This document shows positions 1 through 63,076 of a stretch of DNA of 63,076 bases, piece by piece (positions within the stretch are counted from its first letter, which is position 1; each line of letters starts with the position of its first letter). The notes under the pieces are model-generated. The model saw nothing but the letters and a program-made list of their open reading frames with translations, searched no databases and was not told where the DNA came from. The stretch is from assembly GCA_050230475.1 (NCBI GenBank), contig JBFLGF010000078.1:1-63076 (forward strand), written 5' to 3'. The position numbers and the translations under genes were made by a program. The stretch comes from Ancylonema sp. Its lineage: Eukaryota.

Positions 1-231
1 TGTTAACGATTCCTTCGTTATAATCGTGTGGCTCTTTGCTATAAGCACATTTATCGATTAAGCACACTTGCTAGTTCACACGCTATAATCAGGATATAGA
101 CGCACAATCGTTTAAAGGATGACAATGTATTACACTATCATTAGTGCTCATTCACCATTCCCTCTTTGCACTAATGTGTATGTATTGCCTGCACTAAAAC
201 AATGGCGCTTATATTCTATCGCGCCCTTATA

Positions 232-586
232 GGTAGTCTGGTCGTTGGAACAGGGCATCGGGTTGGCCATTGCTGGACCCCTTGCGGTAGATGATGGTGT
301 AGTCGTAGGCAGCTAAAGTGGTTGTCCACTTGGCATGGCGACGAGAGGTCGTCCTGACTGTGCTAAAGTACTCCAATTTTTAATGATTTGTGAAGACACA
401 AACAAGGTGAGCAGCTCCCTCCTCGTACACCCTCCATTGTTTGAATGCTTCCACAACAACTAAAAGCTCTATATCGTAGATGGGATAGTTTAGCTCAGCA
501 GGTGTAAACCTCCAAGAGTAGAAACAGATGGGGCGTAGCAGGGGAGGGCTGCGAAAGGATACAACCCAGTGCAAAGTCGGATGCAT
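232..586 (-). mobile_element. Ty3/gypsy RNase H relic (degenerate)
   Basis: Translation FYSWRFTPAELNYPIYDIELLVVVEAFKQWRVY...VFTNH* continues past the stop as KLEYF...RRHAKW...YDYTIIYRKGSSNGQPDAL, matching the gypsy RNase H C-terminal motif set. Confidence 0.85.
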
Positions 587-1003
587 CTGCTTCTAATGGA
601 ATATTCATTGCTCTTAATGAATATTGTCTCAATGCAATGCGTCACTCAGTATAGCATTGTCATTAGGCGAATTAGTCACGAAGAATGATTGATTAATTGA
701 GTAGGATTACAGAGTTAAAGTGACAGCTAGAGTGACTCGAACAGGGAATGACAGGCCTGGTAATATATTATTGACCAATGAGGAGACAGCTTCAGGCGAA
801 CGGGGTTAAGCACTCTACATCGATATCGGGTGACCGGCGCGCCTGGACCTGACACTATTATGTCGACCATTGAGAAGACAGTATCGACATGAGGCCACCG
901 ATAGGTCTGGACCTCACATTGGTCCTAACATATTCTGACCTATCCCGGCGGGCGGATGTGGCACACTTAGCATTACGTACTCAACACTTCCACTGTAAGG
1001 GAC

Positions 1004-1058
1004 ATATTATATATATATAAACATACATATGCGTGTGTGTGTGTGTGTGTGTCTGTAT

Positions 1059-1127
<69 letters not shown>
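1004..1127. repeat. Compound (TA)n/(TG)n microsatellite
   Basis: Directly visible dinucleotide runs. Confidence 0.95.
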
Positions 1128-1130
<3 letters not shown>

Positions 1131-1505
1131 TCGAAATATATATCGAGTATAGTGCGGATGTCGACTAGATCATAGAACTCGTGTAAGCGGACACGAGAAA
1201 GGTCAAGTTTCGTTCCGCACGTTTTGCACGTGTGTGGCGCATTTAAATGATGATGTTTGTTATAACGATAGGATGGCACATTAGAGTGCGACACGATGGT
1301 AAATGGCACGACAGGTGTTATAATGTCAAAAACAGTGTATACGAAAGTCCGATGTACCGCAACTCCCTCTGGCTTAAATATGGAATATAGTTTGGCAGTT
1401 TATACCATTTGTGGAGTTAGCATGTCAACCTCCGCACTATTAATGCATACACACATACACGGTACCCTAAAAAGTAATGTTAATCACACAAGCCACCAAA
1501 TTGTT

Positions 1506-1699
1506 TAAAACTATAAAACGATAAAGCGATAAAACGATAAAACGATAAAACGATAAAACGATAAAACGATAAAACGATAAAACGATAAAATGATAAAACG
1601 ATAAAACGATAAAACGATAAAATTATAGAATGATAAAACGATAAAATGATAAAACGATAAAACGATATAATGATAAAACGATAAAATGATAAAAACGAT
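1506..1699. repeat. 8-bp tandem repeat (TAAAACGA)n, over 20 units
   Basis: Visible array with TAAAATGA variant units. Confidence 0.95.
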
Positions 1700-1895
1700 T
1701 TATTTGTTTACCCGCAACTACCCTCCGAGTTTTACTCCTAATTTGGAATCAACAATCATTCGATACCAATGAGAAATCATATGTATTTGATTAATGTGAC
1801 AATGAGCGGTGTCTCATGCTAGCTATGTTTCACATTCTCTTTCCAAGTCCGCGATTTCGGCCAACCATGACTTATGGAAGACCGCACGCCTTTGG

Positions 1896-4800
1896 TCACC
1901 CATCTTCCTCCGCTCCCCATGTGTTCACTTGTGCCACCCTGATGGCCTCGTGCAGCTCCTCGGGAAGGGTCTCCACCTGCCCCTTCTCTCTCAGGCGGGA
2001 GTAGTAGGGGAGGATGAAGGGCATCGCCATTTCCAGTATCTCCCATTGGCCCTCTTTGTACGCTTGCTGGACGACATGCAGCGCCAGTCTGGGCGACATG
2101 GTCCTGCGCACATACTCACAGCAGCGCGCGTGCAGGTCCTCCATCATCCACACCTCGCTCACTCTCGCCAGCTCCACCACCACAGCTACCATGTCCTGGT
2201 TGGGCGAGGTGGGGCCCGTCAGCCCACCCGTGTACACATAGTGCAGGAGAGCTGTGGCTGTTTCGGGGCGGGTGCGCGGGACCTTCACTATCCCACTCAG
2301 GCTGTCTCGCATGGCTGCCCGGAACAGCGCGCAGCAGTACTCGCTCCGCTGCGAGAGCAGCAGGCGGTGGCAGGGCAGGGCCGCATGCCCCTCCACCACC
2401 ACCCCCGCATCGCTGTACTCTGAGCCCAGGCCCGTGAGAGCAGCAGAGAGGTCGAGGGGGTGTGGGCGCGATCCCCACAGGGGGCCCCTCCCCCCCACCA
2501 GCTCCACCAGGGGGTGCAGGCCACACATGGCAGCCAGCCGCCTCCACTCGCCCTCCTCCGCCGCCTCCCGGTTCTCCCCCACCCCGCTGTACACGTAGGA
2601 GAGGAGGGCGCGGAACCCGCCAACGCTCACCCACCCCGCCACCTGGGCTTCCAACACTCGCCCACCTGGCACGGGCGCCTCGCTCACTTCCTTCCCGAAC
2701 GCCTTCAAGAGGCGCGGGCAGCGCAGCTTGAGCAGCAGGCGGTGGGCCGCCACACGCTCTGCCCCCCCCTGAAGGAGGAACACCACGTCCCCCTCCCCGC
2801 CCAGCAGCGCCCCCACGTCATCCCCAACAGCGCTGGGCCAACCAAACACACCGAAGGCTGTGAGGGCTTGCGAGGCCCAGCACTGGACCCCAGGAGCACA
2901 CACCGCACGGGACAGGGAGACCAACCGCTCCCGCCCCGCCCGAGAGAGGGTGGAGGGGATGGAGGCTGGGGTTTGGGACGGGCGCAGGGCCACAAAGGTC
3001 CTGAGTGCGGCCATGAGAATGGCGTCCCTCCCTTCCCAAGCCTCTGTGCGGCGGCCATAGAAGCCCTCGACAGCAGCGCTGTCCCCCCGCGGCGCACTGC
3101 GGGTGAGGATGAGACTGAGAAGCACCCCCACGGCCCCCCCTGCCACCAGCTCCTCTCGATACCGGGCGCTGCAGGCCAGAACAGCGACACCTGTCACCTG
3201 CACCAAGAGGCTATGCTCGTCGGAGGGCAAACTCGCCTTGCTGTTGCTTTCTCGGTCCACGTGCGTGGCCAGATGGCAGAGCAGGGAGGCCGCCAGCGCC
3301 TGGCCTTGCCCCACAGCCACCTCCAAGTCGCGGCGAAAGGCCCTCCTGAGCCCCCCGTTGCGCGAGGAAGCTGCGGCCTGAGCGGCCTCACAGAGGTGCA
3401 CCGCTTCCAGAGGAGAGAGGGAGGGGGGGGCGAAGGAGAGAGGGCAGGCAGCGGCAGAGGGCGTGCAGGGGGTGGGGTGGGGAGGGGAGGGGAGCGGCTG
3501 GCGATGAATGGCGCGCAGCACAGGGGCGGCCAGGAGGGCAGAGCAGAGGAGGAGGTGGGGGCAGTCCTCGCCTCTGCTGCCCTCCGCTGCCCACCGCAGG
3601 CACTGCCATCCCAAACTGCGGATCTGAGCACTGAGCCGCCCCTCCTTGCCGTCTTGCCTGAGCCCGCCCTGCAGAGCCGGGAGCAGGCCCGAGTGCAGCA
3701 GGAGGAGGTGGTGGGGCCCGGGCCAGCGGAGCAGCGCGACCAGCGCGCCCAGGGCCTCCTTGCACACAGCCTCCCCCTCCCCCCCCTTCCCCCGCGGCAG
3801 GCGCACCATGGGCAGCAGGCCCTCTGCAAGGGGCAGGAAGGAGGAGGAGGCCAGGAAGGCTCCGAACAGGCTGCCCCTCGCGAGCGCTGTGATGAGGGTG
3901 AGGGCGGGCAGTCCCGCGCTGACTCTGCGGGCGAGAGCGGTGCACAGCGCAGGCAGGTGGCGCATCACGGCATCGCTGGAAGCTCCGTCGCAAGCCGCAG
4001 CCGCCAGCACTTGCATGGACGCCCCCGCCACGGCCGCATCGTCATCTTCACACAACCGCCCAAGGAGATGGAGCCACCTGGCAGTGGACGTGACCACCAT
4101 CTTGGCCTCCACCCACTTCTCGATCAGCGCTTGCCGTGCGTGGAGGACAGGTGGCAGGCTGGCGCGCTGCAGCAGCTGCCTTTCTATCCTGGCCAGCGGA
4201 TCTGCGTCCCTCAATCCCCGCCACATGGCCGCCCCGTGCACCTTGGAAGGCTCGCAGTAAAGCGTGTCGAAGGGCTCTCCCCCCGCCCCCTTCCACCTCT
4301 GCAGCAACACGCGCAGCGCGGCCGCACAGTGGAGTGCCGTGGGGGCGTCGGAGTCGTCCAGGCGCGCTGCCAGGCAGGGGACGAGGCGCAGGGAAGCCAG
4401 GTCCGCCCAGGGAGAGGGCACTGCCCCGGCCAGAAGAGCAGCTGCACCAGCAGCTTTGTTCCTCACGGGGGGCGAGGTGGAATCGAGCAGAGCGTGAATG
4501 GGGCCCACACTCTGCTCCAGACTCATCTGACAGGTCAGCAAGTGAGCACAGGCACCAAGGTGAGAGGTCGATGCAACAACAGTGTGTCTCAGCGCTTCAA
4601 CCCACCGTCTCAAAGCTTACCGCAATCCTCTTCCGCCACCCATGGTCTTTGCTAACAGCCGGGAAGTGGGCCGCAACTGCCTCTGCAAAATTGTGAAGTG
4701 CCTTTCCAGCCTGGACTTGCATGGACAGGTCAGCACAGCTCCACCCCGAATCCCTGCGACGACCAGCAGCAACAACTTCGACACAAGTATTGGAGGAAGT

Positions 4801-5106
4801 CGAAGGCGTGCGGCCAAGACACTGAATGATCTCGGACTGATGAGTCAGCAGTTTCAGTCACTTCGGGTGGTCCACCAATTCAATTAAATGCTACTGCGGA
4901 GCTGACAAGGTTCCACGGTATTGATTCTACCTTGTGAGGCTGGCTGAATGCGTCCCCCAACCAAAACTTAGCGCTGTGCGCAACCGCTCCGCCACTTGCT
5001 CTAGTCTTCTCGCAGCCTCCACCTCGCTATCAGATGTGACGTTCGATGTTGCGACCTTCTTCTTCCCATGAGCTGCTAGCCGAATACGGCCACTAGCACT
5101 CGTCAT
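1896..5106 (-). CDS. ARM-like + tandem BTB/POZ domain protein (At1g04390-like)
   Basis: Exons 5106-4931, 4753-4621 and 4526-1896 join in frame at GT-AG sites. N-terminal motifs RLRTALSFG and GWSCADLSMQ, central RWPGPHH, and two BTB domains (DVVFLL..AHRLLLKLRCP..LLSYVYSG; YSDAGVVV..CHRLLLSQRSEY..LLHYVYTG). Extra introns within the last exon are possible. Confidence 0.8.
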
Positions 5107-7931
5107 GAGACCGGAGACCTTGATTTCAAAAGAGTAGGGGTGTTGTTTTTGAGTCGGGCCGGAGAGTAAATAGGGTCCAAAGTTCACCGCAGGAGACCGT
5201 GCAGCCGTGAGAGCGTCGCAGGGTTGACGGGTCTTGTGACTAAGTCTGTACTGCTGGCCTTGAACATGCGTCGATGTCTTTCTGCACTGGTGACGCCTGC
5301 ACAAACCTCCATGGCGTTTGCCTTCCGAATTGTGTAACTCTGCTAATCGAAGGACGGTATTATTTGTGTGGCAGTAAAAGGCTCTTACGGGAGGGGCGTG
5401 TCAGAGTCAGCACAGTGACCCAGAGCTGCATGCTCCCTCGGAGCTGCTAATGTGTGTGGCACCAGTAGTGAGCTGCTTTCGTCACGAATATACGTAGTGG
5501 CACGTCGGCCAGCTTCGAGTGTTGGCGCTTTCTGACCAAAATGGCAGAATGTGAAGCTTTGACGTTATTACTCGACGCGATACGCGCAGTGCGCGAGCCG
5601 CGGGTTCGCGATACGTCTCTGCCACCGGTTATTGAATCGTGGAAAGACGTGATTCGGGGTCGGATCCCAAAATTTTTGGGTTCTTTGGTGTGTACATGGT
5701 ATATGTTTTACGATAGGTGCTAACCGTATCGGCAAGATTTAATTCGCCACTGATTGATTCAAAACCGCTCGATTAGGGGTACGAATAAATCATATTTATT
5801 AGGGGGGCTTAAAGTGAGGGGTAATGTAGTGAGTAATCTGAGTGGTATATGCTAAGGCTCCTTTGAAACCGGTGGATGGGCGGATCGAAAGGATTTGAAT
5901 ACGGATGGGAGTGATAAGAGTAGGGAATGCGTAAAATAGTTCGAAAAAAATATGTGGAGGGTGAAATCTTGCTGACAGTTGATAAACTACTAGCATAGGG
6001 CCTAGTCTCCTGTTCGGATAGGGACAACAGTTTTATCCCAGTCCAATAATTTTCTAAGTTAAAGTGCGTTTAAATTGAATGGACTTGGCATGTGTATAAT
6101 TAGGTTGGGCACGAGCGGATTGTAACTTGACACTTGCGAGCAATATGTGTAAATAAGAAAGGTCGGACTCCACACTCGCGGATTTTGCTCATGCACGTGC
6201 GAGAGGCAAGTGCGTGTCAGAAAGGTTGTTAGAATAGAACACGTGTCTACAGAGATTCGACACGTGTTTAGAAAAAGTTCAACTACGGACTCGATTAAAA
6301 ATGGACGGGACGCAAAACAAGTTAGATAGGATTGGACTCGACACAAAAGAGTTTTATGTATTTTGTGTAGGGCATCAAACTTTTGGAGACGGGTGGAGTG
6401 GCTTTGGACTCAGTCGGAACTAGTCGGGGTGGATCATACGGAAACGGACTGATAAACGCCACGGTGGTTGCATCGGGCACATAGGCAAGGCCTAAGACTT
6501 GGATCGGTCTAGAAGACTAGGCTTCTTGACAAGGGCCAAGTCTTGTACGGACTAGATAGTCCAATGAGATGGCCAATCCTTGGTTTGCAGTGGATAACAA
6601 TACGCCCGCGTGCTACGCACTTAAGAAGAATTGCGTGTTTCCTTCGATTTTGATGCAAGTTCATGTTTGAGGGAACATAACTTTAATAGTTATAAATTGA
6701 TGATGTTTTAGCTCTTAAATAAGGGAGCGCGGTCGGCATAATACATATTTTTCATAACGGCAATAAGATTTTATAAACCTTTTTCGGGACAAAAAAACCC
6801 AAATATGACAGTGTGGCAAAACAAAATCATGACATTGTAACATTTGACACTACCAAAAAGGCAAAATCATGCTTTACCTCCAAGTAAAACCCATGGCCAT
6901 TCCATGCGACCGCCATTGTCGCTAGATTTACGTACCACAATACTACCATACCGTACCAAAGCGTCAGCATTACACAATATTACACACATTTCGCACGTAA
7001 GCGTCAGAGCAAACAATGATCTCTAATTCGTAAGATTACAAAGTGGTCTTGTAATAACGACCACGACGATTTGAAGTCGTAATTTGTGATCGTCGGTGTA
7101 AGGATCGCAACTCTAGTTGTGTCCAATTATCGACAAGGTTCATATTCAAACACACAAATACGAACCGTATCCAAAACGGATACAAGTGCTTGCGTTTCGG
7201 AATCCCAAAAATATTGGAATCCCGAAAACAAAAATGGCAAAAATAATAATTTTAAAAATACTAAAATTACGAAATGAAGGACTCCTTTCTACATGATTTT
7301 GCATCGTTCCTCATGATTTTCCTTCATGAACTTCGACTTTGTAAACATTGAAAAATAAAAGATGTTTGTTGGACACTACATTTCGTACACTACGATTTGA
7401 CATCCGTACATTTATCCATACAAAGTGTCGTTGAATTGACACATTGGGAACATACGAACGGTCGCGTGTCTCTTACGGACGACTGACGACACGTGCTCGC
7501 GTGCCGTGCACATGATCGCCGATATCCGATACGCCGTATCCGATATGGCGATACGGGGATACGACTCGATACGTCATGCTTTTCCAAGTTTGCCCAAATA
7601 CGCGTATCAGTTTTCGATACGATACAGCGCATGTCCCATTCTCGCGGGGGAGCAAAAAATTGAAAAATAATAATCAGCAATTTTATTTTTTTGCAGGAGT
7701 AAGCAAAAGGTTTTATCGTCAACAAGCAAGAATATTGCTCGTTGTTACGCTTGTTTTTGGCGTAATAGACCCATGTACACAAGTTTGGCAGGACACGTGT
7801 ATCTTGTATACGATACGCATATCAGAAGCTCGATGCAGGAAAAAACTCGCCATGCGCACTATCATATTGAAAACGTATCGGATACCATAATGCGTATCGT
7901 GCATCTATGTATATCTCTGCACAGTGCGATA

Positions 7932-8412
7932 CAATAGACACTCGTTACAGGCACAATAATTATAGGCCCAAATGGGCATCAAATTCGCGTTGTGGGCATC
8001 AAATTCGTGTGAACCAACTTTTCCCCGCCAAATCGTCTTCTTTATAGGCACTAGCACGCCACATTAACGGCACAAAGAAAAGGGCGATTTTGGGCCTGTA
8101 ACGAGTTCTGACGTCTTAATACTTGCTAACGTCGACTAGGAACGGGGGGGAAAATCGACGAATGTCATCGACATTCTTTTTTAGATAAGAGCGGTCATAA
8201 TGAATTTGAACTTACTCAAGTGCCAATCGGCCAAAAAGTCGAAATTGCATGACCAAAAAAACACACCGGTTTGACAGACGACGTTCCCGTGATCTGGGAA
8301 CGAAATGTTGGATTTCCCTCGTTACAGGCAGGGCCTCTAGCAAACGTGCCTATAACGTTACAGACTTACGTTTCCCGTGTCCCAAAGCTGTGCCCATAAC
8401 GAGTATTTACTG
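7932..8412. mobile_element. Tc1/mariner (pogo-like) MITE
   Basis: Imperfect 23-bp TIRs (CAATAGACACTCGTTACAGGCAC vs reverse complement CAGTAAATACTCGTTATGGGCAC, 18/23). TA on both sides (7930-31, 8413-14). Related copies at 44.7-45.3 kb and 48.6-49.3 kb. Confidence 0.7.
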
Positions 8413-8816
8413 TACACCAGCAGCAAGTGAGGCACACGGCGGTCATTGACAAAATACACGACCATACAGTGACGGCGTTTGAGATACAGCACCGCGTCTC
8501 GTTCCGAGTTAAATATCGGCGTGCCGACAAACGTGATGGCGTCATCCTCGCGCCTCCAAGCGCCCTTTGCGTGGTGGCACGCCCGTTTCAAATTCACGGA
8601 CAGGTCAGAAATCAAATGACGCCCACTCGAAGCTCGAAGCATGCAGGAATTGCTTCCTGCATGTCAACCGGGCTCACTTCGACACGAAGAGTCACGTCCG
8701 CAGTCGATGCGTCGCTGGGAAACCGAAGAAATGCGACAGGGCAGTCGAATACATTGAAGACACTCAAGATGGACAGGCGATAAGTATGAAGAATACCTGA
8801 GTGGCACGCGGCCATC

Positions 8817-11800
8817 ATGACGCGGATCTCTGTTGCGATATGTTTTCTCGTATTCACCGCGTTGACTCATGTCGCGGGTCAGCAATCTATCCTGGGCAGC
8901 AGTCAAATCTCTTACTTGGAACCTCCCAATGGCTGCTACATTGGAGCCTTGCCATCTGCCACTTCGCAAGGCAACCTCAGCAGCTATGTCACGACCCTCG
9001 GTTGGAGTCCGGCTGTGTACGGCACCTTCGTGAGCATGCCGTTGAACAGCGAGGATAAAGTCAGCTTGCCCAGTTTTTTGGCGAAAGTAAGAATCTAGAT
9101 ATGGAGGTCAACATGTCAACCCTTCCCATCTGCTGACAAGTGCAAACTCGATATAAACTTTATATAAGTTGTGTTCATTCTTCTCCTCGGATTCGTTAAA
9201 ATCTTCACTGCTGACCAAATAAAATGCTTCAAATCAGGCTAGGGGAGAGTCGTGAATGTTGAATTGGGCTGGAAGAGGGTAGCCGCTGTTCACGGTAAAC
9301 AAGACGTGCACGTGTCACGTCATAGAGACAACAATTAGAAGTAGGGTCGAGCATTAATATGAAACAGATCGTTGTGAAATACAGTCCAGATTCGGCACCA
9401 TTATGTGAAAAAATCGTTAAAGACTTTTTGTCTCTGGTCTCGAGTCCTTGAAACATGTTCTTCTAGTCTAGATTTCGCCCTCCGTCGGGAATCATACGTT
9501 AAATATGTTTTGAGAGTATGAAGTATATCCACAAATCGAGACATCTCGCGTGTGAGTAATATGAGGAGATGGATTTCGCTGCCAGGTGCCCCCGCAAGGA
9601 CAACAAGATAAAATAAGCTTCGGGCCTGACTTCGACATCCATGTCGTGCAAAGGACTCTGGCTGATGTTGACTGTACTTTGTCGATTTTTTCAGTTTAGT
9701 GTGTTCTGTCGATTCAATAAGTCGATAGTGACTGATTCGGTCGAGCGAGGGCGAGCGTGCTGAGTTTTATTTTGGGTACACTCTCCGTACAGATGGCCGA
9801 TCTGGGAGCGATTGCTTTTGTGACGATCGAGCCAAAATCTGGTTTGAGCAGCTATGGGACTTCGGACGTACAAGAACTGGAGAAGCTGATCGCCGGATAT
9901 GAAGTGAGAACGGAACATGTGCCCAAACCCAGTCGCACACAACGGTTTTCGTCGGGGACTCATTCCTGGTCGTAAAAAGACTGCTGGGTTAATAGGATGT
10001 AAACATTAAATTAAAATACTGTCGACAAGGTTTTATTGCTTACGTGAAATAATGATGGGAATTCATCGCTGTACCTCACCTCAATATGACAGCCATCCTA
10101 AATGTTCGATGGTCCATCAAAATATTTGGGTAGAAGTGTTTGGGCAAACGATGTTCCAGTGAGCACAACTATCAATTATCAGAAGACTGTTGAATACAAA
10201 TAGTCTCTGGATCATCCCGCGGCGCCATCTGACCCATTTTCGGGTGGAGTGGTAGGTCATCGGCCTGTGGTGCATAATCCGTTTTGGACACGAGATGAAT
10301 GGACCCTGGTATGCCTGGGGTCAGCAACCAGCTGCATATATTACCGCGTGGCGAACATTTGCCACTGTCGTTAAGGCCAGCACACGTCGCACGGCACTCC
10401 TATGGTCACCCAACCAAGCCTCGGAGTACCCCTTCGGACAGCAGCCGTGAGTTTCGCAACTGCTGGCTGAGAATGTCGAGAAGCGTTAGGGCAAGGCAAA
10501 AACACATTCATAATATGAAGTACATTGACATAGACAGATCAGTCGTGAATAATGGCCAGCTGGACATGGAAGGAGCAATAGAAACGAATTGCATCGATGT
10601 CATGCCACTACTTTCCTCTGCTGTATCTACAAAAGCTGGGCATCGCAGATGATCGAGGACACCCAGAAAGGCATCGAGAGAGACGACAATGTGAATTGTT
10701 GATTGGATGATGTTTCTGTGCGGACTGCTGGAGGCCGAGCCATGGCCCCAAGGTTTTCTTTCCAGGTACTCCCCTGCCCGTGGCAGTGCCGATTACAACG
10801 CCATGGATACAAACAAAGACGGATTGGTGAATATGCATGACGATCCTTTCACACCGTTTTGGCCTGGGGACGAGTATGTGGACTGGGTGGGGCTCTCGGT
10901 GGAATACAAAGGGCTCTTCAATCTCAAGAACACGCTACCAATTCCTCAAGAGTTCTACAACAAGGTAAGGAAATGACGGGCCATTGGCGGGTGAAGGGAC
11001 TCCTATGGTATGGAAGGCTATGAATGTTCAAAAATCTTTGCCCTTCGGTCATCGATGAGTAAAACCCGACAACATCGACCTACAATTAAAATAACGTCCT
11101 GTTGTGATGTGTGTTTTCTGGGCTGCGGGCATGGCCGGTTTGTGGGAACATCGATACCAGAGTATTCAATTGCATGATGGCCAGCAGCCTCTAGCCGCCC
11201 TAAAAGCTCATCAGTGGTAGGACCACTGATGACCAATCCTGAGATGAAATCACGATCACACACAATAGAGTCGATATATGTGTCTCGACCGCTTTCAGAT
11301 CACGGGAAACTACATCGGCCCAGAGGGCGACTGCCGAGCCGTTCCGGACTTCTATGCGATGTTCAGCGGACCCTCCAGCGTGCATCAAAAGCCAATGGCT
11401 ATCTCCGAGACCGGGTTGGGGTTCGATGTGATGAATCGAGGGGAGGGGCCGTCGGAGCTCGACGCTAAGTCGGCATGGTGGAAACAGGTGTTCAATTCTG
11501 GAGGTAAGGAATTACCTGAGTGACATCGATGAACCTTATCTGCCCACTGTTTAAGGCAGTCCTCGCACGCTCTCGAATCAGAACTCAAGTCACGAAATCG
11601 TAACAAGGTAAATGAGATCGCCATTGCTAAACCTTGCAGGCAACACTTCGGCAGCTGTCGACGTTAGCGTCTACATGCCATACATCAAAATGATCAGTTG
11701 GTTGGATCAACAAAAGACAGAAGGATCGTTCTCTGGAGACAATGTGAGTTGGTCACTGTCGAGCAGCGAATCGGTGGCCTCGGCATTCAACTCTTACATC

Positions 11801-12031
11801 GTTCAATCGAACAGCGCCAAGAAGTACTGGCTGCGTAGCGCAGAATTTTCATTGGCAACAAATGGCATCTATTTGTCGACCTCAGGCGTCGGGTCAGAGA
11901 CGCCGCCGTCGGCTCTGCCTTTCAACCAGATACCAACAGGGGGAGCCGTGGATTTGGGTAGGTGCGACTGGACGATGGTGGCCCCTGAAACGCTTCTCTT
12001 CGTCATTCTGGGGTTCATGATGTTGGTTTAG
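8817..12031 (+). CDS. Glycoside hydrolase family 26, secreted, probable GPI/C-terminal membrane anchor
   Basis: Six phase-consistent GT-AG exons: 8817-9086, 9793-9903, 10256-10446, 10766-10964, 11299-11503, 11640-12031. Signal peptide MTRISVAICFLVFTALTHVAG. GH26 motifs IRFGHEMNGPWYAWGQQP, LWSPN, FWPGDEYVDWVGLS and KPMAISETG. Hydrophobic tail LLFVILGFMMLV. Confidence 0.85.
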
Positions 12032-15000
12032 ATCGAAGCCATGGATCCCGCTTGAAGTGCCCGCACAGCTACTGCTTATTTATTGCGAGAGGCGTAGACA
12101 TATAGAGTAGACCTTGTGAGAATTGTTGCCAGGTGGTGTTTGCTGTTCAGCGTTGCGGGGTCTTTAGAATCGGTGGATACACACGAGACTGTTTCGCAAT
12201 TTGAAACTTCATTCATCCGCACTTTACTAAACATTATGCGACCACCTTGGCACTGAAGGGCAAAGATTGAGCAGCAATGATGGGTGCTGCCACAGATGTA
12301 GGTTGAGTGAGAAGCATCGCGTCGCTGCCATCGACAGGAGTGGTAGTGCACCTTGAAAGGTGTCTGTAAAGGACCTACTGCATGTAAACACATTTCTTCC
12401 TCGACTGTACAAGAGTGAATGTTGGAGCTTCGAACACACCGAAAGTTTGCCAGAAAATAGATCAATCTATGCCAAGCGAGCTAGTGTCGAATCCAGATGC
12501 TTCAGCGAGCTGATCCAAGCCTTGTTCGCCTGATAGCACCTGGGGGGATGGAAAAAACAATGCTTACGTGAAATAATGATGGGAATTTACCGCTGTACCT
12601 CACCTTAATATGACAGCCATCCTACATGTTCGATGGCCCATCCAAATATTTGGGTAAAAGTCTGAGGCAAACGAGTGCACAATCATCAAAAGAATGTCGA
12701 ATACGAATAGTTTCTGCATCATCCCGCGGTGCCATCTCACCCATTTGTGGGCGGAGTGGTAGGTCATCGGCCTGTGGTGCATACTCCGTTTTGGGCACGA
12801 GATGAATGGCAACTGGTATGCCTGGGGTCAGCAACCAGCTGCATATATTACTGCGTGGCGAACATTTGCCAATGATGTTAAGGCCAGCACACGTCGCACG
12901 GCACTGCTGTGGTCACCCAACCAAGCCTCGGAGTATCCCTTCGGGCAGCAGCCGTGAGTTTCTCAAATATTGGCTAAGAATGTCGAGAAGTGTCAGGGCT
13001 GGCAAGGCGGAAACACATTCATAATTACAAATACATTGAAATAGACAGATCAGTCGTTTGACGGACGAATTTGGAGCACAGTGGGCAGCTGGACGTGGAC
13101 GCAGGCATTGATGTCATGATACCAGTTTTCTCCGCTGTATCTTCACAAGCTGGGCATCGCAAATGATCGAAGACACCCAGAAAGGCACGGCTTTCTTTCC
13201 AGGTACTCCCCTGCCCGTGGCACCGCCGATTACAACGCCATGGATACAAACAACGACGGATTGGTGGACATGCACGACGATCCTTACACACCGTTTTGGC
13301 CTGGGGACGAGTATGTGGACTGGGTGGGGCTATCGCTGGAATACTTTGGGCTCTTCAATCTCAAGAATTCGCTGCCGATTCCTCAAGAGTTCTACAACAA
13401 GGTAAGGGGAGGGGACGGCGGGTCATTGGCGGGCGAAGGGACTCGAGTATATCATCCAGTCACACTCCTGGTGGTATGGAAGTTTGTGTACGGAAAAATT
13501 GCAATTTGGGTCGTCGATGAGTGCAACCCGACAACATCGACCTACAATAAAAGTCAAGTTAAAATAACGTCCTGTTGTGATGTGTGTTTTCTGAGCTGCG
13601 GGCATGGCCGGTTTGTGGGAATATCGATACCAGAGTATTCAATTGCATGATGGCCAGCAGCCTCTAGCCGCCCTAAAAGCTCATCAGTGGTCCCACCGCG
13701 CTCCCCCACCAATCCTGAGATGAAATCTCGATCACACACAACAGAGTCGATAGATGTGTCTCGACCGCTTTCAGATCACGGGAAACTACAACGGCCCAGA
13801 GGGCGACTGTCGAGCCGTTCCGGACTTCTATGCGATGTTCAGCGGACCCTCCAGCGCGCATCAGAAGCCGATGGCTATCTCCGAGACGGGGTTGGGGTTT
13901 GATGTGATGAATCGAGGGAAGGGGCCGTCGGAGCTCGATGCTAAGTCGGCATGGTGGCACCAGGTGTTCTGTTCTGGGGGTAAGGGATTACCCGAGTGAC
14001 GTCGATGAATCTTATGTGCCCACTATTTAAGGCAGTCCTCGCACGCTCTCGAATCAGAACTCAAGTCACGAAATCGTAACAAGGTAAATGAGATCGCCAT
14101 TGCTAAACCTTGCAGGCAACACTTCGGCAGCTGTCGACGTTAGCGTCTACATGCCATACATCAAAATGATCAGTTGGTTGGATCAACAAAAGACAGAAGG
14201 ATCGTTCTCTGGAGACAATGTGAGTTGGTCACTGTCGAGCAGCGAATCGGTGGCCTCGGCATTCAACTCTTACATCGTTCAATCGAACAGCGCCAAGAAG
14301 TACTGGCTGCGTAGCGCAGAATTTTCATTGGCAACAAATGGCATCTATTTGTCGACCTCAGGCGTCGGGTCAGAGACGCCGCCGTCGGCTCTGCCTTTCA
14401 ACCAGATACCAACAGGGGGAGCCGTGGATTTGGGTAGGTGCGACTGGACGATGGTGGCCCCTGAAACGCTTCTCTTCGTCATTCTGGGGTTCATGATGTT
14501 GGTTTAGATCGAAGCCATGGATCCCGCTTGAAGTGCCCGCACAGCTACTGCTTATTTATTGCGAGAGGCGTAGACATATAGAGTAGACCTTGTGAGAATT
14601 GTTGCCAGGTGGTGTTTGCTGTTCAGCGTTGCGGGGTCTTTAGAATCGGTGGATACACACGAGACTGTTTCGCAATTTGAAACTTCATTCATCCGCACTT
14701 TACTAAACATTATGCGACCACCTTGGCACTGAAGGGCAAAGATTGAGCAGCAATGATGGGTGCTGCCACAGATGTAGGTTGAGTGAGAAGCATCGCGTCG
14801 CTGCCATCGACAGGAGTGGTAGTGCACCTTGAAAGGTGTCTGTAAAGGACCTACTGCATGTAAACACATTTCTTCCTCGACTGTACAAGAGTGAATGTTG
14901 GAGCTTCGAACACACCGAAAGTTTGCCAGAAAATAGATCAATCTATGCCAAGCGAGCTAGTGTCGAATCCAGATGCTTCAGCGAGCTGATCCAAGCCTTG

Positions 15001-15036
15001 TTCGCCTGATAGCACCTGGGGGGATGGAAAAAACAA
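10037..15036. repeat. Tandem ~2.5-kb duplication (10037-12560 / 12561-15036)
   Basis: The second unit restarts at TGCTTACGTG. The 3' ~1 kb appears identical at offset 2476, while the 5' ~1.5 kb is diverged with indels. Confidence 0.9.
12763..14507 (+). pseudogene. Partial GH26 copy (exons 3-6 only; allele or paralogue)
   Basis: LRFGHEMNGNWYAWGQQP, DTNNDGLVDMHDDPY and AISETG are intact, but the signal-peptide exon and exon 2 are absent from this unit. Confidence 0.7.
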
Positions 15037-16914
15037 CAACAAATGACAAATGACAAATAAAAAAAGGAATATGCATACATTTTTTATCAATAACAGACCT
15101 CCACGTGCAACTGGAGGTCCGCCACGGCCTACTTTCATGCGAGTATGCGAGTATGCGAGTATGCGAGTATGCGAGTATGCGAGTATGTGAGAGGAGAGGG
15201 GGTTCCCAACCTGTCCCTTCACAACCCAGGTGGGAAAGCCCTGAATGTCGGCCTCCTTGCAAGCAGCTGCGATCTCAATCCCGCTCCTAAACCCCTCCGG
15301 GTAGCACTCCACGTAGGCCACGTACTCCATGGCCTGCCGCCCAAACATCTGGAAAGGGCACAAGGACACTCAGACACAGGAGGACTGCCCCCATCCCCCA
15401 TCCCCCATCCTCCATCCTCTTACCTGTTTCTGTTCGTAGCAATGGGAGCACCAGAAGGCTCCGTACATGCGCGCGCCCACTGCCTGTAGGTGCTTGGCCA
15501 GAGATAGGACGGGGGCGGGGGACTCTGTGGTCACTGCGGGCTCCACCGGCAGGAGATCAATGGCGCCCTGACTGCAGCCACAGCCGGATGGGAGGTGTGA
15601 GAGGGTGAGAGGGGCGCAGTGCGGGTCTCTCACCCCACCCTCACCCTGCCTGGGCCGACCTGACATCGCCAAACGCCACGGAGAGCCCCAGAATGACAGC
15701 TGGTGCCAACCCTGCCTGCGGCACCAGCGCAGCCTTCACCTCCTCCTTGCTCAGCCCTTGGTAGGCCAGCAGCAGCAGGCTGAGGGACAGGGCGGCCGAC
15801 GCAAAACAGTAGAGGCAGAAGGTGGCGCCCAGCTGCGGGGTGAGGATGAAGAGGAGGTACGCACTGGTGGCGCTGAGGACAGAGGTGGCCCCCAGGACCA
15901 ACCACTTGGCGGGACGGAGAGCCAGCGCAGCGGTGAGGCCGTAGGCGAAGCAGCCGTAGAGGGAGAGGGGCACCCCCAGGAGGGTTCCCCAGGGGCTGTC
16001 CAGCACACTGCCACACGACCCCCTGGCACGCCACAGACCCGCCTGTGATCTTCTGGAAGGCGAGGTAGGCAGTGCCCACCACGCCAAAGGAGGCAAGGAA
16101 CACAATGCCGCTGTAGCTGGCGGATGGGATGAGGCGAGGCAGAGGGGGAGGGGTGCCTCGGCTGTCAGACTCGCTTTCTGACAGTGAAAGAGACTCCCCC
16201 TCAGAAAGCATGACCCAGTCAGCCACAGTGAAGATGTCACAGGAGAGGATGAGTCCGTTTGGGGGGGAGAAATTGGTGAGAGAGTGGGAGGTGACGAAGG
16301 GTGTGAACAGGCAGAGGGGCCGGAAGAAGACTGGGATTCGGAGGTACAGTCGGTGAAAGAGTGGTGGTCTGTATCTGAATCTGTATCTGTATCTGATTCT
16401 TGCGAATGGGAATCGTGACTGTCCGCATCCGAGGTGTCGACGACAGCGCATGGGCATCGCCCCTCTCGCGAGATCCTTGTGGGAGAAAAGCAGAAATTCC
16501 TAGCGTGTTGGATTCGATGGACGCCATATCTTCGTGCTCCACGTGTTTGAAAGACGGTTGTGGAACACTGGGGCCGAGTGTAAGACCTTCCAGGCTGCGC
16601 GCAGGATGGTAGGAGGGATGGAGTGAGGCACAATCTCCGGCTATCCAAACAGGCACGCCTGCCACTCAGGGCATCCACGTCACCACGCCACCACGTCGAC
16701 CTTGCATCAGGACAACTCAAAATCACTTCACAGTGAAGGTCGAATGGATTGTGTAGAATTGCCGAACAAATAGTCTACACACATTTGTTGTACGTGGGGC
16801 CGGTATTCTGCGCGATGTTACTTGACTTACCCATGTGCTCCTGATATGCGATTTAGGTGTCGATCCCAGATTAATCGACACCGCAAGAGCCATCAGACCC
16901 GCAGCAATAGCCAT
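14938..16914 (-). CDS. LTO1: Lumen thiol oxidoreductase 1 (VKOR + thioredoxin-like)
   Basis: VKOR domain (TAYL..C..SCGSVLDSPWGTLLGVPLSLYG..FCLYCFASA) followed by a Trx-like domain (GARMYGAFWCSHCYEQKQ/MFG..YVEC..ACKEADIQGFPTW..G/VLSGEQ.LDQLA). Apparent frameshift in a homopolymer at 16019-16023. 5' exon structure uncertain (candidate ATG 16914). Confidence 0.85.
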
Positions 16915-17514
16915 AGATTAACACTCGACCTTCATGTGATACCGGTAAACATGATGTGTTGCTTTTCTGATGAGATGATTGTCAATTGATAATTGGCTCC
17001 GACAATTGTTTCGCGACAGCGTCAGACAGATACGCACCGATGCGCAGCGCTCCTGCTTTTCCTTATCGTGTGGTCTCGTGGGGATGTGGACCTGACAACT
17101 TGACATCCACACAGCAAGTATGCGAAGTTTTTATGAGAGGTTGCGCACTAGTTGCGGGGATTGGGAAGTGTTGGGAAGGTAACCGGCATCGTTATACGCT
17201 CGTGAAGTGAGTCAAAGGTTGCTGAGCTGGACATTACAGCATGATGAGAATCCAGGTCGGATTCACATGTCAGATATCAGTTGCCACGTCGGAGCAGATC
17301 TTGCACCAAAATTGCGCTCCTATCCCCGCAAATTTTGCTTGAAGCTTATGCAGGGCTCTGTAAACTATTACCACTGGAGCCGTATCCTGCAGTCCACCGA
17401 TCTCCAGGCCATTCAGCTGTTTGAAGCCTACAGAGAACAATTTGCATCTCTACGACTGAATCGTTTTACATTTGTGCTGTATCTGCGAAGGTGTATCTGG
17501 CAAACGCCTGTGCG

Positions 17515-19129
17515 ATGGCAATTTCTGCAGCGCTGGCATCTCATGCCGCTGCCATTAATCTCACTGCATGTTCTACGCGCGAAGCGTCAGGACATCTGGC
17601 TCAACGTCCCCGGCACATAATTCTCATTTCTAAGTTTAGAGGTAAATTTTCAGGTTAATAAAGATGTGGCTTAATCTTTACAGTATCCGAAAGCACACAG
17701 TACTGCTTTTGGTAGCACAGCTGCAGCATATTTGAAGTGCTGCTCCTTAGGTCTCTTAACATTGGCCCGGTGTAATCTTAGTTCTACGCTTGTTTTTGTG
17801 GGAAATCATAGGAGTAGCCACTTACAGATTTGACTGGAGCACTGTATCATACCTAGTACTTATTGTTAAAGAGTCGCTGTAAAAAGCACATCTCTAGCCT
17901 GGCATTCGTGGGCTCCGTCTGTTGACTTTCATCGACATCTGACGAAGGACGAGTGTATCCTACGTCCCAATATCATGTGTCATGGAATTACGAATTGCTT
18001 TTTTGGGGTGCCAACATAATGTGTAGCCTCGTCTTTGCCAGCTCGTATCGTCGCTTCTGTTGCAGTCAAACTGTGATCAGCCTTCAGAAGTATTCAGTTC
18101 ACACATGCTTTGTCACATAATTCGTGTTTGAGCTCCCTCAGGTCACTGGAGACAACAATCTGCAGCTGCTGCTCTCGGGGCTGCACCTGTGGCTGCCAGG
18201 TGGAGCGCTTGGTTCAAGTTTGGGAGCAATGGCATGGATTCCACTGGAGCTGGGATTTATGGGAGCCAGACCAGGGACGATTTTGACCGAGATGACGTTG
18301 AGCAGGTGAGAATAGAGGCAGGAGAAGTTTACAAAGTATTCCTGCCCATGCACCTGTATGTCCTATCAGCAAATCCACAGGAAAGCTTGTAAAAGGTTAT
18401 GGTTTGTACACTGGCACAAATACACGTCCACGGATACAGCTGCTCATGCAATTGCAGAATGTACAAAGTTACCGACATATCCATTTCTGTAGTGTATTCC
18501 AGATTATTTCTCCATCACAAAACACAAATCACAAAATTCAATATACTCTTGTGTAGGTTTCTTAGCCAAACGTTTGAAGTGCACAAATTTGCCTCAAATA
18601 GTAAAACTAAATATTGAATTGCAAAGTTGGTGTCAGGCTTGGGGTTTAATAGGTGGGCAATATAGTCCTAAGGTCCAAGGTGGAGAGATTGGGAGGTGCT
18701 TCTGAATGACGCGCAACGCTGCAGGCGTGTGCACGATCTCACTCAGATGCAGAAATGAACCGCACCAGCCACGGTCACCTTAGAAGGGGTTACAATTCAC
18801 CACAGGACAACTCCTCTTTTGGGCACAATTGGCGTCTGATCATTGACTCGCTCTGTTTGCCACCTCTGCAGTACTTCAACTACATGGGAATGCTAGCAAC
18901 AAACGGGTCGTATGACGCCATGGAAGCTCTGCTCGAAACCGGCATTCCACCAGTGGACCTGCTCCTTCTCATGGCTGCCTCGGAGGGGGATCGGCCGAAG
19001 ATCGAGGAGCTCCTTCGAGCAGGTGCGGTTGCAGATGTGAAGGATGATGAGGGACGGACAGCGGCAGATCGAGCAGCCAATGAGGACATCAAGAGATTGA
19101 TATTGGGGGGGGCAAAGGCGTTGGCTTGA
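17515..19129 (+). CDS. LTD: LHCP translocation defect protein (ankyrin-repeat, plastid)
   Basis: Exons 17515-17641, 18142-18305 and 18872-19129 join in frame. WFKFGSNGMD..GAGIYGSQTRDDFDRDDVEQ|YFNYMGMLA..GSYDAMEALL..DLLLLMAASEGDRPKIEELLRAGA. Confidence 0.92.
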
Positions 19130-19775
19130 CACCCTTATCGAGTAGGCAGCAAGGCAGCAAGGTAGCAAGGGAGGGCATCATGTCGGGAGTTGGGAGTTGC
19201 CAACAATCACTCACATCTCGAAAGTCGATGATGCTGCATACTCTATTTTGCTGGCATGCACTCTTAAATTGTTGTGATACAGGGATTTAGACACAATGGT
19301 GCATAGAAGGTATCTACAGTACCTTGAGTTCTTATACGTTCATCAGTCCTATCGAGATGACTTTTACAATTTGTTGTACTACCAGTATTTATCCTTCAAT
19401 TCAATACCAAGGTGCAGAATTCTGTACCTCGGTATGATCGATGGTTGGTGATCGGTGAGAACCAGCAAATTCTCACACACTAAAAGTTGGTATCAACTGC
19501 GTGAATCCTATAAGGAAAGGAAACAATGGAACAACGGCAATTGAAAGCACAAGATTGACTCATTGTATGGTTTTGTTACCACAATTTAAACCATCACATC
19601 CAAACAATGAATATGATCAGGTTTTCATTGAATTGCCCAGATCTGTGCTGTGGCGTTCGCAATTACCCACGCTAGTCGTGTGATCACAACACACAACACA
19701 CAAAAACAATGCTAAATCAAGGACACCTTCCCGACCATTATCTGAGATGGTTGCTTGTTGGCTGCTCTATCACGA

Positions 19776-20618
19776 CTATGTCATCATGGCAATGGTTTTG
19801 CTAGCGTGTGGGAATTCCTTCAACAGGCCCTCGCTTGTAGCCATCTCAAAGTCTGGAAACTCAAATCCTGGGGCAACAGTACATCCCACAAGCGAGTAAC
19901 TTGTGTCAGGATTCCGCAGTTCCGATTTTTTAGTCTCCCCATCCTCTTCCCAGTCCCGAGTGGAATACGATCCAAACCAGTTATGAGGTGGCACCACATA
20001 CTGCATCGTCTGGCCGGCGGCTATGACTTGGCCAAGTATAGTGCGCTTTACCTCCCCATTGGGCAGAATTTCAAGCACCTAAGAGAAAATCAAAGGTAAG
20101 GGGGAAAAAGTAAGGAGATGAATTCCAAACTCTGATAAGGCAAAATTCATGAAAAGCAGTGGAACGAAATGGCCTTTCCTCAACAACTTCATATTCAACA
20201 CCCCTGGCTCAGTGCCCTTCACGTTCCCCCTCACTAGAGGATAAGGCATTTCGATCCCTCCTTACAGTCAAGGGGTCCCCCAGGTAGAAGTGCCACACTT
20301 CGGCTTGGGGTATGCGGTGGAGCTTAGACAAGCTGCCACCTGGCACCAGGAGGTAGATTGCAGTGCTCACAGCACTGTGGCTCGCCTTGTCTGAAAGGGC
20401 AGGGAAGAGGCAGAAAGCATTTACATCATGCACGCAGATGTACAGGCAGAGATGGCAGATATGGTGTGAGGGGATGGGAGTTTACAGCCGCTTGGGAGAG
20501 TTTCCAAGGGCAATCCACAAGAGGTGTCTCGAAGGGTCTCGGTAAAAAATCCGCCCTCAGGGTGGGGCTGCAGGTTAAGGTGTGACACGAGGTCGGAGAT
20601 GGATGGAGGGGGGGCCAT
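19776..20618 (-). CDS. Cupin_5 / DUF985 family protein
   Basis: Three segments separated by introns: LNLQPHPEGGFFTET; AVSTAIYLL..SKLHRIPQAEVWHFYLGDPL; QYVVPPHNWFGS..SLVGCTVAPGFEFPDFE. Confidence 0.9.
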
Positions 20619-20692
20619 AGAGGAACTGAAAAGAGGAAGCAAGGGGTGGAGACTGTGAGAAGTCTGATTTGTTCCTCAGCTTGGGGTGGAAG

Positions 20693-21888
20693 ACGGGCGA
20701 AGTTCCAAATGTCAGGGTTGGGAGGTGAGAGAAGGGGCCAGTACGACTATTGCCGCAATTAAATACGATAGCGGTTCTTTATATGAGCATCAAATATATG
20801 GCTTTCGCTGCCTCCAGAATCCGCTGATCAGCAAGACACTGGATCCAAATCATTCGTTACCCCTCGAACCGTCTCCACTAAGGATAACGATGTCATTTAA
20901 GCAGGCTGCACTACATTCCACTTTCCGTCGTCTATTATTTTATCGGATCTCCCTTCGACTTGTTGTCTTGTTTGGCCCACATAATGCCAAGCAAAATACG
21001 CTACGTGGCGGTGTTACAGGCATATCCTCTTTTTTCACATATTGACAGATGTGTGCCGCTGTGGTGGCCACTTCCCCTCGGTTCATAACGTTCATTAATG
21101 GACACAAATTTCGGTATTAACCTCCATTCCGGGTTTATGGAATCAGCTGCATTCCAACAAGCCGATATTAGGGTCACGGACTTACGAAAAATCTCGAATT
21201 AGAAGCAAATGTGGTCCTTGTACGCAAATCTTGTCCAACGCTGTCCTTCCTCAGATGGCATTCAGCTGCTTTTGCCTATCAGGGCCAGCCTGCGCAAACT
21301 TGCCGTGCGACTGTGGTGAGTGGACAGCCTAGGACTGAAAGCCGTGGCATCGTTCTCGATCCCCAGCCCGAGCTGGCCGTCNACGGGCGAAGTTCCAAAT
21401 GTCAGGGTTGGGAGGTGAGAGAAGGGGCCAGTACGACTATTGCCGCAATTAAATACGATAGCGGTTCTTTATATGAGCATCAAATATATGGCTTTCGCTG
21501 CCTCCAGAATCCGCTGATCAGCAAGACACTGGATCCAAATCATTCGTTACCCCTCGAACCGTCTCCACTAAGGATAACGATGTCATTTAAGCAGGCTGCA
21601 CTACATTCCACTTTCCGTCGTCTATTATTTTATCGGATCTCCCTTCGACTTGTTGTCTTGTTTGGCCCACATAATGCCAAGCAAAATACGCTACGTGGCG
21701 GTGTTACAGGCATATCCTCTTTTTTCACATATTGACAGATGTGTGCCGCTGTGGTGGCCACTTCCCCTCGGTTCATAACGTTCATTAATGGACACAAATT
21801 TCGGTATTAACCTCCATTCCGGGTTTATGGAATCAGCTGCATTCCAACAAGCCGATATTAGGGTCACGGACTTACGAAAAATCTCGAA
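20693..21888. repeat. 506-bp direct duplication (20693-21198 / 21383-21888)
   Basis: Copies appear identical and the second is bounded by N at 21382 and 21889. Likely a scaffolding artefact. Confidence 0.85.
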
Positions 21889-21889
21889 N

Positions 21890-23090
21890 AGAGCCTTTAG
21901 CTGGCATTATATTATACTGCAAAAAAGCGCATGATCATCGCTCGCTCCAACGACCGCTACAATATCCTGAAGAAGTCCTCTCAACATGCAGCGGTTGAAA
22001 AGAAGCTCTCCAAAAGTCGGTGCGAGACGACGACACCGAGTTCCAGACGACGAATTATGGAGCTGCTCATGGTGCTGCCGCCCTCGTGGAAACCGACAGG
22101 ATTCTCATGAAGCGGTTCGAAGTGCTATGGGCTCAGCGCGCCGCTGAAACCAAGTCGAGAGGGGGAGGAGATGATCGTCGATCCCAGGCATCAAAACAAA
22201 AATCTGCCGATGTTATCTGCTATTCCTGTGGCGCAAAATGCCGTTACGCCAAGGGTTGTCGATCCCGCAGCGAGACTTGCGGAATCTGCAACATCCGGGG
22301 GCACCTGGAAACAGCCTGTCGAAAAAAGAAGTGGAGACTGGTGCCCCTGGCGGAACCTCCGGGAATCACTCGATACTTTCGGCGGCGAGATCATGGTGGG
22401 CGAGGTCACCCTGTCAACTCCATCTCCTGCCAATAAGAAGGACTGGCTTGGTGACTCTGGCTCTACTCCACACCTGGCAACGGCTGTAGCCGACTTCTCC
22501 TCTCTTTCCACCCTCCTTGTCCCTCTGCTCATCACTCAAGTGGAGGGCTTAGTCGTCGTAAAACAGTGGGGAACAGTGTTTCATGTTTCATGTTTTTTTT
22601 CATTTTTCAAAACCATCCTTGAGCTTCGGGAGACCCTTCATGTCCATGATTTGCAAACAAATGTCCTATCGATGTCGATGCAGCGGCTGCGCAACGCGAA
22701 AGACGTCTCTGTGTACGATGAGCGGCCTGGAAAATTGGTCATCAAGAATCGATGTGCAGATGGCACTCTCCAACAAGTTGCTCCTCATGTCGAAGAGCCC
22801 TACCTACCATCCGACTCTGAATTGTTCAGTGGTTCATCCTGTTCTTCTTGTACTTTCCTCCGAGATTCTTGTTGCAAAGCTTACCTTCGACTTGTTGCAC
22901 CGTTTTCTTGGTCATAGTGGCGCCAGTGCTCTTCAAAGTTTCATCAAGTTTAAACTGGTCGATGGCGTCGATGTTGTCAAGGGGCAACTCTCAACCTGCC
23001 ACCCCTGTCAACCTCCCATCCCTCTATCTCCCCGGACCATGGCATCACTCGGCCTTTGGAGCTGGTCGTCATGATTTGGATTGGAAAGAA
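21890..23090 (+). mobile_element. Degenerate Ty1/copia gag-protease-pre-integrase fragment
   Basis: Zinc knuckles (CYSCGAKC..; CGICNIRGHLETAC), copia protease WLGDSGSTPHL, and GAG-pre-integrase LLHRFLGH..C..C. Multiple frameshifts. Confidence 0.85.
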
Positions 23091-24194
23091 GACCTCCATT
23101 CTCAAGCTTCGGGCCAGTGACGTTTCGTGTGAAGTGTGTAGTTGTGCCTATGCCGATAGGTCCTCTAAATAATTGTCGACGTTTGTCGACGTGTGTGCCA
23201 AATATCGATATTTCATCATTTGCCAATTGGCACGTTTTTGCTGTGTTAGATCGACTGTAGAATTATCGACATTTTTTTCTGCACGGCACCCTGTTGGTAA
23301 ATAGTGATAACATGGCCGAATAGTCGGCGCCGCAAAACATAAAATTTGGTGGATTCGTTGAATCTCATTTTGCAATCGATCCAGAACTATACTTGAACCG
23401 AGGCGAAGTTCTGTCTAATCATTTCTCATCAAAAATTTCGACTTGCTCGTGCTGTAACTGAATTTGATGACTTGTGCCTGTTTTTGTTATTCGACAATAA
23501 TCACCTTCGCTACGTTGCAGCCATTCGATGGCTCAGAATTATAATTATGAGGTCATCCTCGNAGTGAGCGGACACATGTGAGGAGGAGTCGATACATCGA
23601 AAGTTTCGCCCGTGTGAGTGACACGTGGCGATTTGATTTGTTTTATTGATGGTTGTCGTGCCATCTAGCAACGTGCTATAGTCTCACGTGCGATTCATCA
23701 ATTATAACGAACATTGTCGTAATATGCGTTTGACACGTGCGAATTTTTATCTCTCGCTCAACATGGATTTACACACATGGAGACATGACCTAGTCGAGGT
23801 CCAATACACATGCGCACTTGATAATATCAACCATTGCAATCACATCTCACGTGTATACAACGTGGCAACATATTTTTTCTAGTCTACCTATGGCAAGGCT
23901 TTGCCTTCGGCCTGGACGTCAAGTGCTCGACGCTTGTAAGGCGTATAAGAGTGCATTACCCAATCAATCCATACTAAAGTTGAAATCGAACTCAAAATGC
24001 TTTTGGATTCATACAAGCTAAAATCTAGCCGAACTCACATACAAATTACACAAGGATTTGGGTAATGATTTCAGCGGCGGTTCCCGAGGCGTACAAAGAC
24101 ATGTTAAGGTCTAAGTACAAAAGTTACCAAGTATGCATTGGAAAGCTCCTTTCCGATCAGCGTCTTTTTGCAACGCCTTTGAGCTGGCCGCCAC

Positions 24195-24330
24195 ACCGAC
24201 ATACTTGCTACGATATTCCTAGCCAAGTATTCTACTGGCTACGTCACGTATATCGCTACTGCAGCTAGATGCAATGCATGGCTGCCACAGAGCTTCTCCT
24301 GTCGTACAGCTGCATTACTGGCTTCCACCA
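24195..24330 (+). repeat. Dispersed repeat, homologous to ~43120-43252
   Basis: Shared collinear blocks CCGACATACTTGCTAC..CTAGCCAA..ACGTCAC.TATATC..CAATGCATGGCTGCCA.AGAG..TCTCCTG..TGGCTTCC. Confidence 0.7.
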
Positions 24331-25122
24331 TGAATCGCATAGGATACATGAAAGGACAGAATGTATCTACCAAAAAATTGTTGCTATCGTAACAAGTACT
24401 TCCTAGACACACAAGCTTCGGACGTGGATGTCTACTTTACCGCACATTGTATGGGAAACGTATGTATTCCTACAACTGCTCAGTAACGTGTTGTCCGCAA
24501 GCTTGGCGGCAAGTTCTAGCGAGTATGGTGCCGTGAACGGTGGAGCAATTGTAACGTTCATTACCAACTAAGGCCTTCGGTCGTCAATCGAAACTAATAA
24601 TGAGAAATACGTCTGTCCGGACACGTGTCAATGGAAACGTCATTGCGAAAAACCCACACATGTGTCAAACATGGCTAAAGAACGAAAATGCCGCACCGGC
24701 CTTATTCTACCGTATACGCACATTTCACCGTATAAGCTCATTTCACCATATAGGCATATTTATCGTTTTAGGCTCATTCACTCGTTTAGGCACAATATAT
24801 CCTCATATAGGCACACGATCGATTATTGTCCGACATGGCGTTGCACGTCTGAGAGGGACACGACAGCACGACATGGGGAAAATCCCAGAAGACTTTCTTT
24901 AGTCGGTGAATTGTATGCAATCTGAATGAAATTGTATTTTTTTCGGAGCGAATCAAAACTGCGCGCGCGTATCTCTCACGTTCGGATACGCTCAATGGAC
25001 AGAGGAAACAGTAGTCTCGTGCAACACTACGGAGTCCCAGGTCAACATAGAAGCCGTCGCCCTGCTGATCTCAGCTTCACCCCGCGACCATTTGGATTTA
25101 GGGCCTCTTGTGCGTCAGCGCC

Positions 25123-26960
25123 ATGGCTGCCGCCGCTGGAGTGGACAGAGCAGCTTTTTTGGCGGTCTACAAGAAGCTGAAAGATGACGTTTTGTCCGAG
25201 TCTGTCAGCTTCCAGCACACACCCGAGTCGCGGCAGTGGGTGGAATCGGTAAGTCACATACTTGAAGCGGATTAAAAATGACAGCAGATCGGAGAGAATT
25301 GCTTAAATGATTCTGTCTGTCTCCATTCAAGAAATAATCTAGCTCAAGGTACACCAAGTTGTCCTCAATGACACCAGGCGGCGTCAGTGAAGACAGACTC
25401 GGAATATCTTGAGCTCGCAGATTCCAGTCACTCCTTTCTGCTCTCTGCCTATCCACCGTTGACGACCGGTCCGTGGCCGCTGTTCTCGCAGAATGTGGAC
25501 CACAATGTGCCGGGAGGTGATGGCACCCTCTTGCCCCCCCTCCTCTTTTTCAAGCTGTGGTGAGGGAGCTGAAGGAGTGAGAGGGGCTTGACCTGACAGG
25601 AAAGCTGAACCGCGGGCTGTCTGTGCTGGACTCTGTGCGCCTCTTGAGAGGGGAGGCTGCCCTCTCGGAGGAGGAATCGTTTCGGGCATGCGCCCTTGGG
25701 TGGTGCGTGGAATGGGTACGGCGCTCGTCCCTTCGCATCCCCCGCGAATGCGTCCCAGGGTCCTCACACCACGCGCCCTCCGCAGCTGCAAGGCTTCTTC
25801 CTCGTCGTGGATGACATCATGGACAAATCCATCACCCGGAGGGGCCAGCCCTGCTGGTACAAGATGCCTCAGGTAGGGCGGGCATGGGGGAAGCATGGGT
25901 TCACCCGATCCGCGACGCTCTGTCCGCCCTGCCTTGCACAGGTCGGGCTGATCGCCATGAACGACGGGATTGTCCTCGAGAGCCACATCTACCTCATCCT
26001 CAGAAAGTACTTCCGGAGGGATGCCTTCTACGCAGACCTTCTGGATCTGTTCCTGGAGGTACGCATTCCCCTCTTTTCAAATACCAGGTCGGTGGGCCTG
26101 GGTCCATCACTGCCCCCCCCATCCCCCCATTCCCCCATCCCTTCCAGACCACCTACCAAACGGCCTCGGGTCAAATGCTGGACCTCATCACCACCCCGGA
26201 GGGGGAGGTGGACCTGTCCAAGTACACCTTGCCGACCTACCTGCGCATCGTGCAGTTCAAGACGGCCTACTACTCCTTCTACCTCCCCGTGGCCTGCGCG
26301 CTGCTGCTGGTCGGGGAGGGGGACCCCGCCAAGTTCGGTACGGCCAAACAGATTCTGGTGCAGATGGGCACCTACTTCCAAGTGCAGGACGACTTTCTGG
26401 ACTGCTTCGGAGAGGCGGCCGTGATCGGGAAGGTGGGCACCGACATCGAGGTCACCAAGTGCTCCTGGCTCGTCGTCCACGCCCTCCAAAGGGCGGACGC
26501 GCGGCAGCGGGCGATCATCCCGGTACCTGGCAGCGCCCCGCCACTGCGCCACCCGTGCACTTACGCCCCCCCCCCCCCCCCTGGGACCCCCACCAGGAGC
26601 AGTACGGCAAATCAGATCCCGCCTGCGTGGCGGCCATCAAGCGGGTGTACGCAGAGCTCGATCTCAAGGTGCTCACCGCGCCTCGCATGCCTCACCGCGG
26701 CTGCAACACCGCAACTGCTGAGAGTACCTTGTTTCACGAGGCAGGGCGCGTTTGAGGAGTACGAGAAGGATAGCCACGAGCAGCTGACAGCTGCCATCTC
26801 AAGGGAACAAGATCCTCGATTCAGGGTGGGTGTAGCTTCCATTGCTCATTTTTCAGTCAACCTGCAAGTGGAGGCAGTGATGAAGTCGTGTGTGTGCGCT
26901 TGTGACTTACAGGCCGTCTTCCATTCATTTCTGGCCAAAATCTACAAGCGACAAAAATAG
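25123..26960 (+). CDS. FPS: Farnesyl pyrophosphate synthase
   Basis: Multi-exon. NVPGG|KLNRG, first Asp-rich motif [40 protein letters not shown], second motif [11 protein letters not shown]-terminus [10 protein letters not shown]. Confidence 0.95.
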
Positions 26961-28552
26961 AGTGGCACTCGGCCTTGTTGCGATATTTAGTATCTCACCC
27001 CCCACCCCTCACCACGCAATGTTGCTATTCCACAATCAGTCCCGCCACGCATCCTCCTCAAAGATGCGATCTACTTGCAATCACGCACACCTGAAGTCAA
27101 GGAAGTGGTAGCCTACAGGCTGCAGACGCATGCATTCACTTGTGTCATGGCCATCATATGCACGACTCTAATTGCGATATCCGCCATCATATGCCCGCGC
27201 ATATTGTGTGACGCTCTCCAACTTCGTGTGCTGAATAATTCTGACGAGATACCCAAGGCAAAGTGATGCGTAGGCCTAGCCGTGAATGGGCACAACTGGG
27301 GTTCACCAATAATCATACAACCCCTCCTCATGTGCGCCTACTAGGCGTAGGCAACTACAATGTATTTTTACGCGTTATTATGCTCCAAACATATGTTGGA
27401 CCCCGAAATAATCCAAAACTACACACTTTGACGACTAGTAGTGGTCGGTGCCCAAAGGTGAGTGACCTCTAGCTATGTATCAGTCATTTGAATGTCAAAG
27501 CCTGGTATCAATCGTGTTATTGAGAATCCTGCGGTAACAAATTCGCCACCTTGCCTTCCATAGGAGAGATAGTCATGTTGTGCTGTCGAGCATTGTGCCC
27601 TCTCACACATGCAACAAAATCGCTCTAAATTCCACGATCGCCACGTGTATCGCCACACGTGCGGACTTCCGAATAATATGTCACATGTGCCACCTAGCAC
27701 GTGCCCGCTAACAACGTTTTTACACACGTACACAACCACGCCATGTGCCTATCGAGTTGTATCTCTCTTTATCGTCTACACCACATAATACTAGCTCACA
27801 TCACGCGCCAATCTACATCATGTGTGAGATTTGTAGTCCTCCAAAATTAGTATAAGCTCTGAAGTCTTCCACTATGTGAGTCAGCCACACTGTTTCTGCG
27901 GCGTGCTGCTAGGACGGGCTGCAGGGCATGCACAATGCTCAATGCACAATGCTTGGACACTAGACTCCAACTCCACTCGTGAGTCATTTTCTTCCTCCCC
28001 CCGGAAATCCTCATGGAAAGAGTGGTGCTCAGCCCCTCATCCCATTGTCAATCGGGAGGTTGGAGGCTACACAAAGGGTGTCCCTTTTTATGTGTAGGTT
28101 GGCTGTCTGTGCTCCTATCGCCGATCAGCACAAAGTGCCCAATCTTACAAGTCAACATTGCTTCTTTTTCTTTTCATAAAGACGCTTTAGGTTTATCACA
28201 AACGGTTGTCAATAGTGTTTGAGTGCAAGAGTTGGGATTGCAAAATGATGGGCAACCATGAGTGTAGACGGTGATAGGATTTAGAAACATGAAAAGACGT
28301 ATCTTGATTCTGCACACTGACTTTGGGTACACATATCTGCCATCAGGCATTCCGAATGACCTCAAAAAGCGAAGGATGGTGCGAAGCCCTACTCCACTCG
28401 GGTCCTCATCTATGATTTGTGTCTTGTCAATGCGTTCATTATTTTGATGTTGTTGTCTTGTCGTGTGGCGCTGATGTGTCATTCAAGATGTGCAAGATGT
28501 GCGATGTATCCTTTCCGATTTCACCATAACGGGATTCATGCGAGGGCATCCA

Positions 28553-31179
28553 TCAGCCCCCTTCCTGCTGCCCCTCTCCGCTCAGTCCGTTTTGTGCTCT
28601 CAGCCGGGCCATCAGCAGCCCCACTCCATCCCCCGCCCGCGCCTGCTTGAAGCGGGACCGCCCCCCCCCCGATGCCGCTGGGACCACCCTGACGTCAGTA
28701 GCAGCAGGTGCCACCTGGCCACTCACAGCCTCCTCCCCCACTGGGGCAGCCACTACCCCTTCCTCTCCCGTCACCGGAGCGGGCGAGCGACTGAGCAGGC
28801 GCACATCCAGCAACGAATCCAAACCGATCTGAAGGCACGCACCAAGCATGAGGGCATGAGGGCATGAGGGCATGAGGGCATGAGAGCATGAACGCATCTC
28901 GGCCCATCCCCCCCACGTTGCCTCACATGTAAGTCCCCGTTTTGGTCGTAGGGCGGGGGGTAGGCAACCGGTTCCTCCTCCTCCTCCTGCCCTTCTGCTT
29001 CCCTCCTCTGCTCTTCCAGCACCTGCCCCTTGGTGGCTGCAGAGCACATGATCTTCAGCAGACCCAGCGCCGAATCCCTGCCTGCCACCTGCCCACTCTG
29101 CACCGCCCACCGCCCACCGCCCACCATAAGGTGCCAGGACCGCAATCATCCCACCCCTTCCTCCCCTCCCCCCCCTCACCCGGTAGGCAGAGACTTCGGG
29201 AGTCCAGGAGGTGGACAGCTGGACCACTCTGAATGCCACCTCATCGCCCACCTGCAAGATGGCAAGATGGCAGGATGAGAGTGTGATCCGCAACCCGCCC
29301 TCCCGCCACCTGGCAGCGCACCTGGATGGGTCCTTCCAGCGCGGGAAACAAGGTGAAGCCCTGCTCCCCTCCCACCCCCCCCTCCGCCTCCTCCTCCACC
29401 TCTGCCACCCCCTCCTCCTCCTCCTCCTCCTCCGCCTCGGCCTCCATTCTGTGGTTGAGATCTGGTATGGCAGCCCCCTTCCCGTAGGCTTGCTGCCCGT
29501 GGCGCTTGCTGTGGTACACCCCCACCTCCACCCCCTCCCCCCCTGCTGCCGCCACGTCGGAAGCCTTGCCTGTCAGCCCCCCCCCAACAAGCGCCCCGAC
29601 ATCATCTACGGAACGATGACGAGCAAGTGAGCGACGGAGTGCGCCTCCCACCGTCCAAGGCGAAGCGCACGTGGCGTTGGCTGAGAGAGGGGGAGGGAGT
29701 GGAGTCTGGGTGGCGAAGCGCAGACTTCACTTCGGGTGTGATGCGCTCCAGCACAGGCGTGGGAACAGCCTCTCCCTCGGCCTTGGCTGCCTCTCGCTTG
29801 TACATCTTCTTCTTCTGCTTCCTCCGCGTGCTGCGACTCACCTTGCCACTGCCCGTGCTGCTAGGAGGCGCACTCGAATCCCCCCCGCCCCCCTCCTGCC
29901 CACTCCCTTGCTTGGTGGGAGTGGTGAACACAAGGTCGCCCCCTCCCGCCCTTCACACCCCCAGAGGCGAGAGGCAAGAGGCGACTGTCAGGATCGTCGC
30001 CCATCCCGTCAGGAGGCCATCCACTCACATCTCCTCGCTCGCCTCCACAGCGTGCTCCTTTTTCTTCTTCGTTTTTTTCTGCCCTTCCCCTTCTGCCACA
30101 CTCCCCCCCGTCCGGCTCCTCTTCCCTCCTCCGACTTGCACAACCATCTGTTGCTCTCCCTCCCGTTTCCCCCCCTTGCGCTTTCCTTTCTTAGGAGTGA
30201 GCGACCCCACGGGGCTCTGCCTGTCACAAACTCCATCCTCAACCATAGTTGCATCTGGTGGTCCATCGCCATCCCCTCCATCCCCACTTTGGTTGGGGGG
30301 GGGATGCTCAGGGGGGCACTCCTTCAAAGACTCATCAGCCGCCTCCTTCTTCTTCCTCTTCTTCTTCTTCTTCAGTGTTGCCTCTTCAGCTTGAGACGTT
30401 GAGAGGGGAGGCAGAAGCAAAGGGTCAGCCCCATCTCCTCCTCCTCTAGGTTGGATGCTGCACTCCACGGCACAGAACGCACATTTGCGGGACATCATTC
30501 AGCTGCCGCATGTGAAGCCTGAGTGCATTCTCACTTCCCACAGATCCCACGGGGCAGGTTCCGATGAGAAAAGGTTCGTTGCGCACTTCTTCCTCTACTT
30601 CCTTCTTCTCTCTACTTTGCGGCACGCGAGAATGAGACAGCCTGCAGCATCATGCCAGATTCCTGTTCTGATTGCGCCGCACACAAGGCACCTGACAACA
30701 TCGAGGTCGCGAATGATGCGGATGGATTCCGATGGCCTCACGAGATCTGCATCCACCTGCGCGCACAATGACAGGAGCAGCAAGGAATTCAGCAAAACGT
30801 ACTCCCAGAATTCCTACACATGTACCGCAGCCCACCAGGAAAGAATGTGTCGGAAGATACCATACAGCTTTGGAGGACACAGGCGCCCTTCCATCCACTT
30901 CACATCAAGACACTTCTCTGATTGTGTCTGCATGAGGGCGAGCCACTCAGAGTGATGTTTGGTCGCTGTACGTGTGCCAACCTTGAGTATGAGGCCATGA
31001 GGACAAGAGGGTGTGAGGTCGAATTCTTCGATCAAGTATTGTTCCAAGCTGGCGATGGAGGTTATGGCGGACGGGATCAAAATCCGGCATGCGTCACGAG
31101 CCATCGCTCGGTCAAAGATACAGCGCAGACGGGGGGGAGGAACTTTTTCGTCGGCCGGCACCGCACTTGACATCTTCAT
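28553..31179 (-). CDS. Coilin (plant-type)
   Basis: N-terminal domain RLRCIF..FDLTPSCPHGLIL|VDADLVRPSESIRIIRDLDVVR; Lys-rich linker; KVSRSTRRKQKKK; HVRF; Tudor-like VGDEVAFRVVQLSTSWTPEVSAYR..DSLLDVRLL; C-terminal MARLRAQNGL. Confidence 0.82.
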
Positions 31180-31753
31180 GCTAGCCCGGAGCAATGTGTA
31201 GGTCCAACGTATGATAAACTATGAGCTTGGAATGCACACTAATAACGAGATGCTCTTCACTTGGTGATCCTCCCGCAGTCCCAGACTCTGCTTTTGGTGG
31301 GGCACATTGAATCAATTGCGGAGTGGAAAATGTCTGCAGTTTGACTCACTGTGACGCTGTCCGTCGTCTGAATGGAGAGCAGCAAATCGAAGTTGGAGGG
31401 CTGGAAAACGCGCGCTTGAAAACGAAACCCCGAACGTGCCGAGGAGCGCGCAGAAATGAAGGATCCGAAGAGCGCACCAAATGATTCGGGGAACTTCCTT
31501 GTTCGTGGTAGTTATTCATGGAAAGAATGGCTGTTGCTGTCAGACGATGTGTAACTCGGTCGCACGTCGCGTTCGTGCAGTGAGAGAGGAGGCTTCGATT
31601 GCCCGTACCAGTACCCTCACGTTCCACGCTAACATCCTCGTTCCAAAGCATTCGGTGTCCCCATTTTACGCTGCCGCTGCATGAATTAATAGAATTGCGG
31701 AGTAGACTGCAATGAGTGCACATAGTTTCTGACAACATGTGAGCACATTCTTC

Positions 31754-33243
31754 ATGACGGAAGCTGCAGAGGCTCGCGAAGAGGAGCTGACAGCATTGGA
31801 GGCCATCTATGGATCACAGTGCCACGTGTCGCCAGATCGTCACCAGTGCACTGTCAGTCCCGAGTACCTTACACACCAAAAACAGCTGTAGTACACCTCG
31901 GCTTTGCACACCTCCCCCGACCGAGTTCAAACTTGCCGCCTTTTCTTGTACAGTTGTCCTTGTTTTCTTATACAATCTGTGTTTCAAGCTCAGTTTCTTG
32001 TTCAGTTGCAGGTTGCCGCGGTGGAAGGAAGCTCTGGACCGTTTTTGACCCTACTTGTGCACATTCCCCCAACGTACCCAACAGACCCTCCTGTGGCCGA
32101 GCTGGAGTCGCCCTTCCTGTCTCGCTCTGCAACGCAACAGGCATGGCTGGGCCTCCAGGACTCGGCAGCGAGCAGGCCAGGAGAGGTCCTACTCTTCCAG
32201 TGGGTGGAGTGGCTGAAGGTCCGGACTCCCATCATCCACCACAGCCACGTGCGAATAAGAGATAATCATTGGCCACACGCTCCAGCTGTGCAGGAGCAGG
32301 AGTGGATATGGGAAGAAGCGGAGCAGTGGGAGCGCCGGGTGTCGGAGGAACAGACAGCGTCCAAGTCTGCAGCTGCTCAAGAAGCCTTCCAGCAGCAGCA
32401 GTAAGCTGGAAGGAGAATCAGAAAACACCCTCACCTCACACCATTCCCTTCTGCTGCTCTTTTGACGTGGCAGAGAGTTGGCACCAGTCTCGAGCAAGGA
32501 GACAGACGGTGATCTGGAGGAGTTGGAGGCCCAGCTGCAGGTGGTGCATGGAGTTCCCTTCACAGAGAAACGAAGTAAGGCAGGATCCCCCCTCCTTCCT
32601 CCCAAGCAGCCAGGCAGGAGAGGGCATCCAAGTGTGCTGCGTGGTGCGTGGTGCGTGGCAGGTACATTTCAAGCGCATGTGGCTCCTGTGAGCAGCGTGG
32701 CAGAGGTGGAGGCTGTCATGGACGTCCTCCTCTCCAACCGCAAGCTGGCCGCAGCCACACACGCCATCATGGCCTACAGGATCGCGCAGCCCAACGGAAG
32801 TGTGAGCACGTGTGTGGGAATGTAGGATGGGAGGGATGGGAGGGATGGGAAGGATGGGAAGGAGGTGAGGCGTTGTTGTCGTTGTTGCTCTGCAGATGAT
32901 GCACGATCAGAACGACGACGGGGAGAGTGCTGCTGGTGGGAGGTTGCAGCATTTGCTGCAGACTGTTGATGCTCGGAATGTGGTAAGGGGAGGTCACACA
33001 TCATGCCATGTGGGCCCACCAACGGGCCAACTAGGGGACCGGGTACAGGTGGTGGTGGTTACCCGGTGGTACGGAGGAATCCTTTTGGGCCCTGACCGCT
33101 TCAAGCACATCAATAATGCCGCGAGGACGCTACTGGATGCCTGCGGGTACATCGCCAAAAGTGGCAAAAAGCACAAGGGTTCCACATCTGCAGGGAGCAC
33201 AAAGGGTGAGTTCAAGGCTCACCAGGCTCACCAGGCTCACTAG
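31754..33243 (+). CDS. IMPACT: IMPACT/Yih1-like protein (RWD + UPF0029)
   Basis: RWD domain EELTALEAIYG..IPPTYPTDPP..VLLFQWVEWL; ancient domain FTEKRS|TFQAH..AATHAIMAYRI..DDGESAAGGRL..VVVTRWYGGILLGPDRFKHINN. Confidence 0.92.
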
Positions 33244-35537
33244 GCTCACTCGGTTCGCTATGCTTGCCATGGCAGGTCGAAAGAGGTGAGCGAGTGTCGA
33301 GTCTCGAGTGTTGAGTTGGTGAGAAACAGCGCGCGAATAGCCAAGTGGAGCTCCAGCAACCGGTGGCAACCTCCAAAAGATATTATGGTATGCTGGATTG
33401 CCTTACAATTGGAAGGTATGTTGAAAGCTTGGACAAACCGTTTTGGTCAAAAGTGGTGGAGCCAAAGGGTTGTGCCTCTCCAGTTTGTGTTGAAGGAGGA
33501 GTGAGCATGATGGTGGAACCATGGTTACATGCGCGGCGGACAGCATTTGTCGACAAGAGACAAGTTGTATCTCTAGCCACAACGCAAGGTCGTCCGATTG
33601 CTTCCTTCTTCATTAGCATCGTATTGACCTCCATTGACCTCCATTTACGTTATTTGCTCTTTGTGTGTTGATTGTCTCACACATTCAATCGGAATTATGA
33701 AAGAGTTGCGATTTGTGTATTCCCATAGTATACGAAGCACCGTCCTCTTCATGTGTGGACGTAACATTGCACATTATATTGTTTCTCATCAAGCATTCTA
33801 CCTAATCAAATGCTTATTACAGCTCTCAATTGTTCCTTACGTCCTCAAGAAAGAAGCAAAATGTCGCACAAATGTAATGTAGGTGCGATATGGAGATCCA
33901 ATCTCTGCGAATTAGTCATATAAGTCGTGCAAACCCCATTGTTGTGCACATATGCTCCTTCGCTGTTCAAAATGGTCGTGCCAACTGCCATTTAATCAAC
34001 TTCGGATTCATGGTGGGGTAATGACGGTAATGAATATCCGTTATGATGTTATCTATGTTCACGAAATCGATGTTTTATTGCCAAACTGAAATTGTCAACA
34101 TTGTTTGGTACTAGTAGCAACATGGCCGAACAAGGCTCATATTTGCAATGTGCACAACAAAACAACGGCACTACAGGTTCCTCCCTCGTCATTATCTCAA
34201 AGTGGAGTAAATTGCTCAACATTGTACATGGAGAACACTTTTCGTACGTAATGGAGTTGTACACGAATATGATGATGTCAAACGAAATCGTTTTCCATCA
34301 CAAAATAGAAAACCATAAATTCACTCTCCAGACTAAATACAATTTATGTGGCATGTGACCGGGTATGACCATGCACTATTTATATATGTAGATTTGAATA
34401 TCTTTACTATCAAGGTTTTCTCGCATCGGGGAAAAGAATGTTGCAAAAGAAAACCAAACTTAGGAAGGTTGCACGGTTTGAGACACTAGGGTATATAACC
34501 CTAGATTTCGTATTTTTGTGTACGCGCCTCACCAACTACGATTTTCAAGAGATTTTGATATATGCGAGTGGGACTTTCACATTTGTGTTTTTCCTCGATG
34601 TTCCCGCAAAATGTGCTCCTAGAAAGTACTCATCCACACTAAATGGCGAGGGTGTATCCGCCTCTCCAACAACTCTTTCCGTGTCCACCTCTCCAACCCC
34701 TCGATGACGGGCACAATGAATAAGAATTTCGACAACGCGCTATTCTTCTTGGAAACTTCCTTCTACGCGTCTGCCCAAGCATACATTGATGGCAGGATTT
34801 CAAACTCGATGCCGTGCTTTTTCATCCCTTTGTACACAAACTCCTGGTCTTGGCTGGTAGGGGGCATAATATGTGCGACAACAACATGAGGGTTGGACGG
34901 GCGACCTAGACTGTGCGCTCGAGGCCTTCAGTAACCCGACTTCATTGCCATGTTGTGTACATCCTACAGAGACACTTCTCAGTGATGTTAACCATTTTGT
35001 GAAACCACCTCTAACACCCAATGGACAATGCTAATCCCGAGATGGGGCCCATACAGTGTCTCCGGTGCGGAGAGACGTGGGTAGAATATGGTTGAAATTT
35101 TTGCAATTCGGTAAAGTGGAGGATGTTATGTGACCGTTGGCAAGGTACACTGTACACACACCTACGATTGCACGTGGCATACAATGTGGCTCAGCACTTC
35201 TGAAGCATGTTTGTGGTAAGGCTTCAATCCCACTTGCACCATACGGCACCTAGACCCCGCCACCACATCTCTCACACGACGACTTGGTAGGACACACCAT
35301 TTCCTCTCCGAATAATTCTAGTTTGAAAGGGACTCACTTCGCAGGTGGCATTCCATTTACGACAGTATCAATGTACAAGAATGTCTTTTTTTTGTCAACT
35401 GCCTCCGCTCTCATTCTTTGCTTGAATTGGTTCTCAACGCAGATGCAAGAAGGTCGGATATGATCACAGCCCACATTCAGCACTCTTTCTGCATTTTGTG
35501 TCGTAACTTGCGGCACAAAACAATCCCTTCCCCTCGT

Positions 35538-36606
35538 CTAGTAGAACTCTTCCTGCTGCGTCTTCCTCCTCAGCTCCTCCTACACCCGACAAGAGGTCAA
35601 TATTAAAACTCGAATCGGTGATCCATCCCAGACCTGGCTCTCGTGCACATCCAAATGCCATTTTCCTTTTTGGACCTCAAAACATATGCAACAATTGAGG
35701 GGGTCTCTTCTTCCCTCGTAGACCTTATCTATGTGTTTCCCATAGCGGCATTTGATCGTACCTCAAACGACCTTTTCAGGATATTCATTTCCTCATCCAG
35801 GCACCCAAGGGCTTGCTTGTACGCCTGCTCAGGGGAAGACTGGCTGTTGGTCTGGATCTGCGCAATGTGAACACAGTGGTCACATGGTGGGGGGCAGCAG
35901 AGTGGGCCACTTCCAGCAACTTGTGCATGCACATGCTTCACTAGCATCGACCCCGCTTCTGTCTCATCTTCTGCAATACAAATGATGCACCAAAGCGAAG
36001 AGAACAGAGAGAGGGTGGGTACCTTGACAATCACCTCATACTTGAGGGGGTGCGGAAACTTGTACCCTGAAAACAGCACATGGGGATCTCGATGGAGCTG
36101 CCTGCCTCCCCTCCCACAGACTCAAACAAGATGAGCACACGGTCACCCTCATTTCTGCACCCTACATATTTGCTGATCGCAAAGGCGGCCTACTCTAGAT
36201 ATGAGCCAGCTGGCTCCCCCTCACATTCTGATGAGATTCCCGAGAGTGTGGTCCTCCCTCTGCAGCACGAACGTGGCAGCGTTCATCACCTTGGTGTCGC
36301 GCTCCACCGTCACCCTGCACAGTCATCGAACGAGCCCTGGGTGACTGGGCAAGCTGCCAACATGTAGGGGATTGCCAGATAATTCTTGGTTTATTATTAT
36401 TATTAAAAAAAAAAAAAAAAAAACAGACTGGCCGTTCTATTTATGCCCCCTAGATATTCTCTGACTAATGAGCGATTGTTTGCTTAAAGCACCAGGGCAA
36501 GGGTTGAGGTCGGGGGTCCAGCTTTGGGCTGATATGTACTCCACGCTTACTTATGCATGTCATCGGGCACAACAAAGCGCTCATAGCGGTCAGGGGCGTT
36601 CGTCAT
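35538..36606 (-). CDS. RPB11: RNA polymerase II subunit 11
   Basis: Five short exons mostly missed by the ORF track: [19 protein letters not shown] | [30 protein letters not shown] | [26 protein letters not shown] | [32 protein letters not shown] | [13 protein letters not shown] (last exon inferred). Confidence 0.93.
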
Positions 36607-37489
36607 GGAGGCTTTTTCACTGATCACACAAATAAACCTGAGCACCAGCAAGGAACGGGAAGAAAAAATATTTGAACAGCCGGAGACGTTTACCAAAACT
36701 TATGGGCCCAGTACCTATTAGTGGCAGGCAGCTCGACTTCTTCCAATACTTCTACCAATTAGGTGCCTCAAACTTGTACGTCAAAATTCAATTTCTCCAC
36801 CTTACTCTCGATCGAAAACTGGAATTTTAATGAGGAGACGGAATCATTGAAGCTGATGAAAATCTCCGCAAGTAGCACCTGAACCGATGGTATGAACACA
36901 TTATTGCAGACGCGTTCTCTCTTTATTTTTGGACCTCCTTGCTGCTCTGCGTGACACTTACTTGTTATCACTGGATCCAGGGATGGCGTAATCTAGCTAA
37001 ATAGCTCGCCGGAAGGTGGCATCCTCGCTGGTTTTTACTAAAACGGACACTGTAGAATCGAATGGCACTGACTCATGCGGCACGTATGTGGAAAATCAAG
37101 ATGTTGATGGCTGTGATTCTTGCCTTTGTTGCTGGGCAGATTATGAGCAGTAGCGGAGGATTCAAGCGTGGGAAGGAGGCCGGACGACATCGTGCAGAAC
37201 AAATTCCATCCCACGGTATTTTCGCGAGTTGACCACCGATACACCACACATAACACATGACACAGGCTCTCGTTTCTCGATATTACGAACGGCTTCGGCG
37301 TATCCTGACCGAAGCAAGTGGGAGTAGACGTGTCGCCATCTACGTGACGCTGGCTACGATCGACGCTTGCTGGCGTATTTAGGGCAGCGCCTCGTAGTCA
37401 ACTAGTTACCGGAAGTTCCTTGCCAACGCTGTCAGCTGATCCTCGCGCTCCTGATGCAGCATTGACGACATTCGCCTCACGTCTACTGT

Positions 37490-40400
37490 ATGCAATCCAA
37501 GAGGAAAAGCGAGGAGGCCCAAGCGCAGGGGTCTCTGCTGAAGAAATCTCGGCCCGTTTGTCTTTTGGACGCTGACGTTGCTATGACGGGTGGCGAAATG
37601 GTTGCTCCGGTAGAGATTGATGAGGATCTACACAGCAGGCAGCTCGCCGTGTACGGCAGGGAAACTATGCGACGCTTGCTGGGAGCTAACGTTCTCGTCT
37701 CTGGTTTGAAGGGTCTTGGCGTAGAAGTTGGTATAATACTCAATCCTTCATTTAAAATCAATGTGTTAAATGCTGTGACTTTACCACTCATCGGAAAGAG
37801 AATCGATCGTCGTGTACCTGGAGGTTAAGTGTAATTTTATTTTGGAGCCCAAGTATTTATTTTTTTACCTGTGGGCAGTGTTTCTGGTAAAGAGACAAGC
37901 AAACCGCTTTCTCACAACTTCTGAATAAGCATTAATTCTCGAGCTACATTCACACAAATTCGTTTTTGTAAGGTATGGTCACATGAAGTCAACCAATTCT
38001 TGTACGGATCAAAGCGTATCGTACTGTCAATTTTGGCTGCAAGTGTGTTGAATTCGTATGTATTGGAAGAGGTTGTGGGGCGACTTTTCAGGCTTCCGGC
38101 TCCACTCGCTGGTCAGGAGCGTATTATGACTGTGACGGAGCTGGATCCTGATTGCTTACTATTGATCTTGTATTGCAGCTAAAAATATTATTCTTGCGGG
38201 AGTGAAGTCTGTGGCTCTTCATGACCTAAGACCTACAGATCTGTCGGATCTGAGTTCTCAGTTCTACTTGCAAGAATCAGATGTTGGGAAGCCGAGAGCC
38301 GCAAGCTGTAGAGATCGCCTGGCTGAGCTCAATAAGGCTGTGGATGTATCAGTGGTTACTGATGATATTACTGAATCACTTCTACACAAATTTCAGGTAT
38401 ATTCCCAAGGTGGCTTTTTCGTGATAACTTTGGTGCATTCACTGTTTCCTTTAGTTACAATCAATCTCACGTGCCAGATGCACTGTGGTGTAATTTTTAC
38501 CCAGGAAGTAAAATGAGGCGCAAGCACAGCGGACAGACCTTCGCTTTGTCGCAGTGCTCTGAGTCGCACTCCGTGTGCTTCCGCTTGCAGGCAGTTGTAT
38601 TCACAGACACTCCTCTCGAGAAGCAGATTCGGTACGATGGGATATGCCGCTCCTTGGATCCTGCCGTGGCATTTATCAGCTCTGACATCCGAGGACTGTT
38701 TGGATCCGTCTTTTGTGATTTTGGACCCTCGTTTTTAGTCGCGGACGTGGATGGCGAGGTGGCGTTCTCCGGAATCGTCGCGTCCATTAGCAATGACAGT
38801 CCGGCACTTGTTACGTGTGTAGACGATGAGAGGCTGTCGTTCCAAGACGGGGACTTGGTGGTGTTTTCGGAGGTGAAGGGCATGACGCAGCTGAATGACG
38901 GAAAGCCTCGAAAGGTGTCAAATGTGAAGGCCCATTCCTTCTATCTGGAGGAGGACACGAGCAGCTTTTGCGAATACTCAGGGGGCGGCATTGTGGCGGA
39001 AGTGAAGCAACCGAAAACTCTCAACTTCCAGTCCTTGGAAGAGTCTCTCGCGAAACCTGGAGAGTTTCTGCTGAGCGACTATGCCAAATTCGATCGCCCT
39101 CCTCAGATTCACATCGGGTTCCAGAGTTTGGATGCCTTTTATGCAAAGAAGGGCAGGATGCCCGGTCCAGGTTCAGCAGAAGACTTTTCCGTGTTGCTGG
39201 ATCTGGCCACCGGAGTGAATGCGAGGGCAGGAGACGCGAAGGTGGAGATTCTGGACGAGAAGGTGCTGAAGCACTTGGCGAACGGAGCGTCCGCGGATCT
39301 CAACCCAATGGCAGCAATGTTTGGCGGAATTGTGGGCCAGGAGGTTGTGAAGGCTTGCTCCGGAAAGTTCCATCCCTTGTTCCAGGTGACCCACACTTCC
39401 AGACAGAATCGAGTGGCATCATCGTGAACGGATCCCGTTTTCTGTTGTACAGAATAAGTACTTATTCTGCTCATCAAGCTCTCGCAAGCTCTTCCCTCTT
39501 CCTGTCCTGACCCAAAGGTTTCTCTCTTCCTCTGCAGTAGCTCTACTTCGACTCGCTGGAGTCCCTCCCTGTGCAGCCTTTGTCAGCGGAGGAGGTGAAG
39601 CCTCTGGGGACGCGATATGATGGCCAGGTGGCAGTCGGTGGTAGGACAGTGCAGGAGAAGCTAGCCAAAGCAAAGGTTTTCTTGGTCGGAGCGGGGGCCT
39701 TGGGCTGCGAGCTGCTGAAGAACCTGGCCCTCATGGGAGTGGGCTGTGGCGAGGGCGGCCAAGTGACCGTCACGGACGACGACACCATCGAGAAGAGCAA
39801 TCTGAGCCGCCAGTTCCTGTTCAGAGACTCCAACATTGGGCAAGCCAAGTCGTCTGTGGCAGGAGGCGCTGCCAGGGCCATCAACCATGCGTTCGCTGTG
39901 AGGGCGCTGCAGAACCGCGTGAGTCCGGAGACGGAAAGTGTGTTCGATGACACCTTCTGGGGCGGCCTGGACGTGGTGGTGAACGCGCTGGACAACGTGA
40001 GCGCGCGCCTCTACGTGGACTCGCGCTGCGTGTACCTCCAGAAGCCCCTCCTCGAGTCCGGAACTCTGGGCACCAAGTGCAACACCCAGATGGTCATCCC
40101 CCACCTCACCGAAAACTACGGAGCCTCCCGAGACCCTCCCGAGAAGCAGGCCCCCATGTGCACCCTGCACTCCTTCCCGCACAACATCGACCACTGCCTC
40201 ACGTGGGCCCGCTCCGAGTTCGAGGGCCTCCTGGAGAAGACCCCCGCAGAAGCGAACGCCTTCCTGGCCAAGCCCCGGGAATACCTCAAGGAGGCCAGGG
40301 AGGCAGGCGACGCGCAGGCCAGGGAGGCGCTGGAGAGGGTTGTGGAGGTGCTGGTGACGGAGAGGTGCACCACCTTTGAGGACTGCATCAAGTGGAGTCG

Positions 40401-41870
40401 TCTGAGGTGAGCCACATGTGCCCCGGCAGCAACACGGTAATCCCACCTCCCCTCACCCCTCACCCCTCACCCCTCACCCCTCACCCCGTTCCAGATTCGA
40501 GGACTACTACGCCAACCGCGTCGCCCAGCTCACCTTCACCTTCCCTGAGAGTGCGGTCACATCCACAGGAGCGCCCTTCTGGTCGGCGCCCAAGAGGTTC
40601 CCCAAGCCGCTCCTCTTCAGCTCCAGCGACGACTCGTGCGTCTCCTTTGTGCAATCAGGGGCGATTCTGAAGGCGGGGACTTATGGCATCCCCGTGCCTG
40701 AATGGGCCCACGACTCTGTGAAGCTGGCAGCAGCTGTTGAGAAGGTGGAAATGCCCCTCTTCAAGCCAAAAGAGGTGAGTGCCCGAGTGCCCGAGTGGGG
40801 ACGGGGTTTGTGAACAAGTGCAGGGGGGGCACTGTGTGGCGCGTGCAGGGGGTGAAGATCGAGACAGACGAGAAGGCCACCAAGGCCATCACCAACACCG
40901 CAATCGACGACGAGGGCGCGATTGAGGAGCTGGGGGAGAAGGCGACATCGGCGATCCAAAGTTTGGGTCCGGGCTTCAAGATGACGCCAATCCAGTTCGA
41001 GACGGTGGGGAGTGGTGGCATGGTGGGAGAGGAGGGGAGTGATCTCTGTGGGTGGGGGTGGGTGGGGCCAGGATGACGACACCAACTTCCACATGGACCT
41101 CATCGCGGGTCTAGCCAACATGCGGGCGCGAAACTATGCCATCCCAGAGGTAGACAAGCTCAAGGCCAAGTTCATCGCTGGCCGGATCATCCCAGCCATC
41201 GCCACAACCACTGCACTGGCCACAGGTACAGGGGCACCAGATGGCTCTCGACTTCACTCCCCTGGGCGCATCTCAAATCAACGTCTTTCGCCCCCCCTTC
41301 TCCAGGCCTGGTTTGCCTCGAGCTGTACAAAGTCCTCCAGGGCCACAAAGTGGAGCTGTACCGCAACACGTTTGCCAACCTGGCTCTCCCTCTATTCTCC
41401 ATCGCGGAGCCCGTGGCCCCCAAGGAGTTCAAACACGAGGAGCTGAAGTGGACCGTGTGGGACCGATGGGTGGTGGAAGGGGACCTCACCCTCCGGGAAT
41501 TCCTGGCCTGGTTCGACAAAAAGAACCTCAGTGTGTATAGGTGGGTGGCTCATCACAGGGCCGGTCGACAGACGCGAAGCAGGCTGCTCGTGTTTTGGGT
41601 GCAGTGTGTGTCTTTACTTTTATGCTCGATCTTACTCACCCTGGTGCAACCTCACACTGGTGCAGCATCTCCTGCGGGCATAGTCTGTTGTACAACAACA
41701 TCTTCCCCGCACACAAGAACAGAATGGACCGGAAGATGTCACACCTTGCCAAGGAAATCGCAAAAATGGACATCCCAACTTCAAGACGCCACTTCGATGT
41801 GGTGGTGGCGTGTGAGGATCCAGAAGGAGAGGACATGGATGTACCACTGGTGTCCATCCAATTTCGATAG
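37490..41870 (+). CDS. UBA1: Ubiquitin-activating enzyme E1
   Basis: About nine exons. [39 protein letters not shown], catalytic [21 protein letters not shown], and a C-terminal ubiquitin-fold domain. Confidence 0.97.
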
Positions 41871-43614
41871 AGATGAATGGGGATGTGGTGTGGCCCATAG
41901 CAACCGGTATTTGTTTCTCGAATGAACATCCCGGGTGGAATGTTACAATCGGAGTAGGACAGTCAAGTCAACATAAAATGTGACTGCGGCAATTGTATCA
42001 ATATTACCTTGAATGGGATTGGTCCCTATCATAGCCGATTGTGCCACAACAAATACTCCCTTGTGGACATTGCTTTCGCTTGACATTCTGGAGGTTATGT
42101 ATATCTCAATACGGCATTTAATACCAAATAACAACAATGCTACATGTATACATAAATTTTCATGCATCGTGGGCTGAGTACGTGAACGCTCGAAATAAGC
42201 AGCATACATACGACTCACATCACAATGCTGGCCTAGCTTGGCTATGTGTTGCTCATGAGGGGGGGGGGAATACATTTGGTGCATGTTTTGTGATGGTGTC
42301 GACGACATTCTGTGTCAACGTTGAGTGTGACAAATTTGCTATCACTCAATTGTCACTCGATGGTAATTGGGGGGAGGTTGGTGGAGAGTAACTAAAGTCA
42401 CTAGAGTCTCAAGAGTCGCTAAATACTAGCAAAGCGCTTGATGGATGCAAGTCTGCAATTACGATACAATGGGTAAATGGAATGCAGAACAAAATGAAAA
42501 TGTTTGTGGGTCTCGATGATATTCGACAATTTGTGAAAATTACACTAGTTGTGCGTGATTGTGTCAAGTTGAATTCGCGATGTTGTAGTTCTAATTCCAT
42601 GTAGCGAAGTACTAATCATTGTCAATCGTTTTCATGCTTTAGAATCGGTGTTCATTGCGGCCATCCGACGACAGTAAAAACTATCGATGCGTCTTTTCGA
42701 GTAGACGTAATTAGGCAAGATTCACTCCTAGATCTTGCAAGTCACCTATAGGTCGTCTGCTGATCGCTATAACGAGTTGATAAACACCGCGCTTGACAAC
42801 CAACAACTGAGAGACGCAAAAACACTAAGTCTGCCTTCTGGCTAGGCAATGCATTGGCCTCAACGTAACGTGTTCGAAATGTTAATGGTTGCAAGTATCG
42901 CCGAATGCAAGTATCACACTCAAAGTGCACATTCTCATCGATCGTCTTTGCCGGACTCAAATACAGATTACACAACAATTCCAATGTGAAACTGTCGGCG
43001 GTCCCTGAGGTGTACTCGGACCGAATGACTGAATGAGGTCTGAGTACAAAGATTACAATATGCATGGTTTCCTAGCAGGTCGTTTGGTTGTTGTGAGGTG
43101 CCGCTTAGCTGGCTAGCTAACCGACATACTTGCTACTCCATTACTAGCCAATTATTATAGTAGCGACGTCACCTATATCACTTCCACAACTGGATACAAT
43201 GCATGGCTGCCAAAGAGAATCTCCTGCCGTACCGTCGCATCGTTGGCTTCCGCTAGCTGTTGCCAAGGGTGCGTAAGAATCCGAGATTCATGGCGTGTGT
43301 TGTATGGGCATCATACAGGCGGTGTTAAATCACGAAACGTACGCTCCTAACAAGATGGACGCGTACCTAACAAATGGCAATACCATGCGCTGGCTGGTTG
43401 CTCTCAAACATGCTAGCCAAGCGTGTCGCTCACAATCCACCTCGGGGGCTCGATATCGTAGCATCTCGCTTGGGGAGGGGGGGGCGATTAATCCACCTTG
43501 CCTACGCCCAACTCCACCATGCGGAGGGCGTAGGGGAAATGATTCGAGGGGAGGAACCAAATTTTACATTCTTGTGAATTTCAGCCTAGTTTGGCGCTAG
43601 TGACGGCCGAGGCA

Positions 43615-43745
43615 TAGAGTTTGAGCCAGCACAAGAGGTTGTTGAGGGTGAGGGGGGGATACCTAGAGATCTCCCTCGGCGTGACATTAAGGAGAAAAAG
43701 TTCAACTTGGGTTCAAGTTTGCTTGAGGAGGAGATGGACCTTGCC
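43615..43745 (+). mobile_element. Short relic of a gypsy pol linker related to the element at 56.7-62.9 kb
   Basis: Translates EGEGGIPRDLPRRDIKEKKFNLGSSLLEEE, compared with EGEGGRRKYPPQRDKTHKFNLGTSLQEAD at 61518-61605. Confidence 0.5.
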
Positions 43746-44701
43746 ACCGCAGCCACACAGCTGCACATCTTCTTGGACCGGAGGGGGCAGGCGTTCCAAG
43801 AAGTTGCCGATGTCAATGCGCAACCTTGCGATTTCTTAGCAGCGTAGAAGTAGAGAGAAAGGCTTGTGCGCGGAAGTGGTTAGGACCACCCCAAGGCGTC
43901 ATCCAAGCCTGGAAAACCCTAAACATATAAGGCTGCAACGCTTATCGTGTACAAAACCTTCAAATAATAAGGTCACGTACTAGCTGGCAACCCCAACAAT
44001 AACGGTATAACCCTAAACATTTGGATATGAGGATGAATTTCCCTCCAATGGCAGCCCCATCCTTCAAAACCCTAAAATTATATCAGGTCACATTCCGGTT
44101 GGCAGCCCCAACAATAATAGTATGACCCTTAATATTTGGGTCTCATGAAGAATGTCGATTACGAGTGGCAATGCCCCAAGCATCCAGGTATAAACACTAC
44201 ATAGTCATGTCACCACACGCTCATCGGCACTTGACCCGTTTAAGATTTTTTTTTTGACGTTAAGCTGCAACTTTACTTCAAGATTATCAACTTCTTGGCG
44301 TCTCAAGTAACAGCTAAGATGGATGTCTTTACTCGTGAAAATGGAAAGATGACTGTTGTCGTCGCGATACGCACTTCGGAAGGTGGGGGGCTTGGAAGGA
44401 GTTTGCATGTTGACACTTTACTTGAGGAAACTCTGCAAATAAAGTTGTCGCTCAGAAGAAGACTTCACATTGTAATTAAATTTACATGGGTCTGGGATTG
44501 AATTTTCCAATTGAGATTGGCAGCCCAAATTTGACAAATTTTGACAAATAGCCCTAAAAATTAACTTTTTTTCTTTTCAAAGTCATGGATCGATGACTTG
44601 ACTCCATTTGGAATCCGAACGCGAACTAACGCATTCAGAATCGCAGCCCCTTCATCAATTGATAAAAATGGCAATGCAGTGGGACGGTAAAAATTACGAT
44701 A

Positions 44702-45295
44702 CAATAAACAATAGTCATTGGCACATCTTTGGTACACGAGAAACGTGTGCTCTACAACAAGTTATGCTTGTAGCAGGTTAATTGCGTTACAGGACACATT
44801 TGCCAAAGAGCTCTGAGGCAGATATGCCTGGAACGAGGGAATCTAAATATTTTTCTTTCAGAGTCCGCAAACTTCGTTTGCCATGTCGCTGAACTTTTGT
44901 CAACATGAAATATTGTCTTATTTGCTGATTGGAGTGTAATGATACTTGAAATGATATCATATTCACTCTATCGTGCTATCTAGAATCGCCTACACACACA
45001 AGTGTTATGCTTCACTATGAACGAATACAAGCGCACGTGCCACCGCGCCAACAAACTCATCGACTCGTGTCTCCCACACGTGTGGTCAAATATGTCACGT
45101 CAGCAAGTTTTATGACGTCATAACTCGTTACAGGCACAAAATCTGGGTGTGCCTTTTTGTATAATGTAATGTGCCTGTAATGTGGTGTCGCCTATAACGA
45201 AGACGATTTTGGCGGGGGAAAGTTGGTACACGCGATTTTGGTGCCTATAACGTGAATGTGCCTATAACGAGTATGCCCATAACGAGTATTTACTG
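44702..45295. mobile_element. pogo-like MITE related to 7932-8412 (second copy ~48635-49257)
   Basis: TA-flanked ends CAATAAACAATAGTCATTGGCAC ... TGCCCATAACGAGTATTTACTG. Internal 45190-45245 is the reverse complement of ~7995-8050. Confidence 0.65.
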
Positions 45296-45533
45296 TACAT
45301 GCCAATAACGAGTGTTTACTGAACATGCTGCAAGAGCTCTGTAAATCAGGAAATTACTTACACGCCTGTCCGATCGATCATGCAGAAGCTTGCGACGCCT
45401 TGTAGCCCCCGACCAGGACCTTCTGTCTGATGTGACCGTTCCAGTACGATTATCTATGTTCAGGAAAACCGCATTCTCACACGGACGCTCTTGCCATTCC
45501 GTACCTTTATGATCATTTCTTCAAAAAATAGTC

Positions 45534-46831
45534 ATGGCTTTCGTCGCGGATTTGTGCCCTTGCAGCTTCATACGAGGAGACATAAAGTTTCCCAGTAATG
45601 CAGCTAAAAAATCAAGCTCTGTGTTCAGGATATTCGAAGGCATGTTCCACTAACATTCGCGCAATGGCGACAGGAGCTTCAACTTCTATAAAGGTTCGCC
45701 TCTCAAGCAGCTGCCTTTCTTAACAACAGTATGCCCACCTGAGGATGGCCTGTAATTGTGCGAATACTGGAGCTCGTGAGTGCAGGTTGTGGTGAATGGT
45801 GCTGGGACTTCTTTGGGTCGGGCAGCCATTCGAGCCATATCAGCTGCCCGGGGAATGGAAGTCGCAGCGGCTGTGGATAGCAGCGCGACTCTTGCTGGAC
45901 AGGATGCTGGCGAGGTTCGTTAAGGACCCCGTTATACGATACTGAACCCTAGCCCTGCTCTTGGGTGTGTCAGAAGCGGAAATCTGAGAATACGAGGCTG
46001 TGATGTCTAATGCGGCATTCGGTCTTTTATTTGAATCGCGACATGCACTGAGATCCTAACTGTGGACCTGGGTGTAGGGTGGGTAGATGGCAGGTTTGGA
46101 GGAACCCCTGGAGGTGCCCGTGGTGTCCGACCTGCTGTTGGTGCTCGGGTCGCTGGCGCAGACTAGCGGCCCTGCAGTGGTGGCCGACCTGCGGCCCACA
46201 GCAGACGATGCGTACGAAAACGTCCGCCAGGCCACCGCATTTGGCCTGCGGAGCGTGGTTGGAGAGGCTACCCTCCCCCCCGACTACCTCCAGAAGCTCT
46301 CTGTCTTCTGTGACAAGGCGTCCATGGGCTGCGTGGTGGCGCCCAGTCTGAGCGTTGGGGCCAGCCTGTTGCAGCAGTCTGCGGCTTCGGCGGCCTTCTT
46401 CTACTCAACTGTTGACCTGGTGGAGTACAGGAGCCCTGAGCACCACCCACACCCCCCATCCCCAGCGGCACTGGCAGTGGCAGAGGCACTGGCAGGGCTG
46501 GGACGGAGGTTCAAGGACGACGGGAAGGCAGCGGAGGTAGGAGCCCAAGTGGTGGAGCTGGAGGAGGGAGTGCGGTGGCAGGGTCTCCCCCATCCCTGCC
46601 CAGGAGTCACAAGTCTAGAAGTCGTGTTCCGCGCAACAGGGCAGAGGCTGCGGCTGTGCCACGAGGTGGAGAATGAGGAGGCGCTGATGCCAGGTCTGCT
46701 GCTGGCGCTGAGGAGGGTGACCAGACTGAAGGTGAGGGAAAATGAGAGGGGAGAGGTGGGGTGGAGGTTGACAATGGCTGTGGGGGTGGAGGGTCCAGAG
46801 CTTGGTGTACGGCCTGCATAAGATCTTGTGA
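45534..46831 (+). CDS. CRR1: Dihydrodipicolinate reductase-like CRR1, copy 1
   Basis: VVVNGAG..GRAAI..GQDAGE|MAGLEEPLEVPVVSDL..YENVRQATAFG..FCDKASMGCVVAPSLSVG..LMPGLLLALRRVTRLK|SLVYGLHKIL*. A 1-nt insertion near 45631 shifts the transit-peptide frame relative to copy 2. Confidence 0.85.
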
Positions 46832-47386
46832 TCTTGTGATCTCGCGATCTTGCGATCTTGCGATCTTGCTACCAAGGAGGCACAGAGCGTTGAGCGAATG
46901 TGGTGGGATTTTGACGTAATTAAGCAACGGCAATAAACCAAGCCCCGATTGAATGACAACATCACTGTGGTTGGTTTCATGAATGAGTGCCAAACGTCCA
47001 ATCGTTGCTCTGTATGTCTGCTAAATCGTTCGGGATCCGACTGCATCCAAATGAAACCTTTGAAACCCTTACAAAATTGGTTGGAACGAAATACGTTGAG
47101 CACCTTCGTTATGTACGGCCAAAGTAAGGAAAGGAATAGTGGACTTCATTCACAGGCTCAGTTTTCCAATCTGTACAGTGCAGAGTGTACACTGTATGGG
47201 AGGGATAGGACCCCCCATCATCTCAATTGCACCACCATGGCTGCTTGTATTTTTTTGTATTTACATCCCCAAACCCCTAAAACGTAAGTAATTGCAGTGC
47301 GGAGCAGCGGTCAGAATATCAGTAGGCACGTCTCTCGACCATTTGCTTCCCAGACGCGAAAAATTTCGAAAAAAACCGGTGATACA

Positions 47387-48500
47387 CTAGCTAGCTGGTT
47401 TGTTTCCCTCGCGCGGTACGCCCACCCCTTCGTACAGAGCCGAGTAGTCCACGTCGCCGTACCCGCGGTCCAGTGTCTCCTTCACCGCTGCCAGCAGCCC
47501 CTGCAGCTCGAGAAGCAGTGGTTGTGAAACCGCGAGGTGGGGGGGTGGGGTGGGTGCTTCACCTGCTGGGGGGCGGTGATGAGTCCGGCCGCTGCAGCCT
47601 CGTCCATAAACAGAGCGCAGTCTTTCAAGAGATGGCGTGTGTGGAAATTGGCGTTGCTGTAGTCATGGGCGATCATTTTGGGTAGCTTTTTGTCAAACTG
47701 TTTGGCGTGCATGGCGCTGCCCCTTAGCACGGCCATGAACGTGTTCACGTCCACGCCGTTGGCCACCACCACCCCCAGGGAGGCACTGAAGGCTGCCTGC
47801 TCCATGGCCAGAAGGTTGTTCAGGGACAGCTTCAACTGCCGCCCCACACCCCACCCCTCAGTCCACACTGCCCTCAGCTGTTCCTCCTGTGCCACCGTGC
47901 TCATGCGCTCACAGCAGCAGCTGCGCCCACAGGGCCAACATGAATCCGCTGCTCGCCCAACGCAGCCAGCACGCGATCCACAGCATGGCGCACCCATCAT
48001 GATTTCTGCAGCCTCCCCTTGCGATGGACCTGCGCACATCACACATAGGAGACGGGAGCACGTTAAGCGAGGGTATTGGAAAGGAGGTGGAGGTGGAGGT
48101 GGATCATGTGTGGCGCTCGCACCGGGCAATGTACACAGCCCCCTCCTTTGCACACATAGCACTAAGGATGCGGCTCTGGTTCGCGCTGATGGTACCCATC
48201 TGCACCACTGTCTTCCCCCTCAGCCGCACCCTGGGGGGGGAAGAGTACGGACACGATGGCAGGATGATCTGACAGCAGGAGGAGCACACGGTGCTGTCAC
48301 ACTTAAGCCGCTGGATGGTGGGAGCCAGGGCAGCCTCCTGCTGCCGCTCCTGGCTGCGAGTCCAGACTTGCACGGCAAACCCTTGCGAGTGGAGGCGGAC
48401 AGCAATGGATTTTCCTAATAGGCCTAGGCCCAGGACTGACACTGACACGGGCGCACCTCCTCTGCCAGACCACCACCCACGGTTCATACGGGATACGGTC
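47387..48500 (-). pseudogene. Beta-hydroxyacid dehydrogenase (3-hydroxyisobutyrate/6PGD-like), copy 1, frameshifted and 5'-truncated
   Basis: VSVLGLGLLGKSIA.RL..WTRS, VVQMGTIS, LKLSLNNLLA..FDKKLPKM..YSNANFHTRHLLKD..DYSALY. The middle is garbled and the first exon is missing. Confidence 0.75.
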
Positions 48501-49469
48501 AAAGACCTATCCTACTCGTTATTCCGATAGGGTTGGTCGAAGACGGTTCATACGGGATACGGTCAAAGACTTCAAATCTTACTCTGGGACCATATCCGTT
48601 ATCCATTAAGGACCACTGAGGTTCAGAGNAGAATTACGATAAATACTAGTCATTGGCACATCTTTGGTACACGAGAAACGTGTGCCTACAACATGGTTAT
48701 GTTTGTAGCAGGTTAATTGCGTTACAGACACATTTGCCAAAGGGCTCGGGGCAGAGGGAACGAGGGAATCTAAATATTTTGTTTTCGGAGTTTGCAAACT
48801 TCGTTTGCCATGTCGCCATACTTTTGTCAACAAAAACTTTTGTCTTATTTGCTGATTGGAGTGTAATGATACTTGAAATGATATCATATTCACCCGGTCG
48901 TGCTATCTAGAATCGCCTACACACACATGTTATGCACTGTTTGAACGAATACAAGCGCACGTGCCACCGCGCTAACAAACTCATCACTCGTGTCTCCCAC
49001 ACGTGTGGTCAAATATGTCATGTCAGCAAGCTTTATAGCGTCATTATTCGTTACAGGCACAAAATCGCCCTCTGGGTGTGCCTGTAATGTGGTGTATAAT
49101 GTAATGTGCCTGTAATGTATATCGCCTATAACGAAGACGATTTCCTGTGTCCAAGGGGGAATGTTGGGACACGCGATTCTGATGCCTACAAAGTGAATGG
49201 GCCTATAACAAGTATGCCCATAACGAGTGTTTACGAGCGTGTAACGAGTGTTTACTGAACATGCTGCAGGAGCTAGGTACTGCAGGAAATTCCTTACATT
49301 TCTGTCTCCTCGATCATGCAGAAGCTTGCGACACCTTGTAGCTTCCGACCAGGACCTTCTGTCTGATGTGACCGTTCCAGTACGATTATCTATGTCCAGG
49401 GAAACCGCATTCTCACACGGACGCTCTTGCCATTCCGTACCTTTATGATCATTTCTTAAAAAAATAGTC

Positions 49470-50755
49470 ATGGCTTTCGTCGCGGATTTGTGCCCTTGCA
49501 GCTTCATACGAGGAGACATAAAGTTTCCCAGTAATGCAGCTAAAAAATCAAGCTCTGTGTTCAGGAGTTCGAAGGCATGTTCCACTAACATTCGCGCAAT
49601 GGCGACAGGAGCTTCAACTTCTATAAAGGTTCGCCTCTCAAGCAGCTGCCTTTCTTAACAACAGTATGAGGATGGCCTGTAATTGTGCGAATACTGGAGC
49701 TCGTGAGTGCAGGTTGTGGTGAATGGTGCCGGGACGCCTTTGGGTCGGGCAGCCATTCGAGCCATATCAGCTGCCCGCGGAATGGAAGTTGCAGCGGCTG
49801 TGGATAGCAGCGCGACTCTAGCTGGACAGGATGCTGGCGAGGTTCGTTAAGCACCCCGTTATAAGATACTGAACCCTAGCCCTGCTCCTGGGTGTGTCAG
49901 AAGTGGAAATCTGAAGATAGGTTGTGTCGTATAATGCAGCATCCGGTCTTTCACTTGAACCGTACCATGCACGGAGATCCTAACTGTGGACCTGAATGTA
50001 GGGTGGGTAGATGGCAGGTTTGGAGGAACCCCTGGAGGTGCCCGTGGTGTCCGACTTGCTGTTGGTGCTCGGGTCGCTGGCACAGACTAGCGGCGCTGCA
50101 GTGGTGGCTGACCTGCGGCCCTCAGCGGACGATGCGTACGAAAACGTCCGCCAGGCGACCGCGTTTGGTCTGCGGAGCGTAGTGGGGGAGGCCACCCTGT
50201 CCCCTGACTACCTCCAGAAGCTCTCTGTCTTCTGTGACAAGGCGTCCATGGGCTGCGTAGTGGCGCCCAGTCTGAGCGTTGGGGCCAGCCTGCTGCAGCA
50301 GTCTGCGGCTGCAGCGGCCTTCTTCTACTCGACTGTCGACCTGGTGGAGTACCGGAGCCCCGAGCAGCACGCACACCCCCCGTCCCCAGCGGCACTAGCA
50401 GTGGCGGAGGCGCTGGCAGGGCTGGGAAGGAGGTTCAAGGACGACGGGTGGGCAGCGGAGGCAGGGGCCCTGGGGGCGGAGCTGGAGGAGTGAGTGCGGT
50501 GGCAGGGCGTCCCCCACCCCCGCCCGGGAGCCACCAGTTTGGAAGTGGTGTTCCGCGCAGCGGGGCAGAGGTTGCGGCTGTGCCACGAGGTGGAGAGTGA
50601 GGAGGCGCTGATGCCGGGGCTGCTGCTGGCGCTGAGGAGGGTGACCAGACTGAAGGTGAGGGAGAGTGGGAGGGGAGAGGTGGGGTGGAGGTTGACAATG
50701 GCTGTGGGGGTGGAGGGTGCAGGGCTTGGTGTACGGCCTGCATAAGATCTTGTGA
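49470..50755 (+). pseudogene. CRR1: CRR1 copy 2 with premature stop
   Basis: Intact first exon (MAFVADLC..STSIK), but GGA in copy 1 is TGA at 50491-50493. Confidence 0.8.
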
Positions 50756-51233
50756 TCTTGTGATCTTGCTACCAAGACACAGGGCGTTGAGTGAATTTGA
50801 TGCAGTATAGCCAACCCCGATTGGATGACGATAAGTGCTAGTGTGAGTGCAAAACGTCCAATCGTTTCTCTGCTAAATCGTTCGGATCCGACTGCATCCA
50901 AATGAAACCTTTAAACCCTTACAAAATTGGTTGCAACGAAATACGTTGGGCACCTTCGTTATGTACGGCCAAAGGAAGGAAAGGAATAGTGGACTCCATT
51001 CACAGGCTCAGTTTTCCAATCTGTACAACACAGAGTGTACACTGTAGGGGAGGGATGGACCCTCCCATCATCTCAATTGCACCACCATGGCTGCCTGTAT
51101 TTTTTTGTATTTACATCCCCCAAACCCTAATACGTAAGTAATTGCAGTGCGGAGCAGCGGTCAGAATATCAGGAGGCACTTCTCGACCGATGGGTCCCAG
51201 ACGCGCAAAATTTGGGAATAAAAGGGTGATACA

Positions 51234-53120
51234 CTAGCTAGCTGGTTTGTGGCCCTCGCGCGGTACGCCCACCCCTTCGTACAGAGCGGAGTAGTCCACG
51301 TTGCCGTACCCGCGGTCCAGTGTCTCCTTCACCGCTGCCAGCAGCCCCTGCAGGTCGAGAGGCAGTGGTTGTGAAACCTGGTGGTGGGGGGGTGGGGTGG
51401 GTGCCTCACCTGCTGGGGGGCGGTGATGAGTCCGGCCGCTGCCGCCTCGTCCATAAACAGAGCGCAGTCCTTCAAGAGATGGCGGGTGTGGAAATTGGCG
51501 TTGCTGTAGTCATGGGCGATCATTTTGGGTAGTTTTTTGTCAAACTGTTTGGCGTGCATGGCGCTGCCCCTTAGCACGGCCATGAACGTGTTCACGTCCA
51601 CCCCGTTGGCCACCGCCACCCCCAGGGAGGCACTGAAGGCCGCCTGCTCCATGGCCAGAAGGTTGTTCAGGGACAGCTTCAACTGCCGCCCCACACCCCA
51701 CCCCTCAGTCCACACCGCCCCTCTTGTGCCACCGTGCTCATGCGCTCACAGCAGCAGCTGCGCCCACAGGGCCAACATGAATCCGCTGCTCGCCCAACGC
51801 AGCCAGCACGCGATCCACATCGCCCCCCTCCTCGAACGGAGTGAATTGCCTGCGAGTAGGGTCGGTTGGTCGGTTCCTCTTTAACTGTCCCTCACACCTA
51901 GTTCTGTGTGTAATACACCTAAAGACGGTCTCAAGGATGTGCCTGCAGGTCATTGTAGGGGCCATGGCTGGCGGGGGGAGGAGGTGGGGGTACCCGCGGG
52001 TGGTCACCGCTGCAGCAGCCCCTGCGGGTTCGGCAGTGGTTGTGCAGCGTGCACCTGCTGGGCAGAGGAGATGAGAAAGGCCGCTGCCGCCTCGAGAACA
52101 GAGCGCAGAAGAGAAGGAGGTGAGGAAATAGTCATGGGGATCATTTTGGGAGGGTCAACTGTTTGGCTGCGGCGGCCCCTTAGCACGGTGAACGTGACTC
52201 CACCCCGCGAGGGAGCGGCCGCCTGGTTCGTGCAGGTATCGGAGCTTGAGGACCCCACCCCTCAGTCCACACCGCCCCTCTTCTCTCGTGCTTTGCGCTC
52301 ACAGGCAGCTGCGCCCTCAGGGCCATGAATCCGCTGCTCCAACTCAGCCAGCACGCGAGCACATCGCCCCCCTCCTCTGGCACGGCGGAGGCGCCCACAT
52401 GATTTGGAGGAACCCCCTGCATTGCGACCCTTGGACCTGCACCATGGACACGGAGGCACGTTAAGCGAGGATGTGGGAGGGGAATGTGTGCGCTTCACCG
52501 GGCTCTCGATGTACACAGCCCCCTCCGCTGCACACATCGCATTGAGGGTGCGCTCTGGTTCGCGCTGATGTACCCATCTCACCACCGTCTTCCCCTCTAG
52601 CCGCTGTGTGGCCTGGGGGGGGAAGGTACGGACACAATCGCAGGGACAGCAGCACCACGGTGCGTCACCCATTGCGGCCGCTGCCGATGGTGTTACCCTC
52701 AGGCCCGCCAGGGCAGCCTCCTGCTGCCGCTCCTGGCTGCGAGTCCAGACTTGTACGGCGAACCCTTGCGAGTGGAGGCGAAGAGCGATGGATTTTCCTA
52801 ATATGCCTAGGCCCAGGACTGACACTGACACGGGCGCACCTCCGCTGCCAGACAACCACCCACGGTTCATTCGGGATACGGTCAAAACGGAGGTTCAGAA
52901 AGGTGCACCTCTCGGAGGCAGACTCCATTCGAGGCGTTATCGTGCTCCGAAGCTTTCGCCTTCCGGAGTGTTGTTTGCGATTGACAAGCGCGTGCCTATC
53001 TGACAAGCGTCCAAACCCTTCAACTGTGACGAGACTCACGCTTGACGGAGCCTTCCACAATCCGAGTCTAGAGCACTCTGTGGCGATGAATAAAGGCTGA
53101 GCTGACACGACAATAGCCAT
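51234..53120 (-). CDS. Beta-hydroxyacid dehydrogenase copy 2 with putative transit peptide (centre garbled)
   Basis: ATG 53120 (MAIVVSAQPLF.., Ser/Arg-rich); GLGILG Rossmann motif; YIESPV; same C-terminal domain as copy 1. 51840-52330 is a degraded internal duplicate. Confidence 0.7.
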
Positions 53121-54826
53121 TGCGGAAGTTATGGCCACGGGGAAGTGCCTCGGAACTCGACACGTGGACGTGCACATACATTTCCAGCAACCAGCAACAT
53201 CCCGATATACGGAAAAACCAGAATGTTTTGGTTCTGCGTCACACTACAGCGGGGTCGCTTCGGGTTTCAGCGTTCAATGAGGCTTCGGGTTCAGTGTCAG
53301 GGGACGAGCAAAGAAAAAAATATACCACTCACTGAGTGAGTAAGAAACTCTCTCTTCCATCGCGCTTCTATACCGACTCACAGACTTGCCACCATGCCGG
53401 TCTTCATGTTTGTCTGCAAAGAAGACGGCGGAGCAGGTAATGTCAACAAATACTGGGTCTCATAATAGGCGTTGGCCCTGTGAGTAGTGAAGAAGGAATA
53501 CAATTTTCAGCGGGACGCGTTTTAAGGGATCGGAGGTTTGATTTGCACGTGTCCAATTTTCCTCGGAGGAGAGCTCGGACTTGAACGCAGTGGGGTCCTC
53601 ACCGCACGATTTGAGCCGGAAGCTTCAGTCCTCGTAAAATTCTTCTGACATCTCTTTGTGTCTTCCCCATGCCATGCATATGGCGTGATTATTTTGCTTG
53701 CATCGTGCTTGTATATCCATAGTACGCTTATGCATTGTTGCAAGTATACACAATTAAGGTTGTCGACTTCCAAGACAACGCAACACACATATCATCATAC
53801 ACAACATGCAACATTGTAGCAACCCAAAATGCGGGTCTTGCGGGAGGCTTCATTGCATTTCTTTGCATAAGATTTTATTCTTGGCGACACAATATTCGAA
53901 AATCTGCTTGTGCTTGGTGCTTGTGTTTTACACGTGTTGTTCTATTACGAGTTATATTATGATTTTTTTTTGAATCACATGACCTTACAGTGTGAAGCAT
54001 GTTGGTGTGCTAAGCAGTGATAACTTGATGGAATCGATTGTCATTTAGAAGTCATATTTACAGTATGATTCTCATCGCGTGATATCAATTTTAAAAACCA
54101 TGTGTGGAACTTGTGGTCCCCTTGCTCGATAGAGCGACCAAAAACTATGGTCATCAATTCATATATGTATGTGGTATGTGTCTCTATGTGTTATGTGTGG
54201 AATCGCATGGAACACAATCGACTCTCTATGCATCGATGGGCTCCGCAATTTGTCTATTTTTTACTACCATTCGGAGCTCATACACTAATTAGCAATTGCA
54301 ATCGCTAAAAATGAGTCCAATGAATACCTCGACTCATGAGTGTGGCTATATTTTCCGACTCATGTTGATGGCAAAAGCATGACCACCCAAACTGCACATG
54401 CAAAGAGTCAAAATGAATATATTTGATTCCCCTCTGCATATATCATCACGCACATCACTCCTAGTGAGAGCGCAAACACCCAAGTTAGTACTACTGGAAT
54501 GTGGACGAGGCTTTAAAAATGATAATGTGCCATCACTTTGTACAAGGCTCTACTTTACATCATATTTACTATGTAACACATTTGTCACCCTTGCAGCAAA
54601 ATGCATAGTAATACGAGTTTAGCTATTGTATTCATTAAAATGATTCGCTCCTAGTGTGACACACAACTAATGCTAAAGATCAGGTTGGCAGAGGTGGGGT
54701 AAACTAACACTGGATTCACTCCTCGTCGAAATGTGGCTACCGATATGTTCACACAACATTGATTGCCACATCCGTCCTCCCGAGCGAGGGTGATGAGCAT
54801 GCGAATGGCTCGATACGGGATTCCTG

Positions 54827-55816
54827 TTACAACAAAATTGTCGGTCCAGCTTCATGGGAGGCACCTCTGTCTCCATCTGCCATTCCCAGTGCGAGAGTGG
54901 GGCCTCCTTTGCACGCACGCGTGTGGCGATCCAACTCATGTCTACCCCCCGAACCCACGCGTCACCATCACATGGGATGCCTCAGAGTATCGATTCACAG
55001 CCCAAAGCAGACCTGTACATTCAAGAAGACCCCGACCAGCCTTGACTCGGACATGCGTGGAAACTTTCGGTGGCAGATTGGGCAGGCGAATCTGAAATTC
55101 TCCCGACAGTTGTGCGCCAAGCTGTACTTGCGGTGGTTGCTCTTCTTCCCCGCGTCCTGCGTCTCGAACCCGCAGGCCCCCCCCTCCAGCCGCGGCCGCT
55201 GGCACATGTACATCCGCGCCGTCTTGGTGTGCACCTTGGCTGCGTGCCGCTGCAAGTTGTCGCGGTTCTTGTACACTGCGCGCGTGGTGGTGGGGCATGG
55301 GCGGGTGGGGTGCTGGATGGTGGGGGTGCACGGGGGCACCTTTGTTGCAGCCAGGCGCAGAGCACGGGTGGGCAGTGCCAGCGTCCTCACTCGGCGGAAC
55401 ACACGCTCCTTGTGTCTCTGCAGTTTGCCCTCACGCGCTTCTGCGCCCTGACCCCGGCGCCCTGCCTCATCCTCAACTTCTCGCCGTACCAGAATGCGTC
55501 TACAATGTCACTCAAACCTTGGCCGCCAGGGTGGTTCCCGCCTCCATGAGAAGGGCTTCCATCCGTTTCAACACAAGGGCGGTCTGGGAGCGCACCTCGG
55601 CCATGCTGACAGAGAGTAAGGTCTGCGATTCAACATTCTGGACAGTCAAGATGAGCAGTCCGCAATGACATACAGCATGGTTACCTGCGGGTCCATGCAG
55701 ATGCATCCGCTCACAAGAACAAAGCCCCCCGACGGCACGTGCTGGCTCATCACACTGTCCACAATTGGGATGATATGAATTAGAGAAGTGCACTCGAAAA
55801 TAATGTCGTCCGTCAT
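54827..55816 (-). CDS. C2H2/C2HC zinc-finger protein (about three fingers)
   Basis: Splicing restores CSAPGCNK|VYKNRDNLQRHAAKVH and CPICHRKFPRI|HELDRHTRAC (both have 12 residues between the second Cys and the His), plus an atypical middle finger. The 5' end is uncertain. Confidence 0.65.
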
Positions 55817-56236
55817 CACGAACAGCGATTACCGAATTTGTCGACCTGCCTCGACTTGGTAAATTTGAGTACTGACCTTGCCTCCGCGAGGTAATCAGCC
55901 ATCAGAGCAAACGAAAAATTTCTCCTCTGCAAAGTGGGAAACAGAGAGCTCGTCAACGATTGAAAAATAACTCGGTCGTTGTGAGCTAAGCCGATCCGCT
56001 CAACATTTTGAAGTCGAAGCTGTCGGATAATAAGTCATCGAAGCATCTCCATCTGTAGAATGAACTGGGCATATTTTCGTCAAGCAACGCACGACAACCT
56101 ACCTTCGGTGCCAAGCTGCGTGCAAAAATATCGTGCCTGATACACACAGCTACAGACTACAGTTGCCCGAATATAATCTGCGCAGCGCAGCTACAGCAGT
56201 GCGGGGGAGGGCAAAGCAGGGGAACACTAGCATGGG

Positions 56237-56284
56237 GTCCAGTCTCCAGTCTGGACTGGACCCAGTCCGGACTGGAGACTGGAC
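56237..56284. repeat. 23-bp-arm inverted repeat (hairpin) built of CCAGTC/GACTGG units
   Basis: GTCCAGTCTCCAGTCTGGACTGG-AC-CCAGTCCGGACTGGAGACTGGAC, one mismatch. Confidence 0.9.
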
Positions 56285-56429
56285 AGTCCACTTCCAGTCT
56301 GGTGAAATGGAGTTAATTAGACTGGGGTTTTGGGATGGTAATCTGGGATTTTGAGATACCGTGGTGACTGGAAATCATCGCGCGTGAAATAATACAATTA
56401 TTTACCGTACTAATCCTTTATCAATCCTG

Positions 56430-56717
56430 CATCCCATGATTCTGTGTGTGAGGCGCTCTACCATGTCATCCGTGAGTCGAAACAGCACGCGCAGCGGGAG
56501 CGCACCGGTTTCCTCCCTTCATCGGCTCTTGGAGGGCGTGGCGGCCGTGTCGATATCGTGATTTCGGATGCTGCGGCGGGGCACACGTTGGTTGACGTTG
56601 TTGTTGCTGACCCTATACGCCGAGATCTAGTGGAGCGCGCCGCGAGACAGTGCCTCGTCGCGGCTACGGATGCGGAGCGGAGGAAGGAGACCCACTATAA
56701 GGATCGCGCAGCTGGGA
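56430..56717 (+). mobile_element. Non-LTR retrotransposon restriction-like endonuclease fragment (CRE/R2-type)
   Basis: HDSVCEAL..GGRVDIVI..GHTLVDVVVADP..AATDAERRKETHY matches the RLE R.D..D..AE..K..Y pattern. The similarity breaks at TGTCGT (56718). Confidence 0.75.
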
Positions 56718-59700
56718 TGTCGTACAGCATTCGATCGTGTGCCTATATAGTGAATATAGCGCGCTATAGACGAATGTCCCTATACACTAGTGCAATAGTG
56801 TAATAGGGTACGAACAGTAGCACAGATACAACGAGCATGAACCGGGTGACTAGTAACTAGTAAAGCAACGGTTAGCTAACTAGAACCTAGAGTGAATCTA
56901 GTCACGCCGAGGCTCCGCCAAAGACGCTGTGCGTTTCACCTGCCGCCCAGGAAAGATATCGGAAGCCATGAAACTGTCATACTAAGCATGGCGCTAGTAA
57001 ACAGTACGGAATCACTACAAGTTAGATCATGGCGGAATCCGGATAATCAATCTTATCAGTAGTCACGATAGAAACAAAGTACTTGCAATACTTTGTAACG
57101 TCGGATATGGTAAAGTAGGCGTGGCAGAGTATTACGAGGGTGATGTGATCTAGTCAAAGCAGACATAGCAATGCATGATCCTGAAACGGCAGTATTACTA
57201 TATACGACAATACATGTAGATACGGGGCCGGGAATGCATATGTGTAGATGTCGGTGCTAGACGTCCAGCGGAACAGCCAATGACAGTGTTTGTCGATTGA
57301 GCTGAGCTGAGGCATACAAACCTCAGGGAGTTTGCATTCGGACCTATTCGGTTTGAATCGCTTCGGGAAACTTATAAGCAATTGACCATAACCTTTTGTC
57401 TTATGCGATTCGGCTGACATGTGCATGATGTCTTGAATATATGTTGTGCATGTGAATTACCTGACTATTTTATTACGCATCGGACACGGCACGTCCAGAC
57501 TCAGAGCATCGTCTTGCCACGAGTAGATTGACCGAATTACGTTTAATTTTTTTTTAAATGAATTCGCTGGCTGCTCTGTACGAGGGAGATGGAGGACGTC
57601 AGCAGGAGATATTCATCCAGGACTTACAGGCGGGGTGGAAAATCGAGCAAAGCGCAGCTTCGACCCATCTGAGAAGAGGGACGTCCCAGTATGACTACCT
57701 AGAGAAATCTCGCAGCACTATCGTACAAGGACAGGCTAGGGTAGCCATGACCACTTACCTGACGAAATAGGACCACACGCTTCCATCCAACCCCAACCAA
57801 GCAAAGGAAATTCGGAGGGAGGTTGATCGGCAGATCTGGCGACAATACTACAAGGAGATCGCAGCGTATGACATGCGGCTGGTCCATCAACCAAACAGCA
57901 ACAAGGCTCCACCCAAACAGCCAGATGAGCTATCACCGGCCATCCCAGAACCCCCAGATCTGATAGACTTTATCGCATCGATCCAGATCTGCGTTTGCCA
58001 CGGTGTCAGCAGGGTTCTTTGATCATCTGAATGCATTCAGAGGTACCCCAACTGAAAACCTGATGCAGTTCATAGACAGATTTGATGAGGTTTCCCAGCC
58101 ATTGCTGGCAAACAATCATACCACGTCCCGCAACTTGGCCTTCATATTGAAGTGCCACATCCCTGGTCACCTTCGGAGGGCGGTATGCGCCCAGATGGAC
58201 AATCTGGATCGGAAACGGTACAAGGCAAGGAGCCCGGGGTCACCAAAGAGGAGCTGATCACGCTCATGCGGGAGGAAGAGGCATACCTTTGCAACCGGGA
58301 AACCGAGCAGCGAGCGGCGGGAGTGGAGCCAGAGGTTCAGACCGAATAGGCCAGAGGCCAGGGAGACAGACGCAACCCTGCCACCGCGTGTCTACCCAAA
58401 ATTCAGGAGCGATGGGAAGTTGCAAGAAGAAAGGAGGAACATCAAGGACAGGTTGGGGAATGCAAATGAACCGGTACAAGTGCCGAGGGCAGACCTCAGA
58501 ATCTGTGACAAGTGCAAGCAGGTTGGGCACATCCAGAGAATGTGCCCGAACAAGGCAGTTCCTTCAGCACCGACCTTGCCACCGCCACCGTTGGCGAGAG
58601 GCCTCTCCGAGCATCAAACAAAGGGCGCTGTTTGCAAGGGATGCAACAAGCCAGGTCACATGGAGGCCCAGTGTTGGTCTGCGCACCCGGAGCTACGGCC
58701 CAAGGACAATAGGACGAGGATTGGAGCGATGGTTGCGGCCAGGAAGCAGCACAAGACACACTCGCAACAGAGTCCAGGTTACATATACCAGGGTGGGGCG
58801 CACATGGCGAGAACCTACGTGAGAACAACACCGACACCCGTGGCATCACAAGGCCAGCGGAGATCGAGTAGAGAGTCAGTCCCCACACAGGATGCACTCG
58901 ACAACGTTTCACAAAGGCCAGCCAAGCGAGTACAATTCACGGTGGAAACCATGCCAGTGGCTACGGGAGAGCCAGACGCAGCAGAGGCGGCAGATCCCTT
59001 GACAACGCCGCCCACGTCATCAACGCCAGCAGTGCAGCAGAGTCAACCGGGAGAACCCACACCTGTGGAGGAGTCAGTGGTTGCTACACCATCCGCTGAC
59101 GTCAACAACACCCCGGGAGGAGTGCCCAAGAAGTACGCGTACAAGGAGAGGCTACCGCAGTCTTTTCCGCATGGACTTCCACCTTCCAGCTTGGAGCGTG
59201 GAGCCACAGACCTGCGCCATCCACCCACCAACCTTTTCCCAGAACCACCTCTGGGGGAAGAGGAGCGCGGAGAACAGGAGACCCCCTTGGAACAAGTGGG
59301 GAGACTCCAATCAGCACTTCGCAACATGCAGGAGCTGGTGGGAGAGGTAGCAGCAAGTGTTTGGAGGCGCGCCACTGATCAAGAGAGGGTGCCAACCAAC
59401 CACAGCAGCCATGTTTGAGGGGCTGGTCCCAGCAGTTCCAGAGGAGGACGCAGAGCCGGTGCACCTTACGCTTGCCTACCTGGAAACAGACAGCCGCATT
59501 CTGGACTTGAACGGCTTCGTGCCGAGGGAGAGCATCATCGACACAGGCGCATCCAAGGTGTTTGTGAGCCGCAAGTTTGCGACTGAAATGGGAATCACCA
59601 AGAAGCAGCTCAAGAGGGGCATGGAGTTCATGACCGCCAGCGGGAAGATCGAAAGACCGGTGGGTATCACAATCAACCCCGTGGAGTTCTACACCTGGCG

Positions 59701-62700
59701 AGAGGAACTGATCATCAGATGATTCTGCGGCTACACATCACAGTGGTGGATACCACCCACAGCCTACGACGTCCTACTCGGCATGGAGTTTGTGAAGGCG
59801 GCCAACGGGAACTATGACGCATATTTCGAGCGGTTCACGTACCGTTACCCGTGTGTCAACGGAGAGTTGCAGCCGTACTCCATTCCAGCGCCTTGCAGCC
59901 AGCACCCGGAAACCACCAGTCGTGGCTTACGCCTGCATGGAGGGACTCATTACCTGTGCAGAGGAGCTGCTGGATGTGGCAGACTCGGACGACTTGGGTG
60001 AGGAGGAGGTCGACTACCATCAGTCCCCGTGCCAGAGAGCGGCAGCCCAGCTCATGGCGCTGTCGGGAGCGATCGAGAAGGTGGAAACAAAGAGAGTCAG
60101 GTTGGCAACAAGGAGGCGCGACATGGGACGACGGGATAATGCCGTCGCCATCCTTGCCGCGGTGCACAAGACCACCATCACACCGTTCTAGCCAGCGATG
60201 AAGTGGGTAAACGAGATTCTACCTGAAGAGGCCACACCCATCGACACCACCATCCGAAAGTTAAGTGCACAATCCCTGACAGAGGGTGTGCATGCAGTGG
60301 AGTTCTTTGGTGGCATTGGACTGGGGGTAGTTCGGATGCTGTGTGCCGCGAACATCAAAATCAAATGCTACACCTACGTTGACATCGACCCCAAATCCAG
60401 ACAGATAGCAGCCTCAGTTCTGAAAGCACTTCAATTAGAGTATCCACACCTCCTCCCGGACTCTGCCATTCAATTCGACAGGAAATTACCGTAGGACATC
60501 AGCCAGGTGTCTGCGAGAGACTTGGATGACTTAATAAATGCCAATGGGCCAGTAGACTTCCTAGGGGGGTCATGGGAATGTCAAAGTGTGAGCAGGGCTG
60601 GAAAGCAGCAAGGAGAGAAGGACCCGCGCTTTCAGTACTTCAACGACCTGGTGCGCGTCATCAAATACCTGCAAAGACACTAGGAGAATCCACCTGTGTA
60701 CATGCTGGAAAACACCTACCCTGGAGAATCGCCACCTCGCTTGGTGCAGCTGGCGGGATGGCGCGTCGAGTCCTACATAGGAGTGCCGGCGTTGCTGGAT
60801 GCAGCCGACATGGGCAGCGCCTGCCATCGATTGCGCTTCTACTGGGTGAACTTCATGGAAGCAGCAACGTTGCAGATCGCCGCCCCCAAGGGAATGCTGC
60901 CTGCACCCGAGCTCAACACCCTCCTGCATCCTCACCACGTTCCCACACGACCAGGTCACACTGATCGACCCCCGTTTGCTCAACTCAACAAGCTGGGAGG
61001 ACCACGTCTGTGCATGCCAACAATTGTCTCCTTCCTTAACTCAAACGCATTTCGCTTCAAAGACAATGGAGATGCGGGGGAGGGGATGGTGTGGAACAAG
61101 CAGTCTGCCGTGTGGGAGGAGCTAGACGTTCTCGAAAAGGAGGTGCTGATGGGATACAGGAGGGGAGACACATTTACCCCTGGGGTGAAAGGCGAGGAGA
61201 TCGCCGTTCGACTGGGGAGAGCTCTGGATGGGAGTGTCATGCCATGGTTGGGTGCATTCGTGCATGCCTGCCAGGCATAGGATTCTTACCCCACCCAGAG
61301 CGAGGAAGCCCAGTTCAAATCTGGGGGGGGGGGCATTCACCCAGCATTCGCCGCGCTGGAGTACGTGGCAGGAGCAGATCAAATGGTGACTTCCGATCCA
61401 TCCCTGTTCCTGTCACCGGGGGACAAGAAGAAGAAAGCAGCTGCACAGGTCGTCACTGCGCTTTTGGCATCAGAACCCAGGGGAGCAACCTCACATACCT
61501 CTCGGGTTTCACCACCTGAGGGAGAGGGGGGGAGAAGGAAATATCCCCCTCAGAGAGACAAAACCCACAAGTTCAACCTCGGCACCAGTCTCCAGGAGGC
61601 GGACCAGATTCGAGTCCTCAACATGCTCGAGGACAACATATGGACCGCTTTGCGTTCTCACTAGAGGATATCAACCCAGAGGAGTTTACAGGAGAGCCCA
61701 TGGAGATCAACCTGAACTCGGAGGAGTCGGTGTTTCGGCCGCCACACAAGCTTGGGCAGGTGGAATGGGACTTTGTGGAGGCGCAGTGCCTCAAGCTGGA
61801 GAAGCTGGGATTCATCCAGAGGGCGAAACAATCCAAGTTACGCGTCAGCCACGGTGGTGGTCCGGAAGAAGGACGAGGAGGGGAATTACACTGACTTCCG
61901 TCAGTGCGGAGACTACAGACCACTCAATGTGGAGACTCCCTGGACCGCTACCCCTTACCTGGCATAGAGGACATTTTTAATCAGATGGGGGGGGCGACCA
62001 TCTTCTCGAAGCTGGACTTGCGGAGCGGGTACCACCAGATGCCAGTACGGAAGGAGGACAGGTGTAAGACAGCGTGGGGGGCCAATAGGATTCTCTGGGA
62101 GTGGCTGGTGGTGCCTTTTTTGGGCTGAAAAACGTGTCGCCCTACTTTCAGCGAAGGATGGACTACATTCTACGGGACCTGCCGTTCTGCCGCTGCTACA
62201 TAGACGACATCGTAATTTGGAGCAGAAATCCGGTGGAGCACATGGACCACATCGAGCAGGTTTTCAGGAGGTTGCGGGAGGCAGGCTTGAAAGTTCACCC
62301 CGGGAAATGCGTCTTCGGGGCGGATAGCATTGACTTCTTGGGGCATCGGATATCAGCGGGAAGGGAAAGCTGGAGCCGCAGACCGACAAGCTGTCGGCGG
62401 TAAGAGACTTACCAGCCCCCACTGATCTTTCGTTTCGGGGCTGAGGGCAGCGTTAGGCCTTTTCTCATATTACTGCAAGTTCGTGGAGCACTTCAGCTCC
62501 ATCGCCTTCCCGCTCAACTCGTTGCTGAAGAAGGACCGCAAGTGGGAGTGGGGAGAGACTCAAGAAAAGGCCTTCTTGGAGTTAAAAAAACAGCTCTGTA
62601 GTGCAGCAGTGCTAAGGCTACCTGACCCCTACCGGCCCTTCATCCTCACCACAGATTGGTCGCAGCGGGGAATGGGGGGGATTCTAAGTCAGGGAGGGGA

Positions 62701-62933
62701 AGGATGGGGTGGAACACCCTATCTGCTATGCATCTAGGAGTTGCAACCCGGCGGAGCAGAATTACTCCTCCTTTGAGGGGGAGTGCCTGGCAGTGGTCTG
62801 GGCAACTTCACATTTTCGCCCCTACCTGTTCGGCAACACTTTCACCCTGGTCACCGACCATGAGCCGCTCAAGTGGCCGATGACTACAACCAAGCTTACC
62901 AGGAAGCTGGCGAGGTGGTCCCTGCTCCTACAG
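56718..62933 (+). mobile_element. Decayed Ty3/gypsy LTR retrotransposon: gag - protease - DNA methyltransferase - RT - RNase H (truncated)
   Basis: gag FRGTPTENLMQFIDRF and two CCHC knuckles (CDKCKQVGHIQRMC, CKGCNKPGHMEAQC); protease IIDTGAS; RT CGDYRPLN..YPLP..FSKLDLRSGYHQ..YIDD; RNase H LTTDWS..YASR..AEQNYS..ECLAVVWA..TDH..LARWSLLLQ. The 5' LTR start is only putative and no integrase is seen. Confidence 0.92.
60198..61280 (+). pseudogene. Retrotransposon-encoded C5 DNA cytosine methyltransferase domain
   Basis: One reading frame with internal TAG stops. Motif I VEFFGGIG, II YVDID, III LP*DI, IV VDFLGGSWECQSVSRAG, V DPR..F, VI YMLENT, VII LDAA, VIII GSACHRLRFYWVN, IX EKEVLMGY, X LGRALD. Confidence 0.9.
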
Positions 62934-63076
62934 GTATTACGGCGCAAATGGGAATGAAGTGCCGTAGCAATTTAAATGCAAATTCACGATACACTTAAAG
63001 GGAAATGATAAATGTAAATGTAAAAGTATATGAGATTTAGGAAGCGAAGCAAATGAGCTTCGCAACTTACATAAGT

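What the first reader, a model, noticed from the sequence alone, without database searches (positions are those of the whole stretch)
60198..61280. Ty3/gypsy retrotransposon carrying its own C5 DNA methyltransferase between protease and RT
Seen: reading through TAG stops gives a single frame (59814-61664) with the C5-MTase motifs in canonical order. These are FFGGIG (60303-60320), VDID, DI, GGSWECQ (Cys 60579-60581), ENT (60708), HRLRFYW, E..MGY and LGRA. The domain lies inside pol, downstream of the DTGAS protease and directly upstream of the RT. The ORF track splits it and omits motif IV. Established (from memory): DNMT-bearing retrotransposons are rare, reported in dinoflagellates and in gypsy elements of the charophyte Klebsormidium (de Mendoza et al. 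2018, Nat Commun). Inference: this is a member or relative of that family, possibly in another streptophyte lineage. The enzyme could methylate new cDNA copies or seed host methylation at insertion sites.
Basis: partly seen in the sequence, partly recalled or inferred. Interest (0 to 1): 0.9.

Follow-up and report, generated by a model that had tools for sequence, protein, structure and literature searches.

The report
Retrotransposon methyltransferase before a leaky stop
This is a dead copy of an algal jumping gene that carries its own DNMT3-like DNA-methylating enzyme just before a conserved stop codon that is likely read through, which would make the enzyme as abundant as the capsid protein and far more abundant than the reverse transcriptase.

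Summary
Confirmed: a Ty3/gypsy element carries a C5-cytosine methyltransferase (PF00145, E 1e-8; a relative's model folds like DNMT3A, Z 27.8) between protease and RT. The copy is dead and cut before integrase. The host is a green alga, probably a glacier zygnematophyte.

Correction: the domain is not inside pol. It ends a Gag–protease–DNMT ORF. The TAG at 61278 is no lesion: 53 of 65 homologues end there, and other copies show only TAG or TGA. It has a type III readthrough context (UAG-GAU, stem from +12). Distant relatives have one in-frame stop at the same boundary, followed by CAR-YY in 20 of 22 loci; in L023 it is the only stop in 2,417 codons. Readthrough is inferred (about 80%), not measured. 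It would make the DNMT as abundant as Gag.

The kind is known (Klebsormidium Gypsy-Dnmt3, 2018), and this scan has met moss versions before. My searches found no report of the readthrough site, of a second architecture (RT–RH–DNMT–IN–PHD), or of the family's size (1,892 clusters matched, ordinary DNMTs probably among the weakest). Methyltransferase activity and target are untested. Verdict: new variant of a known kind, interest 0.55.

The parts
56414..56717 (+). Very high-copy repeat ORF interrupted by the element; resembles the C-terminal endonuclease of a non-LTR element (label recalled, no database name)
   Evidence: Depth peak and loose ends at 56717; no Pfam hit; Atlas look-alikes unnamed
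56718..57520 (+). 5' terminal repeat-like region starting TGTCGT; right edge approximate
   Evidence: Junction; contig depth about 14,000-21,000 against 2,500-3,700 in the first four bins of gag in run X1; relative L027 also starts TGTC
57558..59418 (+). gag, broken by a stop and frame switches; CCHC zinc knuckle near 58501-58551
   Evidence: tblastn to P0001/P0002/P0006; PF00098 E 6.5e-5
59507..59900 (+). Aspartic protease (DTGAS 59540-59554), frameshifted
   Evidence: PF13975 E 9.3e-9
60282..61277 (+). DNMT3-like C5-cytosine methyltransferase domain, motifs I-X in canonical order; premature stops at 60492 and 60681 (a third at 60189 lies just upstream)
   Evidence: PF00145; 52-56% identity to six Gag-PR-DNMT proteins; profile and fold nearest DNMT3A
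61278..61280 (+). Conserved ORF1 stop (TAG; TGA in about a tenth of depth in runs X1/X2), likely readthrough codon
61281..61329 (+). Predicted readthrough cassette: 8-nt variable spacer, then a stem with arms 61289-61299 and 61320-61329
   Evidence: Fold (z about -1.4, not significant); conserved arms, variable spacer and loop, net-zero indels, one A-U to U-A swap
61383..61385 (+). In-frame ATG 34 codons after the stop; basis of the re-initiation rival
   Evidence: same place in loose ends of runs X3 and X4
61560..62400 (+). Reverse transcriptase (YIDD 62197-62208); starts in the DNMT frame, then several frameshifts
   Evidence: PF00078; alignment to P0109
62549..62936 (+). RNase H, cut off at 62936
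   Evidence: PF17917 E 7e-29
62937..63076 (.). Unrelated very high-copy repeat that truncates the element; no integrase or 3' repeat in the window
   Evidence: Depth jump and joints to 62935 from other places; no integrase hit

Best explanation
This is a dead, truncated copy of a Gypsy retrotransposon whose first ORF is Gag-protease-DNMT3-like methyltransferase, ended by a conserved stop that is likely read through by a minority of ribosomes to make RT, RNase H and (in relatives) integrase-PHD, so the methyltransferase would be made in capsid-protein amounts and likely methylates the element's own new cDNA. Steps. Shown: domain order, DNMT3-like fold, invariant catalytic residues, purifying selection in relatives, the conserved in-frame stop and its context (about 0.95). 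Inferred: programmed readthrough (about 0.8). Inferred: the short product co-assembles with Gag, and the protease frees the DNMT inside the particle (about 0.6). Inferred: it adds 5mC de novo, probably at CG, to the cDNA before integration, so new copies arrive marked like host DNA (about 0.45).
For: Six long proteins share Gag-PR-DNMT; five end where the window's TAG is and the sixth is cut short. 53 of 65 proteins reaching the domain's end stop within 6 residues of it (redundant set). In four runs (2 samples) the only listed variant of the codon is TGA; spacer and loop vary while the stem arms hold. UAG-GAU is a listed type III context, and the MuLV structure also starts at +12 (PMC13517186 passages). 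In distant relatives 22 of 22 tabulated loci have a stop between DNMT and RT in the RT frame, 11 of them exactly one. 20 of 22 are followed by CAR-YY, against 8 of 1,824 background stop triplets. L023: 1,369 codons, UAG-CAG-UUA, then 1,047 codons of RT-RH-IN-PHD whose first Met is codon 117. L058 has UGA-CGG, the type II context. Catalytic Cys 149/149, Glu 150/150, motif VIII Arg 149/150 and 148/149. dN/dS 0.10-0.20 in four diverged pairs. The related SymbioDIRS Dnmt3 methylates CG de novo in yeast (PMC5890265 section 10).
Against: No RNA, ribosome or protein data. The stem is no more stable than shuffles (z -1.0 to -1.5), and a lesion stop used as control folds about as well (z -1.2). The covariation is one pair in one sample. 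16 of the 22 loci are one family, so there are about five independent lineages. 7 of 29 loci were dropped as frameshifted or decayed, and 4 of those 7 do not show the motif. Five relatives run from DNMT into RT with no stop (P0109, P0195, P0243, P0300, P0307), so the stop is not obligatory. An in-frame ATG is conserved in the window's clade. The K. nitens domain showed no activity in yeast (called inconclusive there). Motif IV is EC rather than PC in 90 of 149 domains. Gag-level amounts exceed what one cDNA needs, which fits a trans role as well.
Confidence: 0.7

Rival explanations
1. The stop is a true stop, and RT-RH-IN is made separately, by re-initiation at a downstream AUG, by splicing (as in Ogre elements) or from a subgenomic RNA. 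The DNMT would still be at Gag level.
For: In-frame ATG at 61383, kept at the same distance in other copies. ATG three codons after the stop in 15 of the 16 loci of the L001 family. Ogre elements split GAG-PROT from RT-RH-INT by a partly spliced intron (PMC6317226 passage).
Against: L008, L018, L023, L025 and L035 lack that ATG, and L023's first Met lies inside the RT core. The ORFs abut in one frame with no spacer, unlike Ogre's 274-bp average gap. Canonical readthrough contexts of three classes sit exactly at the stop. The 40 codons after the stop show dN/dS 0.32-0.38.
Confidence: 0.15
2. Readthrough is real, but the abundant DNMT acts mainly in trans in the nucleus, on older copies, insertion sites or host chromatin, either damping the family or reshaping host methylation.
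For: Gag-level dose is far more than one cDNA needs. The integrase of relatives ends in a PHD chromatin reader. PMC5890265 (discussion) raises host-benefit and insertion-site roles.
Against: Fusion to Gag predicts packaging. A sister lineage keeps the domain between RNase H and integrase, at Pol level and next to the cDNA. CpG depletion of the element (o/e 0.64) is no different from host exons (0.62-0.70).
Confidence: 0.25
3. The domain is kept as a DNA- or RNA-binding module and does not transfer methyl groups.
For: EC in place of PC in 90 of 149 domains. No activity of the K. nitens domain in yeast.
Against: Cys, Glu and both Arg are nearly invariant, and EC and PC alternate across the tree. 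The set was selected by likeness to the profile, which favours conservation.
Confidence: 0.12
4. The host reads TAG as an amino acid, or the DNMT is a chance insertion into this copy.
For: All four stops in the frame are TAG.
Against: Host genes use the standard code. 1,200-aa homologues are open under the standard code and all carry the domain at the same place.
Confidence: 0.01

Closest known systems
KnitGypsy-Dnmt3 of Klebsormidium nitens (de Mendoza et al. 2018, PMC5890265; seen: abstract, passages, sections 10, 11, 15, 20, supplementary table, passages of the peer-review file; Fig. 4c and the main supplement not seen)
   Same: Gypsy element of a streptophyte alga with an intronless, unpermuted Dnmt3-type domain under purifying selection. 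The A-coding-B-A-B repeat layout described there is found in relative L027.
   Different: There the DNMT is stated to share one ORF with RT and RNase H. Here a conserved stop separates them. The paper's text has no mention of readthrough, gag or protease. The host lineage is probably different. Direct relationship not tested.
Gammaretrovirus (MuLV) gag-pol readthrough and Beier-Grimm types I-III (PMC4178896 abstract; PMC3159437 and PMC13517186 passages)
   Same: In-frame UAG, G at +4, 8-nt spacer, structure from +12 (window). UAG-CAR-YYA (L018, L023, L025, L035) and UGA-CGG (L058) in relatives.
   Different: The stop lies after protease and DNMT, not between gag and protease. A simple stem is predicted, not a pseudoknot. 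Nothing measured.
Ogre elements (PMC6317226 passages)
   Same: Gypsy elements with GAG-PROT split from RT-RH-INT.
   Different: Ogre uses a spliced intron. That survey's main text has no mention of a methyltransferase or PHD domain.
EpiLTRs of Euglena and Cymbomonas (bioRxiv 10.64898/2026.05.21.726589; abstract, passages, section 8)
   Same: LTR elements with a C5 DNMT and a chromatin reader.
   Different: Their DNMT is sister to DNMT4 and comes with DAM and a chromodomain. The authors call it distinct from streptophyte Gypsy-DNMT3.
SymbioDIRS-Dnmt3 (PMC5890265)
   Same: Dnmt3-type domain in a retrotransposon; shown active on CG.
   Different: DIRS element with tyrosine recombinase; relatives here have a DDE integrase.

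Membership tests
KnitGypsy-Dnmt3 / streptophyte Gypsy-DNMT3 | DNMT3-type, unpermuted, intronless C5 methyltransferase domain | tested here: met
   Profile: DNMT3A 84.6 bits, DRM2 54, HhaI 42. Model of P0029, pLDDT 95.8: DNMT3A Z 27.8, rmsd 2.7, 275 aligned; best bacterial enzyme Z 23.9. Motifs I-X in order.
KnitGypsy-Dnmt3 / streptophyte Gypsy-DNMT3 | Gypsy order RT-RNase H-DDE integrase | tested here: inconclusive
   Window has RT-RH and is cut at 62936. Relatives of the same architecture have RT-RH-IN-PHD (L023).
KnitGypsy-Dnmt3 / streptophyte Gypsy-DNMT3 | DNMT in the same ORF as RT and RNase H | tested here: not met
   Same frame but separated by a conserved stop. Met in five other relatives and in the RT-RH-DNMT-IN lineage.
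KnitGypsy-Dnmt3 / streptophyte Gypsy-DNMT3 | Terminal repeats A-coding-B-A-B | tested here: inconclusive
   Only the 5' end is in the window. Found in L027, with TG..CA ends and a 4-bp CATA duplication; 1 complete case among 17 loci self-compared.
KnitGypsy-Dnmt3 / streptophyte Gypsy-DNMT3 | Purifying selection on the DNMT | tested here: met
   dN/dS 0.12, 0.10, 0.20, 0.20 in four diverged pairs of relatives; 0.75 between two decayed sister copies. Not measured on the window's own clade.
KnitGypsy-Dnmt3 / streptophyte Gypsy-DNMT3 | Groups with K. nitens element sequences in DNMT and RT trees | not testable with these tools
   No sequence labelled K. nitens was returned; the paper's data are on FigShare.
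Type III programmed readthrough | UAG-G context (UAGGGV, UAGGUA, UAGGAU) | tested here: met
   Window UAG-GAU; the commonest variant letters in other copies give UAG-GGA.
Type III programmed readthrough | Stimulatory structure after an 8-nt spacer | tested here: inconclusive
   Stem predicted from +12 with conserved arms and one compensatory swap, but z only about -1.4.
Type III programmed readthrough | Measured readthrough product | not testable with these tools
   Needs a reporter, ribosome profiling or proteomics.
EpiLTR | DNMT4-sister DNMT with DAM and chromodomain | tested here: not met
   DNMT3-like; no DAM or chromodomain Pfam hit in both ORFs of L023 or in 30 long relatives.
DIRS (SymbioDIRS-Dnmt3) | Tyrosine recombinase | tested here: not met
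   Relatives carry rve integrase with an H2C2 zinc finger; the window itself is cut before this region.

The most novel reading that the evidence does not exclude
A large green-lineage clade of PHD-integrase Gypsy elements packages a DNMT3-like enzyme as a capsid-stoichiometric component that methylates the cDNA inside the particle. The clade sets the enzyme's dose by its side of the protease|RT recoding site: Gag level when before it, Pol level when between RNase H and integrase. It has swapped among all three viral classes of readthrough signal at that one site.
Probability: 0.35. Interest if true: 0.8.

Novelty: new variant of a known kind. Interest (0 to 1): 0.55.

Why it matters
The open question since 2018 is what a retrotransposon does with a DNMT. 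The published argument for action in cis rests on the DNMT sharing an ORF with RT. Here it lies on the Gag side of a likely leaky stop, which predicts a much higher dose and makes cis versus trans action testable. The family offers many naturally intact domains in two architectures for assay. It also gives a natural series of type I, II and III readthrough signals at one site in a cellular mobile element. If the host assignment holds, Gypsy-DNMT3 elements extend to the algal sister group of land plants.

Tried and rejected
No whole genome is held, so intact copies, paired repeats and integrase could not be sought in the host. Scans for DNA of the window's own clade found nothing in JGI metagenomes (73 pattern matches, none confirmed) or viral contigs (94, none), so DNA evidence for this clade rests on laid contigs. 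No RNA holder was listed. The first fold, from 7 sequences, was poor (pLDDT 48) and was not used. The single window sequence ranked bacterial enzymes first in the PDB, weakly (E about 1e-3); deeper profiles reversed this. The post-stop linker of the window does not align with L023's. No tRNA gene is in the window, and no primer-binding site was identified by eye. CpG and CHG ratios were uninformative. The wide structural search was not run. The UBA1 tree places the host outside land plants (98/95) but in an unresolved group that includes Chlorella. Trees have no outgroup, so the direction of the DNMT's move is unknown. The RT tree used 24 of the after-RH rows (every second one) and 12 after-PR rows. 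Literature searches found no report of the readthrough site or of zygnematophyte elements; the library lacks most subscription journals. Gao et al. 2003 on recoding signals in LTR retrotransposons was not held (title only). Leaky gag-pol stops are known in a few other LTR elements (PMC3441728 passages). The unseen Fig. 4c and main supplement of PMC5890265 bear on which architecture K. nitens has. PMC10952607 and PMC13519894 (passages) held nothing on these elements.

Full report
Observation. Read with X at the stops, the frame hits PF00145 (E 1.1e-8, above cut-off); protease, RT, RNase H and a zinc knuckle flank it in Gypsy order. The element starts at 56718 with TGTCGT inside another high-copy repeat and is cut at 62936 by a third repeat, so integrase and the 3' end are absent. 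The copy is dead: it has premature stops and many frame switches. The host uses the standard code.

Host. No genome is held. Contigs of 'organism A' and of a glacier metagenome cover both the element and its flank; one glacier contig matches 485 flank bases with 4 differences and 9 gap positions. The UBA1 gene falls outside land plants (98/95), nearest a protein whose id format I recall as Spirogloea, in an unresolved group that also holds Chlorella. A glacier zygnematophyte such as Ancylonema is my inference (about 0.7); that Ancylonema is a glacier zygnematophyte comes from reference titles.

The domain. Six long proteins, 52-56% identical over the domain, carry protease-DNMT, four of them with the Gag zinc knuckle too. 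So the domain is a fixed part of the family. A profile matched 1,892 clusters at 50% identity (242 at E<=1e-30; I saw only the best 150, and ordinary DNMTs are probably among the weakest). A 71-sequence profile ranks DNMT3A (84.6 bits) over DRM2 (54) and HhaI (42). The model of family member P0029 (pLDDT 95.8) matches DNMT3A at Z 27.8, rmsd 2.7 over 275 residues, ahead of bacterial enzymes at Z 23.9 or less. Across 150 domains the catalytic Cys (149/149), Glu (150/150) and both Arg (149/150, 148/149) are kept. The residue before Cys is Glu in 90 and Pro in 47, intermixed on the tree. dN/dS is 0.10-0.20 in four diverged pairs of relatives. Activity is likely but untested; the K. nitens domain gave an inconclusive negative in yeast.

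The stop at 61278. Of 65 proteins reaching the domain's end, 53 end within 6 residues of this stop, 2 end earlier and 10 run on (redundant set). In contigs of other copies the only listed change of the codon is to TGA; the following G has no listed variant. The next seven bases and the loop vary, the C-rich and G-rich arms hold, indels cancel, and one lineage swaps an A-U pair to U-A (4 runs, 2 samples; 4 variant rows not shown). The N-terminal part of RT follows in the same frame. UAG-GAU is a listed type III readthrough context, and the MuLV structure also begins at +12. Against this, the stem is not more stable than shuffles, and an in-frame ATG 34 codons on is also conserved.

Independent support comes from distant relatives (31-45% identical in the DNMT). 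Of 58 loci, 29 hold the DNMT end and a downstream RT. I tabulated 22 and dropped 6 frameshifted and 1 decayed; 3 of these 7 still show the motif. All 22 have a stop between the domains in the RT frame, 11 exactly one. 20 are followed by CAR-YY (4 by full CAR-YYA), one by TAG-CCA and one is UGA-CGG; background is 8 of 1,824. Sixteen loci are one family, so about five lineages count. L023 has one stop in 2,417 codons, UAG-CAG-UUA, and the first Met after it is codon 117, inside RT, which re-initiation cannot explain. UAG-CAR-YYA and UGA-CGG are the type I and II motifs. Five relatives have no stop, including P0109, the window's nearest RT neighbour (100/98), so the stop comes and goes.

Mechanism. 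Most ribosomes would stop after the DNMT, giving Gag-PR-DNMT; a minority would read through to RT-RH-IN-PHD, as in MuLV gag-pol but with the site moved past protease. The DNMT would therefore be at capsid stoichiometry, be packaged and be freed by the protease. I think it most likely methylates the new cDNA (about 0.45); action in trans (0.25) and binding only (0.12) remain open. A sister lineage holds the same domain between RNase H and integrase, at Pol level, so the module has moved at least once; the direction is unknown.

Comparison. It works like KnitGypsy-Dnmt3, and relative L027 has the same odd A-coding-B-A-B ends with a DDE integrase. I do not file it as a member: one stated feature, a shared ORF with RT, is not met, and no K. 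nitens sequence could be placed. It is not an EpiLTR or a DIRS element. Earlier notes of this scan report moss versions and pointed me to the EpiLTR preprint; in the lines shown they do not mention readthrough, and they are not evidence.

Verdict. A real feature and a new variant of a known kind. The DNMT-bearing Gypsy itself is published. What my searches did not find in print is the likely readthrough site that puts the enzyme on the Gag side, the two architectures and the breadth of the family. Interest 0.55.

Noticed in passing
P0164, P0199, P0204 and others; L032, L033, L037-L042: A second architecture, RT-RH-DNMT-integrase-PHD (one with Tudor, two with G-patch). Among 141 new proteins, 68 show it at least in part, 14 have the DNMT after protease or before RT, 1 is mixed and 58 are too short to tell. 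The two architectures fall on either side of one RT branch (97/88).
   Followed up: partly
L058:210: Stop right after the DNMT in a UGA-CGG (type II) context; no significant fold downstream (z +0.2). Single locus.
   Followed up: partly
L041:4281-4354: In the second architecture the putative Gag-protease ORF (no Pfam hit) overlaps the RT ORF in another frame, so a break at protease|RT may be common to both (one element).
   Followed up: no
L027:5991-15205: Complete element with A-coding-B-A-B repeats, TG..CA ends, a 4-bp target duplication and a DDE integrase. How such ends are reverse-transcribed is unexplained.
   Followed up: partly
window 24796-24836 (-): 42 nt, 83% like the element's 5' terminus, with no coding remnant next to it.
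   Followed up: no
window 44830-48503 and 48757-52886: Tandem duplication of about 3.9 kb (82-100% in pieces) with DapB-like and 3-hydroxyisobutyrate-dehydrogenase-like genes.
   Followed up: no
window 10173-14007; 20693-21682: A 2.5-kb tandem duplication (90-98%), and a 100% identical direct repeat 690 nt apart.
   Followed up: no
window 239-496 (-); 1466-1726; 56237-56284: RNase H remnant of another Gypsy element, an 8-nt tandem array, and a 48-nt palindrome upstream of the element.
   Followed up: no
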